NCBI GenBank assembly: GCA_963832745.1
Contig: CAWHVC010000004.1
Coordinates: forward strand, 160,001-224,000
Reading direction: 5' to 3'
Length of the DNA: 64,000 nt
Origin: Candidatus Bathyarchaeota archaeon
GTDB taxonomy: Archaea; Thermoproteota; Bathyarchaeia; Bathyarchaeales; Bathycorpusculaceae
Numbering within the stretch: the first letter of the stretch is position 1; each line of letters opens with the position of its first letter. The notes beneath the pieces were generated by a model. It saw only the letters and a list, made by a program, of their open reading frames with translations. It was not told where the DNA came from and made no database searches. A program made the translations under genes and the position numbers. Positions 1-64,000 of the stretch are shown piece by piece.

Positions 1-2
1 AA

Positions 3-575
3 GTTTTATCCAGAATGGTTATTGCAGACTGCATTAACCTGTGCCTGAATGATGGCGCTAGAATGGTTAGGGTCCCTGAAGTTTTTGTGGGCCACAGTTT
101 TTGGAGTAATTGCTCTGCTGTTTGGCGAAATAATTATGACAAAGTTGAAGCCCTTTATGGTGACCGTTTAGGTTTAGTTCACGGTAAACCTCGCTTTTTC
201 TACCGTACTGATTTGGAAAAGGCTGGGTTGTTTGATGAATCTTTATTGTGGGGTGAAGATTATGATTTGTACACTCGCTTGCAGAGTAACAGTGTTAAGG
301 AGTTAGTTTGCAGTTCGGTTTTGTACCATTTTGAAGCTGTTTCGCTTAGGCTGTTTCTGCTTAAAAACCTGCGTTATGGCGATTCAATATCAGCTTTTAA
401 ACAGCGCAGTGAAGGCCAAGGCTTTTCAGTAATGATTAATCATTCAGTTTTAACATTTGTTGAGATTTTAAGAAAGCCAAACCGGTTGTCTATTGTTGCT
501 GGTTGTATTGTTTTGTTTTTGATTAAATCTAGCGCAACTGTGTTAGGCGTTTTGAAGGGTCTAAAAGGTCTATAA
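3..575 (+). CDS. Glycosyltransferase family 2 protein, 5'-truncated by the window edge
   Basis: Frame is open from the window start; GT2 C-terminal motif GLFDESLLWGEDYDL; directly upstream of the rfb genes. Confidence 0.75.
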   Translation, partial: VLSRMVIADCINLCLNDGARMVRVPEVFVGHSFWSNCSAVWRNNYDKVEALYGDRLGLVHGKPRFFYRTDLEKAGLFDESLLWGEDYDLYTRLQSNSVKELVCSSVLYHFEAVSLRLFLLKNLRYGDSISAFKQRSEGQGFSVMINHSVLTFVEILRKPNRLSIVAGCIVLFLIKSSATVLGVLKGLKGL

Positions 576-660
576 CCTTTTTTGTGTTTTGATTGTTTGC
601 TCTTGGAACTGAAGTTTTTAAGCAAGCATCAACCATTAGTTTACAACTTTAGGTGTTAAA

Positions 661-1719
661 ATGAAGGCTCTTGTACTAAGCGGTGGTAAAGGAACAAGGC
701 TTAGACCTTTAACTTTTACCTGTGCAAAACAGCTCATTCCCGTAGCTAACAAACCTATTCTGGGCTACGTTCTTGACCAAGTAGCATCAGCTAACATTAA
801 AAATGCTGGCATAATTACGGCGCCGGAAACAGGGCAGTATGTTAAGGATTATGTTGCTGATGGTTCAAGATGGAACCTTAAAGTTCAATACATACCTCAG
901 ATGCCTTTAGGTTTAGCACATGCAGTTAAAACTGCTAAACGCTTTTTGGGTCAAGACTCTTTTGTCATGTGTCTTGGCGATAACGTTACCGGTCAAGGGT
1001 TAAACGCTTTTGTTAAGAAATTCAAAAACGAAAAACTCGATGCACTCATAATTTTAAAAGAAGTTGAAAACCCTTCTGCCTTCGGAATCGCTCAACTTGA
1101 CAAAGACGGCAATATAACACGATTGGTTGAGAAGCCTAAAACTCCCATGGGTAATTTGGCAATTATCGGTACTTACCTGTTTAGTAATAAGGTTCATCAA
1201 GCAATTGAACGAATAAAACCATCCTGGCGTGGAGAATTAGAAATAACTGACGCCATTCAAGAAATGATTAACATGGGTTTCATTGTTAAAGCCGAAATTC
1301 TTAATTCATGGTGGCTTGATACAGGCAAGAAGGATGATATTTTATCTGCAAATGCTCGAATTCTTGATGAGTACATCCAACTTGATGTTAAGGGTACCGT
1401 AACTTGTAGCACGATTGATGGCAGAGTAAAAGTTGAGTCTTCTGCAAAAATAGTTAACAGTACTATCCGTGGACCCTGTATAATAGGCAAAAATGTTGTG
1501 ATCGAAAACTCTTTTATTGGACCTTACTCAAGCATCGGCGACAATTCCTGTATCTCAAACTCAAATGTTGAATACTGTGTAATACAAGAAAACGTTACGG
1601 TCAAAGACATTGAACGATTAGAAGATAGCCTGATTGGAAAAAACGCTAAAGTAACCAAAAACCAGCGGAACCGTACAATCAAAGTTCACATGGGCGATTA
1701 TTCCGAAGTAGAAGTCTGA
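661..1719 (+). CDS. rfbA: Glucose-1-phosphate thymidylyltransferase (long form)
   Basis: LSGGKGTRLRPLT, KQLIPVANKP, PSWRGELEITDA motifs; C-terminal hexapeptide-repeat region. Confidence 0.95.
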   Translation: MKALVLSGGKGTRLRPLTFTCAKQLIPVANKPILGYVLDQVASANIKNAGIITAPETGQYVKDYVADGSRWNLKVQYIPQMPLGLAHAVKTAKRFLGQDSFVMCLGDNVTGQGLNAFVKKFKNEKLDALIILKEVENPSAFGIAQLDKDGNITRLVEKPKTPMGNLAIIGTYLFSNKVHQAIERIKPSWRGELEITDAIQEMINMGFIVKAEILNSWWLDTGKKDDILSANARILDEYIQLDVKGTVTCSTIDGRVKVESSAKIVNSTIRGPCIIGKNVVIENSFIGPYSSIGDNSCISNSNVEYCVIQENVTVKDIERLEDSLIGKNAKVTKNQRNRTIKVHMGDYSEVEV

Positions 1720-1787
1720 TTCGCTTGGGACACAACAACTGTTATAAATCTTTCATAAATATAGCTTAGACATAACATAATCTTGGG

Positions 1788-2300
1788 TTGACTGCTGTGC
1801 TTGAAGGAATAAGAATCAAAACGATAGACCGCTTTGTTGACGAGAGAGGCTTTTTCACCGAATTAATGCGCAAAGACTGGACAGACCTATTTGCAAAAGA
1901 CACGATCGCCCAAATCAACCATTCCTTTACGTACCCTAACATTATACGGGCATGGCACAGGCACCTGCGAGGTCAAGTTGATTACTTTTTAGCGTTAAAA
2001 GGCACAATAAAAATCGGCGTTTACGATGATGAATCAGGCGAGCTTGACGAAATCGTTACAAGCGGCATGAAACTTCAAGTGGTTCGAGTGCCTGGTTTAT
2101 ACTGGCATGGATTTAAAGCTGTAGGCGATGAACCAGTTATGCTTGTGTACTTTACTACCAACCTTTATGACCCATCTAACCCCGATGAAGAACGTAGAGC
2201 ATGGAATGACCCAACAATTATCCCTAAACTGGTTAACGGCAAAAATGCGGATCCTCGTGTAGGTAAACCTTGGGATTGGAATCTTGCACCAAACAAGTAG
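1788..2300 (+). CDS. rfbC: dTDP-4-dehydrorhamnose 3,5-epimerase family (cupin)
   Basis: DERGFFTE, RAWHRH, WHGF motifs; operon context. Confidence 0.9.
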   Translation: MTAVLEGIRIKTIDRFVDERGFFTELMRKDWTDLFAKDTIAQINHSFTYPNIIRAWHRHLRGQVDYFLALKGTIKIGVYDDESGELDEIVTSGMKLQVVRVPGLYWHGFKAVGDEPVMLVYFTTNLYDPSNPDEERRAWNDPTIIPKLVNGKNADPRVGKPWDWNLAPNK

Positions 2301-2311
2301 AGTGATAAAAT

Positions 2312-3319
2312 ATGAAGTTGTTAGTTACAGGCGGTTTAGGCTTCATAGGAAGCAACTTTTGCAGGTACATGCTAGCAAAGCATCCGGATTATGAATTGAT
2401 AAATGTTGATAAAATCGGTATAGGTGCTAACCCGGCTAATCTGCATGATATTGAAAACGATAAACGTTACACGTTCATTAAGGGTGATATTTGTAATCCT
2501 CAGCTCATGAACCGGTTGATCCATCAGGTTGACGCAGTGGTTAACATCGCCGCGGAAACCCATGTTGACCGTAGCATAAGTGACCCAAACATGTTTCTGC
2601 AAAACAACACTTTGGGCACGTTTACGATTCTGGAAGCCATAAGACGACATAACCATAAAGCTCGCCTGTTGCAGGTTTCAACTGATGAGGTTTACGGTGA
2701 AGCCCTTGAAGGTTCCTTTACAGAGACTACTCCGCCTAAACCTTCTAATCCTTACTCTGCCTCAAAAGCAGCCGGCGACATGTTTGTTCTTGCCTATCAC
2801 AAAACTTACGGCTTAAATGTTTCAATAACCCGTTGCACTAACAATTTTGGTCCTTATCAGTTGCCTGAAAAGTTGATTCCGAAAACTGTTATCCGCGCCC
2901 TGCGTGATCTGCCAATTCCAGTTTATGGCTCAGGCCAAAACGTTCGCGACTGGATTTACGTGCAGGATCATTGTTCAGCGATTGAAACTGTGCTTGAAAA
3001 AGGTGTTCCAGGCGAAGTTTACAATGTTTCTGCTGGAAACGAAGTTCCAAACATTGAAATTGTTAAAAAAATTATTGCCCAGCTTGGTAAGCCTGAAAGC
3101 TTAATCACTTTTGTTGAAGACCGTCCAGGTCATGATACACGTTACAGTTTGGATTCAACAAAAACTCGGACAACATTGGGTTGGAAGCCAGCGTGCGATT
3201 TTGAGAAGTCGCTTGAATCCACTGTCAAATGGTACCTAGAGAATGAGCATTGGTGGACACCTTTCGCTACTGAAGTGATTCTTCATCCTACTCCTTGGAA
3301 GCTTAGTGGTGTTCATTGA
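2312..3319 (+). CDS. rfbB: dTDP-glucose 4,6-dehydratase
   Basis: TGGLGFIGSNF, AAETHVDRSI, STDEVYG, PYSASKA, DRPGHD motifs. Confidence 0.96.
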   Translation: MKLLVTGGLGFIGSNFCRYMLAKHPDYELINVDKIGIGANPANLHDIENDKRYTFIKGDICNPQLMNRLIHQVDAVVNIAAETHVDRSISDPNMFLQNNTLGTFTILEAIRRHNHKARLLQVSTDEVYGEALEGSFTETTPPKPSNPYSASKAAGDMFVLAYHKTYGLNVSITRCTNNFGPYQLPEKLIPKTVIRALRDLPIPVYGSGQNVRDWIYVQDHCSAIETVLEKGVPGEVYNVSAGNEVPNIEIVKKIIAQLGKPESLITFVEDRPGHDTRYSLDSTKTRTTLGWKPACDFEKSLESTVKWYLENEHWWTPFATEVILHPTPWKLSGVH

Positions 3320-4203
3320 AGCTTCTAGTTACAGGCGCCAGTGGACTTTTCGGTTCTAAACTGGCAAAAACTGCTTCAGCAAAAGGTATTGAAGTTTACG
3401 CTGGGTATAGCAAGGACCCGACGCAAATTGGGGTTCCTGTTTTGTTTGATGTTTCTGACAAAAACCAAGTGGAGAAAGCATTTGCTTTTGCAAAGCCTGA
3501 TGTTGTGGTGCATGCGGCTTCTTTGACTGATGTTGACAAGTGTGAGCTTAATCGGGAGCTTGCTTGGAAAATTAATGTTGAAGGCGCCAAAAACATTGCA
3601 AAAGCCGCCTCGGAAAGCAATGCTTTTCTTGTTTATGTTTCAACCGATTATGTTTTTAGTGGCGAAAAAGGCTGCTATAAAGAAACTGACCAAACTGGCC
3701 CAATTAGTTATTATGGGTTAACCAAGCTTAAGGCTGAAGAAGTCTCCCTTCAGTCTGTGCCCGGTTGCTGTATTGCTCGCACAAGCGTAATTTACGGCGC
3801 AACACCTGCTGCAGGCAAAATAAACTTTGCACTTTGGGTTCTTAACAAACTTAAAATTGGCGAAAAACTGAGGATTGTAACTGACCAATGGAATTCTCCA
3901 ACGCTTAATACTAGTTTGGCTGACATGGTTTTGGATGTTGTTGAGCAACGTTTAGGCGGTGTTTTTAATTTGTGTGGCGCTTCGCGGGTTAGCCGTTATA
4001 ATTTTGCTTTGGCTTTGGCTGAAGTGTTTGGTTTGGATTCTGGTTTGATTGAACCCGTCTTGGCCTCGAGTTTTAATTGGCCTGCAAGGCGTCCTATGGA
4101 TTCTTCTCTTAATGTTTCTAAAGCTCAACGACTATTGCATGTTAAACCTTTGGAGTTAACTTCAGCGTTGGTTGAGTTAAAGAAAGAATTAGATGCTCTT
4201 TGA
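3316..4203 (+). CDS. rfbD: dTDP-4-dehydrorhamnose reductase
   Basis: TGASGLFG, TDVDKCE, STDYVFSG, YGLTK, DQWNSPT motifs; 4-nt overlap with rfbB. Confidence 0.93.
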   Translation: MKLLVTGASGLFGSKLAKTASAKGIEVYAGYSKDPTQIGVPVLFDVSDKNQVEKAFAFAKPDVVVHAASLTDVDKCELNRELAWKINVEGAKNIAKAASESNAFLVYVSTDYVFSGEKGCYKETDQTGPISYYGLTKLKAEEVSLQSVPGCCIARTSVIYGATPAAGKINFALWVLNKLKIGEKLRIVTDQWNSPTLNTSLADMVLDVVEQRLGGVFNLCGASRVSRYNFALALAEVFGLDSGLIEPVLASSFNWPARRPMDSSLNVSKAQRLLHVKPLELTSALVELKKELDAL

Positions 4204-4221
4204 AAAAAGAGAAAGATTGGT

Positions 4222-4872
4222 TTATTGACTTTTTTGTTCTGTGTCGCCTAATACTTGGTTGCAGTATGGGCATACGTTGACAAGTTTTGATTTTCCGCCT
4301 TCAAAGTCAAGCATCACTAATGGTTGACTGAATGTTTTCTTGCAACTTGGACACGCGTTTGTTTGGTTTTGGGTTTTGTTTTGCTTGTTTGTTGTTTTCT
4401 GTGTCTTTTCTTCTGTTATTGTTACGGCGGTTGTTGTTGCAGATTGAGGTTTTGGTTGTGTAGCTACAATTTTAGGTGTTGCCGCCGGTGGTTCTACTTG
4501 TTTTGGCTGGGTTTTTGGTTGAGTGTAGACTGGTTGGGGTGGTGCTTGGACTGGTTTGGTTGCGGTTTTTTCTTGTTTTATGCTTGTCACGATTTGGGTT
4601 GGGGCTGGGGTTTTATTTTTTATGAATCCTAAAAGTAGCAGGACTGCGCTTATGGCGATTGCTGCGCCTAGTCCGGCGTAAATTATGCTTGTGAAGCTGT
4701 GGTACGGGTTTGCCCAGTCTGCGCTGAACTGTAAGTCGTATTGGTAAAGTTGTACGTTAACTATCTTGTCTATCTCGTTAACGGCGTACATTACTGCTCC
4801 TGAAAAAGCGATGATTGCTATGAGTAATATGCGGCTTAGCCATTGATTATTGTTAAAGCGACTGTAACTCAT
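4222..4872 (-). CDS. Membrane protein: two TM helices, Q/P/T/K-rich linker, C-terminal zinc ribbon
   Basis: Hydrophobic helices; CPSC...CPYC; loop motif shared with 21057..21542. Confidence 0.75.
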   Translation of the reverse strand: MSYSRFNNNQWLSRILLIAIIAFSGAVMYAVNEIDKIVNVQLYQYDLQFSADWANPYHSFTSIIYAGLGAAIAISAVLLLLGFIKNKTPAPTQIVTSIKQEKTATKPVQAPPQPVYTQPKTQPKQVEPPAATPKIVATQPKPQSATTTAVTITEEKTQKTTNKQNKTQNQTNACPSCKKTFSQPLVMLDFEGGKSKLVNVCPYCNQVLGDTEQKSQ

Positions 4873-4965
4873 TTGTTAAGCCTCAAACGTTATTGTCTAT
4901 TGGTGAACAAAAACGTTATGTTTGTGTTGTGGTAAATTTACGTCAACTGCAGGTACTGATGATTA

Positions 4966-5337
4966 GTGAAAGGCTCTATGAAACCGTTAAGTGTGAAACA
5001 GATTGCCAGCCAACGCATCGATATCCTTTTTGAACAAGCGGAAGCTGTAATAAAAACCAATCCGCAACTGGCCGCTGAATACGTTAAGGTAGCCCAGAAG
5101 GTGGCTATGTCTGCACGGTTTGCTTTGCCTGCAGAGTATAAGCGCCGCATCTGTAAGCATTGTGGCGGGTTTTTGGTGGTTGGTTTTAATTGTCGTGTGC
5201 GTATTCAACAAAAAAGGGAGCCTCACGTCGTAGTAACATGTTTAAACTGCGGTTATAATTCACGTATAATGCTTAGAAAGAAAAAGGACCGAGTAGAAAT
5301 TGAGCAAAATAACGACTCGAATGAAACGTCACGTTAA
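4966..5337 (+). CDS. rnp4: Ribonuclease P protein component 4 (Rpp21)
   Basis: IASQRIDILF; KRRICKHC...VTCLNCG zinc motifs; precedes yhbY. Confidence 0.92.
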   Translation: MKGSMKPLSVKQIASQRIDILFEQAEAVIKTNPQLAAEYVKVAQKVAMSARFALPAEYKRRICKHCGGFLVVGFNCRVRIQQKREPHVVVTCLNCGYNSRIMLRKKKDRVEIEQNNDSNETSR

Positions 5338-5614
5338 ACATGTGCTGAAAGATGAAAATCCAACTATTTGGATTGGCAAGGAAGGTCTAACGCCGCAGTT
5401 GGCTGCTGAAGTTGAAAAGCAGCTTCAAAAGAACAAAATGGTTAAAATTAGAATTCTCCCAGCCGCATTAACAGAAGAGAATACTGCGCAGAGTATTGCC
5501 GCTAAAACGGCGGAACAAGTTGAAGCTGCCCTTGTTGAGGTGCGTGGTCACGTTTTCATTCTGTTTAGGAAGCGTCGTCAGGTAGATCAGCCTTCATCTC
5601 AACCCAACCCTTAA
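5300..5614 (+). CDS. yhbY: YhbY/CRM-domain RNA-binding protein
   Basis: PTIWIGKEGLT, MVKIRIL, EVRGHVFILFR motifs. Confidence 0.9.
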   Translation: MSKITTRMKRHVKHVLKDENPTIWIGKEGLTPQLAAEVEKQLQKNKMVKIRILPAALTEENTAQSIAAKTAEQVEAALVEVRGHVFILFRKRRQVDQPSSQPNP

Positions 5615-5692
5615 CTGGGCTTTTGGTTTTCTGTTTTTAGAATTGTATAAATATCAAATCTTCTTTCTGTTTTTTAGGTAAATTTTTAGTTT

Positions 5693-6160
5693 TTGAGGCG
5701 TTTAGTTTTGGTTTTGGATTTAGGTTGGTTAATTAAAAAGGATCATGATGAGTATCGACGGTTTTTTGTTGAAATGGCGAAAACTGAACTGAAAGATGGT
5801 AAATACCGTGAAGTTGCTCTTTGTAATGTTATGCGGAAGATTTTGGCGCATCATGAAGCTGAAGAGGTCTCAGTTTTCCCCAAAATGCATCAGATTCCAG
5901 AGTTAAACAGGTTGGTTTTTGAGCTTGAAGTTGAACACGCGGACATGCGAAAACTTTTCGAGACCCTTCAAGGTGAACGTGCAGATACTGAAATTTGGAA
6001 GTACAAGCTTGCCTCAATCTTTGACATTATACATGCACATTGGCTTAAAGAAGAAGAGCAGTTAACGCCGTTTTGGCAGATGTTTTTTTCAGAGGCAGAA
6101 TGGGCGACTTTTTCAAAACAGTTTTCGGAAGCAACTGAAAACTATCTCAAAACCCATTAA
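5693..6160 (+). CDS. Hemerythrin (HHE) domain protein; true start may be TTG at 5714
   Basis: H...HxxxE (HHEAEE)...H (EHADM)...HxxxE (HWLKEE) pattern. Confidence 0.8.
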   Translation: MRRLVLVLDLGWLIKKDHDEYRRFFVEMAKTELKDGKYREVALCNVMRKILAHHEAEEVSVFPKMHQIPELNRLVFELEVEHADMRKLFETLQGERADTEIWKYKLASIFDIIHAHWLKEEEQLTPFWQMFFSEAEWATFSKQFSEATENYLKTH

Positions 6161-6329
6161 ACAAGTTTTCAACATACTAATCGCCTGATTTTCAACCAAT
6201 ACAGCCTACCCCCTCTTAGAGAATTTCTGGTTTTTATTTTTCTTTTTTTGTAGCATCTCTCGGGAGTGGTTTTTGGGTTTGTTTTTGGGTTGCTTTTTTG
6301 ATTCTAAACCCGAAACATTTGCAGAGCAC

Positions 6330-6390
6330 GTCAAGGTGTGTCAAAGAAAGTCGGTATGCGTCAATTGTCGTCAGGTAAAGTCAATGTCAA
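6330..6390. repeat. Helically phased array: six GTC(A) motifs at exact 10-bp spacing
   Basis: 10-mers from 6330: GTCAAGGTGT GTCAAAGAAA GTCGGTATGC GTCAATTGTC GTCAGGTAAA GTCAATGTCA; lies between convergent genes. Confidence 0.8.
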
Positions 6391-6574
6391 TAGGCGCAGA
6401 ATGACAGCGAAAAAGCATTGAACGGCAAAATGCATTCGGGCTCTGGCATGGCCCATTAAATCGTATGTTTCTTCTCTGTTTCACGCTCCAACAGCATAAC
6501 AGGTGGCAAAACGTGCCCTTTAAACAATTTTGGCGCTAAAAAAGCCTTATTCTAAAAGGATTAAAACAAAAAAA

Positions 6575-7996
6575 TTAGGTCGTTTGATTCCAAAAGAAAA
6601 CGTCGTCGTATTTGCCTGCCACAGGGTGTGCCGGGTCATCGTAGACAATGTCAAGTTTTAAACCGTACCGGTCAAGCCTGCTCTGAAGTTGCGTCCAGAT
6701 TTGCTGTGAAGTGCCGTTTGCATCCCAAAGTCCCCAAACCGTGTCGTCGGGTCTGCGCATTCCCCACCCGTAATTGTTTGGCAAAACCAGCGCCGCCTCC
6801 GCTTCAATGCCCCCATGGATTACCGAAGGGTTTTGGACAACGTCATTCCAGAAACGCTCCAATGCCTCAAAGTGCTCTTCTTTCAAGGTGCCGTATGGGC
6901 CCCTCATGTCTTCTGCGTAATTAAAAATGACAACGTATTGCGCGCCAGCTTCGTAAGACGTTTTCATCTGCTCAAACATCTCATTTCCGCCTGTAAGGTA
7001 AGGCGCGTGCGTGTACTTCCAAGTAATAATTGTACCCCAATCTTTACCCTGCAAGTTTGCCGCTCCCCGCACCAAACCGATTTCCTGAGCAACGGTATTG
7101 TTCCAGCCCAACTCCGCCAGCAAAGTGTCGTAACCTCCTTTGTAATCAAACCAGTAAAGCGCATAATCCGCCGTCAAGAAATTGGTAAATGTGAAATTTG
7201 AGCTTCGGTCTTTTGCACGGCTAATTAGGGTATTGCATTGATCGATGTAGCTGTTGGAAGTTTCATTGATGGTTTGTAAAGGGCGACTGCTCAATAATTC
7301 TTCATATGTCTGCGCGATATTTGGCCATCCATTGGGAAACGTTGGTGGTTCACCAAGTGGATAAATAGTTGTGGTTGTTGCATTAGGATAATAAGTAATC
7401 AAAGCAACGTATGTTTCAAAAGGAATCTCGGTGGAATTTCCAGGTAAACTTAGTGATACTTGAGCAATTATTTTTCCATCTGGAAAATACTGAAGGGTAG
7501 TGTTTTCATCAATATAATAGCCTGTGATTGAACGGTCCGCCATTTTTCTATAGGATGACTTATTGTCTTGGAAGAATGGCATTTCTCCGTCTAACATTTT
7601 TCCTGCTGGTTCATCGTTGAAGTATATGCCTGCTAACTTGTTGCCCCAGTGTCCATCATATGATTTAAGCCATTGCTCCATGTAATATGCGCTGTCGCTG
7701 CCAAAGTAAACCATAATGTCCAGTCCAGCGTTAATGGCGTAGTCGCCTATCTCCGTAACCGCTGTTTTGTCTTTCATCAACGTGCCTGATTGTAGCACAA
7801 ATAGGTTGGTATAGTTGGCCACTTTGTCGATTAATGCTTTGGCGTCTTGGGTGCTGTTTCCACAGTAGGTTACGCCCACATGGAACGGTTTTTTTTCTTT
7901 GACGCTTTCGCCCAAGCTTGTGTAGCTAATGTAAGCAATTAATCCTGCTAATAGTAGAAAAATAATCGCTGCTGAGGGTACAATTTTTCTTTTCAT
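6575..7996 (-). CDS. Membrane-anchored or secreted protein, tandem paralog 1 of 4 (possible glycoside hydrolase-like barrel)
   Basis: N-terminal TM/signal; shared motifs VGVTY, YTNLFVLQSG, GIYxxDEPxGK, DYALYW, RGAANLQGKDWG, PxNYGWGMR; start set at the ATG (MKRK) equivalent to paralog 2. Confidence 0.85.
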   Translation of the reverse strand: MKRKIVPSAAIIFLLLAGLIAYISYTSLGESVKEKKPFHVGVTYCGNSTQDAKALIDKVANYTNLFVLQSGTLMKDKTAVTEIGDYAINAGLDIMVYFGSDSAYYMEQWLKSYDGHWGNKLAGIYFNDEPAGKMLDGEMPFFQDNKSSYRKMADRSITGYYIDENTTLQYFPDGKIIAQVSLSLPGNSTEIPFETYVALITYYPNATTTTIYPLGEPPTFPNGWPNIAQTYEELLSSRPLQTINETSNSYIDQCNTLISRAKDRSSNFTFTNFLTADYALYWFDYKGGYDTLLAELGWNNTVAQEIGLVRGAANLQGKDWGTIITWKYTHAPYLTGGNEMFEQMKTSYEAGAQYVVIFNYAEDMRGPYGTLKEEHFEALERFWNDVVQNPSVIHGGIEAEAALVLPNNYGWGMRRPDDTVWGLWDANGTSQQIWTQLQSRLDRYGLKLDIVYDDPAHPVAGKYDDVFFWNQTT

Positions 7997-8003
7997 AGGC
8001 AAA

Positions 8004-8066
8004 CGCTTCTAAGATTGAGCATTTCACAAGTCGGGGTTTATTTATGTTTTCCAGAATCTGCCAGTT
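8004..8066. repeat. 63-bp exact direct repeat, copy A (upstream region of paralog 1)
   Basis: cgcttctaagattgagcatttcacaagtcggggtttatttatgttttccagaatctgccagtt, identical at 9644..9706. Confidence 0.92.
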
Positions 8067-8111
8067 AAGGGTAAAATTTTCAAGTGAGCAACGAAAAAGT
8101 GATCTGCTCTT

Positions 8112-9635
8112 TTATTCAAAAAAGTAGATGTTGGCATATTTGCCTGCTACAGGAAACGCTGGGTCGTCATAGACAATGTCTAGTTTTGTGCCGTATTGGT
8201 TCAGCTTGTTTTGTACTTGGTTCCAAATTTGGGTTGAAGTATCGTTTGATTCCCATATTCCCCAAATGATGTCGCTGGGGTTTCGCATGCCATAACCATA
8301 ATTTTTTGGTAAAACCAGTACAGCTTCAGCTTTAACGCATCCATAGGTGACCGCTGGGTTTTGGACTACCTCGTTCCAGAAACGTTCTAACGCCTGAAAA
8401 TGTTGCTCTTGTAGTGTACCGTAAGGCCCTGACATGTCTGCTGCATAATTGAATAACATAACGTATCGGGCTCCGTTTTCGTAAGAGGTTTTCATTTGTT
8501 CAAACAATTCGTCGCCGTCAGCAAGGTAGGGTGCATGGGTGTATTTCCATGTTAAGATTGTTCCCCAGTCTTTGCCCTGCAAATTGGCTGCCCCACGAAC
8601 TAAAGCGATTTCTTGGGTGACAGAATTGTTCCAGCCAAGTTCCCCAAGAACCATGTCGTATCCGCTCTTGCAATCCCACCAGTACAATCCATAATCAGCC
8701 GTAAAAACAGGGAATTCCCCTTTGCTTATGTTCCATTGATTCTTTAAATCGGCTACTGAGGCGCTGGTTTTGTTTACAAAGACTTCAGCGGCGCCGTCAC
8801 AGTCTGTTAGGGGGTTTTTGCTTGCCACTTGTTGATAAGTTTCTTCTTGGGCAATGCGGTTTGAGCCATTTTCCATTGTATAGAAATCATTTTTTAATGT
8901 TTCATCTGCTGAATCCCCTGCATTAATAGGAACATAGGAAAGACCGCCCGTGTACACTTTACTTGTTGAGTTTGTGATTGTTTCGCTTACTGTTATTGTA
9001 CCGTTTGGTTTGTATGTAGTCGTATTGGTGTTTCTTAACATGATCGGCATTGTTACTGATGAATTAGTTGGGTCTACACTGGAAGAAGTTTCTTCCACTC
9101 TTTGAACTACAATTGTGCCGTCAAGATAAAATGTTGCAACATACTTGTTTCCATCACGATAATTCACTAAGCCATTTTTATTTCTATCCAAGATTATTCC
9201 CCGCTCATTCGTGTAATAAATGTCTCCGTCAAGAAATTTACCTCCAGGTTCATCACCCAAATAGACGCCTGCAAACATGTCTCCCCACCGTTGCTTCGCT
9301 GTGCCTACCCATTCAGCCTTATCTGCAGAAGTTAAAACGTCAAAATAAGCAGCAAAATGCAGTCCTTTAGCAACAGCATAATCCCCTACCTCATTTACTG
9401 CTGTGGCATTATTTTTCAATACGCCTGACTGCAGGACAAACAGGTTAGTGTAGCTGGCAACTTTGTCGATTAGGGTTTTGGCGTCTTGGATGTTGTTTCC
9501 GCCGTAGGTTACGCCAACATAAAACGGTTTCTGCTGTTGGCTACTTTCACCTAAGCCTGTAAAACTGATGTATGCAATTAAACCTGCCAATAGTAGAAAA
9601 ATAATCACTGCTGAAAGCACAATTTTTCTTTTCAT
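8112..9635 (-). CDS. Tandem paralog 2 of 4
   Basis: Same conserved motifs as paralog 1; start at ATG AAA AGA. Confidence 0.85.
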   Translation of the reverse strand: MKRKIVLSAVIIFLLLAGLIAYISFTGLGESSQQQKPFYVGVTYGGNNIQDAKTLIDKVASYTNLFVLQSGVLKNNATAVNEVGDYAVAKGLHFAAYFDVLTSADKAEWVGTAKQRWGDMFAGVYLGDEPGGKFLDGDIYYTNERGIILDRNKNGLVNYRDGNKYVATFYLDGTIVVQRVEETSSSVDPTNSSVTMPIMLRNTNTTTYKPNGTITVSETITNSTSKVYTGGLSYVPINAGDSADETLKNDFYTMENGSNRIAQEETYQQVASKNPLTDCDGAAEVFVNKTSASVADLKNQWNISKGEFPVFTADYGLYWWDCKSGYDMVLGELGWNNSVTQEIALVRGAANLQGKDWGTILTWKYTHAPYLADGDELFEQMKTSYENGARYVMLFNYAADMSGPYGTLQEQHFQALERFWNEVVQNPAVTYGCVKAEAVLVLPKNYGYGMRNPSDIIWGIWESNDTSTQIWNQVQNKLNQYGTKLDIVYDDPAFPVAGKYANIYFFE

Positions 9636-9643
9636 GGGACAAT

Positions 9644-9706
9644 CGCTTCTAAGATTGAGCATTTCACAAGTCGGGGTTTATTTATGTTTTCCAGAATCTG
9701 CCAGTT
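9644..9706. repeat. 63-bp exact direct repeat, copy B (upstream region of paralog 2)
   Basis: Identical to 8004..8066, offset 1640 bp. Confidence 0.92.
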
Positions 9707-9742
9707 TAAGGTAAAATCTTCAGTGGAGCAAAGAAATAAGTG

Positions 9743-11239
9743 TTAAGTTATGTTCCAGAAGTAAATGTGTGAGTATTTGCCTGTTACAGGAAACGCTGGG
9801 TCATCATAAACTATGTCCAGTTTTATTCCGTATTGGTCAAGTTTGCTTTGTACTTGGTTCCAGATTTGGGTTGAAGTGGCGTTTGGTTCCCATATTCCCC
9901 AGATAACGTCGCTGGGGTTTCGCATGCCCCACCCGTAGTTTTCGGGCAAAACCAGCACTGCTTCCGCCTTATCGCTTCCGTGAATTTCTGCTGGGTTCTG
10001 GACAACTTCTTTCCAGAAGCGTTCGAGGGCTTGAAAATGCTCTTCCTGCAATGTACCGTAAGGTCCAGTCATATCTTCGGCATAATTGAATATAACAACA
10101 TAATCCGCTCCAGCCTTGTAGGAAGTTTTCATTTGGTCAAACATTTCAGCCCCATCAGTCAAATATGGCGCGTGAGTGTATTTCCAAGTGATTATTGTTC
10201 CCCAACTTTTTCCCTGCAAGTTGGCTGCTCCACGGGCCAAACTGATTTCTTGACTTACCGAATTGTTCCATGCAAGCTCAGCAAGAACCATGTCATAACC
10301 GCTCTGAAGGTCCCACCAGTAAAGTGCATAATCAGAAGTGAAAATCGGGAAAGACCTCCCCTTAAGGTTACGTTGCCTGATTAAACCATCTACAAAACCG
10401 CTGGTTTTGTCAACATAGAAGTTAGCCGCGGTGTTGTAGTCGCGTAAGGGGTTTTTGTCTTTCGCTTGTTGATAAGTTTCTAATTGAGCGATGATGTCTG
10501 AACCATTTTCCATTGTGTACCTACTGAAACTGACTATTTCCGAAGAAATGATGCCTATACCCCCTTTTGCTGTTTTTTTCTCGATCATTTCAAAAAAGGT
10601 TATTGTGCCGTCTGTCTTGTAGGTTGTCGAGTTGGTTACTACACTATAGGCGGCGATGAATGAGGGGTCGTTATTATTAGAAAACAATGTGGAACTAGTA
10701 GAGTTTGTTTTAGATACCGTTATTGTGCCATTTGGATAAAAACTTCTCGAAATATCAGTTTCATCTGTATTGACTGTGCCGTCTTGCCATTTTGTAACTG
10801 ACATATCTTCGCCTAAAACTAGCCAGGTAGTGTAACCGTCAAGCATTTTGCCTCCAGGTTCATCCTCATAATAGATTCCTGCAAACATTTTGCCCCACCG
10901 TTGCTCAGCAGCACTTATCCAGGTTGCATCTGAAATGCCGAAGGCTGAAGCAGCAGCGAAATGTAAACCTTTGGAGACTGCGTAATCGCCAATTTCGTTT
11001 ACGGCGGTATTGTTTCCTATTATTGTAAATCCTGATTGTACTACAAAGAGGTTGGTGTAGTTTGCTACTTTGTCTATTAGCAGTTTGGCGTCTTGCACAG
11101 TGTTTCCGCAGTAAGTTACGCCTACAAGGAAGGGTTTTTGCTCTTCGCCTTCACCGAAGTCTGTGTAGGCAACGAAGATTAGAGAGCTTACAAAGAGGAT
11201 GCAAATAATTGCTGATGAAAGAATTTCTTTTCGGGTCAC
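9743..11239 (-). CDS. Tandem paralog 3 of 4
   Basis: Same conserved motifs (GIYYEDEPGGKMLDG, SDYALYW, RGAANLQGKSWG). Confidence 0.85.
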   Translation of the reverse strand: MTRKEILSSAIICILFVSSLIFVAYTDFGEGEEQKPFLVGVTYCGNTVQDAKLLIDKVANYTNLFVVQSGFTIIGNNTAVNEIGDYAVSKGLHFAAASAFGISDATWISAAEQRWGKMFAGIYYEDEPGGKMLDGYTTWLVLGEDMSVTKWQDGTVNTDETDISRSFYPNGTITVSKTNSTSSTLFSNNNDPSFIAAYSVVTNSTTYKTDGTITFFEMIEKKTAKGGIGIISSEIVSFSRYTMENGSDIIAQLETYQQAKDKNPLRDYNTAANFYVDKTSGFVDGLIRQRNLKGRSFPIFTSDYALYWWDLQSGYDMVLAELAWNNSVSQEISLARGAANLQGKSWGTIITWKYTHAPYLTDGAEMFDQMKTSYKAGADYVVIFNYAEDMTGPYGTLQEEHFQALERFWKEVVQNPAEIHGSDKAEAVLVLPENYGWGMRNPSDVIWGIWEPNATSTQIWNQVQSKLDQYGIKLDIVYDDPAFPVTGKYSHIYFWNIT

Positions 11240-11328
11240 TGTGGTTCGCTTCTAAAGATAAGTGTTGTCTTGTTAAATAATTCTTTTCTATAAATCCCAT
11301 ATTTTTGGCAAAATAATGGAAAGGAAGG

Positions 11329-12900
11329 TTAAGTGTCATCCCAATAGTAAACATCAGCATACTTGCCTTCAACTGGATGGGCTTGGTCCTGATAGACTAT
11401 ATCTAGTTTAGTGCCATACTGCTCCAGTCTGTTTTGTAGCTGTGTCCATATTTGACTTGACGTAGCGTTTGGTTCCCATATTCCCCAAATGACGTCAGAT
11501 GGGTTACGCATCCCCCAGCCATAGTTGCAGGGTAAAACCAGTGTTGCTTCTGCTTTGATACCTCCCTGAATTACCTTAGGGTTTTGGACTACCTCGTTCC
11601 AAAAACGTTCTAATGCTTGAAAATGCTGTTCTTGCAGGGTTCCATATGGTCCTATGGCGTCTGCTGCATAGTTGAAAAGTATGACGTATTGGGCTCCGTT
11701 TTCATAGGAGGTTTTCATTTGGTTAAAAATTTCGTCACCGTCGGCAAGGTATGGAGCTTGAGTGTATTTCCATGTTAAGATTGTTCCCCAGTCTTTGCCT
11801 TGCAAATTGGCTGCTCCACGAACTAAAGCGATTTCTTGGGCAACAGTATTATTCCAGCCAAGTTCCGCAAGAACCATGTCATATCCGCTCTGGTAGTCCC
11901 ACCAGTAAAGACCATAATCGGCAGTAAAAATGGGAAAAGACCCTTGGCTCATATTTAATTGCAACTTTGAATTTGCTAATTTTGCTTTGGTTTGGTTTGT
12001 GAAGACGTTTGCGGCGCCGTTGCAGTCTGATATGGGGTTTTTGCTCATTGTTTGTTGGTAAGTTTCTTCTTGAGCAATACGCTTTGAGCCATTTTCCATT
12101 GTATAAAAGTCGTTATGTAATATTTCGAATGAATTTTCCCCAATTGGAATAGGCCAAATAATATGGTTCATACCATTTTCATCAGTTGAATTTGAATCTT
12201 GAGCTTTTTGGATAAAATTCTTGCCTGTCGAATTAGAAATTATTTCCTTTATTGTCATTGAACCATTTGGATCGTAAACAATCGTGTCGGCTGTAGTTAC
12301 TGTGTTCCATATTGTAATAGAAGAATTGTTTGGGTCAGTAATAGAGGTATCAATCGAGTTACTTCTCATTTTAATAATGGTGCCGTTTGGGTAAACATCA
12401 ACAGAAAATCCCGTATTGGGCTCATTGTAAGAGACTCTTCCATCTTCATTTTTTACAATAATGGAACTAGAATTTTCATAATTCAAGCAGATTGTGGTGC
12501 CATCAAGAAACTTTCCTGCTGGTTCATCATCATAATAGACTCCTGCAAACATGCTGCCCCACCGTTGCTCAGCAGTGCTTATCCATGTTGCATAAACAAC
12601 ATTGTAACTTGTAGTCGCAGCAAAGTGTAATCCTTTAGTTACTGCGTAATCCCCTATCTCGTTAATGGCTTGGTCGTTTTTAATTAGGGGTCCTGAATTG
12701 AGGACGAACAGGTTTGTGTAGTTGGAGACCTTGTCGATTAGGGTTTTAGCGTCTTGTACGTTGTTTCCGCCGTAGGTTACGCCTACAAGGAAGGGTTTTT
12801 GTTGTTCGCCTTCTCCAAAGTTTGCTTGACTGACAAATATTATTGAGCTTGCAAGGAGGATGCAAATGATGGCTGATGAAAGTGATTCTTTACGGTTCAA
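11329..12900 (-). CDS. Tandem paralog 4 of 4
   Basis: Same conserved motifs (GVYYDDEPAGKFLDG, ADYGLYW, RGAANLQGKDWG). Confidence 0.85.
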   Translation of the reverse strand: MNRKESLSSAIICILLASSIIFVSQANFGEGEQQKPFLVGVTYGGNNVQDAKTLIDKVSNYTNLFVLNSGPLIKNDQAINEIGDYAVTKGLHFAATTSYNVVYATWISTAEQRWGSMFAGVYYDDEPAGKFLDGTTICLNYENSSSIIVKNEDGRVSYNEPNTGFSVDVYPNGTIIKMRSNSIDTSITDPNNSSITIWNTVTTADTIVYDPNGSMTIKEIISNSTGKNFIQKAQDSNSTDENGMNHIIWPIPIGENSFEILHNDFYTMENGSKRIAQEETYQQTMSKNPISDCNGAANVFTNQTKAKLANSKLQLNMSQGSFPIFTADYGLYWWDYQSGYDMVLAELGWNNTVAQEIALVRGAANLQGKDWGTILTWKYTQAPYLADGDEIFNQMKTSYENGAQYVILFNYAADAIGPYGTLQEQHFQALERFWNEVVQNPKVIQGGIKAEATLVLPCNYGWGMRNPSDVIWGIWEPNATSSQIWTQLQNRLEQYGTKLDIVYQDQAHPVEGKYADVYYWDDT

Positions 12901-13038
12901 ACTTGTGGCTCCTAAGTTGAAGCGTTGACTTGCGCTGCTTATTTATTTTTTCCAAAATCAAGGCTTTCAGTAAAAATTGCCAAAAAACTTATCTGACCAA
13001 CTAAACTATTAAATCTCTAAAATGTTCCTTGGAGGCCC

Positions 13039-13230
13039 TTGACTGTGAATAACGATAAGGTTGTGGGCAGTTGGAAGCGCAAGCAGACAAAAAAGGTTGT
13101 TAAGGCAGCTAAGAAGCCAATTTTCAGGCATCGAGAAATGAAGGGTACTGGTCTTCGTTGGGCCTCTCAAACTTTTCCTAACCGTGCAGGTATCCGAAAC
13201 ATGAAGAAACATGCCAAAAAAGAAAAGTAG
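13039..13230 (+). CDS. Small, very basic hypothetical protein (start TTG 13039 or GTG 13045)
   Basis: GGAGG at 13031..13035; 20 K/R versus 3 D/E in 63 aa; upstream of rps19e. Confidence 0.55.
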   Translation: MTVNNDKVVGSWKRKQTKKVVKAAKKPIFRHREMKGTGLRWASQTFPNRAGIRNMKKHAKKEK

Positions 13231-13286
13231 CCGCCTCGAAAATTTGGAAAAACCCTTTATACCGCCCTGATATATGATTATTTTAA

Positions 13287-13372
13287 GCAGTGTAAGTGGT
13301 TTCGCCTCAACGTATCGCCCAGATTGGCGGTAAAGTTGTTACGGGGCGGTCTATAGTTTGAAAAACTGCACA
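13287..13372 (+). ncRNA. Candidate structured small RNA or leader upstream of rps19e
   Basis: Nested stems GCAGT/ACTGC, CGCCTC/GGGGCG and ATCGCC/GGCGGT, followed by ACA; TATA-like TTTATA about 30 nt upstream. Confidence 0.3.
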
Positions 13373-13455
13373 ATAGTTAACAAGTTGTTCAGAGAATATT
13401 TATATTAGGCTTCACTGTTTTACTGCAAGGAAAAACTAAAAGGGACAAGAGCATC

Positions 13456-13920
13456 TTGACAACTCCTCATGACGTACCCGCATCCAAGTTCATCGATAGG
13501 TTAGCAAAGTACTTGAAAGAAAATGTCGATGAAGTTCAACCATTGCCATGGACAAGCGTAGCTAAAACAGGCATGCACGTTGAAAAACAGCCACAGAATC
13601 CAAACTGGTGGTATGTTCGCAGCGCATCTGTTCTGCGTAAAGTTTACATTCATGGTCCAATCGGCATAGAAGACCTAAGGGCTGATTATGGTGGAAGAAA
13701 AAACCGTGGCAGCAAACCTGACCGCGTAAAAAAATCTGGCGGAAGCAGCATCCGCAAAGTTCTCCAACAGCTCGAGGCAGCAGAATTAATCGTTACCAGC
13801 CGTCCAGAAGGAAGAAAAATGTCTCCAAAAGGACGCAAACTACTTCAAGAAGTTGCTGGTGACCTGCAGAAAGAAATGATAAAAACTGTCCCAGAGCTCA
13901 AGAAGTATCAAGGCGAATAA
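13456..13920 (+). CDS. rps19e: 30S ribosomal protein S19e
   Basis: PQNPNWWYVRSASVLRKVY, YGGRKNRG, IRKVLQQLE motifs. Confidence 0.97.
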   Translation: MTTPHDVPASKFIDRLAKYLKENVDEVQPLPWTSVAKTGMHVEKQPQNPNWWYVRSASVLRKVYIHGPIGIEDLRADYGGRKNRGSKPDRVKKSGGSSIRKVLQQLEAAELIVTSRPEGRKMSPKGRKLLQEVAGDLQKEMIKTVPELKKYQGE

Positions 13921-13925
13921 GTAAG

Positions 13926-14255
13926 ATGTCAGATGACGAGCTTGAGAATATTCGGAAACGAAAACTTTTGTCTATGCAGAATCGCGTAAGCGATGAGCAA
14001 AGGCAAGCTCAAGCTGAAGATAAAATTGAAGCTCAGAAGCAGGCGTTGCTTAGGCAAATCCTGTCACCTGAAGCAAGACAACGGCTTAACAACCTGAAAA
14101 TGGTGCGAGCCGACTTCGCAGAGCAAATTGAACTGCAGCTGATCCAGATGGCTCAAATGGGCAAGTTGCCTATTCCGTTATCTGATGCTCAGCTTAAACA
14201 AATCCTGTTGCAGCTTCAATCACGCAAGCGAGAAACAAAAATTACAAGGATATGA
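13926..14255 (+). CDS. PDCD5-family DNA-binding protein
   Basis: DDELENIR, LRQILSPEARQRLNNLKMV motifs; conserved position after rps19e. Confidence 0.93.
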   Translation: MSDDELENIRKRKLLSMQNRVSDEQRQAQAEDKIEAQKQALLRQILSPEARQRLNNLKMVRADFAEQIELQLIQMAQMGKLPIPLSDAQLKQILLQLQSRKRETKITRI

Positions 14256-14259
14256 GAGA

Positions 14260-14418
14260 ATGGCAAGAGTAAAACCAACCGCGAAAAAACGCCGATTAGC
14301 TAAAGCATCAAAGGAATCAACGTCTGTTCCAACATGGGTAGTCGCAAGAACTGACGGCAAAGTCAGAGTTACACCTAAACAAAGACGGAACTGGCGAACA
14401 AGAAAAATAAAGGCATAG
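14260..14418 (+). CDS. rpl39e: 50S ribosomal protein L39e
   Basis: MARVKPTAKKRRLAKA...VPTWVVART...RRNWR; start corrected to ATG 14260. Confidence 0.93.
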   Translation: MARVKPTAKKRRLAKASKESTSVPTWVVARTDGKVRVTPKQRRNWRTRKIKA

Positions 14419-14433
14419 GAGAATTGACAATTA

Positions 14434-14901
14434 ATGGTTAACGCAAAAGAAGAACAGCAAACAGTTCAAGAAACCGAAGAATTAGCAGAAGCAATCGAAG
14501 AACCAGAGACTATACAAGAAGTTTTGCCAGAAGAAGCAGCACAGGAACCAACAGAAGCAGAAGCCAAAGTAGAAAAACCAAAAAAGAAAAAGAAAGACGA
14601 AGAAATCGTTGAAGAAAGAATATACACTATTCCACTTCAGAAAGCCTTGATTCGTCCACCAAAGAAACGTGCCCCACGCGCAATGCAGTTGGTTAAAATT
14701 TTCGTTGCAAAACACATGAAAATGGCTGTTACAGTTTCAGAAGATGAGGAAGAAGAAGAACTGCCTCATTTAATCATAACCCAAGAGGTTAACGAGAAAA
14801 TCTGGAGCAGAAGCATCGAGAAGCCACCACGCAAAATCCGTGTTCGCGTAACCAAGGACAAAGACGGAAACGTCACTGTTCACTTGGCAGAAGCCGAATA
14901 A
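14434..14901 (+). CDS. rpl31e: 50S ribosomal protein L31e with acidic N-terminal extension
   Basis: ERIYTIPL, KRAPRA, VNEKIWSRSIEKPPRKIRV motifs. Confidence 0.95.
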   Translation: MVNAKEEQQTVQETEELAEAIEEPETIQEVLPEEAAQEPTEAEAKVEKPKKKKKDEEIVEERIYTIPLQKALIRPPKKRAPRAMQLVKIFVAKHMKMAVTVSEDEEEEELPHLIITQEVNEKIWSRSIEKPPRKIRVRVTKDKDGNVTVHLAEAE

Positions 14902-14966
14902 ACGGCTTTCAAAAATTTCTTTCTTAACTTTTAATATTATTTTTTGGCAAACGCTATATTGCACAT

Positions 14967-15356
14967 TTGCTCAGTTTTAAATGCCAAAAGTTGATTCCGT
15001 TGAACAACACACGCTCAAGATTACCTTCCATATTAAACAACAGTTTTCAGCCAAAAAGCGCAGAGTACGCTTTTGAGTTGTTCCTTTGCGGTATGACCCA
15101 AAAGTCCTTGCAGACAATAAAAGCCGTTAAAACCGTTCTGGACCAACAATTGCCAAACTACAAACTTGAAGTTATTGACATATTCAAAAACCCCCGACGA
15201 ACCTGTCAAGAGCAAATCATGACTACGCCAACATTGATCAAAAAATCTCCGTTGCCCACGCGTAAAATTTCTGGAGATATAACAGGTAAGGACCGGATAC
15301 TTTGCGGTTTAAACATAAACCAAAAAAGGCAAGCGTTAGGAGCAGAAGAACCATGA
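14967..15356 (+). CDS. kaiB: KaiB-family protein (start uncertain)
   Basis: LFLCGMTQKS...YKLEVIDIFKNP...QIMTTPTLIKKSPLPTRKISGD matches the KaiB fold. Confidence 0.85.
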   Translation: MLSFKCQKLIPLNNTRSRLPSILNNSFQPKSAEYAFELFLCGMTQKSLQTIKAVKTVLDQQLPNYKLEVIDIFKNPRRTCQEQIMTTPTLIKKSPLPTRKISGDITGKDRILCGLNINQKRQALGAEEP

Positions 15357-15856
15357 CTGAAACAAAAGAAATCCACAAGTTGAAACTGGAGATTGAGCAT
15401 TTGCAGGGGCGACTGCAAGAGTTAGAGGAAACCATGGCCAGTGTTTGCGGTGGTACGGCGGATGCAATAATTGTTTCAACAGTTGACGGTGAGAAAGTTT
15501 TCACCTTGATGACTGAGGAGCAGCCTTACCGGCTATTTGTGGAGCAGATGCTTCAGGGTGCAGTTATGCTTTCAGATGATGATACCATTCTTTACTGTAA
15601 CAAAGCCTTCGCGGGAATGGTGAAAGATAAAGCTGAAGTAGTAGTGGGCAAAAAACTCCAAACTTACGTATCCCAAAACCTGCATTGTGAGCTAAACATT
15701 TTTCTTACAAAAAATAGGCAAGAAAAAGTCCCTCAACAACAGAATTTACTTTTGCAAACAACAGACGGTTCCGCAGTTGACGTGCAGGTTTCAATTAGCA
15801 GGTTTGAGCAAAACGCTTTCAAAGGTTCCTGCCTGGTTTTTGTAAGTTGCCGCTAA
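15353..15856 (+). CDS. Coiled-coil plus single PAS domain protein (kinase-less)
   Basis: ATGA overlap with the kaiB stop; RLQELEETM...DAIIV...VFTL...PYRLFVEQM...ILYCNKAF. Confidence 0.8.
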   Translation: MTETKEIHKLKLEIEHLQGRLQELEETMASVCGGTADAIIVSTVDGEKVFTLMTEEQPYRLFVEQMLQGAVMLSDDDTILYCNKAFAGMVKDKAEVVVGKKLQTYVSQNLHCELNIFLTKNRQEKVPQQQNLLLQTTDGSAVDVQVSISRFEQNAFKGSCLVFVSCR

Positions 15857-16052
15857 ACCCAGCGTTGAGTGGTCCCTCTATGGGTGAAGCCTAAAAAAGC
15901 TTCGCTAATCCGCGAAGATTTAAATGTGTGAAACTTGACTTTACAATTCAAAGTGTATAGGCGGAAATAAATTTGCAAAGTTTATCTCAATCAAAACATT
16001 GGGTGAAGCTTTGCATGGTTTTACGCTAGAACAGTTTAAGGATTGATTAATC

Positions 16053-16721
16053 TTGACCGTTTATTTATCAAGCATAGTTGGAAGCCCCAGCATAGGCGTG
16101 TACTCGCTGGCAACAGAAAACATAGTAATGATTCCACGTATGGTGCCCAAACAGAAGGCACAAGAATTTGCAGATTGGCTAAAGGTAAAATTAGCTTACA
16201 CAACGATTAGCGGCTCAGTTTTGACTGGTGCGCTCGCATGCGCAAACTCTAACGGCATGTTGGTTGCAAGTTCTATCCGAGAAGAAGAATTAACAGAAAT
16301 CCGCAGTGTTTTCGACGGCAACATAACTATTATGGAAACAAAAAAAACCGCTTACGGCAACCTAATTCTGGTAAATGACAAAGGAGCCGTAGCTGACCCA
16401 CGCCTTAAGGAGACTGAGGTTAAAAAAATTTCTGAAGCCCTTGGCGTGGAAGTGTTGCAGTCTGAAATCGCCGGGTTGCCTTATGTGGGTTCTTTAGCTT
16501 GCGTCACAAACAAGGGCATTCTAGCTCATCCCATGTTGAAAGATGAAGAACGCAAAATTCTCGAGCAAGCCCTCAAGGTGCCTGTTGACGTCGGCACAAT
16601 TAACTGTGGTATTCCATATGTCGGGACAGGCTTAATTGGGAACAGTACTGCAGCTGTTGCTGGCTCAATGACTACAGGTCCAGAAATGTTCATAATTGAA
16701 CATGCCTTGGATACCTTGTAA
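16053..16721 (+). CDS. eif6: Translation initiation factor 6 (aIF6)
   Basis: GSPSIGVY, ANSNG, GNLILVNDKGA, GTINCG, TTGPE motifs. Confidence 0.95.
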   Translation: MTVYLSSIVGSPSIGVYSLATENIVMIPRMVPKQKAQEFADWLKVKLAYTTISGSVLTGALACANSNGMLVASSIREEELTEIRSVFDGNITIMETKKTAYGNLILVNDKGAVADPRLKETEVKKISEALGVEVLQSEIAGLPYVGSLACVTNKGILAHPMLKDEERKILEQALKVPVDVGTINCGIPYVGTGLIGNSTAAVAGSMTTGPEMFIIEHALDTL

Positions 16722-16746
16722 AATACGCTAAGCCCTTGTTAAAGAA

Positions 16747-18618
16747 TCATTCTTTTTCTTTTGCAACTAAATTCTTTTTGAAGCCTAAAATAACCAGTAT
16801 AGTTAAGCTTGTTATTGCCAAAACAGATAGTAACACAATGATGATTGTTTGAGGTTGTGACGTGTTATTTTCTAGCGACGTCGAGTCGGTTGGGGCAACT
16901 ATTTGTGTTGGAATGCTTGTTGGTGTTGCCGTGGGTGTAGGTGTAATTTTTGGGGAGGCGGTCGGGGTTGAAGGTGGAGTTAGAGTTGGTTTAGGCGTTG
17001 CTGTGGGTTCAACGGTTGGAGTAGGTGACGGTATTGGCGTGGCTGTGGGAGTTGGACTTGTTGTAGGCGAAGGTGTTGGGGTTGGTGCAGGAAACGGCTC
17101 AGCTGTTTCTGTGTTTCCAAGATAACTTCTATTTGGCAATTCAGACACAAGCGTTTTCGAGTTAATGTTGTTCCAGTCGTCGGCGAAATTTACCTGCCAA
17201 ACGCCTATATTATTTAAATTATACTCGAAAATGTTTGTTCCAAGCATTGACAGGAAAGTTCCCGGTTTGGAAACGCTTAACGTTAATGTATGGGTTTCAA
17301 GATTTAAGCTACTAACTCCGCCATCAATTATGTTATTGATGTCTTGATATCTGTAATCCTGTAAAGGCACCGCTAAAGCACCAGTCACTGGAACGGTGGA
17401 TAGTTGCATTAACAAGACTGCTGCGTCTGCAGTAGCCTCAGTGCTGACTGAAGTGTCAGAAAGCATTTTGAACATTCCAGTTGTTTCATCATAAAGTTTG
17501 CTTTGCATGATTAAATTCCAAGCTGGGGCTGGACCGGTTGAACCGTCTAAGAGTGCTTGAATCTTGTTTTGCATATCACTTGTTAAGTTGCCGTAGAATC
17601 CGAGCATGGCTGCCCAGGAATTTATTGTGTTTTCAAGTCTTTGCTGTGAATTTTCTGTTGCATGCACAACAACGTAGTCTGCCCATTGAGGGCTGTTCCA
17701 TCCGTTGCTTAATGCTCTGGTTTCCATGTCAACGAAAAGATTCTCTACATTAGGGATTGATGAGTCATATTGGTAAAATTTCCAAATAATCTGGTCGAAT
17801 GCGCCTGCTTCGCATTCAAAAGTGTTCCACTTGTTGGCGTATTTGTAGAAGCTTCCGCTGGAACTATTAACCCAAAGATTGGCGTTTTCCCAATTCCACC
17901 AATGTTTAGCCTGCGTTAATCCATCCTCTATACCCAACAACCAAAAATTAAGATACATATCTATTGTTTGTGCACATTCATCATAATATCTGGGTCCATA
18001 TTTAATTCCCCAACCAACGCCGTTGGACCCAACACAAAGGACTGGTTTGCCGTAAGCAGTAACACTATCATTAAACACAGCGTACGCTTCTGAGATGTTC
18101 CATTTTGATGTCTGATAATTTAATTGTTCAGCCCATTGGTATGCGTTTAGGACATATCGATTGTATACCATGAAGGAAGCAGTCTCTCCGTTTAAGTAAT
18201 CAAAGGGTAAACCGCCGATATTTGGTAACATTGTTACTGCGTCTAACGCTGCTTCTATTGTAGTACTATTGATGCTAACCCCTAACTTGTTTAACTGAAT
18301 ATACCAGTAAAACACTGATTCAGCAGCAGAAGTAGATGAGACATTTATAGAGTCAACCGCTTGTTGAAGTTGTGCCACCGTAGTTTTACCCAAAACAATG
18401 CCGTCATATATTGTTTGCAGACTACTATTCCAGCCGCCATTGGCTTCAATTTTGCTTTCTAAAACAGAAATTGCAGACGATGAACCTTCCGATTGAGTTG
18501 AATAGTTAGTTGTCTGTCCACTAGCAAAGCTTGTTGTTCCAACAAAACAGCTAAGAATCAAGACGGCTGTAAGTTTTACTGTCGTAATTTGCAGTAATTT
18601 GGAAACTTGAGTCTGCAT
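16747..18618 (-). CDS. Secreted surface protein with Pro/Thr linker and C-terminal TM anchor
   Basis: N-terminal signal-like helix; aromatic-rich body; (PT)n tract; hydrophobic helix followed by KK. Confidence 0.8.
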
Positions 18619-18884
18619 TTTATGGAAGCAACGTTTAACCTTTATTTAAGTTTGCGTTTTTTTGTCTATAAAAGGCATTGTTTGTTATATTTGCAGATAA
18701 ATAATCTATTGGATTAGACAGACAAGTGCTAACTTGATCAAAAATTCATGTGAGTGGCTTAAAGAACTTCAGATAGAGGTGTCTCTTATTTATTTTTGTT
18801 AGTTTGCTACAAATTAGAGTAACTTTTACTGTGAATATGTTTATAATTGGGAATGCATTGGATGTTGTGCAGGAAGTAAAATAA

Positions 18885-19112
18885 ATGAAGGTTTTCAGAG
18901 TAACCGGCGAAATAAACAAGCCTAACTTGGCAACACCGTTCGCTAAAGAAATCTTAGCAGAAAAAAGCGAACATGCCGTAGAAAAAGTCTACGCAGAGAT
19001 AGGCAGCAAACACCGCGTAAAAAGATATCACATAAAAATTTCAGGTTCAACCGAAGTTCCAGTAGACGAAATCGAAAATGATGTCCTTAAGAAAATAGTT
19101 CTTGGGGAGTAA
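18885..19112 (+). CDS. rpl18a: 50S ribosomal protein L18Ae/LX (eL20)
   Basis: KVFRVTG, FAKEI, EKVYAEIGSKHRVKR motifs. Confidence 0.94.
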   Translation: MKVFRVTGEINKPNLATPFAKEILAEKSEHAVEKVYAEIGSKHRVKRYHIKISGSTEVPVDEIENDVLKKIVLGE

Positions 19113-19117
19113 AGTTT

Positions 19118-19558
19118 TTGGCAGCTAGAAGCAGTCAAGAAGAAGAACTTCGTCGATTAAGCGTAGAAATGCGTTACTTGGAACAGACAGCTGAGACTCT
19201 GCAACAGCGAATCAGCATGATAAATGCTGCATTAACTGACTTAACATATGCCAACTTAACCCTTGAAGGCATTGAGCAGGAAAGAGAAAACGCTGAAATG
19301 CTTGTGCCAATCGGTGGAAGCTCTTATGTGAAAGTAAAACTTGCAAACCCCGACAACGTAATTGTTGGGTTAGGTGCAGGTGTTTCTGTAGAGAAAACTG
19401 TGGCTGACGCAAAAGCTACAATGAAAGAACGGTTGGATGAGCTTGAAAAAACAATGAATTCTGCTCAAACACAATTCTCTCAGGTAGCTGAACGTATAAA
19501 CTCTAGCCGCGGCAGAATGGAAAGTTTACTTGCCAACGTAAGAGAAGGGAAAGCTTGA
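19118..19558 (+). CDS. pfdA: Prefoldin alpha subunit
   Basis: Coiled coils flanking EMLVPIGGSSYV...VIVGLGAGVSVEK. Confidence 0.95.
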   Translation: MAARSSQEEELRRLSVEMRYLEQTAETLQQRISMINAALTDLTYANLTLEGIEQERENAEMLVPIGGSSYVKVKLANPDNVIVGLGAGVSVEKTVADAKATMKERLDELEKTMNSAQTQFSQVAERINSSRGRMESLLANVREGKA

Positions 19559-19562
19559 GCGT

Positions 19563-20468
19563 ATGTTTGATAAGCTCAAGTCCGGCTTTAAAGGTCTAGT
19601 TTCAAAAGTAACAACGACTGAGCTTAAAGCAGATAACCTTAACCCTATTTTATCCGATTTTAAAATGAGTTTAGCCGAAAACGATGTAGCTTTTCCAGTT
19701 GCAGATAAAATCTGTGATGAACTAGAAAAGCGTCTTACAGGTGCTCCGATTAAACGGTTGGACGACCGTAAAAAACTTGTCGAAGACAACCTGCGGCAGG
19801 TTTTACTGGATGTTTTGGAGACTGACAACCGTATTGACCTGCTGGAAATGATTGCAGAAAAACGTAAAAAATCTGAACCGTTCGTTTTGATGTTTGTCGG
19901 AATTAACGGTACAGGAAAAACAACTACAATCGCCAAAGTTGCCCAGTTCCTACGTGAAAAAGGTTACTCGGTAGTTTTAGCAGGCGCAGACACTTACAGG
20001 GCAGGCTCCATTGAGCAACTTGAAGAGCACGGACGACGTTTAGGTATACGTGTAATTAAGCACACTTATGGGGCAGACCCAGCCGCGGTAGCTTTTGACA
20101 CAATCAGCCACGCTAAAGCCCATGGAATAAACGTGGTACTAATCGACACAGCCGGAAGAATGCAGACTAACCAGAACCTTATGAATGAACTTATCAAAGT
20201 CAAACGTGTTGTGAAGCCAGACTTGGTGATTTTCACGGTTGACTCTTTAATTGGCAACGACGCGGTAATGCAGGCGGAAGAATTCAACAGGGCAATAGGA
20301 ATTGACGCAACAATTCTGACAAAAGTTGATGCTGACGTTAAAGGTGGTTCATCTTTGAGCGTGACTTATGTTACCCAAAAACCAATATTGTTTATTGGGG
20401 TAGGTCAATCGTATAAGGATTTGGAGCTTTTTGACCCAGAAAAATTCGTCAAAATGATACTCCGATAA
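19563..20468 (+). CDS. ftsY: SRP receptor FtsY
   Basis: GINGTGKTTTIAK, DTYRAG, DTAGR, TKVD, KGG motifs. Confidence 0.97.
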   Translation: MFDKLKSGFKGLVSKVTTTELKADNLNPILSDFKMSLAENDVAFPVADKICDELEKRLTGAPIKRLDDRKKLVEDNLRQVLLDVLETDNRIDLLEMIAEKRKKSEPFVLMFVGINGTGKTTTIAKVAQFLREKGYSVVLAGADTYRAGSIEQLEEHGRRLGIRVIKHTYGADPAAVAFDTISHAKAHGINVVLIDTAGRMQTNQNLMNELIKVKRVVKPDLVIFTVDSLIGNDAVMQAEEFNRAIGIDATILTKVDADVKGGSSLSVTYVTQKPILFIGVGQSYKDLELFDPEKFVKMILR

Positions 20469-20590
20469 CCCTATTTTTTGTGTTTAGCCTTTTTGATTAT
20501 ATGGCAAGAAAATCTGCTGTTGCTGTCAACTTTATGGGTCAACTTGTTAGCTGAATTAACGGAACTGTCAGTTCAGGCTAAACATGTGTG

Positions 20591-20956
20591 TTATGGTTCT
20601 TCTATGTCGGCTAGTTCAAAACGGATTTTTGTTGGATAAATCCAGTAGGCGTTGATGAAGTCATCGATTTTTTGGTCAACATCTAAGACTTCAAAAAAGT
20701 TGGTAAACTCGCTGTCAACATCTTCAACGCTTGTAGAAGAATAAACTTTCAGGTCAACCAGGTACTCTTTTTCTGGTGATAAGCTTTCAAGGACATCTTT
20801 TTCTTTAACTTCAATGGTGAATGGTAGATTGGTTAAAACATCTAAAACCGCCATTTTATGAACGTTAACGTTTTTAGCTTTAACAATTACTAATCTACGG
20901 TCTGTTACACGATAATTCCATTCAGCAGAATCCGAGCGACTCCAAGAAGCAGACAT
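20591..20956 (-). CDS. Hypothetical protein
   Basis: 121-aa ORF with ATG start filling the gap, protein-like composition; no family recognised. Confidence 0.6.
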   Translation of the reverse strand: MSASWSRSDSAEWNYRVTDRRLVIVKAKNVNVHKMAVLDVLTNLPFTIEVKEKDVLESLSPEKEYLVDLKVYSSTSVEDVDSEFTNFFEVLDVDQKIDDFINAYWIYPTKIRFELADIEEP

Positions 20957-21056
20957 ATTATTCCCTGCTGTTAACTATTCTTTTCAAAGGCATAAAAATG
21001 TGTGGTTGCCTAGCAACAGTCACATAGCCAGAAAAGCCCAACCCTGCTTATTTTAG

Positions 21057-21542
21057 ATGGTGACTTCTTTGAAGAGAGTATACGCTCTCTTTTTTGGATT
21101 GTTAACTGTCTTGTTTTTTGTGTTGATGTCAAAAATCGATTACATTGTACACGCTACCCTGTACGAGTATGGCCTCACTTTTTCTTATGACTGGGCAAAC
21201 ACTTACTGGCTAACATACAACTTGGTCTTCTTAGCCTTTGCATTAACCATGGCATTCTGCTATTACGTCGGTTCCCAAAAAAGCTTTCAAAATAAAAAAG
21301 TTGCACTTGCAATTTTTGCTTCAATTAATGTGCTTGCAGTTTGTGGATTCCAGGATGTACTGTTTTTTGTTTTATGGTCTGGCAGCCTGCCGCCGGGAAC
21401 GCTGGTTTGGTGGTGGTCAATGTGGGCGCCTGTTTTTGGAACCTGGAACAGTCAACTTCAAGTTGCCCTAACAGGTTTAGGTTTCGCATGCGTTACCGCA
21501 ACATGGATACTAACTTTGTACAAGAAAAAACCGGTTTTATAG
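21057..21542 (+). CDS. Hypothetical multi-pass membrane protein
   Basis: About four hydrophobic helices; loop motif IDYIVHATLYEYGLTFSYDWANTY shared with 4222..4872. Confidence 0.75.
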   Translation: MVTSLKRVYALFFGLLTVLFFVLMSKIDYIVHATLYEYGLTFSYDWANTYWLTYNLVFLAFALTMAFCYYVGSQKSFQNKKVALAIFASINVLAVCGFQDVLFFVLWSGSLPPGTLVWWWSMWAPVFGTWNSQLQVALTGLGFACVTATWILTLYKKKPVL

Positions 21543-21572
21543 ATTAAAAAAGAGAAAGCCCAAAAAAATGGG

Positions 21573-23012
21573 TTATCTTATTTGGCGGTCTAGTAGGTTT
21601 CCGTTTGCGTCAAACAGTTTAACATCAAGTGCCATTTGGCCAACTGCGTGTGTTGCACAGCTTAAGCATGGGTCAAACGCGCGTATGACTGCTTCTACAC
21701 GGTTAAGCATGCCTTCTTGCAAGTGTTGTGCTTTAACATATTTTTTGGCTACTTGAGTGACCGCCATGTTATAGGCAATGTTGTTGTGTTCTGTCGCGAT
21801 GACCATGTTGTTCCATGTAATTCTGCCTTGTGGGTCAACTTTGTAGTGGTGAATCAATGTGCCTCTTGGTGCTTCGGCGACGCCTACGCCTTCGTAATTG
21901 TTAACCATTGCTCTTGATGTGACATGTTCAGAGAGAATTTCTGGGTCTTCCAGCAGTTTCTTGGCTGTTTCAATGCAGAACAATGTTTCAATTAGTCTAG
22001 CGTAATGATATTGGAACGTGCTTTGGACTACACCGTTTTTGCCTAGCTTCTTGAAGTTTTTGAGTTCTTCATCGGCTAATGGTGTTCCGCAATGTGTTGC
22101 AACGTTTAGCCGTGCTAATGGTCCAACACGGTATGCCCCGTCTGGGTAGCCGATTGCTTTGAAGTAGGGGAATTTCATGAATGTCCATGGCTCTACTGCT
22201 TCGCCGATAAACTCTTGGTACCTTAGGGGGTCAACGCATTCAGCTGCTATGACGCCGTCTTTATCCATTATACGCAGTTTGCCGTCATAATGCTCCAAGC
22301 CGCCGTCAGGTGTAACCAGTCCCATGTAGTAACTGGGAAAATTGCCAAAGTTCTCAACTTCCTCGTCGAAACCATCAAGCATCTGCTTATACCTTGCTAA
22401 CGTGTTCTGGGTAATTTCTAACGCTTCTGGCAACTTGTTTTGTAGGTAATCGGCGCGTTCTTTTGTTAATGGCCATTTTGCGCCTCCAGGCTGGATCCAG
22501 TCGCTTGAATGGATACGTTTACCTGCAACTTTCTCGATGAGTTCTTGTCCGAAACGCCGTAGTTTTATGCCTTGCATTGCTATGTCTGGCTGTTTTTCTA
22601 TTAAGCCGAAGATGTTTCTTTTTGCTGGGTCTGAGTCGAAGCCGAGCAGTAAGTCTGGTGAGGATAAATGGAAGAAGTTTAGTGCGTGTGACTGGATAAG
22701 TTGTCCCATGTGCATTAATCGTCGAAGCATGATTGTGGTTTTTGGTGGTGTTAAGCCAACTATGGCGTCGCAGGCTTTGGCGGATGCGAGCAGGTGGCTT
22801 ACGGGACATATTCCGCAGGAACGACTGGTTATTGCTGGCATTTCATAGTATGGTCTGCCTTCAGTGAATTTTTCAAAGCCTCGAAAGTCTACGACTTTGA
22901 ATTGTGCTTCTTTTACTGTGTCATCTGGGTTTAACAATATGTTTACTTGAGCGTGCCCTTCGATACGTGTGACTGGGCTGATTACAATTTTCTTTTCTGG
23001 TGTTTTATCCAT
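21573..23012 (-). CDS. hoxH: NiFe hydrogenase large subunit, group 3d (HoxH)
   Basis: TRIEGH; L1 RSCGICPVSH; EAPRGTLIHHY; L2 DPCLSCATH plus cleavable C-terminal tail. Confidence 0.92.
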   Translation of the reverse strand: MDKTPEKKIVISPVTRIEGHAQVNILLNPDDTVKEAQFKVVDFRGFEKFTEGRPYYEMPAITSRSCGICPVSHLLASAKACDAIVGLTPPKTTIMLRRLMHMGQLIQSHALNFFHLSSPDLLLGFDSDPAKRNIFGLIEKQPDIAMQGIKLRRFGQELIEKVAGKRIHSSDWIQPGGAKWPLTKERADYLQNKLPEALEITQNTLARYKQMLDGFDEEVENFGNFPSYYMGLVTPDGGLEHYDGKLRIMDKDGVIAAECVDPLRYQEFIGEAVEPWTFMKFPYFKAIGYPDGAYRVGPLARLNVATHCGTPLADEELKNFKKLGKNGVVQSTFQYHYARLIETLFCIETAKKLLEDPEILSEHVTSRAMVNNYEGVGVAEAPRGTLIHHYKVDPQGRITWNNMVIATEHNNIAYNMAVTQVAKKYVKAQHLQEGMLNRVEAVIRAFDPCLSCATHAVGQMALDVKLFDANGNLLDRQIR

Positions 23013-23547
23013 ATCTTGCTCTGCCCTCCATGCTGGGTGCCCTGCCTGACAGCAGTTCTGTTAAGACGTAATGTATCAGGTCTGCTGATGGTGGGCATCC
23101 TGGAATGTAGAAATCAACTTTAACAATTTCGTGTAGCGGTCTGGCTTTGATAAGCAGTTTAGGTACCATGTTTGGAACTGCAGCGTTTAAATCTTCAGGA
23201 GCTTTGTAAGCGCGTTCCAAAACTTCAGTGTCACTGTTATCCCAAGAATTTCTAAGTGCTGTAACGTTGCCAGTGACTGCGCAGTCCCCAAGCGAAATCA
23301 AAACACGGGTTCTTGACCGCACCTTTTTTAGCATTTCAAGCTGTTCCTCATTTGCTATTGCACCTTCAATGAGTGTCACGTCAACGTTTTCAGGGAACTC
23401 TTTAACGTCCGCTATTGGACTGTAGACAAGATGAATACTTTTTGCTAAATCAATTAGTCTCTCATCTTGGTCAAGGAAGGACATGTGGCATCCTGAGCAA
23501 CCGCTAAGCCAAACTGTTGCAACTCTCGCTTTTCTTTTTGTGGTCAT
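23005..23547 (-). CDS. hoxY: NiFe hydrogenase small subunit (HoxY)
   Basis: WLSGCSGCHMSFLD, GDCAVTGNV, IPGCPP; short single-cluster form. Confidence 0.92.
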   Translation of the reverse strand: MTTKRKARVATVWLSGCSGCHMSFLDQDERLIDLAKSIHLVYSPIADVKEFPENVDVTLIEGAIANEEQLEMLKKVRSRTRVLISLGDCAVTGNVTALRNSWDNSDTEVLERAYKAPEDLNAAVPNMVPKLLIKARPLHEIVKVDFYIPGCPPSADLIHYVLTELLSGRAPSMEGRARYG

Positions 23548-24254
23548 TTACGGTTTCTCCTTTCAGTGATGAATTCGGCAACGTCACGGTTTTTGGTTTG
23601 AGTGATTGGTTCGCCTTCAATATAGATGGCTCCGACTGGGCAGACTTTGGCGCATTTGCGGCAACTTGTACAGCTGCAAGAGTTGCCCCATGACTCGTTC
23701 AAATCCATAATTACTTCTGTGTCTTTGCCGCGAAGCTTTAAGTCAAGCGTGTGGACTCCTTCAATTTGGTCGCAAACGCGGATGCAACGTGTACAAAGTA
23801 TGCAACGGTTTCTGTCAATAACCAAAAAGTCATGTGATGAATCAATGACGTCACGGGTAAAGTTGCGTTCAAACATTACATGGTCAACACCCAACTGATT
23901 GGCAAGAGCTTGTAGTTCACAGTGGTCGTTGGCAACGCAGACAGAACAGATATGTACCCTTTCAGCCATGAGCATTTGAATTGCCATTCTACGGTAATCT
24001 TTTAGGCGTTCAGAGTTGGTGGTGATTTCCATGCCGGGGCTAACTGGAGTGGTGCAGGCAGGAAACAGTTTTGGTGTACCTGTAACTTCTACTAGGCACA
24101 GCCGGCAACCGCCATACGGAGTTAACCCTTCTAGGTTGCAGAGTGTGGGAATTAGGATTCCGTTGTCTTTGGCTGCTTTTAGGATGGTTGTGCCTTCAGG
24201 AACGGAAACTTGAACGCCGTCAATTTTTAGGGATACCCTGGGATTTATGCTCAT
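23544..24254 (-). CDS. hoxU: Diaphorase Fe-S subunit (HoxU)
   Basis: IPTLC...CRLCLVE...AC; HICSVC...C; CILCTRCIRVC; CTSCRKCAKVCP. Confidence 0.92.
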   Translation of the reverse strand: MSINPRVSLKIDGVQVSVPEGTTILKAAKDNGILIPTLCNLEGLTPYGGCRLCLVEVTGTPKLFPACTTPVSPGMEITTNSERLKDYRRMAIQMLMAERVHICSVCVANDHCELQALANQLGVDHVMFERNFTRDVIDSSHDFLVIDRNRCILCTRCIRVCDQIEGVHTLDLKLRGKDTEVIMDLNESWGNSCSCTSCRKCAKVCPVGAIYIEGEPITQTKNRDVAEFITERRNRK

Positions 24255-24256
24255 TT

Positions 24257-25903
24257 TTACTCCTCCGCTTTTTTGTCTTTAAAGCAGACGCCTGCCCTGC
24301 ATTTTTTATCCACGATATGTTCGATGTATTCTTCTTTGAAGTACCTTAGCGTGGTTAGAATTGGGTTGGGTGCTGTTTGTCCTAGACCGCACAGGCTGGC
24401 GTTACTGATATAATCGCTTGATTTTTCTAAAATGTCAATGTCACTTAATTCGCCGTTCCCTTGTGTGATTTTATCGAAAATTTCTTTAACACGTGCAAGT
24501 CCTGCCCTGCAGGGAGTGCATTTGCCGCAGGATTCGTCAATGCAGAAATCGGTGAAGAAGCGGGCTGTATCTACCATGCATGAATCCTCGTTAAGTACTA
24601 CGATGCCGCCTGAACCCATAATTGCGCCTACTTTCTTTAATGAGTCGTAATCGATGGGTGCCTCTAGTAGTGTTTCTGGTAAGCAGCCGCCTGATGGGCC
24701 TCCGACGAGTACGGATTTGAATTTTTTGCCGTTTGGCATGCCGCCGCCTATGTCGTAGACTATTTCACGTAGGGTTATGCCCATGGGGACTTCAATTAAG
24801 CCTGGGTTGTTGATTTCGCCTGTTAAAGAGAAGCATTTTGTGCCCGTGCAGTTGGGTAAACCAAAACTTTTGAACCATGCCCAACCGTTCAAAATGATAA
24901 GTGGCGTGTTAGCTAATGTTTCAACGTTTTGAATCAATGTAGGCTGTTTCCATAAACCCTGGTTTGCTGGGTATGGTGGTCGAGGACGCGGTTGAGCTCT
25001 GCGGCCTTCAACTGACGCAAGAATCGCTGTTTCTTCTCCAGCAACAAAAGCGCCTGCGCCGAAGCGTAATTCAAGGTCAAACTTGAACTGTGTTTCAAGA
25101 ATGTTATCCCCTAAAAGGTTCATGGCTTTAGCTTGGGCGATGGCTTTCTGCAGCGTTTGAATAGCTAACGGGTATTCTGAACGGATGTAAATGTAACCTT
25201 TTTGTGCGCCAATCGCGTAGCCGGCAATCAGCATGCCCTCGATAATTGCGTGTGGGTCAGCTTCTGCAAGTGTTCGGTTTGCGAAAACACCTGGGTCACC
25301 TTCGTCAAGGTTTGCTACAATGTATTTTGGTGTATCGTGTGCCCGTGCGACTAGGTTCCATTTTTGTCCTGTTGGGAAACCTGCGCCACCTCTTCCGCGT
25401 AGTCCGCTGCTGGTGACTTCGTAAATTACTCCTTGTGGCGTCATAGTTGCAAGGCATTTTGCAAGTGCCGCGTAGCCGCCTGCCGAAATGTAGTCTTGTA
25501 TTCTGGTTGGGTCAATTTTGCCTGCGTTTCTAAGCACTAGACGTTGCTGTTTTTGGAAGTAGCCGTCATTATTGTATAGCATGCTTTTGACGGGTAATCC
25601 TAACACGATGTGGTCGCGTACGATTTCGCGGACGTTTTCAGGTTTGACACTTTGATACAGGTGGTCGCCTGGTTCGATAAGTACCGCTGGGCCAACAGAG
25701 CATGTGCCAATGCATCCTGTTCTGGCGACTTTGCATATGTTTTCCACGCCGAACTCTTTTACCGCATCTTCAAAGGCTTTAAGCACTTTAAGTGCGCCAA
25801 AGGGTACACAGCCGCTTGAGCAGCAAACGTTAATGCGGTACTTGTAGGCTCTTTGGAATTCTGTTTCTTGTTCTGCAATTTTTTGTATGTCAGACAGTTT
25901 CGT
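24257..25903 (-). CDS. hoxF: NAD(P)H diaphorase FMN subunit (HoxF/NuoF); start proposed at ACG 25903
   Basis: GLRGRGGAGFPTG, DEGDPG, GAGAFVAGEETA, SCGKCTPCR; the frame extends 39 codons upstream of the called GTG and includes INVCCSSGC. Confidence 0.88.
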   Translation of the reverse strand, partial: TKLSDIQKIAEQETEFQRAYKYRINVCCSSGCVPFGALKVLKAFEDAVKEFGVENICKVARTGCIGTCSVGPAVLIEPGDHLYQSVKPENVREIVRDHIVLGLPVKSMLYNNDGYFQKQQRLVLRNAGKIDPTRIQDYISAGGYAALAKCLATMTPQGVIYEVTSSGLRGRGGAGFPTGQKWNLVARAHDTPKYIVANLDEGDPGVFANRTLAEADPHAIIEGMLIAGYAIGAQKGYIYIRSEYPLAIQTLQKAIAQAKAMNLLGDNILETQFKFDLELRFGAGAFVAGEETAILASVEGRRAQPRPRPPYPANQGLWKQPTLIQNVETLANTPLIILNGWAWFKSFGLPNCTGTKCFSLTGEINNPGLIEVPMGITLREIVYDIGGGMPNGKKFKSVLVGGPSGGCLPETLLEAPIDYDSLKKVGAIMGSGGIVVLNEDSCMVDTARFFTDFCIDESCGKCTPCRAGLARVKEIFDKITQGNGELSDIDILEKSSDYISNASLCGLGQTAPNPILTTLRYFKEEYIEHIVDKKCRAGVCFKDKKAEE

Positions 25904-26381
25904 CTTTTATGCCTCCAAGTGCGTTTTTGATTTTCCTAATTACTACTTCTTTGGTTGCTTTACCGATGACTTGGTCGTCTATGACAATGTTTGGTGCCAT
26001 TGCACAGGCTCCAATGCATCGTGTAAAAAGCAGAGACAATTTGCCGTCGGCTGTTGAGCCGCCACGTTTGAGGCTGAACTCTTTTTCGATGGCAGTTATA
26101 ATTTGTTCTACCCCTTTTACGTAGCAGGCGGTTCCAAAGCATGCGGTAACAATGTGTTCGCCTGGTTTTCGTAGTTTAAAGAAACTGTAAAAGGTGGTTA
26201 CTCCGTAAACGTGACTTGGAGGTAAATTCAGTGAACCCGCAATGTCCATAAGCAGGTTCCTGTCAAGGTAACCGTAAATTTCTTGGGCACGGTGTAAAAT
26301 TTCTAGAAGTGCGCTTTCTTCGTAATTGTGCTCTTTTAAAACTTTTTCAAGCAGTACTCGCCGATTGTCGCTTGTAGCCAA
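25890..26381 (-). CDS. hoxE: 2Fe-2S subunit (HoxE/NuoE)
   Basis: HVYGVTTFY, CFGTACYVKG, RCIGACAMAP; TTG start downstream of GGAGG. Confidence 0.9.
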   Translation of the reverse strand: MATSDNRRVLLEKVLKEHNYEESALLEILHRAQEIYGYLDRNLLMDIAGSLNLPPSHVYGVTTFYSFFKLRKPGEHIVTACFGTACYVKGVEQIITAIEKEFSLKRGGSTADGKLSLLFTRCIGACAMAPNIVIDDQVIGKATKEVVIRKIKNALGGIKDETV

Positions 26382-26592
26382 ACATTGAAGCCTCCAATAA
26401 ACAATTTCGATACTAGTATGCCAACATTTAATCTGATATAAAAGGTTACAGGAGCCAAGTTTCAACATTTAACGACAAATTTGCGCCAAAAACACTAGCT
26501 TCAACCAGAGTTGCATAACAAATGTCTAATGGACACAAGGAAGGTTGAAAAGTTTTTGATTGATATAAACTAAAATTGAAAATTTGGGGAAG

Positions 26593-29430
26593 TTAAGCTG
26601 CGGCTTTGTCAGGTACCTGTTTGGTTACGCCCTTTATTTCAGCTACATTTTTAATTGCAGGCGTTTGTATGACTTCTGTTTCAGGCGCGGAGGCTTTTTC
26701 TGGCGCTTTTTCAATTCTTGTGCATCGAATGTCAATATCTTCTTCTTTGAGGTTAAGTGCAGCTTTTATTGTGCCATCTTCAAGATAGTCAATGTTGAAA
26801 CCCATTTTTTTAGTTAAGCTCAAAGCGCGATAATTATCAGGCAACATAATTGCGTAAATGTTTTCAACACCTTTTTCTTTGGCAATGTCAAGTGTGTAAT
26901 CAACCATTTTTGTTCCTAAGCCTAAGCCTTGCCATTGGTCGCTTACAATGAAAGCCATTTCTCCGTGTTTGCCATCGGTTTCGATGCTGACGCGGCTTAC
27001 CCCTAGCATTTTTCTTTTGCCATCTTCCTCAATTTCTGCTACCAAAGCGATTTCACGGTCATAATCAATGTTGCAGTAACGGACTCGAACCTCGTGTGGC
27101 GTGTCTTTTAGCATTTGGAAGAAACGGTAGCGGATTGACTCTTCGGATAAGCTTTGGAACCATTCAAGCCACAGGGGTTCGTCTTCTGGTTTTATTGGTC
27201 TTAGTAGGACTTCTTGACCGTTTTTCAGGGTCCAAAGCAGTTCGTATTTTTTTGGGTACGGACTGATCACGATGTGCTCGTGCGGTTCATGTTTTTTGCA
27301 GACTTTCTCCTTGTCGACTAAGATTCTGGCGTCAAGGATGCAGGCCTCTTTCTCGCTAATCAACATTGGGTTAATGTCGATTTCTTTGATTTGCGGGAAA
27401 TCAACCAATAGCTGTGAGAACGTTAACAGGGTTTCTTCAAGTTTCTTTAGGTCAACTGGTGCTGAACCGCGGTAGCCTTTGAGCAGTTGATAAACTTTGG
27501 TTTCTTCAAGCATGCGGCGAATCAATGTAGAGTTTAATGGTGGAAGTCCAATTGAGTAGTCTTTGAATAGTTCAACTCCGACGCCGCCCATGCCGAACAG
27601 CACTGTGGGACCAAAGACTGGGTCTGTCTTTCCGCCGATAATAATTTCATAACCTTTCTTTTCAACCATAGGCTGAACTGTTACGCCTATGATGTGTGCA
27701 GTTGGGTCATGTGCTGTAGCTCTTTGAATTAGCAAGTCAAAAGCTTCGCGAACTTCCGTTTCAGAATGAATGTTTAATATGACTCCGCCGACGTCGCTTT
27801 TGTGTATGATTTGGGGCGAAAGTATCTTTAGCACTACGGGGAAACCCATTTGTTGAGCGTAAGCTACTGCCTCGTCAACCGTGTTTGCAACTTCGGTTCG
27901 GACAACTGGGAAATTATAGTATTTGAGAATCTTTTTTGCTTCATCTTCTGTTAGGACTTCGCGGTCTTCCATCGCAGCATTCTTGAGTATCACTCTGACT
28001 GGACGTTGTGGCGGTGTAGCATCTCCCGGATATTCTTCTGGCGTTTCATATAGAAGCTCAACGTTGCGTTGGTAATGGTACATGGTCATGTAAGTTTTAA
28101 CTGCCTGCTCAGGAGTTGAATAAGTTGGAATGTTGTTGGCGTTTAGAATGTTGTTTGCTTCAAGCACTGCGCCTGAACCCATAAACGAGGTAACAATAGT
28201 TTTGGTTTGGTACGTTTTGTTGTGAACCAGTTCAGCAATGCTTTTAGCTATTCCAACAGCGTCTGAAACTGCTTGCTGAGTAAACACTATTGCGATGCCA
28301 TCTACGTTGTCATCATTAAGGCAGGCTTCAAGTGCGACTTTATAGCGGTCTGACTTGGCATCTCCCAAAACATCAACTGGGTTGCCGTGGCTCCAGAAAG
28401 GCGGCAAAACCGCGTTAAGGCTATCAATCGTCTTCTTACTGAGTTGAGCCAGTTGACCGCCTTGGGCAATTAACGCGTCAGTAGTCATAACCCCGGGGCC
28501 TCCAGCGTTTGTGATAATTGCTAAACGTTTGCCTTTTGGAAGCGGTTGAGTGCCTAAAACTTCTGCAGCGTTAAACAAGTCAGCGATTTCATCAACCCTG
28601 ACTACGCCGGCACGTTTAAACGCGGCATCATAAATATCGTCGTGACCTGAAAGTGAGCCTGTGTGTGAAGCTGCAGCTTTTGCGCTTTCTGTAAATTTAC
28701 CTGATTTTACTACAACTATTGGTTTGGTTCTTGCGAAGTGACGGGCTGCACTCATGAATTTGCGGGCTTCAGTTATGCCTTCTACGTACATAAGAATGCT
28801 TTTTGTTTTAGGGTCACTACCAAAATAATCAATTAAATCCCCAAAATCCACGTCAAGCATGGAGCCGACGGAGACGAAGTTGCTAAAACCAATGTTTTCA
28901 CTTATAGCCCAGTCAAGGATTGCTGAGCCTAACGCGCCACTTTGAGAAAGGAAAGCGATTTTTCCCGCTTTTGGCATTTTATCCAAAAAAGTGGCGTTTA
29001 AACAGTTTCTTGGTCGTATTATTCCAATGCAGTTTGGTCCAATTACTCGGATTCTATATTTTTTTGCTACTTCAGCAACTTTATCTTCTAAAGCTTTGCC
29101 TTGGGGGCCAATTTCTTTAAAGCCAGCTGAAACAATGATTACTCCTTTAACGTGTGCTTTTCCGCATTCTTCCATGACGTCTGGCACGGTTTTTGCGGGG
29201 GTTGCAATCATTGCTAAATCGATTGGTTCCGGGATCTGGTCAACCGATGGGTAAGTTTTTATGCCTAAAATTTCAGGTTTTTTTATGTTAACAAAATATA
29301 CTTTGCCGGTATAGCCTTCTTGTGTAAAGTTTTTTACTATTGCATATCCAACTGAGCCTTCTGTGTCACTGGCGCCGATGATGGCTACGCTCTTAGGATT
29401 AAAAATCTTATCAAGATTTAATGTAACCAT
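26593..29430 (-). CDS. NDP-forming acyl-CoA ligase / GNAT acetyltransferase fusion (Pat/PatZ architecture)
   Basis: CoA-binding AIIGAS and GPNC; SHTGSL; ATP-grasp PVVLKILSPQIIHKSDVGGV; C-terminal GNAT WQGLGLG. Confidence 0.92.
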   Translation of the reverse strand: MVTLNLDKIFNPKSVAIIGASDTEGSVGYAIVKNFTQEGYTGKVYFVNIKKPEILGIKTYPSVDQIPEPIDLAMIATPAKTVPDVMEECGKAHVKGVIIVSAGFKEIGPQGKALEDKVAEVAKKYRIRVIGPNCIGIIRPRNCLNATFLDKMPKAGKIAFLSQSGALGSAILDWAISENIGFSNFVSVGSMLDVDFGDLIDYFGSDPKTKSILMYVEGITEARKFMSAARHFARTKPIVVVKSGKFTESAKAAASHTGSLSGHDDIYDAAFKRAGVVRVDEIADLFNAAEVLGTQPLPKGKRLAIITNAGGPGVMTTDALIAQGGQLAQLSKKTIDSLNAVLPPFWSHGNPVDVLGDAKSDRYKVALEACLNDDNVDGIAIVFTQQAVSDAVGIAKSIAELVHNKTYQTKTIVTSFMGSGAVLEANNILNANNIPTYSTPEQAVKTYMTMYHYQRNVELLYETPEEYPGDATPPQRPVRVILKNAAMEDREVLTEDEAKKILKYYNFPVVRTEVANTVDEAVAYAQQMGFPVVLKILSPQIIHKSDVGGVILNIHSETEVREAFDLLIQRATAHDPTAHIIGVTVQPMVEKKGYEIIIGGKTDPVFGPTVLFGMGGVGVELFKDYSIGLPPLNSTLIRRMLEETKVYQLLKGYRGSAPVDLKKLEETLLTFSQLLVDFPQIKEIDINPMLISEKEACILDARILVDKEKVCKKHEPHEHIVISPYPKKYELLWTLKNGQEVLLRPIKPEDEPLWLEWFQSLSEESIRYRFFQMLKDTPHEVRVRYCNIDYDREIALVAEIEEDGKRKMLGVSRVSIETDGKHGEMAFIVSDQWQGLGLGTKMVDYTLDIAKEKGVENIYAIMLPDNYRALSLTKKMGFNIDYLEDGTIKAALNLKEEDIDIRCTRIEKAPEKASAPETEVIQTPAIKNVAEIKGVTKQVPDKAAA

Positions 29431-29744
29431 TTAGACCCTCTGTCAAAGTTCGATGGTAACGAGCAAATTAAAGGTTATGTATCAAAACTTCACAGTTTTG
29501 AAATGAAATATTGAAAAAACCAAGAAAAAGTGTGCTTGCTAGTTCAAAAATGACGGGGAACAAGCACCCAATTTTAACTGGAAAAACAATTCAAAATGTA
29601 ACTGAAAAAAGTTCAAACTGTTACTAGCCCTATGTGGTTGTAGGGCAATTCATAGATGCTCTCTGCTGGAAACAGTGGGGAACTCTTATCTAATAGTCAC
29701 ATAACACAAGTGTAAATAGCTTCATTAACTGAGAGGGGCATGAA

Positions 29745-31064
29745 GTGGTTAACGGTAAATACTGGAACGAAAAAATCGAAACCCTGCCAAGCGAAGAAAT
29801 AAAAGAACTCCAGCTGCAAAAACTCAAAGAACAAGTAAAATACTGTTACACTAACAGCGTTTTTTATCACAAAAAATTTGACAGCGTCGGATTAAAACCC
29901 GAAGACATAAAATCTCTTGACGACCTTAAAAAAATTCCTTTCACCATAAAAGCTGACCTAAAAGAAAATTACCCCTACGGAATGGTAGCTGCCAAGCCAG
30001 ACGAAATCGTTGAAATTCACGCTTCAAGCGGAACAACCGGCAACCCAATCGTGGGCGCTTACACAAGAAACGATATGGATGTTTGGCAAGAACTAATGGC
30101 TCGCTCCATCTACACAGCCGGTGGACGCCCCCAAGACGTTATCCACATTGCCTATGGCTATGGCTTATTCACTGGCGGATTAGGCTTCCATTATGGCGCC
30201 CAAAAACTCGGTGTCCGCATAGTCCCTGCTAGTGGAGGCATGACACAGCGTCAAATCAAACTCATGAAAGACCTTGACGTGACAATACTCGCTTGCACCC
30301 CAAGCTTTGCAGTGTATCTTGCAGAAACCATGATTCAAGAAGGTGTTGTCCCACAAAAAGACCTCAAACTTAGACGAGGTATATTTGGCGCTGAACCTTG
30401 GTCCAACCAAATTAGGCAAAGAATCGAAAAAGAACTCGGCATAGAAGCTTTTGATATTTATGGGTTAACTGAACTTTGCGGTCCAGGTGTTTCAGTAGAA
30501 TGCCCTGAGCATGACGGCTTGCATGTTTGGGAAGACCAATTTATCATTGAAACCATCGACCCTGATACTGGCGAATCCGTGCCAGACGGGGAAGAAGGTG
30601 AATTAGTTTTCACTGCCTTAGGCAAAACTGGGTTGCCGATTCTCCGTTACCGTACGCGTGACATCTCAAAAATTACCCGCGAAAAATGTGTTTGCGGACG
30701 TACACATGCCAGAATGGAACGTGTCACTGGCAGGTCAGATGACATGTTAATTGTTCGAGGCGTAAACGTTTTCCCTTCACAAATTGAGTTCGCTGTAATG
30801 CAGTTCCCTGAATTGGCAACTCAATACTTAATTGTTCTTGACCGCCCTGGTGCACTTGATACTTTTCTGGTCAAAGTAGAATTAACAGAACAATCACACA
30901 AGAACACACAACTCGATGTTAACGTGCTTAAAAGTTGTATACAGCAAAGAATACACATAATCACTGGCCTATCTGCCGATATTGAAGTTGTTAAACCAAA
31001 TGAACTTCCAAGAACCGAGGGAAAAGCAAAAAGAGTACTAGACCTACGAAAAGGCAAAATGTAA
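29745..31064 (+). CDS. paaK: Phenylacetate--CoA ligase family
   Basis: HASSGTTGNP, YGYGLFTGGLG, GAEPWS, YGLTE, RYRTRD, GRSDDM motifs. Confidence 0.93.
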   Translation: MVNGKYWNEKIETLPSEEIKELQLQKLKEQVKYCYTNSVFYHKKFDSVGLKPEDIKSLDDLKKIPFTIKADLKENYPYGMVAAKPDEIVEIHASSGTTGNPIVGAYTRNDMDVWQELMARSIYTAGGRPQDVIHIAYGYGLFTGGLGFHYGAQKLGVRIVPASGGMTQRQIKLMKDLDVTILACTPSFAVYLAETMIQEGVVPQKDLKLRRGIFGAEPWSNQIRQRIEKELGIEAFDIYGLTELCGPGVSVECPEHDGLHVWEDQFIIETIDPDTGESVPDGEEGELVFTALGKTGLPILRYRTRDISKITREKCVCGRTHARMERVTGRSDDMLIVRGVNVFPSQIEFAVMQFPELATQYLIVLDRPGALDTFLVKVELTEQSHKNTQLDVNVLKSCIQQRIHIITGLSADIEVVKPNELPRTEGKAKRVLDLRKGKM

Positions 31065-31077
31065 AAGGATATCGCTT

Positions 31078-33270
31078 ATGACTTCAAAGATTGCAGTTGA
31101 TAAGCCGGGCAGCTTCGCCTTGCTTAACGGTGATGAAGCGGTTGCAAGAGGTGCAGTAGAAGCTGGCATTAAAGTTGCAGCCGCCTATCCTGGTACGCCG
31201 TCTACTGAAGTCTTGGAAACTCTCTCACAAGCTGCTAAAACTTTGGGTTTTTACGCTGAATGGAGCGTTAACGAAATAGTTTCTACCGAAGTGGCAGCTG
31301 GCGCATCCATGGCTGGAGCAAGAGCGCTTGTAGCCATGAAGCATGTTGGGTTAAATGTTGCTTCAGACGCCGTTATGACCCTTGCATACACGGGTGTTGA
31401 AGGAGGCTTAGTTATTGTGGTCTGTGACGACCCTGCTTTGCATAGCAGCCAAAACGAGCAGGACACCCGTTATTTCGCAGTGCATTCTAAACTGCCGTTG
31501 CTTGACGTTGGAAACCCTCAAGAAGCGTTGGATATGGCGCGTGAAGCTTTTCATATAAGCGAATATTTACATCTCCCAATTATTTTGCGTTTAACAACCC
31601 GAGTAGCCCATGGAAAAGCCAAAGTTCGGTTTGGCGACTTCCAAAAGCTCAAACGTAACATTGCCTTTGACAAGAACGGCTCCAAATGGGTAATGGTTCC
31701 CGCAAACGCTATCCGCCAACACCGCGTTTTAGAGGAACGGCTGGTTGAAGCAAAACTGGTTGCTGAAATTTCTCGTTTCAATAAAATAGAAGATAACAAC
31801 TCAGAAATCGGCATTATCGGTAGCGGAGTAGGCTATTATTATGCCCGCAGTGTACTTGATACAAAAAAGTTTTCATGGCTTAAACTTGGCTTTGTACATC
31901 CTTTCCCTTCTGAGCTTGTGAAAGAGTTTGCCGCAAAAGTCAAAAAAATCATAGTACTCGAAGAATTGCGTCCATATATTGAAGAAAACCTTCAACGCTT
32001 AAGACTTGATGTTACAGGAAAAACATTGCTTGGTCTTGGCGAAATCGGGGAATACACGCCTGATCGGGTGCGTGAAGCGTTTGCAAAGTTGGGTTTAACC
32101 GACAAAGCCCCGTCTCCAACTACTGTGGATTTGCCCCCAAGACCCCCAAATCTTTGCCCCGGCTGTACACACCGCGCCTTCTATTACGCCCTCAACTCAG
32201 TCAATCAACATGTTGCTTGTGACAACACCAAATGCGTCGGCTGCGGCATCTGCGAATACATCTGCTCCTTTGAAAAAGAACAGGCCTTCAATCCCCTTAA
32301 ATCAAGAATCCGTGCTATCCGCATTAACCAAATTAACAACACAGCAACAACCTGCAGAGCCTGCTTGGACGCTCCTTGCGTTGCTTCATGCCCCCATAAT
32401 GCGCTTTCTAAATCAGTGAAAACCGGCACAATCCTTGTTGATGAAACCAAATGTACAGGTTGTGGCTGGTGTATTGAATCATGCCAATACGGCGCCGTAA
32501 CTTTAGACCCAAGCAAAAGAAAAGCAATCATCTGCGACACCTGCCAAGGCGACCCAGCATGTGTAAAATACTGCCCCGAAAACGCCTTAACTTTGGTCGG
32601 CAAATCAAACGACAAAATCGTAACAGGTGACATTGGCTGCTATACCCTTGGTGTTTTGCCGCCGTTAAGCACAGTTCAAACCTGTTTATGTATGGGCGGC
32701 GGTATCTCGCAGGCTGCAGGGATGATTCATGCAGGCGTAAAAGACAAAGTCTTCGCTGTTCTTGGCGACTCCACGTTTTTCCACGCGGGCATGCCGGGAC
32801 TGCTAAACATCGCTTATAACAAGGCTAACGTCTGCGTTATCGTTTCAGATAATCATATAGTTGCAATGACAGGACATCAGCCGACGCCGGCTTCAGGAAA
32901 AACCGCTATGGGTGACGACGCCAAAATTGTAAGCATACAAGAAATCGCCAAAAGCGTCGGCATCGACAAAGTCATAACCGTTGACCCCTATGATGTTAAA
33001 GCCACAACAAAAGCTGTCCGAGAAATAATGACGTATGATGGCCCATCAGTAATTGTTTCCCAACGACCCTGCCCACTCCTAAGTGAACGTGGTGCACCCA
33101 GAGAAGTCACAGACAAATGTGGCGGCTGTGGCGTATGCACCACCAACTTTGGTTGCCCCGCAATCACCCAAAACGGTGACCGTGCAGAAATTGACCCAAC
33201 CCTATGCAACGGCTGTGGGGTATGCGAGTCAGTTTGTACTCATGAAGCTATACGGAGGAAGCCCCAGTGA
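31078..33270 (+). CDS. iorA: Indolepyruvate:ferredoxin oxidoreductase alpha subunit with inserted 4x[4Fe-4S] domain
   Basis: YPGTPSTE, MKHVGLNVA, SSQNEQD, CPGCTHR, GDIGCYTLG, GDSTFFH, AMTGHQP; C-terminal 2x[4Fe-4S]. Confidence 0.93.
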   Translation: MTSKIAVDKPGSFALLNGDEAVARGAVEAGIKVAAAYPGTPSTEVLETLSQAAKTLGFYAEWSVNEIVSTEVAAGASMAGARALVAMKHVGLNVASDAVMTLAYTGVEGGLVIVVCDDPALHSSQNEQDTRYFAVHSKLPLLDVGNPQEALDMAREAFHISEYLHLPIILRLTTRVAHGKAKVRFGDFQKLKRNIAFDKNGSKWVMVPANAIRQHRVLEERLVEAKLVAEISRFNKIEDNNSEIGIIGSGVGYYYARSVLDTKKFSWLKLGFVHPFPSELVKEFAAKVKKIIVLEELRPYIEENLQRLRLDVTGKTLLGLGEIGEYTPDRVREAFAKLGLTDKAPSPTTVDLPPRPPNLCPGCTHRAFYYALNSVNQHVACDNTKCVGCGICEYICSFEKEQAFNPLKSRIRAIRINQINNTATTCRACLDAPCVASCPHNALSKSVKTGTILVDETKCTGCGWCIESCQYGAVTLDPSKRKAIICDTCQGDPACVKYCPENALTLVGKSNDKIVTGDIGCYTLGVLPPLSTVQTCLCMGGGISQAAGMIHAGVKDKVFAVLGDSTFFHAGMPGLLNIAYNKANVCVIVSDNHIVAMTGHQPTPASGKTAMGDDAKIVSIQEIAKSVGIDKVITVDPYDVKATTKAVREIMTYDGPSVIVSQRPCPLLSERGAPREVTDKCGGCGVCTTNFGCPAITQNGDRAEIDPTLCNGCGVCESVCTHEAIRRKPQ

Positions 33271-33854
33271 AGCTTGATGTTGTCTTTACAGGAGTCGGCG
33301 GTCAAGGCGTAGTGGTTTTAAGTGACATTTTCTGTGAAGCAGCCATGCTTGACGGTTTCGACGTGGCTAAAGCAGAGATTCACGGCATGGCACAACGTGG
33401 CGGCTCAATTGTAGCTTTTGCACGGATAGCTGAAAAAGTTGAAACTCCTCTTATTGAAACTGGCCAGGCAGATGCAGTTGTGGGTTTTGAAATTCTTGAA
33501 ACCGCACGGTCGCTGCCTATGCTAAAACCAGCCGGTACAGTAATCGTAAACACCAAATACATTGCGCCCAGCAGCTTTTCTAAAACAGTAAAACCGAAAA
33601 CAGCACAGGAACTGCTTGACTTAATCAAAAGCCACGCTCAAATGGTTCATGAAGTAGACGGGTCAGGCATCGCAAAACAAGTGGGAAACAACTTGGTCGT
33701 GAACACCGTTTTGCTTGGCGCATTGTCAGCGTTGCCCACCATGCCGATTAAACGTGAATCCTTTGAAACTGCAATGGCAGGACGGCTAAAAGAAAAGTAT
33801 CTCCAAGTTAACCTGAAAGCTTTTGAACTGGGCAGACAAAGGGTATTGAAGTGA
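33267..33854 (+). CDS. iorB: Indolepyruvate oxidoreductase beta subunit
   Basis: GVGGQG, EIHGMAQRGGS, NTVLLGAL, NLKAFELG motifs. Confidence 0.94.
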   Translation: MKLDVVFTGVGGQGVVVLSDIFCEAAMLDGFDVAKAEIHGMAQRGGSIVAFARIAEKVETPLIETGQADAVVGFEILETARSLPMLKPAGTVIVNTKYIAPSSFSKTVKPKTAQELLDLIKSHAQMVHEVDGSGIAKQVGNNLVVNTVLLGALSALPTMPIKRESFETAMAGRLKEKYLQVNLKAFELGRQRVLK

Positions 33855-34228
33855 GCGTAATGAACGGTAAAGACCTCTTCGCTGAAACACTTGGCATCCA
33901 AATCATCGACGTTAAAGACGGCTACGCCAAAGTAGAAATGACCGTAAAGAAAACTCACACAAACGCTTTAGGCTTCACACATGGCGGCGCAATCTTTTCA
34001 CTTGCCGATTACGCTTTCGCAGAAGCTTGCAACTTTGGAGACAACATAGCGGTTGCGCTTCAGGTAAGCATCAATTTCTTGCGTCCAACTGTGGAAGGCG
34101 ATGTTTTGATTGCGGAGGCGTCAAGGGTTTCGGACGGTAAAACAACTGGCCTGTACAATGTAATTGTTAAGTGTGGAGAAAAAACGGTTGCTTTCTTTTC
34201 TGGTGTAGCATACAAAAAGTCTGCTTAG
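33851..34228 (+). CDS. paaI: PaaI-family hotdog thioesterase
   Basis: NALGFTHGGAIFSLADYAFA motif. Confidence 0.88.
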   Translation: MSVMNGKDLFAETLGIQIIDVKDGYAKVEMTVKKTHTNALGFTHGGAIFSLADYAFAEACNFGDNIAVALQVSINFLRPTVEGDVLIAEASRVSDGKTTGLYNVIVKCGEKTVAFFSGVAYKKSA

Positions 34229-34311
34229 CCGGCAAGCGGTTGCGTGTTTTACCCACAAAAGTAATTAAGCCGCCGCAAATATTTTTATTTAACTTATACG
34301 CAGTTTGCGAT

Positions 34312-34387
34312 GCTGGGGTGGCCGAATCGCTGAGGCGGTAGCCTGCAGAGCTGCTTTATATGGGTTCAATTCCCATCCCCAGCTCCA
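34312..34387 (+). tRNA. tRNA-Cys(GCA), CCA encoded
   Basis: Acceptor GCTGGGG/CCCCAGC; discriminator U; anticodon loop CT-GCA-GA; T arm ATGGG-TTCAATT-CCCAT. Confidence 0.92.
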
Positions 34388-34452
34388 ATCGTAAATTATT
34401 CTGAATAATCGATAAAACAAAAAGAAGAGACGTTGAATCTTCAAAATAAGAC

Positions 34453-34680
34453 TTAGCTTTGTCCAGTGACTTTTATGGCGTTTACAGGGCAAGACTCTTC
34501 GGCTTCTTGAGCATCCTCTACTTTGTCATCATCGAAACTTCCTTCAGATTTCCCATTGGTCGTTCCATTGATTACTTTCGATTTTCGGGTTTCATCAGGT
34601 TCAAAATGGGCTGGATCCACAAGGTAACAGGTTCCGCATGCAATGCATTTTTCTCTATCAACTTCAATTTTGTAATTCAA
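34453..34680 (-). CDS. Monocluster ferredoxin
   Basis: CIACGTC...CPVNAI. Confidence 0.9.
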   Translation of the reverse strand: MNYKIEVDREKCIACGTCYLVDPAHFEPDETRKSKVINGTTNGKSEGSFDDDKVEDAQEAEESCPVNAIKVTGQS

Positions 34681-34767
34681 CAGGCATTCCTACTATAGAT
34701 TGATATCTTGCTAACATGTAATTATAACTTACATAGCAAGGGTTCATTTAACTAAAAACTTAGGCAA

Positions 34768-35182
34768 ATGAATAACGTGCCAAGTGGTAATGTGAATAAA
34801 GATGAGCTTCCTTCAGCGCTTATCGATGCGAGAATTCAGGGAACTAGGCGACTGGCGTGGAGAAACGTTAGCCAAAGCGCGTCAACTTATAATGGAGGCA
34901 GACCCCACAGTAGTTGAAGAATGGAAGTGGGCAAAGTCAACAAACCCTGGGATTCCAGTTTGGTCCCATAACGGTGGCATTTGCACATGGGAGACTTACA
35001 AGAGCGTTGTCAAGCTCACTTTCTTCAAGGGTGCTTCGCTGGAGGACCCCTTCCACCTTTTCAATCAGCCGGGGACTGTTAGACGCGCCATCGACATCCA
35101 TGAAGGCGAGAAGATTGACGAGGAAGCCTTCAAGAATCTAATTCATGCCGCTGTGAAATTGAACACTTCCAAATCTCGCTGA
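34768..35182 (+). pseudogene. DUF1801 (YdhG-like) gene with an apparent +1 frameshift near 34836
   Basis: Frame from ATG 34768 reads ...PSALIDARI; the family continuation RELGDWRGETL...EEWKW is one base out of frame. Confidence 0.7.
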
Positions 35183-35214
35183 AACCTTTTTTCATCTATT
35201 TGATAAGCATTAAC

Positions 35215-36657
35215 CTAATGTTGTTCTTTTGACGTTTCTACTTTACTTGGGCTTGATTTAGCTCCTAAAATTGCAAAGGGAATTGCGAATATGTTGATTA
35301 TCATCATGGCAAAATAGGTTGATTGCAAACCGTTGAGAAATAGAAGTTTGTTTGCAGCAGAAATGGTAGCAGGGTTTGCGGTTCCGATTATGTTTGTTAT
35401 TATTTCGTAGGGAACGGTAAAAGACATGAAAAGTATTGCCAAATTTAAGCTCAAGGTTAAGCCGATATTGAACATCAAGACGAATACTGCTGAGCCTATT
35501 CCACGCCTGTTTGCTGGAAGAGAACCCATCACAGCTTTCATGTTAGGCGCTAAAAACAATCCTATGCCTACCCCAAAAAGTATCATGTAAATGGCATGCG
35601 CGATGTACGGTGTAGTTATGTTTGCGGTTGAAAACAAGTACAATGCTATTGTTGCCACTATTAAGCCCGAGAGAGTAAACCATTTATGACCATACTTGTC
35701 GGATAATCTGCCGCTTAATGGTCCAACTGCCAAAAATGCCACCTCAAAGGGCAGTATTCGTAAGCCTGCTGAAAGGGGTGATTCGTTGTTGATAAGCTGA
35801 AATTGCAGGCTTAAAAGCAGTAATACTGTTGCTAAAGTGATAATGTTAAAGAACCGAGCAAAAGACCCGCCTACGAACTCTTTTATTTTGAACAAATTTA
35901 AATCTACAAGCGGTTGCCTGGTTCGTCTTTCCCATAGGCCAAACAGGAGCAAGAAAACTCCAGAAACCGGCAATAAAACATAGACGATTTCTAACATGCT
36001 TGAGCCGTATGTTGCAAAAGTTAACCCCAACATTAAACTCAGCAGAAAGACAGTAAATAGTACAAAGCCAATCCAGTCTACTTTGGCATTTTTTTCGAGT
36101 TCACCAATTTCTTTGAGAGACCTATGAGCCCAGTAAGTACCAAAAATCCCTATGGGTATATTAATTAAAAATAGCGCCTGCCAAGCAAAAAAGGACAAAA
36201 TTAATCCGCTCAAAACTAAGCCCAGAATGGCTCCTGCTCTGAAAGAAATCTGGTTAATGCCCACTGCAAAGCCGAGTTGGTTTTTTGGGGTTGCGTCTGT
36301 CACTATAGTAAGGGCGTTTGCTAAAATCATTGATGCACCGAACCCTTCTACACCTCTGAAAATAATGACTTCTAAAGGAGTAGTGCCGGCAGCAATCAAC
36401 CCTGAGCCTATAGTGAATATGGCAAAGCCGTAAACAAAGAGTCTTACCCGCCCTATAATGTCTACTAACCTTCCGATTAACACTAGCATTATGGTAGTGG
36501 CTAAAACGTAGGATTGAGTAATCCAAATGGCTTGCACAGCGTTGGCATGTAACTGCTCAGCAACTTGAGGCAAACCCACAATAACTATTCGAAGATCGAT
36601 GCCCACCATCAAAACTCCGATGGTAGTTACCGTCAATGCGATCCATTTATACTGCAA
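35215..36657 (-). CDS. MFS transporter (14-TM DHA2-like)
   Basis: IVIVGLP, WITQSY, GRLVDIIGR, LFLINIPIG, GRLSDKYG motifs. Confidence 0.92.
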   Translation of the reverse strand: MQYKWIALTVTTIGVLMVGIDLRIVIVGLPQVAEQLHANAVQAIWITQSYVLATTIMLVLIGRLVDIIGRVRLFVYGFAIFTIGSGLIAAGTTPLEVIIFRGVEGFGASMILANALTIVTDATPKNQLGFAVGINQISFRAGAILGLVLSGLILSFFAWQALFLINIPIGIFGTYWAHRSLKEIGELEKNAKVDWIGFVLFTVFLLSLMLGLTFATYGSSMLEIVYVLLPVSGVFLLLFGLWERRTRQPLVDLNLFKIKEFVGGSFARFFNIITLATVLLLLSLQFQLINNESPLSAGLRILPFEVAFLAVGPLSGRLSDKYGHKWFTLSGLIVATIALYLFSTANITTPYIAHAIYMILFGVGIGLFLAPNMKAVMGSLPANRRGIGSAVFVLMFNIGLTLSLNLAILFMSFTVPYEIITNIIGTANPATISAANKLLFLNGLQSTYFAMMIINIFAIPFAILGAKSSPSKVETSKEQH

Positions 36658-36926
36658 CGCGTCAACTCCACGTCAAAAAAAGGATATCCAGTTTTTTGAT
36701 AATCCCAAAAGAAGATAATTGAGCGTGTTTATTTCTGTGTTTGCTTGGCTAATAAATTATGTTAAATAAAACGGTTTTCTGCAGTTACACTTAGGGGCAA
36801 AATGTTAATTTACTTTCCGTTCGACTGGCAATATTTCTGTATTTTAGAACGGTTTTAAGTATTATATAAGAGAAAAACAATAGATAGACCCTTGGTCTAG
36901 CAAGTTAGATAGCCTATAATTTATGG

Positions 36927-38531
36927 GTGCTAAACATGAACGCTGATGGCAAAAGATTCCGAGATGCAATAATCGAGTTTTTACCTGATGCCACGTTTGT
37001 CATCGATTTGGACGGTAAAGTCATTGCTTGGAACAGCGCTATGGAAATGCTAACCAGCATTCCCCGAAGCGACATGCTTGGAAAAAGCAATTACGAATAT
37101 GCCCTTCCATTCTACAAAGAACGCAGACCCATGCTGGCAAACCTAATTTTCTTGCCTCAAGTTGACTTTGAAACGAAATATGACTCTATAGAAAGAATCG
37201 GCGACGCGCTTGTTGTAGAAATTTATTTACCCGATTTTAGACCAGGCGGCGTATACCTCTGGGCTAAAGCCAGTCCACTCTATGATTCACAGGGCGAAAT
37301 CGTCGGTGCCATCGAAACAATCAGAGACATAACAGACCGGAAACGAGCAGAAGAAGAAATTATTCGATCACGCCGCAGTCTTGCAGACATTCTCAGCTTC
37401 CTTCCCGATGCCACGTTTGTCATCGATTTGGACGGTAAGGTCATTGCTTGGAACAGCGCCATGGAAATGTTAACCAGTATACCTGCAGACTCCATGCTTG
37501 GAAAAGGTGACTATGAGTACGCAATCCCATTCTATAAGAAGCGGCGACCAATGTTGGCGGACCTAGTTTTCATGCCTGAAACAGAATTAAAAGAGAAATA
37601 TAACAATGTTGAACGCAACATGGACACTCTTGTTGTCGATGTTTTTATTCCAGATTTTCGGGTGGGCGGTGCCTACTTCTGGGCTAAGGCAAGTCCCTTG
37701 TATGACCCTAACAGTGGAAATGTAGTGGGCGCAATTGAAACAATCCGGGACATAACCGAACGCCGAGAACTTGAAGGACGGCTTGCCCGTTCAAATGCCG
37801 AGCTACAGATTGCTGCAGAAATACAGAAAAGCTTTCTACCCGAGGCGATTCCTCAAATTCCAGGTTTTGATGTCGCAGCCCGCACCGTTATGGCAAAGGA
37901 AGTTGGAGGAGACTTCTTTGACGTAATCCCATATGAAGTTATGACTCTTGATAAGGGCATGCATGGCATGCTCGTCGCGGATGTATCGGGAAAAGGTGTT
38001 CCAGCAGCCCTCTTTATGGCGTTGTCAAGGATTGTTGTTCGAGTGAACGCTCTTTGGCATCATGACCCCGCGAAAGTAATTTACAGTTCCAACAACACCA
38101 TAACCCAAGATTCAAAATCCGGCATGTTCGTAACCCTCTTTTTCGGACTGCTAAACGAGACAAACCGGTCCCTTACCTATGTTAACGCTGGACACAACCC
38201 GCCGCTAGTATTCCGGAGCCATGATGGGTCAGTTGAGAAGCTCATGCCTACAGGAATCGTGCTTGGGGCAGTCGAGAATTTGGAGTATAAGTCCAGAAGC
38301 GTAAAGATTGCGGAAGGCGACGTTGTTGTCATGTTTACCGATGGCGTTACGGAATCAATCAATTCGCAGAGTGAACTGTTTGGAGAAAAGCGGCTTATAG
38401 CGGTTATTCAGAAAAACGCTGGCCTTTCGGCTCAGGGGATTCTTGAGCAGATTTTGGTTGAAGTAAACGCGTTTGCGGGAGATATGCCGCAGGCAGATGA
38501 TATCACGTTACTTATTATCAAGGGGACCTGA
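36927..38531 (+). CDS. PAS-PAS-PP2C (SpoIIE/RsbU-like) phosphatase
   Basis: Two PAS/PAC repeats; EVGGDFFD, ADVSGKGVPAA, NAGHNPP, FTDGVTE, DDIT motifs. Confidence 0.93.
   Translation: MLNMNADGKRFRDAIIEFLPDATFVIDLDGKVIAWNSAMEMLTSIPRSDMLGKSNYEYALPFYKERRPMLANLIFLPQVDFETKYDSIERIGDALVVEIYLPDFRPGGVYLWAKASPLYDSQGEIVGAIETIRDITDRKRAEEEIIRSRRSLADILSFLPDATFVIDLDGKVIAWNSAMEMLTSIPADSMLGKGDYEYAIPFYKKRRPMLADLVFMPETELKEKYNNVERNMDTLVVDVFIPDFRVGGAYFWAKASPLYDPNSGNVVGAIETIRDITERRELEGRLARSNAELQIAAEIQKSFLPEAIPQIPGFDVAARTVMAKEVGGDFFDVIPYEVMTLDKGMHGMLVADVSGKGVPAALFMALSRIVVRVNALWHHDPAKVIYSSNNTITQDSKSGMFVTLFFGLLNETNRSLTYVNAGHNPPLVFRSHDGSVEKLMPTGIVLGAVENLEYKSRSVKIAEGDVVVMFTDGVTESINSQSELFGEKRLIAVIQKNAGLSAQGILEQILVEVNAFAGDMPQADDITLLIIKGT
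36987..37480 (+). repeat. Intragenic duplication of the PAS-coding segment
   Basis: 36987..37060 and 37407..37480 match at 70/74 nt; offset 420 nt. Confidence 0.85.
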
Positions 38532-38579
38532 GCCTGTTATGTCAGAAGAAAACCCTAAAAACCCTGGAAGGAGACAACC

Positions 38580-39005
38580 GTGAAAAGCTTTGAGCTTACC
38601 GTGGAGAGCAGGCTGGAAAGTCTTCCTAAGATAAGCGCGTTTATTGATGAAGCAATGCAGCACTATAACGTACAAAACGTAAAAGAAGTGTATGCAGTCC
38701 AGTTGTCGGTTGATGAAGCCTGCACTAACATAATTAAACATGCATACGCGAACAAAAGCGATGGAAAAATTGTTATTCGCTGCACGCTGTGTAAGGCACC
38801 TGACAAGTTTGTAGTGGAAATAATGGATTGGGGTTGCCCTTTTGACCCAACAACTCTGCCGACGCCTAATACGAAAAGCGGTTTGGATGAACGAAAGGAA
38901 GGCGGTTTGGGCATCTTTTTTATAAGAAAATTCATGGATGAAGTTAGCTATCGTAGAAGTGGCGATATGAATTTATTAACAATCGCCAAGTATATAAAAA
39001 AATAA
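38580..39005 (+). CDS. RsbW/SpoIIAB-like Ser/Thr kinase (anti-sigma fold)
   Basis: DEACTNIIKHAY, DWGCPFDP, GGLGIFFIRKFMDEV motifs. Confidence 0.92.
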   Translation: MKSFELTVESRLESLPKISAFIDEAMQHYNVQNVKEVYAVQLSVDEACTNIIKHAYANKSDGKIVIRCTLCKAPDKFVVEIMDWGCPFDPTTLPTPNTKSGLDERKEGGLGIFFIRKFMDEVSYRRSGDMNLLTIAKYIKK

Positions 39006-39023
39006 TTACTGGAGAAAGAATAC

Positions 39024-39359
39024 ATGGAAACAAGGACAGAAGGAAATACAACCATCGTAGTAATGGTTCCCAGATTCGACGCTTATACTGCCAATGACGT
39101 TGATACAGCATTAAAAGAGTTACTTGCGAAGGGCACCAAAAAAATAATCTGTGATTTCTCCCAAACCGATTATGTAGCCAGTGCTGGCCTTAGGGTTCTT
39201 TTGTCTTCAGCTAAAACCCTGCAAAGGCAAGGCGGCCAAATTGTTTTATGCTCAATGAAACCTTACGTTCATGAAGTTTTTGAAATATCTGGGTTTACTC
39301 AGATTTTCAAAGTTTTTGAATCTAAAGAAGAAGCCTCTAAAAGCCTCAACCAACCATAA
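39024..39359 (+). CDS. STAS-domain RsbV/SpoIIAA-like antagonist
   Basis: DYVASAGLRVL phospho-site loop; EVFEISGF. Confidence 0.92.
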   Translation: METRTEGNTTIVVMVPRFDAYTANDVDTALKELLAKGTKKIICDFSQTDYVASAGLRVLLSSAKTLQRQGGQIVLCSMKPYVHEVFEISGFTQIFKVFESKEEASKSLNQP

Positions 39360-39380
39360 AGAGGAGAAGCAAGCAGTTAA

Positions 39381-40607
39381 ATGTCAACTATAAAGTCTGA
39401 AGCAGAACGATGCCTAAAATGCAAAGTGCCCAGCTGTTCCAAGGGTTGTCCTGTTGGAACTCCTATCCCTCAGGTTACGACAAAGTTCTTGGAAGGCAAA
39501 TTGGAAGAAGCAGGCAGGCTGCTTTTCAACAACAACCCCCTATCCGCCATAACCTCAATCGTTTGTCCGCATGACAGAAACTGCAAGGGTCACTGCATAC
39601 TAAACAAGAAAGGTCAACCGGTTGAATTCTATAAAATAGAGCAATACATCTCACGTTTCTATTTGGAAACCTTCCAGCCACCGCAGGTTGAGAGAAACGG
39701 CAAAAAAGTAGCAGTTGTAGGCGCTGGCCCAGCTGGAATAACAGCGAGCATAATTTTAGCGAAAAAGGGTTATTCAATCACTTTATTTGAGGAAATGGAC
39801 AGCATCGGTGGAGCCATGCGTTATGGCATTCCAGAGTTTAGGCTACCTAGAAGCATCTTTGAGTTTTACAGAAAAATTCTTGACTCTTTAAATGTTAAAT
39901 TCCGTCCCAACACCCAGATAGGCACCAATTTTAGCGCTGAAGACATGTTTCTTGATGGTTATGACGCTGTCCTTATTTGCACGGGCACAAACCGACCGAA
40001 CCGTTTCGGTCTTTTAGGTGAAACTTTAGGGCACGTGCATTTTGCTGTTGACTACTTGAGGTCTCCTGACGTCTATAAGCTGGGAAAGAACCTTGTGATT
40101 CTTGGAGCAGGAAACGTGGCTATGGATGCCGCAAGAACCGCCATCAGAAAGCAACACGTCGACGTTACCATTCTCAATTACAGGGCACCAGAGGATGTAA
40201 CGGCAGATAAAGCGGAAGTGGAAATGGCAATGATTGACGGCGTAAAACTGCTTCATAACTGCCAAGTCGTCCGTATCATGGATAATTCTGTCAAGTGCGT
40301 AAAAGTTGATAAAATCATCGCTGAAGACGGTTCAGTGAGTATAAAAGAGGATTTTAAATCTGCGTTTGAATTACCTGCTGAAGCTGTAATTATTGCGATC
40401 GGTCAAGGTCCCGGTTCAGACGTAGTAAGCGTCGGAGGCGCCAAAGTCACACAGAAAGGACTTTTACAGGCGGACGAGTTTGGTCAAACGTCACAAGAAG
40501 GAGTATTCGCTGCAGGAGACGTCGTTACTGGCCCTAGAACGGTAATCGAAGCCATTGCGTCCGCAAAAAAAGCATCAGAAAAAATTGAAGAATACTGTAG
40601 CAAATAA
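39381..40607 (+). CDS. GltD/SudA/NfnB-like NAD(P)H-dependent Fe-S flavoprotein
   Basis: RCLKC...CSKGCP, GAGPAG, YGIPEFRLP, GAGNVAMDAAR, FAAGDV motifs. Confidence 0.9.
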   Translation: MSTIKSEAERCLKCKVPSCSKGCPVGTPIPQVTTKFLEGKLEEAGRLLFNNNPLSAITSIVCPHDRNCKGHCILNKKGQPVEFYKIEQYISRFYLETFQPPQVERNGKKVAVVGAGPAGITASIILAKKGYSITLFEEMDSIGGAMRYGIPEFRLPRSIFEFYRKILDSLNVKFRPNTQIGTNFSAEDMFLDGYDAVLICTGTNRPNRFGLLGETLGHVHFAVDYLRSPDVYKLGKNLVILGAGNVAMDAARTAIRKQHVDVTILNYRAPEDVTADKAEVEMAMIDGVKLLHNCQVVRIMDNSVKCVKVDKIIAEDGSVSIKEDFKSAFELPAEAVIIAIGQGPGSDVVSVGGAKVTQKGLLQADEFGQTSQEGVFAAGDVVTGPRTVIEAIASAKKASEKIEEYCSK

Positions 40608-40788
40608 TTATATTCAATTAGTCGACCAGCAACTAATCTTCAAAATAAGCGTGGATAATGCTCATTTTTCCTCTAGCTTCAATCGTTACCTTTTGTTTCT
40701 TTTTTATTGTCAGGCATTAAATCGGTTAGCTGATTGACCAAAATCTTAATACAAATTAACATGTCTTTTTATCCGACTGGAATTTAAC

Positions 40789-42681
40789 ATGGAGTATGAA
40801 ATCTTTCTGCTTCTTGCAGCCATCTTGCTAATCTTCTTAGATATAGCAGTTTTTTCAAGAACTAAATTTTCTTCTAACCGCTTAAATTATGCGGGCTTTA
40901 TAGCGGCTGCATTTGCTTTCTTGTTGATATTAAGCTCTTACCTGTTGCTTTTGATTGCTTTTGTGAATAACGACTTTTCATTTGTCGGCGTCTACTCTTT
41001 TAGCTCATCAAACTTGTCCCTGTTATCAAAAATTTACGCCAGCTGGGCAGGCGCAGGTGGTTCAATGCTTTTACTAACCATAATTTTAAGCACGTTCTAT
41101 TTTGGGCTCAAAATTGCATCCTTAAAGAACACAGAGAAATTTAAAACACTAACTTGTCAGGTAATGGGTTTTGTTGTTATTGTCTTTACATTGGTATGTT
41201 TACTGAGAAACCCCTTTGAACGACTTCCAGTAGCCGCTGTTGAAGGTTTTGGGCTTAACCCTCAACTGCAGAGTGTATGGATGGCTATTCATCCTCCAAT
41301 TGTCTTTTCAGCTTACGCTTTTGTTGTACTTGCGTTTGCTTTGACAATTGCAAGTTTAAAAACCAACAAAGACATTGATACTTCAAAACTTTTCAAAGTA
41401 TCAACTTATGCTTCTTGGATGCTGCTTACTGTTGGAATAGCTTTAGGCGGTGTTTGGGCGTATGAAGTTTTAGGTTGGGGTGGATATTGGGCTTGGGATC
41501 CAGTAGAAACAGCATCACTATTACCCTGGCTTATTTTAACAGGTTACTTTATTGTAAAATCTATTACAAAAAATCTAAGTCTTACTCGGGAAACACTGAT
41601 TATGCTTACCTTTGCCAGTCTTGTTTTCCTAAGTGCCCTAACCCGTGGAGGGTTAACTCAATCTGTTCACTCGTATGCTGCCTCAGCAATTGGTCCAATA
41701 ATGCTACTGTTTGCTGTAGGTATGATGGGTTACTTTTTTTACTTGGCAAAAAGCAAAAGGAAAAGTTTCTTCAAATTAACGGTTGACAGGAAATCTTTGA
41801 CTTCCCGGTCATCTTTTGTTGGGTTTTGGGCGTTGATTTTTATTTCAATTGTGTGCTTGGTTGGGTTAGCTGTTCCGGATTTTGCTTACAGTTACTGGAC
41901 TTATCCATTTGTCTTGTTGTTTGTTATATCGTTGGTTGGTTTCAGTCTTAACGATAAAATGCATTATGCACGCCAATTCATAATCGTAACCGTAGGGTTG
42001 GTTGCTGGAGTTATTTTTACCTTGTTGGGTTTTGCTTCAGTAAATGTGCTTGTCACTTTAACTGTTCCTTTAATGGTTATAACCTTAGGTGCATTGTTCT
42101 ACAAGCTCGCAACTTCGATAAGGCGACGAACTCTTCTTTGGCAATACCTTTTCGGTATAGCAGTTGTCGTGCTGCTTTTAGGCGTATTTGTAAGTTCAGG
42201 AGCCAAAACTTCTACAACACTTCAAAATGTTAACGTTAACTCTCCAGTACATGCTTCGGACTTAACGGTAACTTTAAGCGATTTGCATGTAAGCAACAGC
42301 ACCACAAGGGTTTACAATACTCAAGTCGAAGGCGTTTTTCCTGAATATTCAATTGTTACTGCAGATGTTTCTGTTCAGGGCTCTGGTTTAAATTATAACG
42401 GTAACTTGCAAGCGGCTTTCTATCCGAATTATGGATTAGTAATTAACCCCCTAATTATCTCCACAATCACAGGTGACATTTACATTCATTTTGAATACAC
42501 TGATTCACTTTACAACTCTTTAACTCAGAATTTGATTGGACAAAGTGTACTTCCCGACAATTTAGCATTAACTATCCAAAATAATCCATTGATTTACTTG
42601 GTTTGGGCAGGTGTGATTCTCATGTTGTTGGCATTGACTGCTGAGTTTATACTTGGAAATAAACAAACAATTAGCCTTTAA
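40789..42681 (+). CDS. ccmF: Cytochrome c heme lyase CcmF-like
   Basis: GLNPQLQ, IHPP, WWD domain WAYEVLGWGGYWAWDPVETASL, SVHSY. Confidence 0.88.
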   Translation: MEYEIFLLLAAILLIFLDIAVFSRTKFSSNRLNYAGFIAAAFAFLLILSSYLLLLIAFVNNDFSFVGVYSFSSSNLSLLSKIYASWAGAGGSMLLLTIILSTFYFGLKIASLKNTEKFKTLTCQVMGFVVIVFTLVCLLRNPFERLPVAAVEGFGLNPQLQSVWMAIHPPIVFSAYAFVVLAFALTIASLKTNKDIDTSKLFKVSTYASWMLLTVGIALGGVWAYEVLGWGGYWAWDPVETASLLPWLILTGYFIVKSITKNLSLTRETLIMLTFASLVFLSALTRGGLTQSVHSYAASAIGPIMLLFAVGMMGYFFYLAKSKRKSFFKLTVDRKSLTSRSSFVGFWALIFISIVCLVGLAVPDFAYSYWTYPFVLLFVISLVGFSLNDKMHYARQFIIVTVGLVAGVIFTLLGFASVNVLVTLTVPLMVITLGALFYKLATSIRRRTLLWQYLFGIAVVVLLLGVFVSSGAKTSTTLQNVNVNSPVHASDLTVTLSDLHVSNSTTRVYNTQVEGVFPEYSIVTADVSVQGSGLNYNGNLQAAFYPNYGLVINPLIISTITGDIYIHFEYTDSLYNSLTQNLIGQSVLPDNLALTIQNNPLIYLVWAGVILMLLALTAEFILGNKQTISL

Positions 42682-42687
42682 TTTCTT

Positions 42688-43134
42688 TTAACCAAAGCTT
42701 AAGTGAAGCGCATAATACAGCAGCCCAAGTCCTAGAGATAACAACCAGATTGCCAATATTTTCCACATTAGCTTTTTTCTTGGAGCACAAAATTGTGTAC
42801 TGCTTGATTCATTTATTGCCCAAACCCAAACAAGCCATACGCCCAAAATTAATCCGACAGCTCCAATTACTCCATGAATTACGCCCATAGCAGCGACTAT
42901 ATTGAATGCGTTAAATGTTTCTGCGAAAGCAGAAACAAATGATGGCCCCATGTGCGAAAGTAACAGTAAAGCTGTGATTATCATAACAATAATCATTGAG
43001 TTGCCATGCCATACCGGTTTCCGTTTTTTTAATAGGTACAAGCTTAACCCTATCAAAGCTAAAGCAACAAGAAAGATGACAACGTTTGTTTCTGCCATCC
43101 ATTCGTGAACTACTTCAAATGAAACCATAAGCAA
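42688..43134 (-). CDS. Four-TM membrane protein with intramembrane histidines (DUF420-like)
   Basis: Hydrophobic helices with WHG, SHM and IHG; lies between ccmF and ccoN. Confidence 0.65.
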   Translation of the reverse strand: MLMVSFEVVHEWMAETNVVIFLVALALIGLSLYLLKKRKPVWHGNSMIIVMIITALLLLSHMGPSFVSAFAETFNAFNIVAAMGVIHGVIGAVGLILGVWLVWVWAINESSSTQFCAPRKKLMWKILAIWLLSLGLGLLYYALHLSFG

Positions 43135-43266
43135 CCCCTTTCTGCTGCTTTACCTTGTTAAATCCAGTTAATTTACTTTAAATTAGTCTTTGGCAATAGG
43201 TGCATTACTGAAAAGTTTTTTATAGTAAGTTAGCGTTTGGTAATTAAATCTATTTTGTGGTAAGTT

Positions 43267-44697
43267 ATGTCTCAACCCCAAGACGCTAATGTAGTGGTTC
43301 CTGAAAAAATCGATTACAAAACTTCAGATTCAGTATCTAAATACTGGCTGTACTCTGCTATACTATGGTTTCCAATTTTTGCCACTTTTGGCTTCATAAT
43401 GGCAATCAAATTTTTTTATCCTACATTTCTAATCGATTCAGCTTTTGATACATTTGGAAGAATCCGGCCAGCACACGTTAACGGGTTGCTTTTTGGCTTT
43501 TTATCTTCAGGCCTTATCGGCGCCATGTATTACGTTGTTCCCCGATTAAGCCACGTATCTCTGTATAAGCCACAGATTGGAAAAATATCTGCTGTATTGT
43601 GGAATGTTGCGGTTTTAACTGGTGTGCTTCTCATTATGGGTGGGGATACTCAGGCTAGAGAATACGCCGAGATGCCTTGGATAATTGATGTTCTTGTAGT
43701 CATTACATTAATTCTAATAGGAATCACAATAATTGGAACAATACTGAAACGGAAAGAACGTAAACTTTATGTGAGTTTATGGTTTTTCGCGGCTATTTTC
43801 CTTTGGTTCCCCATAGTCTATTTCATAGGAAACGTAATGTGGAATCCTCCAACAGGTGCACTTTATGGCTTAACAGACGCCATCGTCAACTGGTTCTACG
43901 GACACAACGTGTTAGGCTTATGGTTTACTCCTTTCGGGTTAGCTTTATGGTATTACTTTATACCTAAACTTACTAAAAGAGCATTATACAGCGTAACATT
44001 ATCGTTGATTAGCTTCTTTGCATTAGCGTTTTTCTACACTGGAGTTGGCGGTCATCACTTGCTTCAATCCTCAATTCCTGAATGGCTAAAAACAATCGCT
44101 GTTGCAACAAGCGGTCTTATGATGCTTTCAGTTCTAACTTTCGCCACTAACATAGGCATGACAATGCGTGGCGCTTGGCATTCATTTTTAAGCAATGTAC
44201 CTTTAAGGTTCATTCTTTTCGGTTTTATCTGCTACATATTTGTCTCTATTCAAGGAACCTTTCAAGCACTTCGCGATATGAACCTCTACTTGCATTACTC
44301 TCAATGGACTGTAATGCATTCACATTTGGCATTATACGCATCATTCGGTATTACCATAATGGGCATAATGTTCTACGTTATCCCAAAAATTTCCGGAAAA
44401 CAGCTTTACAGCAAAAAATTGATGGATGTAACTTGGTGGGTTTCACTGCTTGGTTTTGTAATTTTCATGATGGGCATGTTACTGGCTGGATTAGTAGCTA
44501 ACGCAGGTTGGTTTACAAGTCAAACAATAGCGCAAGTTTTGCCACTGCTCCCTCCTTACTTTATTATACGAGCAATAGGCGGCGGAATAGTTGTTGTATC
44601 TGCTTTCCTGTTCGCTATTAACATTATAATGACAATTTTGTCCAAACCAACAGGTGAAGAGTTGACTAAACAAACAATGGTGGTGCAGCAGGCATGA
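43267..44697 (+). CDS. ccoN: cbb3-type (C-family) cytochrome c oxidase subunit I
   Basis: FGRIRPAHVN, REYAEMPW, WFYGHNVLG, YTGVGGHHL, WTVMHSH: all six His ligands plus the helix VII Tyr. Confidence 0.92.
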   Translation: MSQPQDANVVVPEKIDYKTSDSVSKYWLYSAILWFPIFATFGFIMAIKFFYPTFLIDSAFDTFGRIRPAHVNGLLFGFLSSGLIGAMYYVVPRLSHVSLYKPQIGKISAVLWNVAVLTGVLLIMGGDTQAREYAEMPWIIDVLVVITLILIGITIIGTILKRKERKLYVSLWFFAAIFLWFPIVYFIGNVMWNPPTGALYGLTDAIVNWFYGHNVLGLWFTPFGLALWYYFIPKLTKRALYSVTLSLISFFALAFFYTGVGGHHLLQSSIPEWLKTIAVATSGLMMLSVLTFATNIGMTMRGAWHSFLSNVPLRFILFGFICYIFVSIQGTFQALRDMNLYLHYSQWTVMHSHLALYASFGITIMGIMFYVIPKISGKQLYSKKLMDVTWWVSLLGFVIFMMGMLLAGLVANAGWFTSQTIAQVLPLLPPYFIIRAIGGGIVVVSAFLFAINIIMTILSKPTGEELTKQTMVVQQA

Positions 44698-46280
44698 ATG
44701 GCTTCGAGAAAAAACTAGAAAAGAACTTTGAAAGAATAGAAAATGCTGTAACTAATCAAACAAAACATCGTAAAAAACTAAGCTTCAAAAATCTTTTCCC
44801 GTTAGTAGCTGGTGGGGTGGCTGTCTTCCTGCTTATGGTCAGCATGGTTGTAGTTGCTCCTTACATGTTCCTCTTAGATGTCCCCCCAACCGACACTGCA
44901 CACGTTTACACCACGCAAGAAGCTGAAGGCAGAAGCCTTTACATGAGTTTAGGTTGCTTCTACTGCCATTCTCAACAAGTTCGAGCCTCTGACTGGGGAC
45001 TAGGCAATGTTTCTCAAGAAGGCGACTACGTGTATGACAGCCCGAACTCTTTAGGAACAGAAAGAACTGGTCCTGACCTTGCTCAAATAGGCGGTATGCG
45101 TCCAACTGCTTGGCATCAAATGCATTATAGAGATCCAAGAAGCGTATCTCCCGGTTCAATAATGCCCAACTTTGAATTCCTAACAGACCAACAAATCGAT
45201 TCCTTAATCACCTACATACAGAACCTCGGTCAAGAAAACCTACAAGTTCAACAATCAATAACTAACGGCTCCGCCTATCACCCGGTAGTTCCTGAAGAAT
45301 ACATAAACGCAACCAACCAGTTTGAACCAATGTATCTAACCGTTTTATCACAATATGATGCAACAAATGATGTTTACAATGGCAATGCCTCACTTGCAGA
45401 TCAATGGGCTGCGATTTATGACGTTGCCAAAGCCGATTACACCCAACGATGCTTACCTTGCCATGGCTGCTCTGGAAATGCTCAGGGCCCATACGCTCGG
45501 CATGTGGTAACTCAACCCGCTAACCTGCATGAAAGAATCGCTACTTTTCCAGGTGATAACTATCATATCTGGCGAGTGAGTGAAGGTGTGCCTGGAACTG
45601 CAATGCCTGCATGGAAGCTTTCTCTAAACAGCACCGAGATTCAGTTAATCGCAATTTACGAAATGAGCTTTGTTTTTGGTTCAGCAAGAACTTTTCCAGG
45701 AAGCACCTCAGACGATGAAGGCGACAATTACGCATTGACTGTTTTGAATACGCCGCCAATAAGCGGTACTCAGCAAGATTTCCAGTCAGGACAAGACATT
45801 TTTAATTTATACTGCGCTCAATGTCACGGTTCAGATGGTCAAGGTGACGGTCCAGCATCCATCAATGTTCCTGGCGGATATATCAGCCCTGCTCCAGCCA
45901 ACTTTACAGAGTCAGGAAGCGACTTCCAATATTATGGCAGATACGTCTGGAAAGTAAAAGAAGGAGTAGAAACGACCAACATGCCACCATGGAAATACGC
46001 CTTATCAGACAACGAAATCTACCAAGCAGTCTTATACGTTCAAAGCTTTTCAACAGCACAAGATTACAATTCAAAATGGGCACCACAATACACAGACCCC
46101 TATGCAAGAAACCTCAAGATTAACGCTGCATCAAGTAGCTTCACAAGTATAGAAACTAACCCTGTTGCCGTAATAGCGGTATTGTCCGCTGCTGTGCTTT
46201 GGAATCTGCAGGTAAATCGCCAAATTTTACGAACCAAAAATTTAACCTGTTTTTTACGTTTTAGGAGGAACCTGAAGTGA
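44694..46280 (+). CDS. ccoO: CcoO fused to two extra class I cytochrome c domains (tri-heme)
   Basis: GCFYCHSQQVR, GTERTGPDL, PGSIMP (CcoO); CLPCH...TAMP; CAQCH...NMPP. Confidence 0.88.
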   Translation: MNGFEKKLEKNFERIENAVTNQTKHRKKLSFKNLFPLVAGGVAVFLLMVSMVVVAPYMFLLDVPPTDTAHVYTTQEAEGRSLYMSLGCFYCHSQQVRASDWGLGNVSQEGDYVYDSPNSLGTERTGPDLAQIGGMRPTAWHQMHYRDPRSVSPGSIMPNFEFLTDQQIDSLITYIQNLGQENLQVQQSITNGSAYHPVVPEEYINATNQFEPMYLTVLSQYDATNDVYNGNASLADQWAAIYDVAKADYTQRCLPCHGCSGNAQGPYARHVVTQPANLHERIATFPGDNYHIWRVSEGVPGTAMPAWKLSLNSTEIQLIAIYEMSFVFGSARTFPGSTSDDEGDNYALTVLNTPPISGTQQDFQSGQDIFNLYCAQCHGSDGQGDGPASINVPGGYISPAPANFTESGSDFQYYGRYVWKVKEGVETTNMPPWKYALSDNEIYQAVLYVQSFSTAQDYNSKWAPQYTDPYARNLKINAASSSFTSIETNPVAVIAVLSAAVLWNLQVNRQILRTKNLTCFLRFRRNLK

Positions 46281-46429
46281 ATATTGACATGTTGATATAT
46301 ACTATAGGCGCTTTTCTCATTACTCTAATAACGGCTGGTTTTGTAGTTTGGGCTTTCAAGACTAAACAGTTTGAAGCCAACGACTTTTTACGTTACATGC
46401 CACTTGAGGAGGACGCAGACGAAGAATGA
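46277..46429 (+). CDS. ccoS: CcoS/FixS-like oxidase assembly peptide, 50 aa (absent from the ORF track)
   Basis: Translated by hand: MNIDMLIYTIGAFLITLITAGFVVWAFKTKQFEANDFLRYMPLEEDADEE; WAxKxxQF motif; GGAGG upstream; overlaps both neighbours by 4 nt. Confidence 0.72.
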   Translation: MNIDMLIYTIGAFLITLITAGFVVWAFKTKQFEANDFLRYMPLEEDADEE

Positions 46430-46716
46430 CGTGGCCATTTTACTTAACTGCATATATTGTCTATCTTGATCCAACTTACGTTTACTTTACGTTATTCTTA
46501 ATTGCAGCAGTTTCAATTGTCATCTACTTAGTTGTCAGAAGTTCGAACGATTTCTCAGTTGAAGAGACCGAAAAAAACTCTGAAGATTTTGCCGGAGAAG
46601 TTCGTGACTCAAACGGTCCAGTGACCAAATGGCTCTGGGTAGTTTATGCTGGATTAATAATTTGGGCATTAGCTTATTTGGTTCAGCATTGGAGCGAATT
46701 TGCGGTTTTCCCATAA
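46426..46716 (+). CDS. Small membrane protein resembling the CcoP N-terminal domain
   Basis: TM helix, then EDFAGEVRDSNGPVTKWLW, then TM helix; similar to the CcoP (H)EYDGIxEYDNPLPxWW motif. Confidence 0.6.
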   Translation: MTWPFYLTAYIVYLDPTYVYFTLFLIAAVSIVIYLVVRSSNDFSVEETEKNSEDFAGEVRDSNGPVTKWLWVVYAGLIIWALAYLVQHWSEFAVFP

Positions 46717-46778
46717 AATCTATTTTTTCAATTTCTACCTGCGCGCTTTTTTTGATTTCAGAAAACTAATAAATTGGT

Positions 46779-48104
46779 TTGTTACGTTACTTTCAATGGT
46801 GTCCTTGTTTGGTTACTGAAAAAGTTACTCGATTTTACGGCTGCCAATTAACCACTACTCATTCAGCAAAACAACATAAACTAAGCAAACTAATCGCTTG
46901 GCTTTCTGATAAAGAAGCGCCAGACCGAGAATTTATTTCTCTTTACATTCCCCCGCATATTTCAATAGAGCAAGTGGTAGCAAACATCAAAAAAGAAGCA
47001 GAATCAGCAGTTCTTGACTCAAAAAACGCTACTGACCGCCTACAAACCGCAGTAAAAAACATGCTCCAACATGTCAAAGCAAAAACTGAGTTGCCGGAAA
47101 ACGGCTTAGCCATTTTTGCAGGAACTTTCCTTGGGAATAACCAAGATAAGCCTGTTTTAAACGTGGAAGAACTTGTTCCACCTCAACCGATTGCGACGTA
47201 TCTTTGTAAGGCCGATAACCAGTTCGAGTTAGAACCACTGAGGCAAATGTTAAGAGATGAACGTATTATTGGTTTGATTTCGTTGGATTCTAAACAGGCA
47301 AGTTTTGGGTTGGTTGTAGGTGAACGTTTTGAGCCTCTGAAAAGCATTTCTTCGGGGGTTATGGGAAAAACTGGTAAGGGTGGCCAAAGCCAGAGACGCT
47401 ATGAAAGGGAACGTGACATGTCTATCGGTTTCTTTTTTCGCCGAATCGCAGAGCACGCGACAAAAGAGTTTCTTGAAAACCGCAGCATTACCTTGCTAAT
47501 AATCGGCGGGCCTGGACAAACAAAAAATGATTTTCTAAAAGGTGATTACCTAAATTACATGTTAAAAGATGCTCTTTTTGGCATGTTTGACGTTCAATCA
47601 GCAGGTCCAGAGGGCGTCAGGGAAATTTTTGAAAAATCATCTGATAGCCTAAAAAATGTTTGTTTGCCGGTTGAGCGGAAAGTTATGCAGCGGTTACAGA
47701 TTGAACTTAACAAGGATGCAGGGTTAGCCATAACCGGTTTAGACCCAGTGCTTGAAGGCTTAAAAACTGGCGAAGTTGAAGTGGCACTTGTCACGGACTC
47801 AACTGATCTGATACAAGCAGATGCTACATGCAAAAAATGTGGTTTAACAAAAAATGAACTGCTGCATAAGTCATACATTCAGGGTCTGCAGGAGTTCCTT
47901 TCAACGCCCTGTACCCGTTGCAACGCAGTGGATTTCGAGTTGGCTGAAAAAGACATCATCGACGTCTTAGAAGACTTGGCTGCACAAACAAAGGCAAGCG
48001 TTGAAGTGATATTTACAGGGTCAGACGAAAAGGCGCAGCTTACTACTCTGGGCGGATTTGCAGCTTTACTAAGATATCGCTCTAACAATGAGGGCCTAGC
48101 CTGA
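46779..48104 (+). CDS. aRF1/eRF1 paralog with intact GGQ and degenerate N-domain (start uncertain)
   Basis: ISLYIPP, PENGLAIFAG, GKTGKGGQSQRRYER, IIGGPGQTK, LGGFAALLRY; zinc-ribbon insert CKKC...CTRC. Confidence 0.85.
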   Translation: MLRYFQWCPCLVTEKVTRFYGCQLTTTHSAKQHKLSKLIAWLSDKEAPDREFISLYIPPHISIEQVVANIKKEAESAVLDSKNATDRLQTAVKNMLQHVKAKTELPENGLAIFAGTFLGNNQDKPVLNVEELVPPQPIATYLCKADNQFELEPLRQMLRDERIIGLISLDSKQASFGLVVGERFEPLKSISSGVMGKTGKGGQSQRRYERERDMSIGFFFRRIAEHATKEFLENRSITLLIIGGPGQTKNDFLKGDYLNYMLKDALFGMFDVQSAGPEGVREIFEKSSDSLKNVCLPVERKVMQRLQIELNKDAGLAITGLDPVLEGLKTGEVEVALVTDSTDLIQADATCKKCGLTKNELLHKSYIQGLQEFLSTPCTRCNAVDFELAEKDIIDVLEDLAAQTKASVEVIFTGSDEKAQLTTLGGFAALLRYRSNNEGLA

Positions 48105-48158
48105 AAAGCGTTAAACAAAAAAAATAAAAGGGGATTATTTGGGGCCTATTTTTTTATT

Positions 48159-50756
48159 TTAGGGTTTTCTGTAGAGTAATGCGCCGACTATTGCTACAAC
48201 AACCATTACTGCTATACCCATAGCTACAATGGTCATTGTGTAGTCTGGTACCGAAATTTCCTGTTGCTGGCTTGATGGTGATGGTTGTGCTGCGCCTACC
48301 ACTACTGAAGTTGATGCGGAAGAGCTGCCGTACGAGTCGTCGCCCATAAAGGATACAATAATTTGGTAAGTTCCTTCCAAGTCTGGTGTCCAATCAATGC
48401 TGAAGGTTCCATAGTAACCGTTGGTTGTAACTTGGCCAATGTCTACTGTGTTTCCATTGGGATCAATAGCTGTGAGTATTACTTGAACGCCGTCTATTGT
48501 TTTATTATTCCAGATTCCGCCAATTGGGTACTGTAAATGCAAGTACTCCATTTGTGTCGACATTGAATCTGCAGAAACGCACGGTGTGCCTGGCTGCGCT
48601 GGTGACATGTCTAAAACAGTGCCCTTGATTACTACTCCGTTGCCTTTTGCAATTACAATATCTGGAGCGGTTACGGTGGTTTGGGTTTCGCCTTTGCCGA
48701 AAACAAATTCATAGCCGTTTCTTGAGTCAGCTGCGGCCAAGTATCCATCTGCTAAACCGCCAATTGCCATGGGGTTTGCTATTCGCCAAATTAGCTCGCC
48801 AGTTGTAGCGTTGATGCATAAAGTTCCCCAACCTCTTGTCAAGGGTTGGCTTTCAGTATGTTCAGTGTTGTATGTGTACATTTTGCCATCCACAATCTGG
48901 GCGCCAGTATTAATCGAGTATACAGTTGTTCCGTTTTTGTCTGTGTAAGGGCTTTCGTACATACTTAATGCATAGTCAACGTAATGCCAAACTATGCTAC
49001 CATCAGTCCAGTCAAAAGCGTAGACGCCGTCGTATGCTTCGCGGTATAACATGCCGTAAGCTGATTGTATAGCGTAGGCTCCGAATGCTGGCTCAGCCCA
49101 TGGGTAATCCATTGCTTCACCTTTCCACGCTAGATTGCCTGTAGCTAAATCCCACGCCATAAAGTATCCGCCCATCATCAGGACTGCCACTTTGCCATGA
49201 TCAGCTACACACACTGTCATGCTGTAGCAAGTATCTTTAACGGTTGTGTTCCAAAGTACTGCTCCAGTGTATAGATTGAAGCCTACAACGTTTGTTCCAT
49301 ACCATGCGCCGACTTCCGGGGGTGTAAGTGACGTAACTGTTGCGCCATAACCTGTTTGCCAATCTATTAATGAAGGCAAACTAGCACTCGCATATGAGGT
49401 GTTGCTTATTATTCTTGAAGTAAAGTTAGTTGATGAACCTTTTGTAGTCCAGTTAATCAGCCGATAGTTAGGGTTAGCTGCGTTGCCAGCATTTTGGACA
49501 CTTAAAACGTAGCCGTCCATCTGATTGTATAGTGTTCCACTGGTTAAAGGTGCAATTGAAGTATTGAGTGTCAAAGCGCCCGTGGCTGGATTCCATTTGT
49601 ATAGACGACCGTTGCTTATTGTTAGCAACTCTATTGAGTAAGTTCCTACGGCTGCTGCTCCAGGTACTTCTAAGTTGCCACTTTGCGTGTAAACTATTGT
49701 GTTTGGCACTAAAGCAGTTGTGAACATCATTCCAAACATTGAAGCTGTCGTTGTTGCTGCAGGCTGTTCAAAGTAGACTTCTCCAGTGCGTAGATCACTA
49801 CATCGCCAATATGTTGCCCCGTTTTCTCCAGGTTTAGTATAACTGTCATAAACTTTTCCTGCATAAATCAAGTTAATGCTGCCGGGGCTGCTGGTTGTGG
49901 CTAAATTACCTGCTGGTCCACCGATTAAGCCTGCTATTGTATCTGAACGCTTCCAGACTATGTGCCCAGTTTCTGGTCCTTGAACCCATGGATGAAAATT
50001 GTATTGTGCACTCCACATTGGATTGGTGTCTGGGTAAAGCATGTCCCACATTGGACCGCCACCTTGATAGCCTGTGCCTGGATAGTTGCCAAGTATTGGC
50101 CACCATTCTCTATTTTCTAGTGCTACGGGTCTTGTCCAATAGTCTGTTGGTAATGGTGATTCAGGCCATGGCCAAACTGGGTCTTCTTGTACTGTTAGGG
50201 TTTGTTCTGCAGTTGAGCTTGGTTCGTAGTAGCAATCTCCGTTGAAGCTTACATAGCCTGAACCGAAAACTGCTCCTGGGTCTGCTGTGTAGTTTCCTGC
50301 CGGGAAGTATCCGCCTGGGAATTCAAATTTAAGTTTCCATTCACCGAGTTGGTCTGGTGCAAATTCAAACCAAGCGGTAGTGTCAGCTTCATAAGAATCC
50401 ATCACTCTTACGTCTGTGTGTCCTTGGGGGTCTGTGATTGTCACTTTGTAATCTGACATGTATCGGCTAACATGTGTTGCTGGGTTAAGCCAAACGTTGA
50501 CTAGGACTGTTTGGCCTTTGCCGACTGGGTTTGGTCTAAAGCTTAGAAACGCGTGAGTTTCAATGGTTACGTCTGGAGTTATGCCTGATGCTAAGGGTCC
50601 TGGTATTGAACCGCCTTCTTGCAAGTTTGTTGGTGTAACGCCGGGTGGTAAAAAGGTTGATTGTGCTTGTGCTGGCGTTAACATTGCTATGGAGGAAATG
50701 ATGAGAATTGCGGTGATAATCATTGAAAAGGTTGCTTTTTTGATAATTTTCTGCAT
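48159..50756 (-). CDS. PQQ-like beta-propeller surface protein with C-terminal TM anchor
   Basis: Signal peptide; FRPNPVG, PLPTDYWTRP; repeated xTGxxxW blades; GTVLDMSPAQPGTPCVS; TM helix followed by RK. Confidence 0.88.
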   Translation of the reverse strand: MQKIIKKATFSMIITAILIISSIAMLTPAQAQSTFLPPGVTPTNLQEGGSIPGPLASGITPDVTIETHAFLSFRPNPVGKGQTVLVNVWLNPATHVSRYMSDYKVTITDPQGHTDVRVMDSYEADTTAWFEFAPDQLGEWKLKFEFPGGYFPAGNYTADPGAVFGSGYVSFNGDCYYEPSSTAEQTLTVQEDPVWPWPESPLPTDYWTRPVALENREWWPILGNYPGTGYQGGGPMWDMLYPDTNPMWSAQYNFHPWVQGPETGHIVWKRSDTIAGLIGGPAGNLATTSSPGSINLIYAGKVYDSYTKPGENGATYWRCSDLRTGEVYFEQPAATTTASMFGMMFTTALVPNTIVYTQSGNLEVPGAAAVGTYSIELLTISNGRLYKWNPATGALTLNTSIAPLTSGTLYNQMDGYVLSVQNAGNAANPNYRLINWTTKGSSTNFTSRIISNTSYASASLPSLIDWQTGYGATVTSLTPPEVGAWYGTNVVGFNLYTGAVLWNTTVKDTCYSMTVCVADHGKVAVLMMGGYFMAWDLATGNLAWKGEAMDYPWAEPAFGAYAIQSAYGMLYREAYDGVYAFDWTDGSIVWHYVDYALSMYESPYTDKNGTTVYSINTGAQIVDGKMYTYNTEHTESQPLTRGWGTLCINATTGELIWRIANPMAIGGLADGYLAAADSRNGYEFVFGKGETQTTVTAPDIVIAKGNGVVIKGTVLDMSPAQPGTPCVSADSMSTQMEYLHLQYPIGGIWNNKTIDGVQVILTAIDPNGNTVDIGQVTTNGYYGTFSIDWTPDLEGTYQIIVSFMGDDSYGSSSASTSVVVGAAQPSPSSQQQEISVPDYTMTIVAMGIAVMVVVAIVGALLYRKP

Positions 50757-50883
50757 TATTTGTTTTTCTCTCCTAAAAATATTTTATAAAAATCTATATG
50801 TTGCTTTCTCCTTTTAAGCTTTAGCGATAGCTTTAAATGCGATTTGCGCCAATTTCATGGGCATGTTTTGTATTTTAAGCGAT

Positions 50884-50907
50884 GCAAATACTTTAAAACG
50901 TATTTGC
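50884..50907. promoter_or_regulatory. Perfect inverted repeat GCAAATAC-N8-GTATTTGC, possible operator
   Basis: 8-bp arms in the divergent intergenic region between the PQQ-like and DUF47 genes. Confidence 0.35.
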
Positions 50908-51084
50908 TCGATGTTAACCGGGTCTTGTTTTTGAAACTTAGCATATGCCTACAATTTCAATTGTTGATGTAAACTGTTCGAGACAACCCTTAGGATGAAA
51001 ATTTTTCACCAGTCCATATCGTATCAATAGTTTTATAAGATTGGTTCATGCGTAAAAACTGCTTATGACTAGGGAGATTTCACC

Positions 51085-51759
51085 GTGAAAAGTATCAAAA
51101 ACATCCTCGTAGTTGGAGAAAAAAACATCTTCGGCGAAATTGCCCAAATCATAACTGTTGCCCAGGAAACAAACGAGATACTATATGAAATGCTCGGTGA
51201 ATGTAAAAATGAGCAAACCCTTGACCAAGACATGCAAGCAATACGTGTCCTCGAGAAAAAATCTGACGACATCGCCTTCAAAGTTAACGAGGATATAACA
51301 ACCGGCGCGGTTAGCCCAAGCATTATTGATAACCTTTTAAAATGCGTAGGCGTTGCCGACGATATTGTTGACAACTACTATTACCAGAGTCGCCAGCTTA
51401 GCCGTATGTGCAAAGCCAAATTTCCCTATTCCGATGCGCCTCAAGAAGCTGAATGGATTAAACTTTTCAAAACAATGCTGGATTTAGCAGGTCAAGCTTT
51501 AGTTAAAGTTAAGATGACCCTGTCCTTGTCTGACTTGTCTGAAATTTTGAAGCTTAGAAAGGAAATAGAAGAATTAGAGCAGCAGGGTGACGACATAAAA
51601 GACAAGGGCTTTGACTGGCTCTACCATGAAGCCCCCCGAATGCATTACCTGCAATTCTACCATTACAGTGAATTGCTGCATAAATTTGACGATATCCTTG
51701 ACGGTTGCGAAGACCTTTCAGACCTGATTTTATCAGTTATAACATCAATCCTAAAGTGA
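51085..51759 (+). CDS. DUF47 / PhoU-like phosphate transport regulator
   Basis: LEKKSDDI, ADDIVD, LEQQGDDI, DDILDGCED; upstream of PiT. Confidence 0.88.
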   Translation: MKSIKNILVVGEKNIFGEIAQIITVAQETNEILYEMLGECKNEQTLDQDMQAIRVLEKKSDDIAFKVNEDITTGAVSPSIIDNLLKCVGVADDIVDNYYYQSRQLSRMCKAKFPYSDAPQEAEWIKLFKTMLDLAGQALVKVKMTLSLSDLSEILKLRKEIEELEQQGDDIKDKGFDWLYHEAPRMHYLQFYHYSELLHKFDDILDGCEDLSDLILSVITSILK

Positions 51760-51766
51760 GATTGTC

Positions 51767-52669
51767 TTGATTCTTGAAGTCTTGCTTGTAGTTTTGGTTT
51801 TTCTTGCCGTTGCATTAGTTGCAGGAAATAATCTTTCTGCTTGTGTGGGACCTGCAGTTGGTGCACGGATAATTTCTAAACGTACAGGCGCATTGTTGGG
51901 ACTTACAGGTTTTTCGGCTGGTTTAATAGTGCAGGGTTCAGGCATGTCTCATTCAGTGGCTACTTTGTTGCCTAACTCGACAATTGAGCTTCAAGTCATC
52001 GCGTTGCTAGTTGCTACTGCTATTTTTGGGGTTGCAAATTATGCGAGGGTTCCATTATCCTTAAGCATGTCGCTTGTAGGGTTGCTTGCGGGCTTATCAT
52101 TTTCCCAAGGAATTACAACTAGTTTAACCTACCTTTCTGGGGTTGCTTCAATGTGGTTTATTGCTCCCGCGGTGGCAGCGCTCATCTCGTTTTACATGAT
52201 ACGAATCATAAATAAACGAAAAGTGATTGATATTTGGCGTAGAATACGTTTTTACAAGGCATTGCTAATCGTGCTCTCATTTACGACAGCGTTCGGTTTG
52301 GGCGCTAACACGTTGGGTTTGATTGTGGCAACAGCAGGCTTTAACCTAATAACTGTGGCTGTTGCTGTGGGCGGAATTTTTGTTGGCACATTTTATCTTG
52401 CTGAAGGTTCAATCCGTAGAATGTCACAAGAGTTTTACTTAATGCGGTATTCTAACGCTGTTGTTGTTCTTGCAACCTCAACAATTTTGGTGGAATTGGC
52501 GGCTTTTCTGAATATTCCGTTATCTAACACGCAGACAACTGCTGCAGCGGTTTTCGGAACCGGCGTTTCCTACAAAGCGAAGTTTATGTCGTTAAAACCA
52601 TTTCTGGTTATCATTGCAGGTTGGGTTTTAGCGCCATTGCTCAGTTTCTTGATAGGCTGGATAATTTAA
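51767..52669 (+). CDS. Inorganic phosphate transporter (PiT family)
   Basis: AGNN, VPLSLS, LGANT, IPLSNTQ motifs. Confidence 0.88.
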   Translation: MILEVLLVVLVFLAVALVAGNNLSACVGPAVGARIISKRTGALLGLTGFSAGLIVQGSGMSHSVATLLPNSTIELQVIALLVATAIFGVANYARVPLSLSMSLVGLLAGLSFSQGITTSLTYLSGVASMWFIAPAVAALISFYMIRIINKRKVIDIWRRIRFYKALLIVLSFTTAFGLGANTLGLIVATAGFNLITVAVAVGGIFVGTFYLAEGSIRRMSQEFYLMRYSNAVVVLATSTILVELAAFLNIPLSNTQTTAAAVFGTGVSYKAKFMSLKPFLVIIAGWVLAPLLSFLIGWII

Positions 52670-52825
52670 GTAGCGTTAAATTTTAAGTTGTTTTAGGCAA
52701 TTGTTATGTTGCTTTTTCTGGTTGCTGCTCTTTTTGAAACTGATATTTTCATGTTTATCACTGCCGATAAGCCGAGAAATAAGCCAGTTTTTATGGTGAG
52801 AAGACAAAGCCGTCAGCATTGACGC

Positions 52826-53113
52826 TTATTTTTTGAGCATTTTTAGAAAGTCGTCAATTGGTTTTGCAGGCATGCTCATTATATGAACGGTTCCTCTTGA
52901 GCCTAACTCGATTGAGACGCGTGTGATTGTGTCATTGTCTGGAGCTTCGACTATGCTGACAAAATCGTATCTGCCGATTGTTGCATATTGTTCGAGGACT
53001 TTGGCGCCGAGTTTTTCAACTTCTTTATTAACTTCTTTGATGCGGTCAGGGCGTTCTTTGATTGTTTTTCTGCCTTCAGAAGTGAGGGTGGACATCATAA
53101 TGTAGATTGCCAT
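52826..53113 (-). CDS. GYD-domain protein
   Basis: YATIGRYDFVSIVEAPD motif. Confidence 0.88.
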   Translation of the reverse strand: MAIYIMMSTLTSEGRKTIKERPDRIKEVNKEVEKLGAKVLEQYATIGRYDFVSIVEAPDNDTITRVSIELGSRGTVHIMSMPAKPIDDFLKMLKK

Positions 53114-53295
53114 TAAAAATTCCTCAATTAAAATGAGGTTTCATAATGATTTAAGGTTTTTTACAATGGGTATTGTTGCTGTTTAGTGCCTGTTTGGTTT
53201 ATACTGTGTTGATTGGTGCGAATAATTTTTATTATTTATTGTTTGATATAATCTTAATTAGGTTAAGTGAGAAGTACTATATTGAGGAAGATTTT

Positions 53296-54132
53296 ATGGG
53301 GATAATTAAAAACTCTAAAAAAGAGTTTCCGAGCGTCCTCGACAGTGCATATGAACAGTATAAACGAGATTTAGAACGTTACAAGCTTGTAGAAGAAATA
53401 ATGACTCCTAAAGTAATCACTATCGCGCCTGAAGAGTCAATGGATAAAGCCGCAAGAATCATGGGAGCCAAACATATCGGCAGCTTAATTGTCAAAAAAT
53501 ATGATACCCCAGTTGGTATAGTAACAGAGCGAGACCTGCTAACCAAAGTTTTTGCTCAAAATAAGGAGCCAACACAAGAGAAAGTAGAAAACCACATGTC
53601 TTACCCGCTTGCAACTATTTGTTACACTGCCAAAATTAAAGAAGCTGCACAGGTTATGATTCAGAAAAAGTGTCGCTTGGGCGTTTTTGATTGTGGAAAA
53701 ATGATGGGAATTGTTACTGCTTCTGATTTGATTCGAAGCTTGCCTGATATTCCAGAAACTGAAGCGTTGGTTGACAACTTTATGACTACGGACGTAATCA
53801 CCGCTGACGAGTCGACACCTATACGTGTTATCGCTATGACTATGGGCGAAAAACGTGTAGGAAGCGTTCTTGTCACAAAAAAAGAAAAGATTTCAGGAAT
53901 TTTTACCGAACGCGATTTGCTTAACACTTTTATCAATGAAGTTGACGGTTTAGAATCAAACGTTGGGAAACACTCGACAGCAGAGTTAATCACGATACCT
54001 TCGGGGACAAGTGTTCATAATGCAGCAACAACCATGACGATGAAACAGATACGTCGTTTGCCTATTATGAAAGATGACAAGTTTGTGGGAATAATCACTG
54101 CGCGTGATCTAGTAGAAGCATACGCAAAATAA
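53296..54132 (+). CDS. Four-CBS-domain protein
   Basis: Repeated GIVTERDL, GIVTASDL, GIFTERDL, GIITARDL; start moved to ATG 53296. Confidence 0.9.
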   Translation: MGIIKNSKKEFPSVLDSAYEQYKRDLERYKLVEEIMTPKVITIAPEESMDKAARIMGAKHIGSLIVKKYDTPVGIVTERDLLTKVFAQNKEPTQEKVENHMSYPLATICYTAKIKEAAQVMIQKKCRLGVFDCGKMMGIVTASDLIRSLPDIPETEALVDNFMTTDVITADESTPIRVIAMTMGEKRVGSVLVTKKEKISGIFTERDLLNTFINEVDGLESNVGKHSTAELITIPSGTSVHNAATTMTMKQIRRLPIMKDDKFVGIITARDLVEAYAK

Positions 54133-54152
54133 ACCCATGTAGTAACTCATTT

Positions 54153-54959
54153 TTATTTTCGTTTGTTTTTTTGGGTAAATAGTATTAGGCATCCAAAAAT
54201 GAATACTGCGAAGCTGATTATGTAAAGAATCCAAAGAGTTGTGCTACCTAATGTTTCGAGTTCTCTTTGCCACTGCCAAAAATAAGGTCCCTCTGGAAAG
54301 TCAGGGCTGACTGGAACGTCTGGCCAAGCTCCAATTAACAAATAAGTAAATCCGCTTAGTGTTAGAATTAGGCCGATAGCGGTTTTTTTGTTTGATTTAA
54401 TTGGCTCTTTTATGATTGTGATGTATTCTTGGATGTCATTTTTTACGTTTTTCATGCTTGTTGCCGAGTAGCCTTTTGTTAAACCAAACGCTACAAGTAA
54501 CGTTATTCCTGTTGTTATTAAGATGAGGCTGGTTACGAAAAATTCGATGTATAATGCTCTAATCAGCCATGTTGAGGTTAGGTATTTTTGTACATCATTT
54601 GCAAAGGCGAAGGGGTAGGCGGAGTTTGCTGTTAATAATGTGATTAAGCTTAGGCCTATAATTGTTGTCGTTGTCCCGTAAAATAAAAAATGATTTTTAA
54701 TGTGTCTGAATAGGCTTTTTGCTGAAATAGCAAATCCTGTGAATATGATGATTACGCCTGAATCATAAAGGGCTGAGACGTAGCCATTAAGCGTCCATCT
54801 GTTAATGTTCAATATTATGTCTTTTTGCCATCTGAACCAAAACCAATCCGGCTCCAGACTCAAAAATCTTCCAGCTATAACTAGTGCTATGCCACCGACT
54901 ATTAAGAAAATGCTCAAAACTTGCCTCTTAGTTAGGGGTCCTATCTGGTCTTGTTCCAT
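54153..54959 (-). CDS. Hypothetical six-TM membrane protein
   Basis: Three helical-hairpin units with aromatic loops (WFRWQK, FWQWQR). Confidence 0.7.
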   Translation of the reverse strand: MEQDQIGPLTKRQVLSIFLIVGGIALVIAGRFLSLEPDWFWFRWQKDIILNINRWTLNGYVSALYDSGVIIIFTGFAISAKSLFRHIKNHFLFYGTTTTIIGLSLITLLTANSAYPFAFANDVQKYLTSTWLIRALYIEFFVTSLILITTGITLLVAFGLTKGYSATSMKNVKNDIQEYITIIKEPIKSNKKTAIGLILTLSGFTYLLIGAWPDVPVSPDFPEGPYFWQWQRELETLGSTTLWILYIISFAVFIFGCLILFTQKNKRK

Positions 54960-55172
54960 TATCTGTTAGTCACCAGCCGGGTTGGTGCTATAATTTAGCC
55001 AAGTTAATATGTATTTGGAGTTATATTGATTTTGGTTTAGCTAGAATTTGCTTTTTTAGATGATTTTGTTCTGCGTTAGGAAAAGTTTTTGAATCCTTAA
55101 TTTCAAGAGATTCTTTATTTTTTGTCCAAACACCTAAATCTTTGTTTTGAACCTTATTTTTTGGTGAAAAAT

Positions 55173-55376
55173 ATGGGCCGATGTACCAAGACTGTTGGCG
55201 AACGTAGGCTTGGCAGAACCATCTACAAGCTTGGAAACAGCGTTGAATTCAGCAGCAAAGAATGTAACGTCAAAATGTCTGAAACAAAGACCAAAAAGCA
55301 GATTCAAGAAGAGCAAGGCTACACGGATGATTCGCCAGTTCAGAACCTGCGTGATCCTAAAAGCTACAAAAAGTAG
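55173..55376 (+). CDS. Small hypothetical protein (67 aa)
   Basis: GGTGA ribosome-binding site before the ATG, the same context as the 58636 gene; T-rich tract after the stop. Confidence 0.45.
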   Translation: MGRCTKTVGERRLGRTIYKLGNSVEFSSKECNVKMSETKTKKQIQEEQGYTDDSPVQNLRDPKSYKK

Positions 55377-55508
55377 TCATAGCTTTTTTGTTGTTGCTCA
55401 GGGGCATTTTCTTTTTGTCTTGAATTAACTTTATGTAGTTTGTTTTGCTTTGAGTTGTAACTAAGCACGCACAGTTTACATAAGCCTAAACTGTCTGGGT
55501 GAAACTTT

Positions 55509-56075
55509 ATGACTGAGACACCAGCAACTCAAGCTTCTAATGGGGAACAGCCGATAAAAGCTTCTGAACTGGACCCCAAGTTTAAGTATGAACTTGTAAA
55601 GATGCATGGAAGCGAAAATATCCTCAAATGCTTCCAATGTGGAACCTGCACCAGCGATTGCCCCGTTGCACGTTTCAGTGACAGTTACCGACCGCGTACT
55701 TTGATTCATATGGCAACTCTTGGCTTAAGAGACCGCGTGCTAAAAAGCGACACACTCTGGTTATGCGCAGCTTGCTTCACGTGTACCGACCGTTGCCCAC
55801 AGGACGTTGAAGTGGCAAGCGTAATTCGTGTATTCCGCAACTTAGCCGTTGAAAACGGTTGCATACCCCAAGTTTTCAAAGACCAATTTGGGTCAGTTCT
55901 CGAGTCAGGTTACGCTTACAAAATCCCTGAATTACGCATTAAAAAGCGTGACTCCCAGGGGCTTCCACCGTTGCCTAAAGGTGACGCAGACAAAGTCCAA
56001 AAAGTCCTAAAAGGCTTAAAAATAATTGACAAAATCCAAAAACCTCAAGGAGAAAACGCAAATGCAAAACAATAA
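55509..56075 (+). CDS. hdrC: Heterodisulfide reductase subunit C
   Basis: CFQCGTCTSDCP and WLCAACFTCTDRCPQ. Confidence 0.92.
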   Translation: MTETPATQASNGEQPIKASELDPKFKYELVKMHGSENILKCFQCGTCTSDCPVARFSDSYRPRTLIHMATLGLRDRVLKSDTLWLCAACFTCTDRCPQDVEVASVIRVFRNLAVENGCIPQVFKDQFGSVLESGYAYKIPELRIKKRDSQGLPPLPKGDADKVQKVLKGLKIIDKIQKPQGENANAKQ

Positions 56076-56958
56076 GTACCTGATTTTTTTGGGCTGCGCT
56101 ATTCCTTACCGTGTTTCCAGTTACGAAATTTCTTCACGCAAAGTGTTAGCTAAACTTGGGGTTGAACTGGTTGAAATGCCTGAATTCAACTGTTGCGGTT
56201 TACCACTTGACCCCGTCAGCCATGAAGCAATGCTTGTGTTAGCTGCAAAAAATTTGGCGCTTGCAGAAAAGGAAGGCTTAAACATCCTAACGTTATGCCC
56301 AGGCTGTGCAGGGACACTTAAGAAAGTTAACAAAATCCTAAAAGAAGACCCCTCGTTAAAGCAGAAAATTAACGAGCACCTTAAAGAAGCAGGTTTAGAA
56401 TTTAAAGGAACAGTCGAAACCAAACATCTGCTTCAGTTTCTAAAAGAAGACGTTGGCTTAGAAAAAATCAAAGCAGCCGTCACAAAACCGTTAACAGGCC
56501 TAAAAGTTGCCGAACATAACGGTTGCCATATTCTGCGGCCTAAACAGTACATTGGGTTTGATGATCCTGAAGACCCGCAAACTCTTAAAATGCTGGTTGA
56601 AGCAACTGGCGCCACCTGCCTTGACTATGTTGACGAGACTGAATGTTGTGGTGCACCCAGCGTTGGGGTTAGCGATAAGGTTGCGTTGTCGCTTGCAAGA
56701 GATAAACTTAGCCACGTAAAAGATGTTCAAGCTCAAGCCTTGATAACTATCTGTCCATTCTGCCACATAATGTATGACACTAACGAGTTACGCATAGAGA
56801 AGATGTTCAACGAAGCATACGGCATTCCTATTCTGCATTACCCACAACTACTCGGCTTAGCCATGGGCATGAATCCTGACGAGTTAGCATTCAAAGACCT
56901 CCGAGTCGACGCTTCAAACATTCTAAAACAGGTTGCTGCAATTCCCGACAAAGTGTAA
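56062..56958 (+). CDS. hdrB: Heterodisulfide reductase subunit B
   Basis: Two CCG domains (FNCCG, ECCG); CPGC, HNGCH, CPFCH, HYPQLLGLAMG. Confidence 0.93.
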   Translation: MQNNKYLIFLGCAIPYRVSSYEISSRKVLAKLGVELVEMPEFNCCGLPLDPVSHEAMLVLAAKNLALAEKEGLNILTLCPGCAGTLKKVNKILKEDPSLKQKINEHLKEAGLEFKGTVETKHLLQFLKEDVGLEKIKAAVTKPLTGLKVAEHNGCHILRPKQYIGFDDPEDPQTLKMLVEATGATCLDYVDETECCGAPSVGVSDKVALSLARDKLSHVKDVQAQALITICPFCHIMYDTNELRIEKMFNEAYGIPILHYPQLLGLAMGMNPDELAFKDLRVDASNILKQVAAIPDKV

Positions 56959-57054
56959 TCTTTTTTCTTTCATGTGACTTTTTTGGCGATTACTTTATTT
57001 TGCGATGATAAGTAATTAGACTTGACAGCTTACGTTATAATTTGGGGTTTAAAA

Positions 57055-58536
57055 TTGGCTCAAAAAAGCGTGTTAATTATCGGTGCAGGCATCGGCGGCT
57101 TATCCGCAGGTTGCTATGCCCAAATGAACGGTTTTCAAACACAAATTTTTGAAATGTATACTCTCCCCGGCGGCCAATGTACTGCTTGGAAACGTGGCAG
57201 CTACATTTTCGACGGCTGCATCCACCACCTTGCAGGCTGCAAACCCGGAAAACTCCTCTATGAGATGTGGGAAGAACTAGGCGCCCTGCCGCAAAGACCA
57301 TTAATTTACCCCGCAGACCTATGCCAAGTTGAAGATGAATCGGGCAAACGGTTTACCGTTTACGTTAACCTTGACCAGCTACAGCAGCACATGCTTGAAC
57401 TTGCACCCCAAGACAAGTCCGCCATTGAAGGCTACATTAACGCAGCTAAAAGCTTCATGGACTTGGACTTCTTGGAAACTGCGTTGCTTGAAGGTGCCGC
57501 TTTCACTCGGCGGTTCCTCAAAATGGGTACAGTTCTAACTAAGTACGGTGCAAACATGACCAAGTACGCCGAAAAGTTTACTGACCCTTTTCTACGCAAG
57601 GTTTTTCCAACCATTCAGTATGACTGGACAGACATCCCCCTGTTCATTCACCTTAACATGATTGGCAACTGCGCCAGCAACAACTACGCTGTTCCAGCAG
57701 GCGGCTCACTCGAGTTTGCCAAAGCAATAGAGCAAAGATTCCTCAAACTCGGCGGCATTATCAATTACGGCAAAAAAGTCGACAAGATCCTTGTTGAAAA
57801 CGATAAAGCCGTTGGCGTCCGCCTAAAAGACGGCACAGAGCACCGTGCAGACATTGTGGTTTCTGACGCGTTTGGCTACACAACCATCTTCAGCTTGCTT
57901 GACGGCAAATATGTAGATGACAAAATAAAGAAGCAGTACGCTAAGCATCAAGAAAACATGGTTATGGGTATTCACGTTTCATTTGGAGTGAATCGTGACC
58001 TTTCAAAAGAGCCCCGTGCGTTGGTGTTGTTTCTTGAAAACCCTGTAACTATCGCCGATCGGGAACACGCTAAGCTAGATTTGGAACTATTTGGTTACGA
58101 CCCAAGCCTTGCACCAAACGGGAAATCAGTCATTAAAGCCCTCATAAACACAAACTACAGTTACTGGAAACAACTTTACAGTGACCCTGCAAAGTACAGG
58201 GCTGAAAAACAAAAAGTCGCTGACACTGTCCTGAAACTCCTGGAAAAACGGTTCCTCGGCATCCAAGGGCAAGTAGAAGTAGTCGACGTTGCCACGCCAA
58301 TTACTACTGAACGTTTTGTCGGTGTCGGTCAAGGGTTCGAATCCAACTGGGGTTTCTCTGACGCGGTAAGCATGATGCGTGGTCAACCCAAAACCCTGCC
58401 TAAACTGCAAAACTTCTACATGGTTGGTTTCTCTGTTGGAGGCGGAGGCATTCCCGGTTGTGCCGCTATGGGACGCAACCTAGTCAAAAAACTCTGCAAG
58501 CAAGAACACGTTAGCTTTAATGCTTCAAAACCTTAA
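57055..58536 (+). CDS. FAD-dependent oxidoreductase, phytoene desaturase-like family
   Basis: IIGAGIGGL, PGGQCTAWKRGSYIFDG, ATPITTER, GGGIPG motifs. Confidence 0.88.
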   Translation: MAQKSVLIIGAGIGGLSAGCYAQMNGFQTQIFEMYTLPGGQCTAWKRGSYIFDGCIHHLAGCKPGKLLYEMWEELGALPQRPLIYPADLCQVEDESGKRFTVYVNLDQLQQHMLELAPQDKSAIEGYINAAKSFMDLDFLETALLEGAAFTRRFLKMGTVLTKYGANMTKYAEKFTDPFLRKVFPTIQYDWTDIPLFIHLNMIGNCASNNYAVPAGGSLEFAKAIEQRFLKLGGIINYGKKVDKILVENDKAVGVRLKDGTEHRADIVVSDAFGYTTIFSLLDGKYVDDKIKKQYAKHQENMVMGIHVSFGVNRDLSKEPRALVLFLENPVTIADREHAKLDLELFGYDPSLAPNGKSVIKALINTNYSYWKQLYSDPAKYRAEKQKVADTVLKLLEKRFLGIQGQVEVVDVATPITTERFVGVGQGFESNWGFSDAVSMMRGQPKTLPKLQNFYMVGFSVGGGGIPGCAAMGRNLVKKLCKQEHVSFNASKP

Positions 58537-58635
58537 CGCGTTTTTCTTTTTGCTTGTTCTTGGTAAAAATTGTCAAAAAATTCTTGTTAAAAACCGTTTT
58601 AGCCTGCATCACTCAATAGCGTTGTTGGTGAAAAT

Positions 58636-59199
58636 ATGTCTACTCAAAATGAACAAATTGAAACTGTTACTTTTCAAGCTTTAGCCCATCCTATTCGGCG
58701 GACAATAATTAGACTTGTTCAGTCTCACAGTCAAGGCGTCACCTACACGGAATTACTTACTGACCTGGGGTTGCCTACTGGAAAACTGAACTATCATTTA
58801 GAACAACTTAAAGGGGTAATTGAAAAGGACAGCAGTAGCGCATATGTTTTAACTTCGTTTGGCAAAAAAGCCGTTGAACATCTCAACCTAATAGAGCAGC
58901 GAACTAACAGTGAAGACCAAAAATACGTTCAAATTGCCAGTTTATCCCACAAAGGCAGCCTTCAACCAATAATCAAAAGCTTCCTGATACTAACAATCAT
59001 AATGATGACGGTTTTCACGGGTTTATGGGTTTACATTGGCTGCATCGCATACATAGAGGGTGCTCCATCAGTGGTTTTTGTGCTGCTGCCAATAGGGATT
59101 ACTGTTGGACTTGGTGTGCTTTCAGTTTCAGTCTATGCTTTACTAAAAACGCCAATGTGGCTTAGACGTTTCGAGCAAAGGTTCTTTGGTGAAAGCTAA
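58636..59199 (+). CDS. ArsR-like winged-helix protein with two C-terminal TM helices
   Basis: FQALAHPIRRTII, TGKLNYHLEQL, then two hydrophobic helices. Confidence 0.85.
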   Translation: MSTQNEQIETVTFQALAHPIRRTIIRLVQSHSQGVTYTELLTDLGLPTGKLNYHLEQLKGVIEKDSSSAYVLTSFGKKAVEHLNLIEQRTNSEDQKYVQIASLSHKGSLQPIIKSFLILTIIMMTVFTGLWVYIGCIAYIEGAPSVVFVLLPIGITVGLGVLSVSVYALLKTPMWLRRFEQRFFGES

Positions 59200-59210
59200 C
59201 TCGCCAAAAT

Positions 59211-59945
59211 CTACCATCTTCCGCCTGCTCCACCACCGCCTGAACGTCCGCCACCAATTCTTCCCCTACCTGCAACAGGCACAAAAATGCCAAGCACAAC
59301 TATGACCACAATTAGCCAAAGGGGCATTCCGAAAAAGTACCAATCCCAGAATGGTGACGGCGTTTGGACGGGTTCGTTGGTGCTTTCGTAATAGTAGATG
59401 CCTCTTGCTGGAAGGTTGTTTGGTGTGGTTTGGGGTGGGATTTGTTCTCCTAAGGCTATGACTGTGTAGTACAAGCCTTTGCCATAATTGTTTTGCTGGA
59501 ACTCTGGGACCAAATATTCTTGGGCAATCAGGTTGGCTTCAACGTCGGTTATGTCTCCTTCAAGCCCGTACCCAACTTCTATACGCCATTCCCGTTCCTC
59601 CAACGCTACCAGAACCAGTACGCCGTTGTCTTTGCCGCTTTTACCAATGCCTGTTTGTTCTCCATCCCAAACTTCCAATGGTTCATCGTTTAAAATTTGG
59701 ACACCAAGCTGAACAATGTCATGGATTTCGTTGCCAGATTTGTCAGTTACTCCGTGACCAGAAAGTGAAGGCAGTACCACAACTACTATTTCAGCGGTTG
59801 TGTTCAGGTCAATTGAGTACGCGTAGTCTTCAATGCTTGCAACCCAATCGTTTTCAATATATTGAGCTTGACAGGGAATAGTAAACAGGACAGGGCTTAC
59901 GATAAGGAACAAAAGCAAAAAAGGAATGAAACGGTTTTTTTGCAA
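59211..59945 (-). CDS. TPM-domain (YgcG-like) protein
   Basis: GIGKSGKDNGVLVLVA, RIEVGYGLEG; Gly-rich tail GGRSGGGGAGGRW. Confidence 0.92.
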   Translation of the reverse strand: MQKNRFIPFLLLFLIVSPVLFTIPCQAQYIENDWVASIEDYAYSIDLNTTAEIVVVVLPSLSGHGVTDKSGNEIHDIVQLGVQILNDEPLEVWDGEQTGIGKSGKDNGVLVLVALEEREWRIEVGYGLEGDITDVEANLIAQEYLVPEFQQNNYGKGLYYTVIALGEQIPPQTTPNNLPARGIYYYESTNEPVQTPSPFWDWYFFGMPLWLIVVIVVLGIFVPVAGRGRIGGGRSGGGGAGGRW

Positions 59946-59969
59946 ACCTTAGCCTTTACCTCAAACCGT

Positions 59970-60560
59970 TTAAAGGTTAACTTGGGGCGCAGTGTAAGCG
60001 GCTACTTGTGCTTCAAAGAATGCTCTGCTTTCATAGCCCCATCCTGCCGCCCAAAGGTTTGCAGGGAATACTTTGATGGCGGTGTTGTAGTCGCCGACTG
60101 CTTCGTTGTAACGCATGCGTTCTGTTGATATGCGGTTTTCTGTGCCTTCCAATTCAATGATTAATGATTGGACTACGTCTGAGGCTTTTAGGTCTGGATA
60201 GGCTTCGACGCTTATGATTAACTGGGAAACGCCTGACTCCAAATTGTCTGTTGCGTTGCTGATTTCGTCGACGTTGCCGCCTGCTACTGCAGCATCCCAT
60301 TGAGCACGTAAGCGCGTAACGTTTTCCAGCACGGAGCCTTCATAGGTCATGTAGGCTTTAGCTGCTGTTACAACGTTGGGTATCAAGTCGTAACGTCTTT
60401 GTAGTTCCTGATCAATCTGCGCCCACTTCTCGTCAACAGTAACGTTGAGGTTGACAAGGTTGTTGTAGGTTGTAAAGTATAATGCAGCAAAACTTGCCAC
60501 GATAATTATTGCGATAACCGCTATGGTTGCTACTACTATTTTGGTTTTCATGCCAAGCAT
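59970..60560 (-). CDS. lemA: LemA family protein
   Basis: YNNLV, LQRRYDLIPN, EAYPDLKA, EGTENRI, RYNEAV motifs. Confidence 0.94.
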   Translation of the reverse strand: MLGMKTKIVVATIAVIAIIIVASFAALYFTTYNNLVNLNVTVDEKWAQIDQELQRRYDLIPNVVTAAKAYMTYEGSVLENVTRLRAQWDAAVAGGNVDEISNATDNLESGVSQLIISVEAYPDLKASDVVQSLIIELEGTENRISTERMRYNEAVGDYNTAIKVFPANLWAAGWGYESRAFFEAQVAAYTAPQVNL

Positions 60561-60646
60561 CTCTCCCTGCCGAAAATATCGGTGAATACATATATTTACT
60601 GATTGGTAAAAAAGCGAAATATTACCAGAACAGAAAGCGCAAAGTA

Positions 60647-61315
60647 TCAACTACGCAACTTTTTTACCAGTTTCTGCAGCCTCTGAGCCGTCAACTTGAC
60701 ATTAAGGCTTGCTGGAACAGGATGTCCATGCGCTTCACAATGCCCATCCACAATAGCTTTAGCGATAGCCTCCACAGTCGGCTCCTCCACGTCGATTGTT
60801 GTGTAGCCGAAACCGATTTGGGGACCATAATGCGCATCCGTGCCTGCAACTCTGGATAGATTGAATTTTTCTGCGGCTTCCGTGGCTTTTTTTACGCTTC
60901 TGCCAAACGGGAACGCTCTGGCATTGATGATTTCGATGGCGTCAAATTCTGCGCAGACCGCGTTGTTAAGGCATCCTTTTAGGAACACGTAGGGGTGACA
61001 TGCAATTGCAACTCCTCCTGCCTCATGAATGCGCTGCACGGTTTCAACGGCTGTTAACCCTTTGGGAATAAGCTGGTTAACGTTTAAAGCTACGATGTGG
61101 CCTTCGCTGCTGGAAACCTCCATGCCAGGAATCACCAAGAAGTCTTTGGTTTCTTTGGCGATTTTTACTGCACCATCAAAATAGTTGTGGTCAGTGACTG
61201 CAACCGCGTTGAGCCCATTCTTTTTAGCGTAAAAGATGAGGTCTTTTGGGGTGATCAGTGAATCGTTGGAGTAGGTGGTGTGTACGTGGAGATCAGCGCG
61301 GATTTGAACAGTCAT
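60647..61315 (-). CDS. PHP-domain metal-dependent phosphoesterase
   Basis: DLHVHTTYS, VTDHN, PGMEV, CHPY, GTDAH motifs. Confidence 0.92.
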   Translation of the reverse strand: MTVQIRADLHVHTTYSNDSLITPKDLIFYAKKNGLNAVAVTDHNYFDGAVKIAKETKDFLVIPGMEVSSSEGHIVALNVNQLIPKGLTAVETVQRIHEAGGVAIACHPYVFLKGCLNNAVCAEFDAIEIINARAFPFGRSVKKATEAAEKFNLSRVAGTDAHYGPQIGFGYTTIDVEEPTVEAIAKAIVDGHCEAHGHPVPASLNVKLTAQRLQKLVKKLRS

Positions 61316-61364
61316 AATTAACCCTGTTTTCAAATGTTCACCGTTTAATATCTGTATTGCCACG

Positions 61365-62636
61365 TTAAACCATCAAAGGTTTAGGCGAAAAAACTGCTTT
61401 CCGCTTTATGATTAGTGTGACTGCGGCTAACGCAACCGTGGTTGCCAAGACTGCGATAATCCAGATTGTTGATGGTGAACTGGTTGGTTGAGCGGTTTCT
61501 GAATGGGTGGATTCGGGGTTGCTAATGGGTGTGAGAGTTGGTGCTGGTTCTGGGGTTGGAGTTGATGGCACTAACGAGTTTGGTCTAACGCTGTAAAGGG
61601 TGATATACGCTATTTCTTTGGTGTCTCCCCACATTTGTACTTGAACGCCTTGATGGTTGCTAATAGGTTTGAAATAAAATGTTGCTGACCAGTAAGGGTA
61701 CAGTTTCAGCGGGTCTCGCGTAGCATTACCTTCGTTAACGCCGCTATCGCTAAGCGCGTTGTTAAGTTCATTGCTGAATTGTCGTCCAAGAATCATGTTT
61801 AAGCCGATGTCTACTGTTGTCCAGTTAGGCGTAATATTTATGGGACCACTGGTTGTGCCAACTTGTACTGTGGCGGCATAGTTTTTGGCTGCCGCGAACA
61901 TCAAAGCTTGAGCTTCCTCTTGGTTGACAACGCTTAGGCACCCGATGCTGTAGAGGTTCCATAAATCAGTAAAAATGAACGTATTAGTGTTAAAAGTGAT
62001 ACTCATGCCCTTGTTTGGCATGTCAACGCCATCAAGAGTGTAGCACCAACCAATACTTGATTGCCCTATGCTCATCTTCATGTTGCCTTCTGTTATGTTG
62101 GTTGGAGTGAAGTCGCTTATGCCATTAAAGTTGGTTGGAGACCCATATGGTGGAGCGTTTGGGGTACTGCGAATCAGGCTTAGGGCTTGGGTAACCTGTG
62201 AAGCGTTTATACCATACTGCTCGGTAAAGTTTTGGTATCTTTCAAGAATATTTTTTGTTTCAACCAAAGCGTCATTTGACGGTTGCTTTGACCAAAAAAT
62301 CGAGCCATTCATGGCGTTAACGTGTATCCACCAAATAAAGCCGTTATAGAAAATGCCTGAAACCGATAAACTGCCACTGTTGGATTCAAGATTAAAGGTT
62401 GTACCTTCGTTTTTCACTTGACCACCAAACTCTGAAGGATAAGTGAGAGCATAACCCTCATTTGTTATGTTGTACTGTGAGACGTCAATACCCATAACGT
62501 CGCCGACAAAAGCTAAAACCTCTTTTTCTACCGCTTTTACTCCTTCGGGCTGGTCTGCTTGGGAAGACTGAACAAGCACAGCTGAAAAAACAAGGACTAC
62601 AACCACAAAGGCGCATGTTAACTTAGCTTTCCGCAA
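61365..62636 (-). CDS. Secreted surface protein with Pro/Thr linker and C-terminal TM anchor
   Basis: Signal peptide; PTPEPAPT linker; hydrophobic helix followed by KRK. Confidence 0.78.
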   Translation of the reverse strand: MRKAKLTCAFVVVVLVFSAVLVQSSQADQPEGVKAVEKEVLAFVGDVMGIDVSQYNITNEGYALTYPSEFGGQVKNEGTTFNLESNSGSLSVSGIFYNGFIWWIHVNAMNGSIFWSKQPSNDALVETKNILERYQNFTEQYGINASQVTQALSLIRSTPNAPPYGSPTNFNGISDFTPTNITEGNMKMSIGQSSIGWCYTLDGVDMPNKGMSITFNTNTFIFTDLWNLYSIGCLSVVNQEEAQALMFAAAKNYAATVQVGTTSGPINITPNWTTVDIGLNMILGRQFSNELNNALSDSGVNEGNATRDPLKLYPYWSATFYFKPISNHQGVQVQMWGDTKEIAYITLYSVRPNSLVPSTPTPEPAPTLTPISNPESTHSETAQPTSSPSTIWIIAVLATTVALAAVTLIIKRKAVFSPKPLMV

Positions 62637-62704
62637 TCTTTACTCTCCCAGTATCTCAAGAATCAAAAGGAAAAAGTAAAGATAAAAAAGTTGCCTAGAA
62701 AAGC

Positions 62705-64000
62705 CTATTTCGGAAGGGTGCCGAGTTTTGAGCGGGTTTGTGCAAGTTGCTCGTCAAGTTTTGCTTCGTCTGTTTCGATTTTGTGGAATAGCGGTGTGGG
62801 TTTAGCGATTTTGTGTCCTCCTTCAATTGGCACGGTAGCGTCACTCCATTTTGAAACGTTTCCTGGCAGTTGCAGTGTGTGCCATAGCTGTTCAGCGGTT
62901 TGTGGCATGAACGGTGCTGAAACGACGGTGCATGCTTTGACCACTTGTGCTGCAACATAGAATATTGTGCCTGCTTTCTCCTTGTCGGTCTTCATGAGGT
63001 TCCATGGTTCTTTGGTGTTAAGGTACTGGTTACCAATTCGGCTAATGCTGATGAGCGTAGTGGCGGCTGATTGTAGCCATCCGTCTTCAAATTCTTTAGC
63101 GGCTTGCTCAACCTTCGCTTTTACAGCGTCGAGAACTGCTTGGTCATCCGCCTCAAGCTTGGTTGGCGCTGGAATGGTACCTTCAAACTTGCTTGTGATA
63201 AACGAGAGTGTGCGGTGAATGAAGTTGCCAAAGGTGTCGTTTAGGTCATTGTTGATTTTGTCTGCAAAGGCGCTCCATGTGAAGTTAGTGTCTTTGCTTT
63301 CGGGGCGGGTTGCCATGAGGAAGAAGCGCCAGTAGTCCACTGGGAACATTTCTAAGGCTTCGTCTATCCAGATGCCGACACGTTGACTTTTAGAGGCTTT
63401 CTGGCCGCGGAACTGCAGGAATTCTGTCGCGGAAACGTTCCATGGCAGGTTGTAGCCTTGACCAGACGCCAACAGTAGCGCGGGCAGGATGATGGTGTGG
63501 AACGGAATGTTGTCTTTGCCTACAAAATAGAGTGTTTTAGCTTGGTTGTTTAGCCAGAACTCCCGCCATTTCTCAGGCTGTCCTAACTGTTGAGACCGCT
63601 CAATCGTTGCCGAAACGTAGCCCAGCACGGCGTCTACCCAAACGTAGATGGTTTTTCCTTCTGCGCCCTCAAACGGTGCAGGGATGCCCCAGTCAATGTC
63701 TCGGGTGACAGCTCGGGGTTTTAAGCCTTCTTTTATCCAGTTTAGGCTGAAACTTTTCACGTTAGCGGGCAGTTGCTGGTTAGTTTTAAGATACTCGGTT
63801 AAGGGTTCGGCGAGTTTGGAGAGGTCAATGTACCAGTGCTTGGTCGTTTTGACTATTGGCTTGTTTTTGCAAATTGTACAGTACGGTTCCACGAGCAGTG
63901 TGGGTTCAAGCAGTTTGCCGCATGCGTCACATTGGTCACCTCGGGCTTTCTCGCAGCCGCAGTAGGGACATTTGCCTTCCACGAAACGGTCAGGCAAGAA
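62705..64000 (-). CDS. metG: Methionine--tRNA ligase, 5'-truncated by the window edge
   Basis: DRFVEGKCPYC...RGDQCDACG zinc knuckles; YVWVDA, GKDNIPFH, KASKS, GNFIHR. Confidence 0.97.
   Translation of the reverse strand, partial: FLPDRFVEGKCPYCGCEKARGDQCDACGKLLEPTLLVEPYCTICKNKPIVKTTKHWYIDLSKLAEPLTEYLKTNQQLPANVKSFSLNWIKEGLKPRAVTRDIDWGIPAPFEGAEGKTIYVWVDAVLGYVSATIERSQQLGQPEKWREFWLNNQAKTLYFVGKDNIPFHTIILPALLLASGQGYNLPWNVSATEFLQFRGQKASKSQRVGIWIDEALEMFPVDYWRFFLMATRPESKDTNFTWSAFADKINNDLNDTFGNFIHRTLSFITSKFEGTIPAPTKLEADDQAVLDAVKAKVEQAAKEFEDGWLQSAATTLISISRIGNQYLNTKEPWNLMKTDKEKAGTIFYVAAQVVKACTVVSAPFMPQTAEQLWHTLQLPGNVSKWSDATVPIEGGHKIAKPTPLFHKIETDEAKLDEQLAQTRSKLGTLPK

Follow-up and report, generated by a model that had tools for sequence, protein, structure and literature searches.

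A cassette of six genes, delimited from the open reading frames of the window (the whole 64,000-nucleotide stretch of DNA analysed in this study, taken from a contig of 267,603 bp), occupies positions 40789-46716 and consists of the following features.

40789-42681, plus strand: CcmF/NrfE-family cytochrome c heme lyase-like membrane protein, 630 aa (Cytochrom_C_asm, 7.3e-30)
42688-43134, minus strand: DUF420/CtaM-like four-helix membrane protein, 148 aa, divergent from ccoN
43135-43266, no strand: AT-rich divergent intergenic region with a TTTATA box, candidate archaeal promoter
43267-44697, plus strand: CcoN, catalytic subunit I of a C-family heme-copper oxidase, 476 aa (COX1, 1.8e-78)
44694-46280, plus strand: CcoO fused to a di-heme CcoP-like module, three-heme, 528 aa (FixO, 3e-35)
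46277-46429, plus strand: CcoS/CcoQ-like single-helix peptide, 50 aa (orthologue matches to FixS/FixQ)
46426-46716, plus strand: two-helix membrane protein, weakly CcoP-N-terminal-like, 96 aa (FixP_N, 5.6e-4)

An earlier reading of the sequence alone had described translational coupling from ccoN onward, and four-base overlaps do join ccoN to the CcoO-CcoP gene (ATGA), the latter to the 50-aa gene (GTGA), and the 50-aa gene to the 96-aa gene (ATGA). The TTTATA box lies approximately 45 nt upstream of the ccoN ATG in an alignment of upstream regions and is a candidate archaeal promoter. TATA-like A/T boxes recur upstream of ccoN in relatives, with a mean column identity of only 38%, and these A/T-rich boxes were the only shared elements, no clear conserved operator being found in the alignment. 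A scan for sigma-70 promoters and terminators, which is not suited to archaea, performed no better than shuffled sequence (16 found compared to 15.9 expected).

Among solved structures, the closest relatives of CcoN were the CcoN chains 9g6b and 3mk7 (approximately 6e-67), compared to 5.5e-9 for the nitric oxide reductase cNOR (3o0r). Residues were surveyed in a 79-row alignment, 75 rows of which were non-reference relatives. All six histidine ligands described earlier (H70, H213, H263, H264, H351, and H353) were confirmed and are kept in 75/75 relatives; they align to H60, H207, H257, H258, H345, and H347 of Pseudomonas stutzeri, which we take to bind heme b, heme b3, and CuB. The expected helix-VII tyrosine is also present, with Tyr257, six residues before the HH pair, aligning to P. 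stutzeri Y251 and kept in all 75 rows, while the NorB reference has Ser at that column. This cross-link tyrosine is described as required for four-electron O2 chemistry and as missing from NOR families (PMC11214002). The Ca-site Glu132 is likewise kept in 75/75 relatives. The channel positions of the window protein (T221, Y229, S246, N295, and Y323) are conserved in all 75 rows, except S246 in 74/75, while these columns hold hydrophobic residues in the NorB reference; the P. stutzeri counterparts T215, Y223, S240, N289, and Y317 presumably form its single K_C proton channel. In agreement with the C-family motif reported by the sequence-only reading, the window CcoN reads H-N-V-L-G, and no Glu is found at either of the NorB Glu columns after the first CuB/FeB His (H-x-x-x-E), both of which we assume to be NOR ligands.

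The window CcoN departs from canonical enzymes at one position near heme b3. Gln329 occupies the column of P. stutzeri E323, presumably a Glu hydrogen-bonded to the proximal His of that heme, and the same Gln occurs in 75/75 relatives and in the non-canonical Sinorhizobium meliloti and Ralstonia references; Glu occurs only in the canonical Paracoccus CcoN and 3mk7. In addition, CcoN scored 275.8 bits against the NCBIfam ccoN equivalog TIGR00780 and did not reach the cut-off of 583.15. Phylogeny, which the earlier reading had proposed as a check, grouped CcoN with the cbb3 references in the 79-row tree, with NorB far outside. By its sequence, the window CcoN is thus a C-family (cbb3-type) subunit and not an NO reductase, an identity rejected by the ligands, the tyrosine, the channel positions, and the tree, and it is a member of a divergent C-family subfamily.

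The second subunit is tri-heme, as previously read, with CxxCH motifs at residues 88, 253, and 374 of 528. In Pfam it matched FixO (3e-35) over residues 42-177 and Cytochrome_CBB3 over two further stretches, and among solved structures it matched CcoO chains (2e-23) and a CcoP heme domain (2e-5). Exactly three CxxCH motifs were found in 40/40 aligned rows, with Met157, Met304, and Met430 conserved; the pairing of Cys88-x-x-Cys-His with conserved Met157 marks the mono-heme CcoO that stands in place of a CuA subunit. The fusion protein carries a single N-terminal membrane helix.

The two small genes are less readily classified. The window copy of the 50-aa peptide lies below the cut-offs for both FixQ (19.5 bits, cut-off 29) and FixS (14.1 bits, cut-off 23.1), and the description of this peptide as CcoS-like gains its support through orthologues: 10 of the 12 in Bathyarchaeia matched FixS (best 2.6e-8) and 9/12 matched FixQ at E<=0.1, and the family aligned to sister-clade open reading frames passing the FixS cut-off with an hhalign probability of 98.1%. 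The proposed resemblance of the 96-aa protein to the CcoP N-terminus is weak. The window protein scored 20 bits against FixP_N, below the cut-off of 24.9, while two Methanoperedens relatives scored 23.5 and 26.0 bits, the latter (L039) above it. Profile searching with the 96-aa protein returned 91 clusters, of which 90 were stand-alone proteins of 50-152 aa, and no CcoP of approximately 300 aa was among these matches. A homologue lies downstream of the oxidase genes in 26/30 sister-clade loci.

The heme lyase previously noted beside the oxidase genes was recovered, the protein encoded at 40789-42681 matching the NCBIfam nrfE/CcmF model at 175.7 bits (below the cut-off of 569) in addition to the Cytochrom_C_asm match listed above. 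Its WWD motif (W230-L248), His168, His294, and His567 are invariant in 12 Bathyarchaeia orthologues, and the combination of a WWD motif flanked by conserved His with the family match is that of a CcmF/NrfE (System I) heme lyase. In all Bathyarchaeia loci long enough to include it, this gene lies next to those of the oxidase. The 148-aa protein matched DUF420 over the full profile at E=2.4e-4 (21.8 bits, cut-off 30.5), as did 9/14 orthologues at E<=0.1 (best 4.4e-6), and His43, His61, His87, and His144 are invariant; against solved structures, its profile returned only chance-level GPCR matches (E approximately 0.6). The gene was found in 15/16 Bathyarchaeia loci, the exception (L022) beginning inside ccoN, and is placed elsewhere within the cluster in L006 and L036. 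Some DUF420-like relatives carry the source name 'YozB (DUF420 family)'. DUF420/CtaM is needed for active heme-copper oxidases in Bacillus, with copper handling proposed as its role (PMC13344008, PMC8239418). Like the CtaM of Bacillus and Staphylococcus, the window protein has four membrane helices and a genetic link to a heme-copper oxidase, and it shows a weak full-length DUF420 match; however, CtaM serves A-family aa3/caa3 oxidases (PMC13344008), while the partner here is C-family. The missing ccoGHI genes may be partly offset by the CcoS-like peptide, the DUF420/CtaM-like protein, and the CcmF-like lyase of the cassette.

The same cluster recurs in 16 Bathyarchaeia genomes with differing archaeal neighbours. 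Twelve of the 16 loci hold the complete six-gene set; in the other four, which contig ends interrupt, the genes present fit this set. One locus (L043) lies on a closed 2.94-Mb chromosome, and others lie on contigs of 1.5 and 2.5 Mb. A related contig of 26,963 bp apparently carries both CcoN (95% identity) and aRF1 (81%), although the two matches are linked only by their equal 26,963-bp size. In the window, the gene context described by the sequence-only reading was confirmed (the ribosomal proteins S19e and L31e, IOR, HdrC/B-like proteins, hemerythrin, and a Hox-like NAD-[NiFe] hydrogenase), and eIF6, Rpr2, and aRF1 are encoded there as well. Archaeal informational genes flank the cassette on both sides, and those relatives of the neighbouring aRF1 that carry a name belong to Bathyarchaeia. 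The GC content of the cluster (0.38-0.43) is inside the range of the window. Bathyarchaeia orthologues are 74-89% identical; CcoN has a pN of 0.11-0.19 compared to a saturated pS of 0.72-0.83, and across all six genes pS is 0.65-0.85 (saturated, with one short-gene outlier above 1) and pN is at most 0.42. Because orthologues at this identity have saturated synonymous sites, the cluster has resided in the lineage for a long time. All reading frames of the cassette are intact, and gene order is kept across deeply diverged species. The host of the cluster is a Bathyarchaeia archaeon, in which the cluster is chromosomal and under purifying selection. Synteny in 16 genomes and the contig sizes reject a chimeric assembly, and neither of the two computable objections that the sequence-only reading had raised against itself, chimerism and clustering with NO reductases, was borne out, given this synteny and the position of CcoN apart from NorB.

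CcoN is most closely related (47-57% identity) to oxidases fused into a single ORF that occur in Dehalococcoidia, Clostridia, Syntrophales, and Methanoperedens, and its nearest relatives belong for the most part to lineages of anaerobes. Given these relatives, the probable origin of the cassette is lateral transfer within a pool common to anaerobic bacteria and Methanoperedens. The Bathyarchaeia CcoN sequences form one clade with support of 100/100. In a careful 53-row tree, their sister group was the clade of bacterial fused forms (99/97), and the grouping of all fused forms as one clade was rejected (p-AU 0.015), whereas in a quick 79-row tree with long-branch references the constrained tree was better by 11.8 log-likelihood units (p 0.76). 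The groups used in these constrained-tree tests were named after inspection of a tree. The branching order of the three lineages is therefore not robust, the 53-row and 79-row trees being in disagreement.

Several related systems can be distinguished from the Bathyarchaeia cassette by their architecture. The fused oxidases (L012-L042 and L060, a MAG labelled Methanolobus among them) share, besides their CcoN identity of 47-57%, the three CxxCH motifs, the Gln at the E323 column, and, downstream, a FixS-like peptide and a homologue of the 96-aa protein; however, their N and O/P parts form one ORF of 879-956 aa in 28/30 loci (the other two being cut by contig ends), with no CcmF-like or DUF420-like neighbour detectable by tblastn. 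Anaerolineae/Actinomycetota-type clusters (L046-L080) encode a separate CcoN with 44-48% identity, the same ligands, and the same Gln, but their subunit II is 639-667 aa long with five CxxCH motifs in 9/9 examined, and tblastn found no counterpart of the 96-aa protein. The canonical CcoNOQP enzymes (3mk7/5djq of P. stutzeri, 6xkw of Rhodobacter, and the Paracoccus ccoS-ccoNOQP locus, L083) share the CcoN fold, metal ligands, Tyr, Ca-site Glu, and channel positions. They also have in common with the cassette the mono-heme domain of CcoO, a di-heme module like that of CcoP, and small peptides resembling CcoS/CcoQ. Compared to these enzymes, the window CcoN is only approximately 28-36% identical to proteobacterial CcoN, Gln replaces Glu323, the di-heme module is on the CcoO C-terminus instead of on CcoP, and helices resembling the CcoP N-terminus are encoded by a 96-aa gene of their own; the cassette also lacks ccoGHI, falls below NCBIfam equivalog cut-offs, and has an archaeal host. 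cNOR (NorCB; Chelatococcus L082 and PDB 3o0r) belongs to the same superfamily branch and also has a c-type cytochrome partner, but its NorB has Ser for Tyr (L082), hydrophobic channel columns, and Glu after the first CuB/FeB His, and matches the window protein at only 5.5e-9.

As stated in the earlier reading, no bc1, ACIII, or ccoGHI match was found, here in a Pfam search of 60 larger window ORFs hand-picked from those of at least 100 aa. No donor (bc1, ACIII, or another c-type cytochrome) was seen in the window, where CcoO/P is the only credible CxxCH protein, and neither other Ccm components nor heme-biosynthesis genes were seen there. IOR, [NiFe] hydrogenase, and Hdr-like proteins, which are O2-sensitive enzymes, are encoded on the same contig. 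In other Bathyarchaeia loci, a desulfoferrodoxin (L036) or a heliorhodopsin together with a SOUL heme-binding protein (L043) lies near the cluster, and these neighbours fit exposure to O2 and light.

Taken together, it is likely that the cluster is a genuine, chromosomal, selectively maintained cbb3-type oxygen reductase cassette of Bathyarchaeia, probably laterally obtained and used for trace O2, the reduction of which would be its most likely role. Electrons from a donor would enter the three c-type hemes of the CcoO-CcoP fusion at the outer membrane face and would then reach CcoN at its low-spin heme b and its heme b3-CuB site, with O2 being reduced to water there. Protons would enter by a single conserved K_C-type channel, and since this channel is conserved, the reaction should at least separate charge. 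The CcmF-like lyase may attach the c hemes, while the CcoS-like peptide and the DUF420/CtaM-like protein may aid heme and copper loading. In this way the oxidase could let an otherwise fermentative, O2-sensitive cell use up trace O2 for protection and perhaps for some energy. The gene content, family membership, conserved ligands and channel positions, synteny, purifying selection, and archaeal host are direct results, while we infer the O2 substrate, the direction of electron flow, and the maturation and physiological roles. However, several observations weigh against this account, namely a window without an electron donor, heme-biosynthesis genes, or other ccm genes, the Gln at the E323 equivalent in all 75 relatives, which may bear on heme b3 potential and O2 affinity, the CcoN score of 276 bits against an equivalog cut-off of 583, and the O2-sensitive IOR, [NiFe] hydrogenase, and Hdr-like enzymes on the same contig.

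Such oxidases in anaerobes are usually interpreted as detoxification systems (PMC8170396), and judged by sequence the enzyme may serve either respiration or O2 scavenging. Several other explanations compete with the one given above. True microaerobic respiration is a less likely reading; in it, this Bathyarchaeia subclade would grow at low O2 by means of a membrane electron-transport chain that has the oxidase as its last step and conserves energy in full. The proton-channel positions kept in 74-75/75 rows and the strong purifying selection on all six genes speak for it, as does the microoxic lifestyle proposed in print for Bathy-6 (PMC7110647, PMC10908009, PMC12694404). The surroundings of the cluster in L007 and L045 point in the same direction, as they contain a UbiX/UbiD pair and prenyltransferases of the UbiA family, but the UbiD/UbiX matches are just as good for aromatic-acid decarboxylases, neither a quinol:cytochrome c oxidoreductase nor a donor cytochrome was seen in the window, and the contig encodes O2-sensitive enzymes. 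It is improbable that nitric oxide or another small oxidant, instead of O2, is the main substrate of the enzyme. Relatives occur in Methanoperedens, a nitrate reducer, the Glu-to-Gln change lies near heme b3, and cbb3 (C-family) enzymes also reduce NO in vitro (PMC11214002); however, the cross-link Tyr that NOR families lack is present in 75/75 rows, the two Glu positions of NorB hold no Glu in the window, and CcoN groups with cbb3 references apart from NorB. We consider it very unlikely that the cassette is a silent or decaying relic of lateral transfer without present function, despite the lack of an electron donor in the window, given the intact frames, the invariant ligands, a pN far below pS in all six genes, and the gene order retained across deeply diverged species. 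Least plausible of all is an artefact of assembly or binning that misjoined a bacterial fragment to archaeal DNA: C-family oxidases are mostly bacterial, as are the closest non-Bathyarchaeia relatives, but this account is countered by the recurrence of the cluster in 16 genomes (including the closed chromosome and Mb-size contigs with varied archaeal neighbours), the archaeal informational genes on both sides, the unremarkable GC content, and the saturated synonymous sites of orthologues 74-89% identical.

The suggestion that this is an undescribed system was not upheld, as the cassette belongs to a large subfamily common to many anaerobic or facultative bacteria and Methanoperedens. The fused forms are already modelled in NCBIfam (PRK14485, PRK14486), and JGI annotation names relatives as cbb3 subunits. 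In the literature searched, no report of cbb3 in Bathyarchaeia and no characterised enzyme of the Gln-bearing C-family subfamily were found. Bathyarchaeia are usually taken as strict anaerobes and are abundant in sediment and soil. The microoxic lifestyle of Bathy-6 was previously proposed from pyruvate oxidase and SOD genes, not from an oxidase (PMC7110647), and in the literature searched, cytochrome c oxidases are reported only for the soil genus Houtuousia and likened to those of Sulfolobus (PMC7110647, PMC10321748). The PMC11214002 supplement, which counts C-family enzymes per GTDB species, gives C=1 for a Methanoperedens species; its genome table names Bathyarchaeia 127 times, and the two of these rows that were read have no C-family entry.

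The cbb3 cassette offers a concrete way to test the use or removal of trace O2 by Bathyarchaeia. As a selected and complete cassette, it is a molecular target for transcripts and proteomes across O2 gradients, for microoxic enrichment, and for enzymology. Bathyarchaeia add a well-sampled archaeal clade to the sparse archaeal C-family record (PMC11214002), and the cassette points to an uncharacterised subfamily, widespread in presumed anaerobes. This subfamily has three or five c hemes, carries Gln as the partner of the proximal His, and includes N-O-P fusions. A bolder proposal, at present speculative, is that a Bathyarchaeia subclade, likely the Bathy-6-type lineage of soil and sediment in which heliorhodopsin also occurs, may gain energy by respiring very low O2 through a self-contained, laterally acquired cbb3 oxidase matured by CtaM-like and CcmF-like proteins rather than by CcoGHI. 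If this proves true, a major group of 'anaerobic' archaea would be using C-family respiration, which would also help explain the dominance of that group in microoxic paddy soils.

Six genes occupy window positions 40789 to 46716 in the ORF listing. The sequence-only reading had claimed a cbb3-type oxygen reductase cluster here in an apparently anaerobic archaeon; its description of the cluster is correct, and its interpretation is supported in part. The features of the cassette are as follows:

CcmF/NrfE-family heme lyase-like protein, 630 aa; Cytochrom_C_asm match at 7.3e-30, NrfE/CcmF score of 176 bits, under the cut-off
DUF420-like four-helix protein, 148 aa, on the strand opposite to the other cassette genes; weak, full-length DUF420 match
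AT-rich spacer upstream of ccoN, 132 nt
CcoN, 476 aa, the first of four genes after the spacer
CcoO/P, 528 aa, a CcoO domain followed by two more cytochrome-c domains; CxxCH at residues 88, 253 and 374
Single-helix peptide, 50 aa, the third of the four genes
Two-helix protein, 96 aa, the last of the four genes

The last four genes are linked by 4-base overlaps (ATGA, GTGA and ATGA, respectively).

Archaeal informational genes lie on either side of the cassette within the window (Rpr2, S19e, L31e, eIF6, prefoldin, an SRP54-type GTPase, aRF1 and MetRS). The window's own copy of aRF1, which is adjacent to the cassette, is on a 267,603-bp contig, and those of its best 120 relatives that carry an NCBI name are Bathyarchaeia, bar one labelled Zixibacteria. 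When genomes were scanned at one per species, 173 CcoN relatives emerged and the top 80 were retained. Sixteen of these stand closest, at 74-89% identity to the window protein, and are labelled Bathyarchaeota or Bathyarchaeia (15) or 'uncultured archaeon' (1). Some of their loci lie on long sequences, among them a closed chromosome of 2.94 Mb and contigs measuring 1.5 and 2.5 Mb. The complete six-gene set is found in 12 of the 16, and the remaining four end at contig edges and carry those genes for which the contig leaves room. What flanks the cassette varies among Bathyarchaeia genomes and has an archaeal character (TrmB/MEDS regulators, V-type ATPase, heliorhodopsin, desulfoferrodoxin). Between orthologue pairs, synonymous sites are saturated, whereas non-synonymous differences are 0.11-0.19 in CcoN and do not exceed 0.42 in any of the six cassette genes, and the GC content of the cassette is unremarkable. 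An assembly chimera is all but ruled out by the recurring six-gene cluster, the Mb-size contigs, the saturated synonymous sites and the normal GC content; together with the archaeal flanks, the cluster shared by 16 genomes, the saturation and the GC content indicate that the cassette is old, vertically retained in this Bathyarchaeia subclade and under selection. At one locus on a 2.47-Mb contig (L045, 8001-9419), the CcoN ORF of 472 aa can be aligned to window CcoN residues 1-407 only, and its divergent C-terminus may reflect a frameshift.

The window CcoN matches the solved CcoN chains 9g6b and 3mk7 at approximately 6e-67, compared to 5.5e-9 for the cNOR 3o0r. The alignment of CcoN comprised 79 sequences: the window protein and 74 relatives taken from genomes sampled once per species, plus four annotated references from plasmids, a norCBQD NorB among them. 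All 75 non-reference rows retain the six His ligands, a Tyr at the column of the helix-VII cross-link Tyr and the Ca-site Glu, and five putative channel positions, which we take to be the K_C proton channel, are conserved in 75/75 rows (74/75 for one of them). The NorB reference, in contrast, has Ser at the Tyr column and hydrophobic residues at the channel columns, and it carries Glu residues after the first His, where the window CcoN reads H-N-V-L-G. According to a passage in Murali et al. (PMC11214002), the Tyr is absent from NOR families because their two-electron chemistry does not require it; its retention in every non-reference row argues for O2 reduction as the activity under selection in this CcoN subfamily.

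The predicted window CcoN nevertheless departs from characterised enzymes at the partner of its proximal His and in its score against the NCBIfam ccoN equivalog (276 bits versus a cut-off of 583). In P. stutzeri CcoN the proximal His of heme b3 pairs with a Glu (E323), whereas all 75 non-reference rows of this subfamily have Gln (Gln329 in the window). Gln also occupies this column in two non-canonical proteobacterial references, and among the references Glu is seen only in the canonical Paracoccus CcoN. A reference locus on S. meliloti pSymA (L081, 3971-7071) encodes a cbb3-like pair distinct from fixNOQP; its 'subunit II' is 554 aa long, the E323 column has Gln, and TauE/SafE and P-type ATPase genes adjoin the pair. 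This locus shows that the putative Gln-type subfamily is present in proteobacteria too.

The N-terminal part of CcoO/P matches CcoO chains (2e-23) and its last domain matches one CcoP heme domain (2e-5). In 40/40 rows from Bathyarchaeia and sister clades, CxxCH occurs three times, no more and no fewer, with a conserved Met after each occurrence. Taken alone, the 50-aa peptide is ambiguous between FixQ (19.5 bits) and FixS (14.1 bits); its Bathyarchaeia orthologues match FixS in 10 of 12 cases and FixQ in 9 of 12, and profile comparison with the equivalent sister-clade ORFs, which pass the FixS cut-off, gave 98.1% probability. The likeness of the 96-aa protein to FixP_N is weak. When its profile was searched against 1.84 billion representatives, 91 clusters were matched, 90 of them small stand-alone proteins and none a full-length CcoP, which marks this predicted protein as a separate small family travelling with this oxidase subfamily.

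The absence of ccoGHI, raised in the sequence-only reading, weighs less given the DUF420-like protein, CcoS-like peptide and CcmF-like lyase, with which the cassette would be largely self-contained in maturation. Four invariant His lie within the helices of the DUF420-like protein in the orthologue alignment, and a DUF420 match was obtained for 9 of 14 orthologues. Passages in two papers state that Bacillus aa3/caa3 oxidases require the DUF420 protein CtaM for activity, propose copper handling for DUF420/CtaM proteins and suggest that DUF420 proteins are kin to the heme-binding bundle of heme A synthase (PMC13344008, PMC8239418). At the locus of one CcoN relative (L007, 3875-7405), the CcmF-like frame runs into an amino-acid permease domain to give one 1176-aa ORF, which may stem from gene fusion, from loss of a stop codon or from an error in sequencing.

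Within the best 80 of the 173 relatives, the next CcoN sequences have 47-57% identity; the labels of their genomes are Dehalococcoidia, Clostridia (a Desulfosporosinus record without a MAG label among them), Syntrophales, Thermoleophilia and Methanoperedens, and one is a Methanolobus-labelled MAG. In 28 of 30 sister-clade loci (L012-L042 and L060; about 7900-10800), one ORF of 879-956 aa spans CcoN, CcoO and a di-heme module, the remaining two loci being truncated at contig ends. The CcoO/P of Bathyarchaeia has an N-terminal extension of approximately 30 aa, which corresponds in alignment to the fusion linker. Downstream of the fused ORF, a FixS-like peptide occurs in the six sister-clade loci examined and a homologue of the 96-aa protein in 26 of 30. 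A third clade, of Anaerolineae and Actinomycetota, has CcoN at 44-48% identity, its subunits in separate genes and five hemes in subunit II; at loci L046-L073 of this type, the subunit II after CcoN is 639-667 aa long, with five CxxCH in 9/9 examined. Bathyarchaeia CcoN are monophyletic (100/100 support), and since the data sets differ in how they place Bathyarchaeia, Methanoperedens and the bacterial fused clade relative to one another, no direction of transfer is drawn. The CcoN of the Methanolobus-labelled MAG (L013) and of a Gudongella-labelled MAG from Bacillota (L020) are nearest neighbours on short branches (100/100), and among the genes flanking L013 CcoN is one for a PGF-CTERM protein, consistent with an archaeal context; therefore, the 4.4-kb L020 contig may be mis-binned, or a transfer may have been recent.

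The cassette most likely encodes a terminal O2 reductase that would be fed electrons through three c hemes and take up protons through the conserved channel. CcoO/P is the sole credible c-type cytochrome within the window, and no match to bc1 or ACIII was found in the 60 larger window ORFs scanned. The same contig carries O2-sensitive enzymes (IOR, an NAD-[NiFe] hydrogenase and Hdr-like proteins), and a cell with such enzymes would use the reductase to clear trace O2, perhaps with some gain of energy. Heme-copper and bd oxidases of obligate anaerobes are, in a passage of one paper, commonly interpreted as detoxification (PMC8170396); judged by sequence, the cassette could serve either respiration or scavenging.

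Several neighbouring genes were also observed. At window positions 36927-39359 (+), this archaeon encodes a partner-switching module of bacterial style, made up of a PAS-PAS-SpoIIE (PP2C) phosphatase, an RsbW-like HATPase_c_2 kinase and a STAS protein, with a GltD-like oxidoreductase and the cassette following closely downstream; PAS, GAF or PocR sensors flank the cassette also on the closed chromosome OY969706.1 (L043, 2835-5129) and in L045 (13159-15555). On OY969706.1, approximately 2 kb downstream of the cassette (13459-15517), are a heliorhodopsin (5.5e-93), a fasciclin-domain protein and a SOUL heme-binding protein, a neighbourhood that recalls the rhodopsin-bearing Bathy-6 lineage described in part of PMC7110647. 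A KaiB-domain protein followed by a PAS-domain protein (14967-15856) and, elsewhere on the contig, a hemerythrin-domain protein (5693-6160) are encoded in the window, as are four tandem paralogues of 475-523 aa (6575-12900, -) with 49-62% mutual identity and an N-terminal hydrophobic anchor each, none of which had a Pfam match at E<=1e-3.

No cbb3 or C-family oxidase in Bathyarchaeia was found in a search of full-text literature outside subscription journals, and in three papers mentioning both terms, cbb3 is bacterial. Passages in Hou et al. confine cytochrome c oxidases to the genus Houtuousia and liken them to those of Sulfolobus (PMC10321748), Pan et al. rest the idea of a microoxic Bathy-6 on poxL and SOD (PMC7110647), and part of a 2025 review restates both points (PMC12694404). 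Murali et al. describe C-family enzymes as sparse in Archaea, with a supplementary table entry for one in a Methanoperedens species (PMC11214002). That the cassette is a new archaeal member of a known enzyme kind is well supported, and its subfamily is uncharacterised yet widespread. Through this cassette, oxygen use by Bathyarchaeia becomes directly testable.
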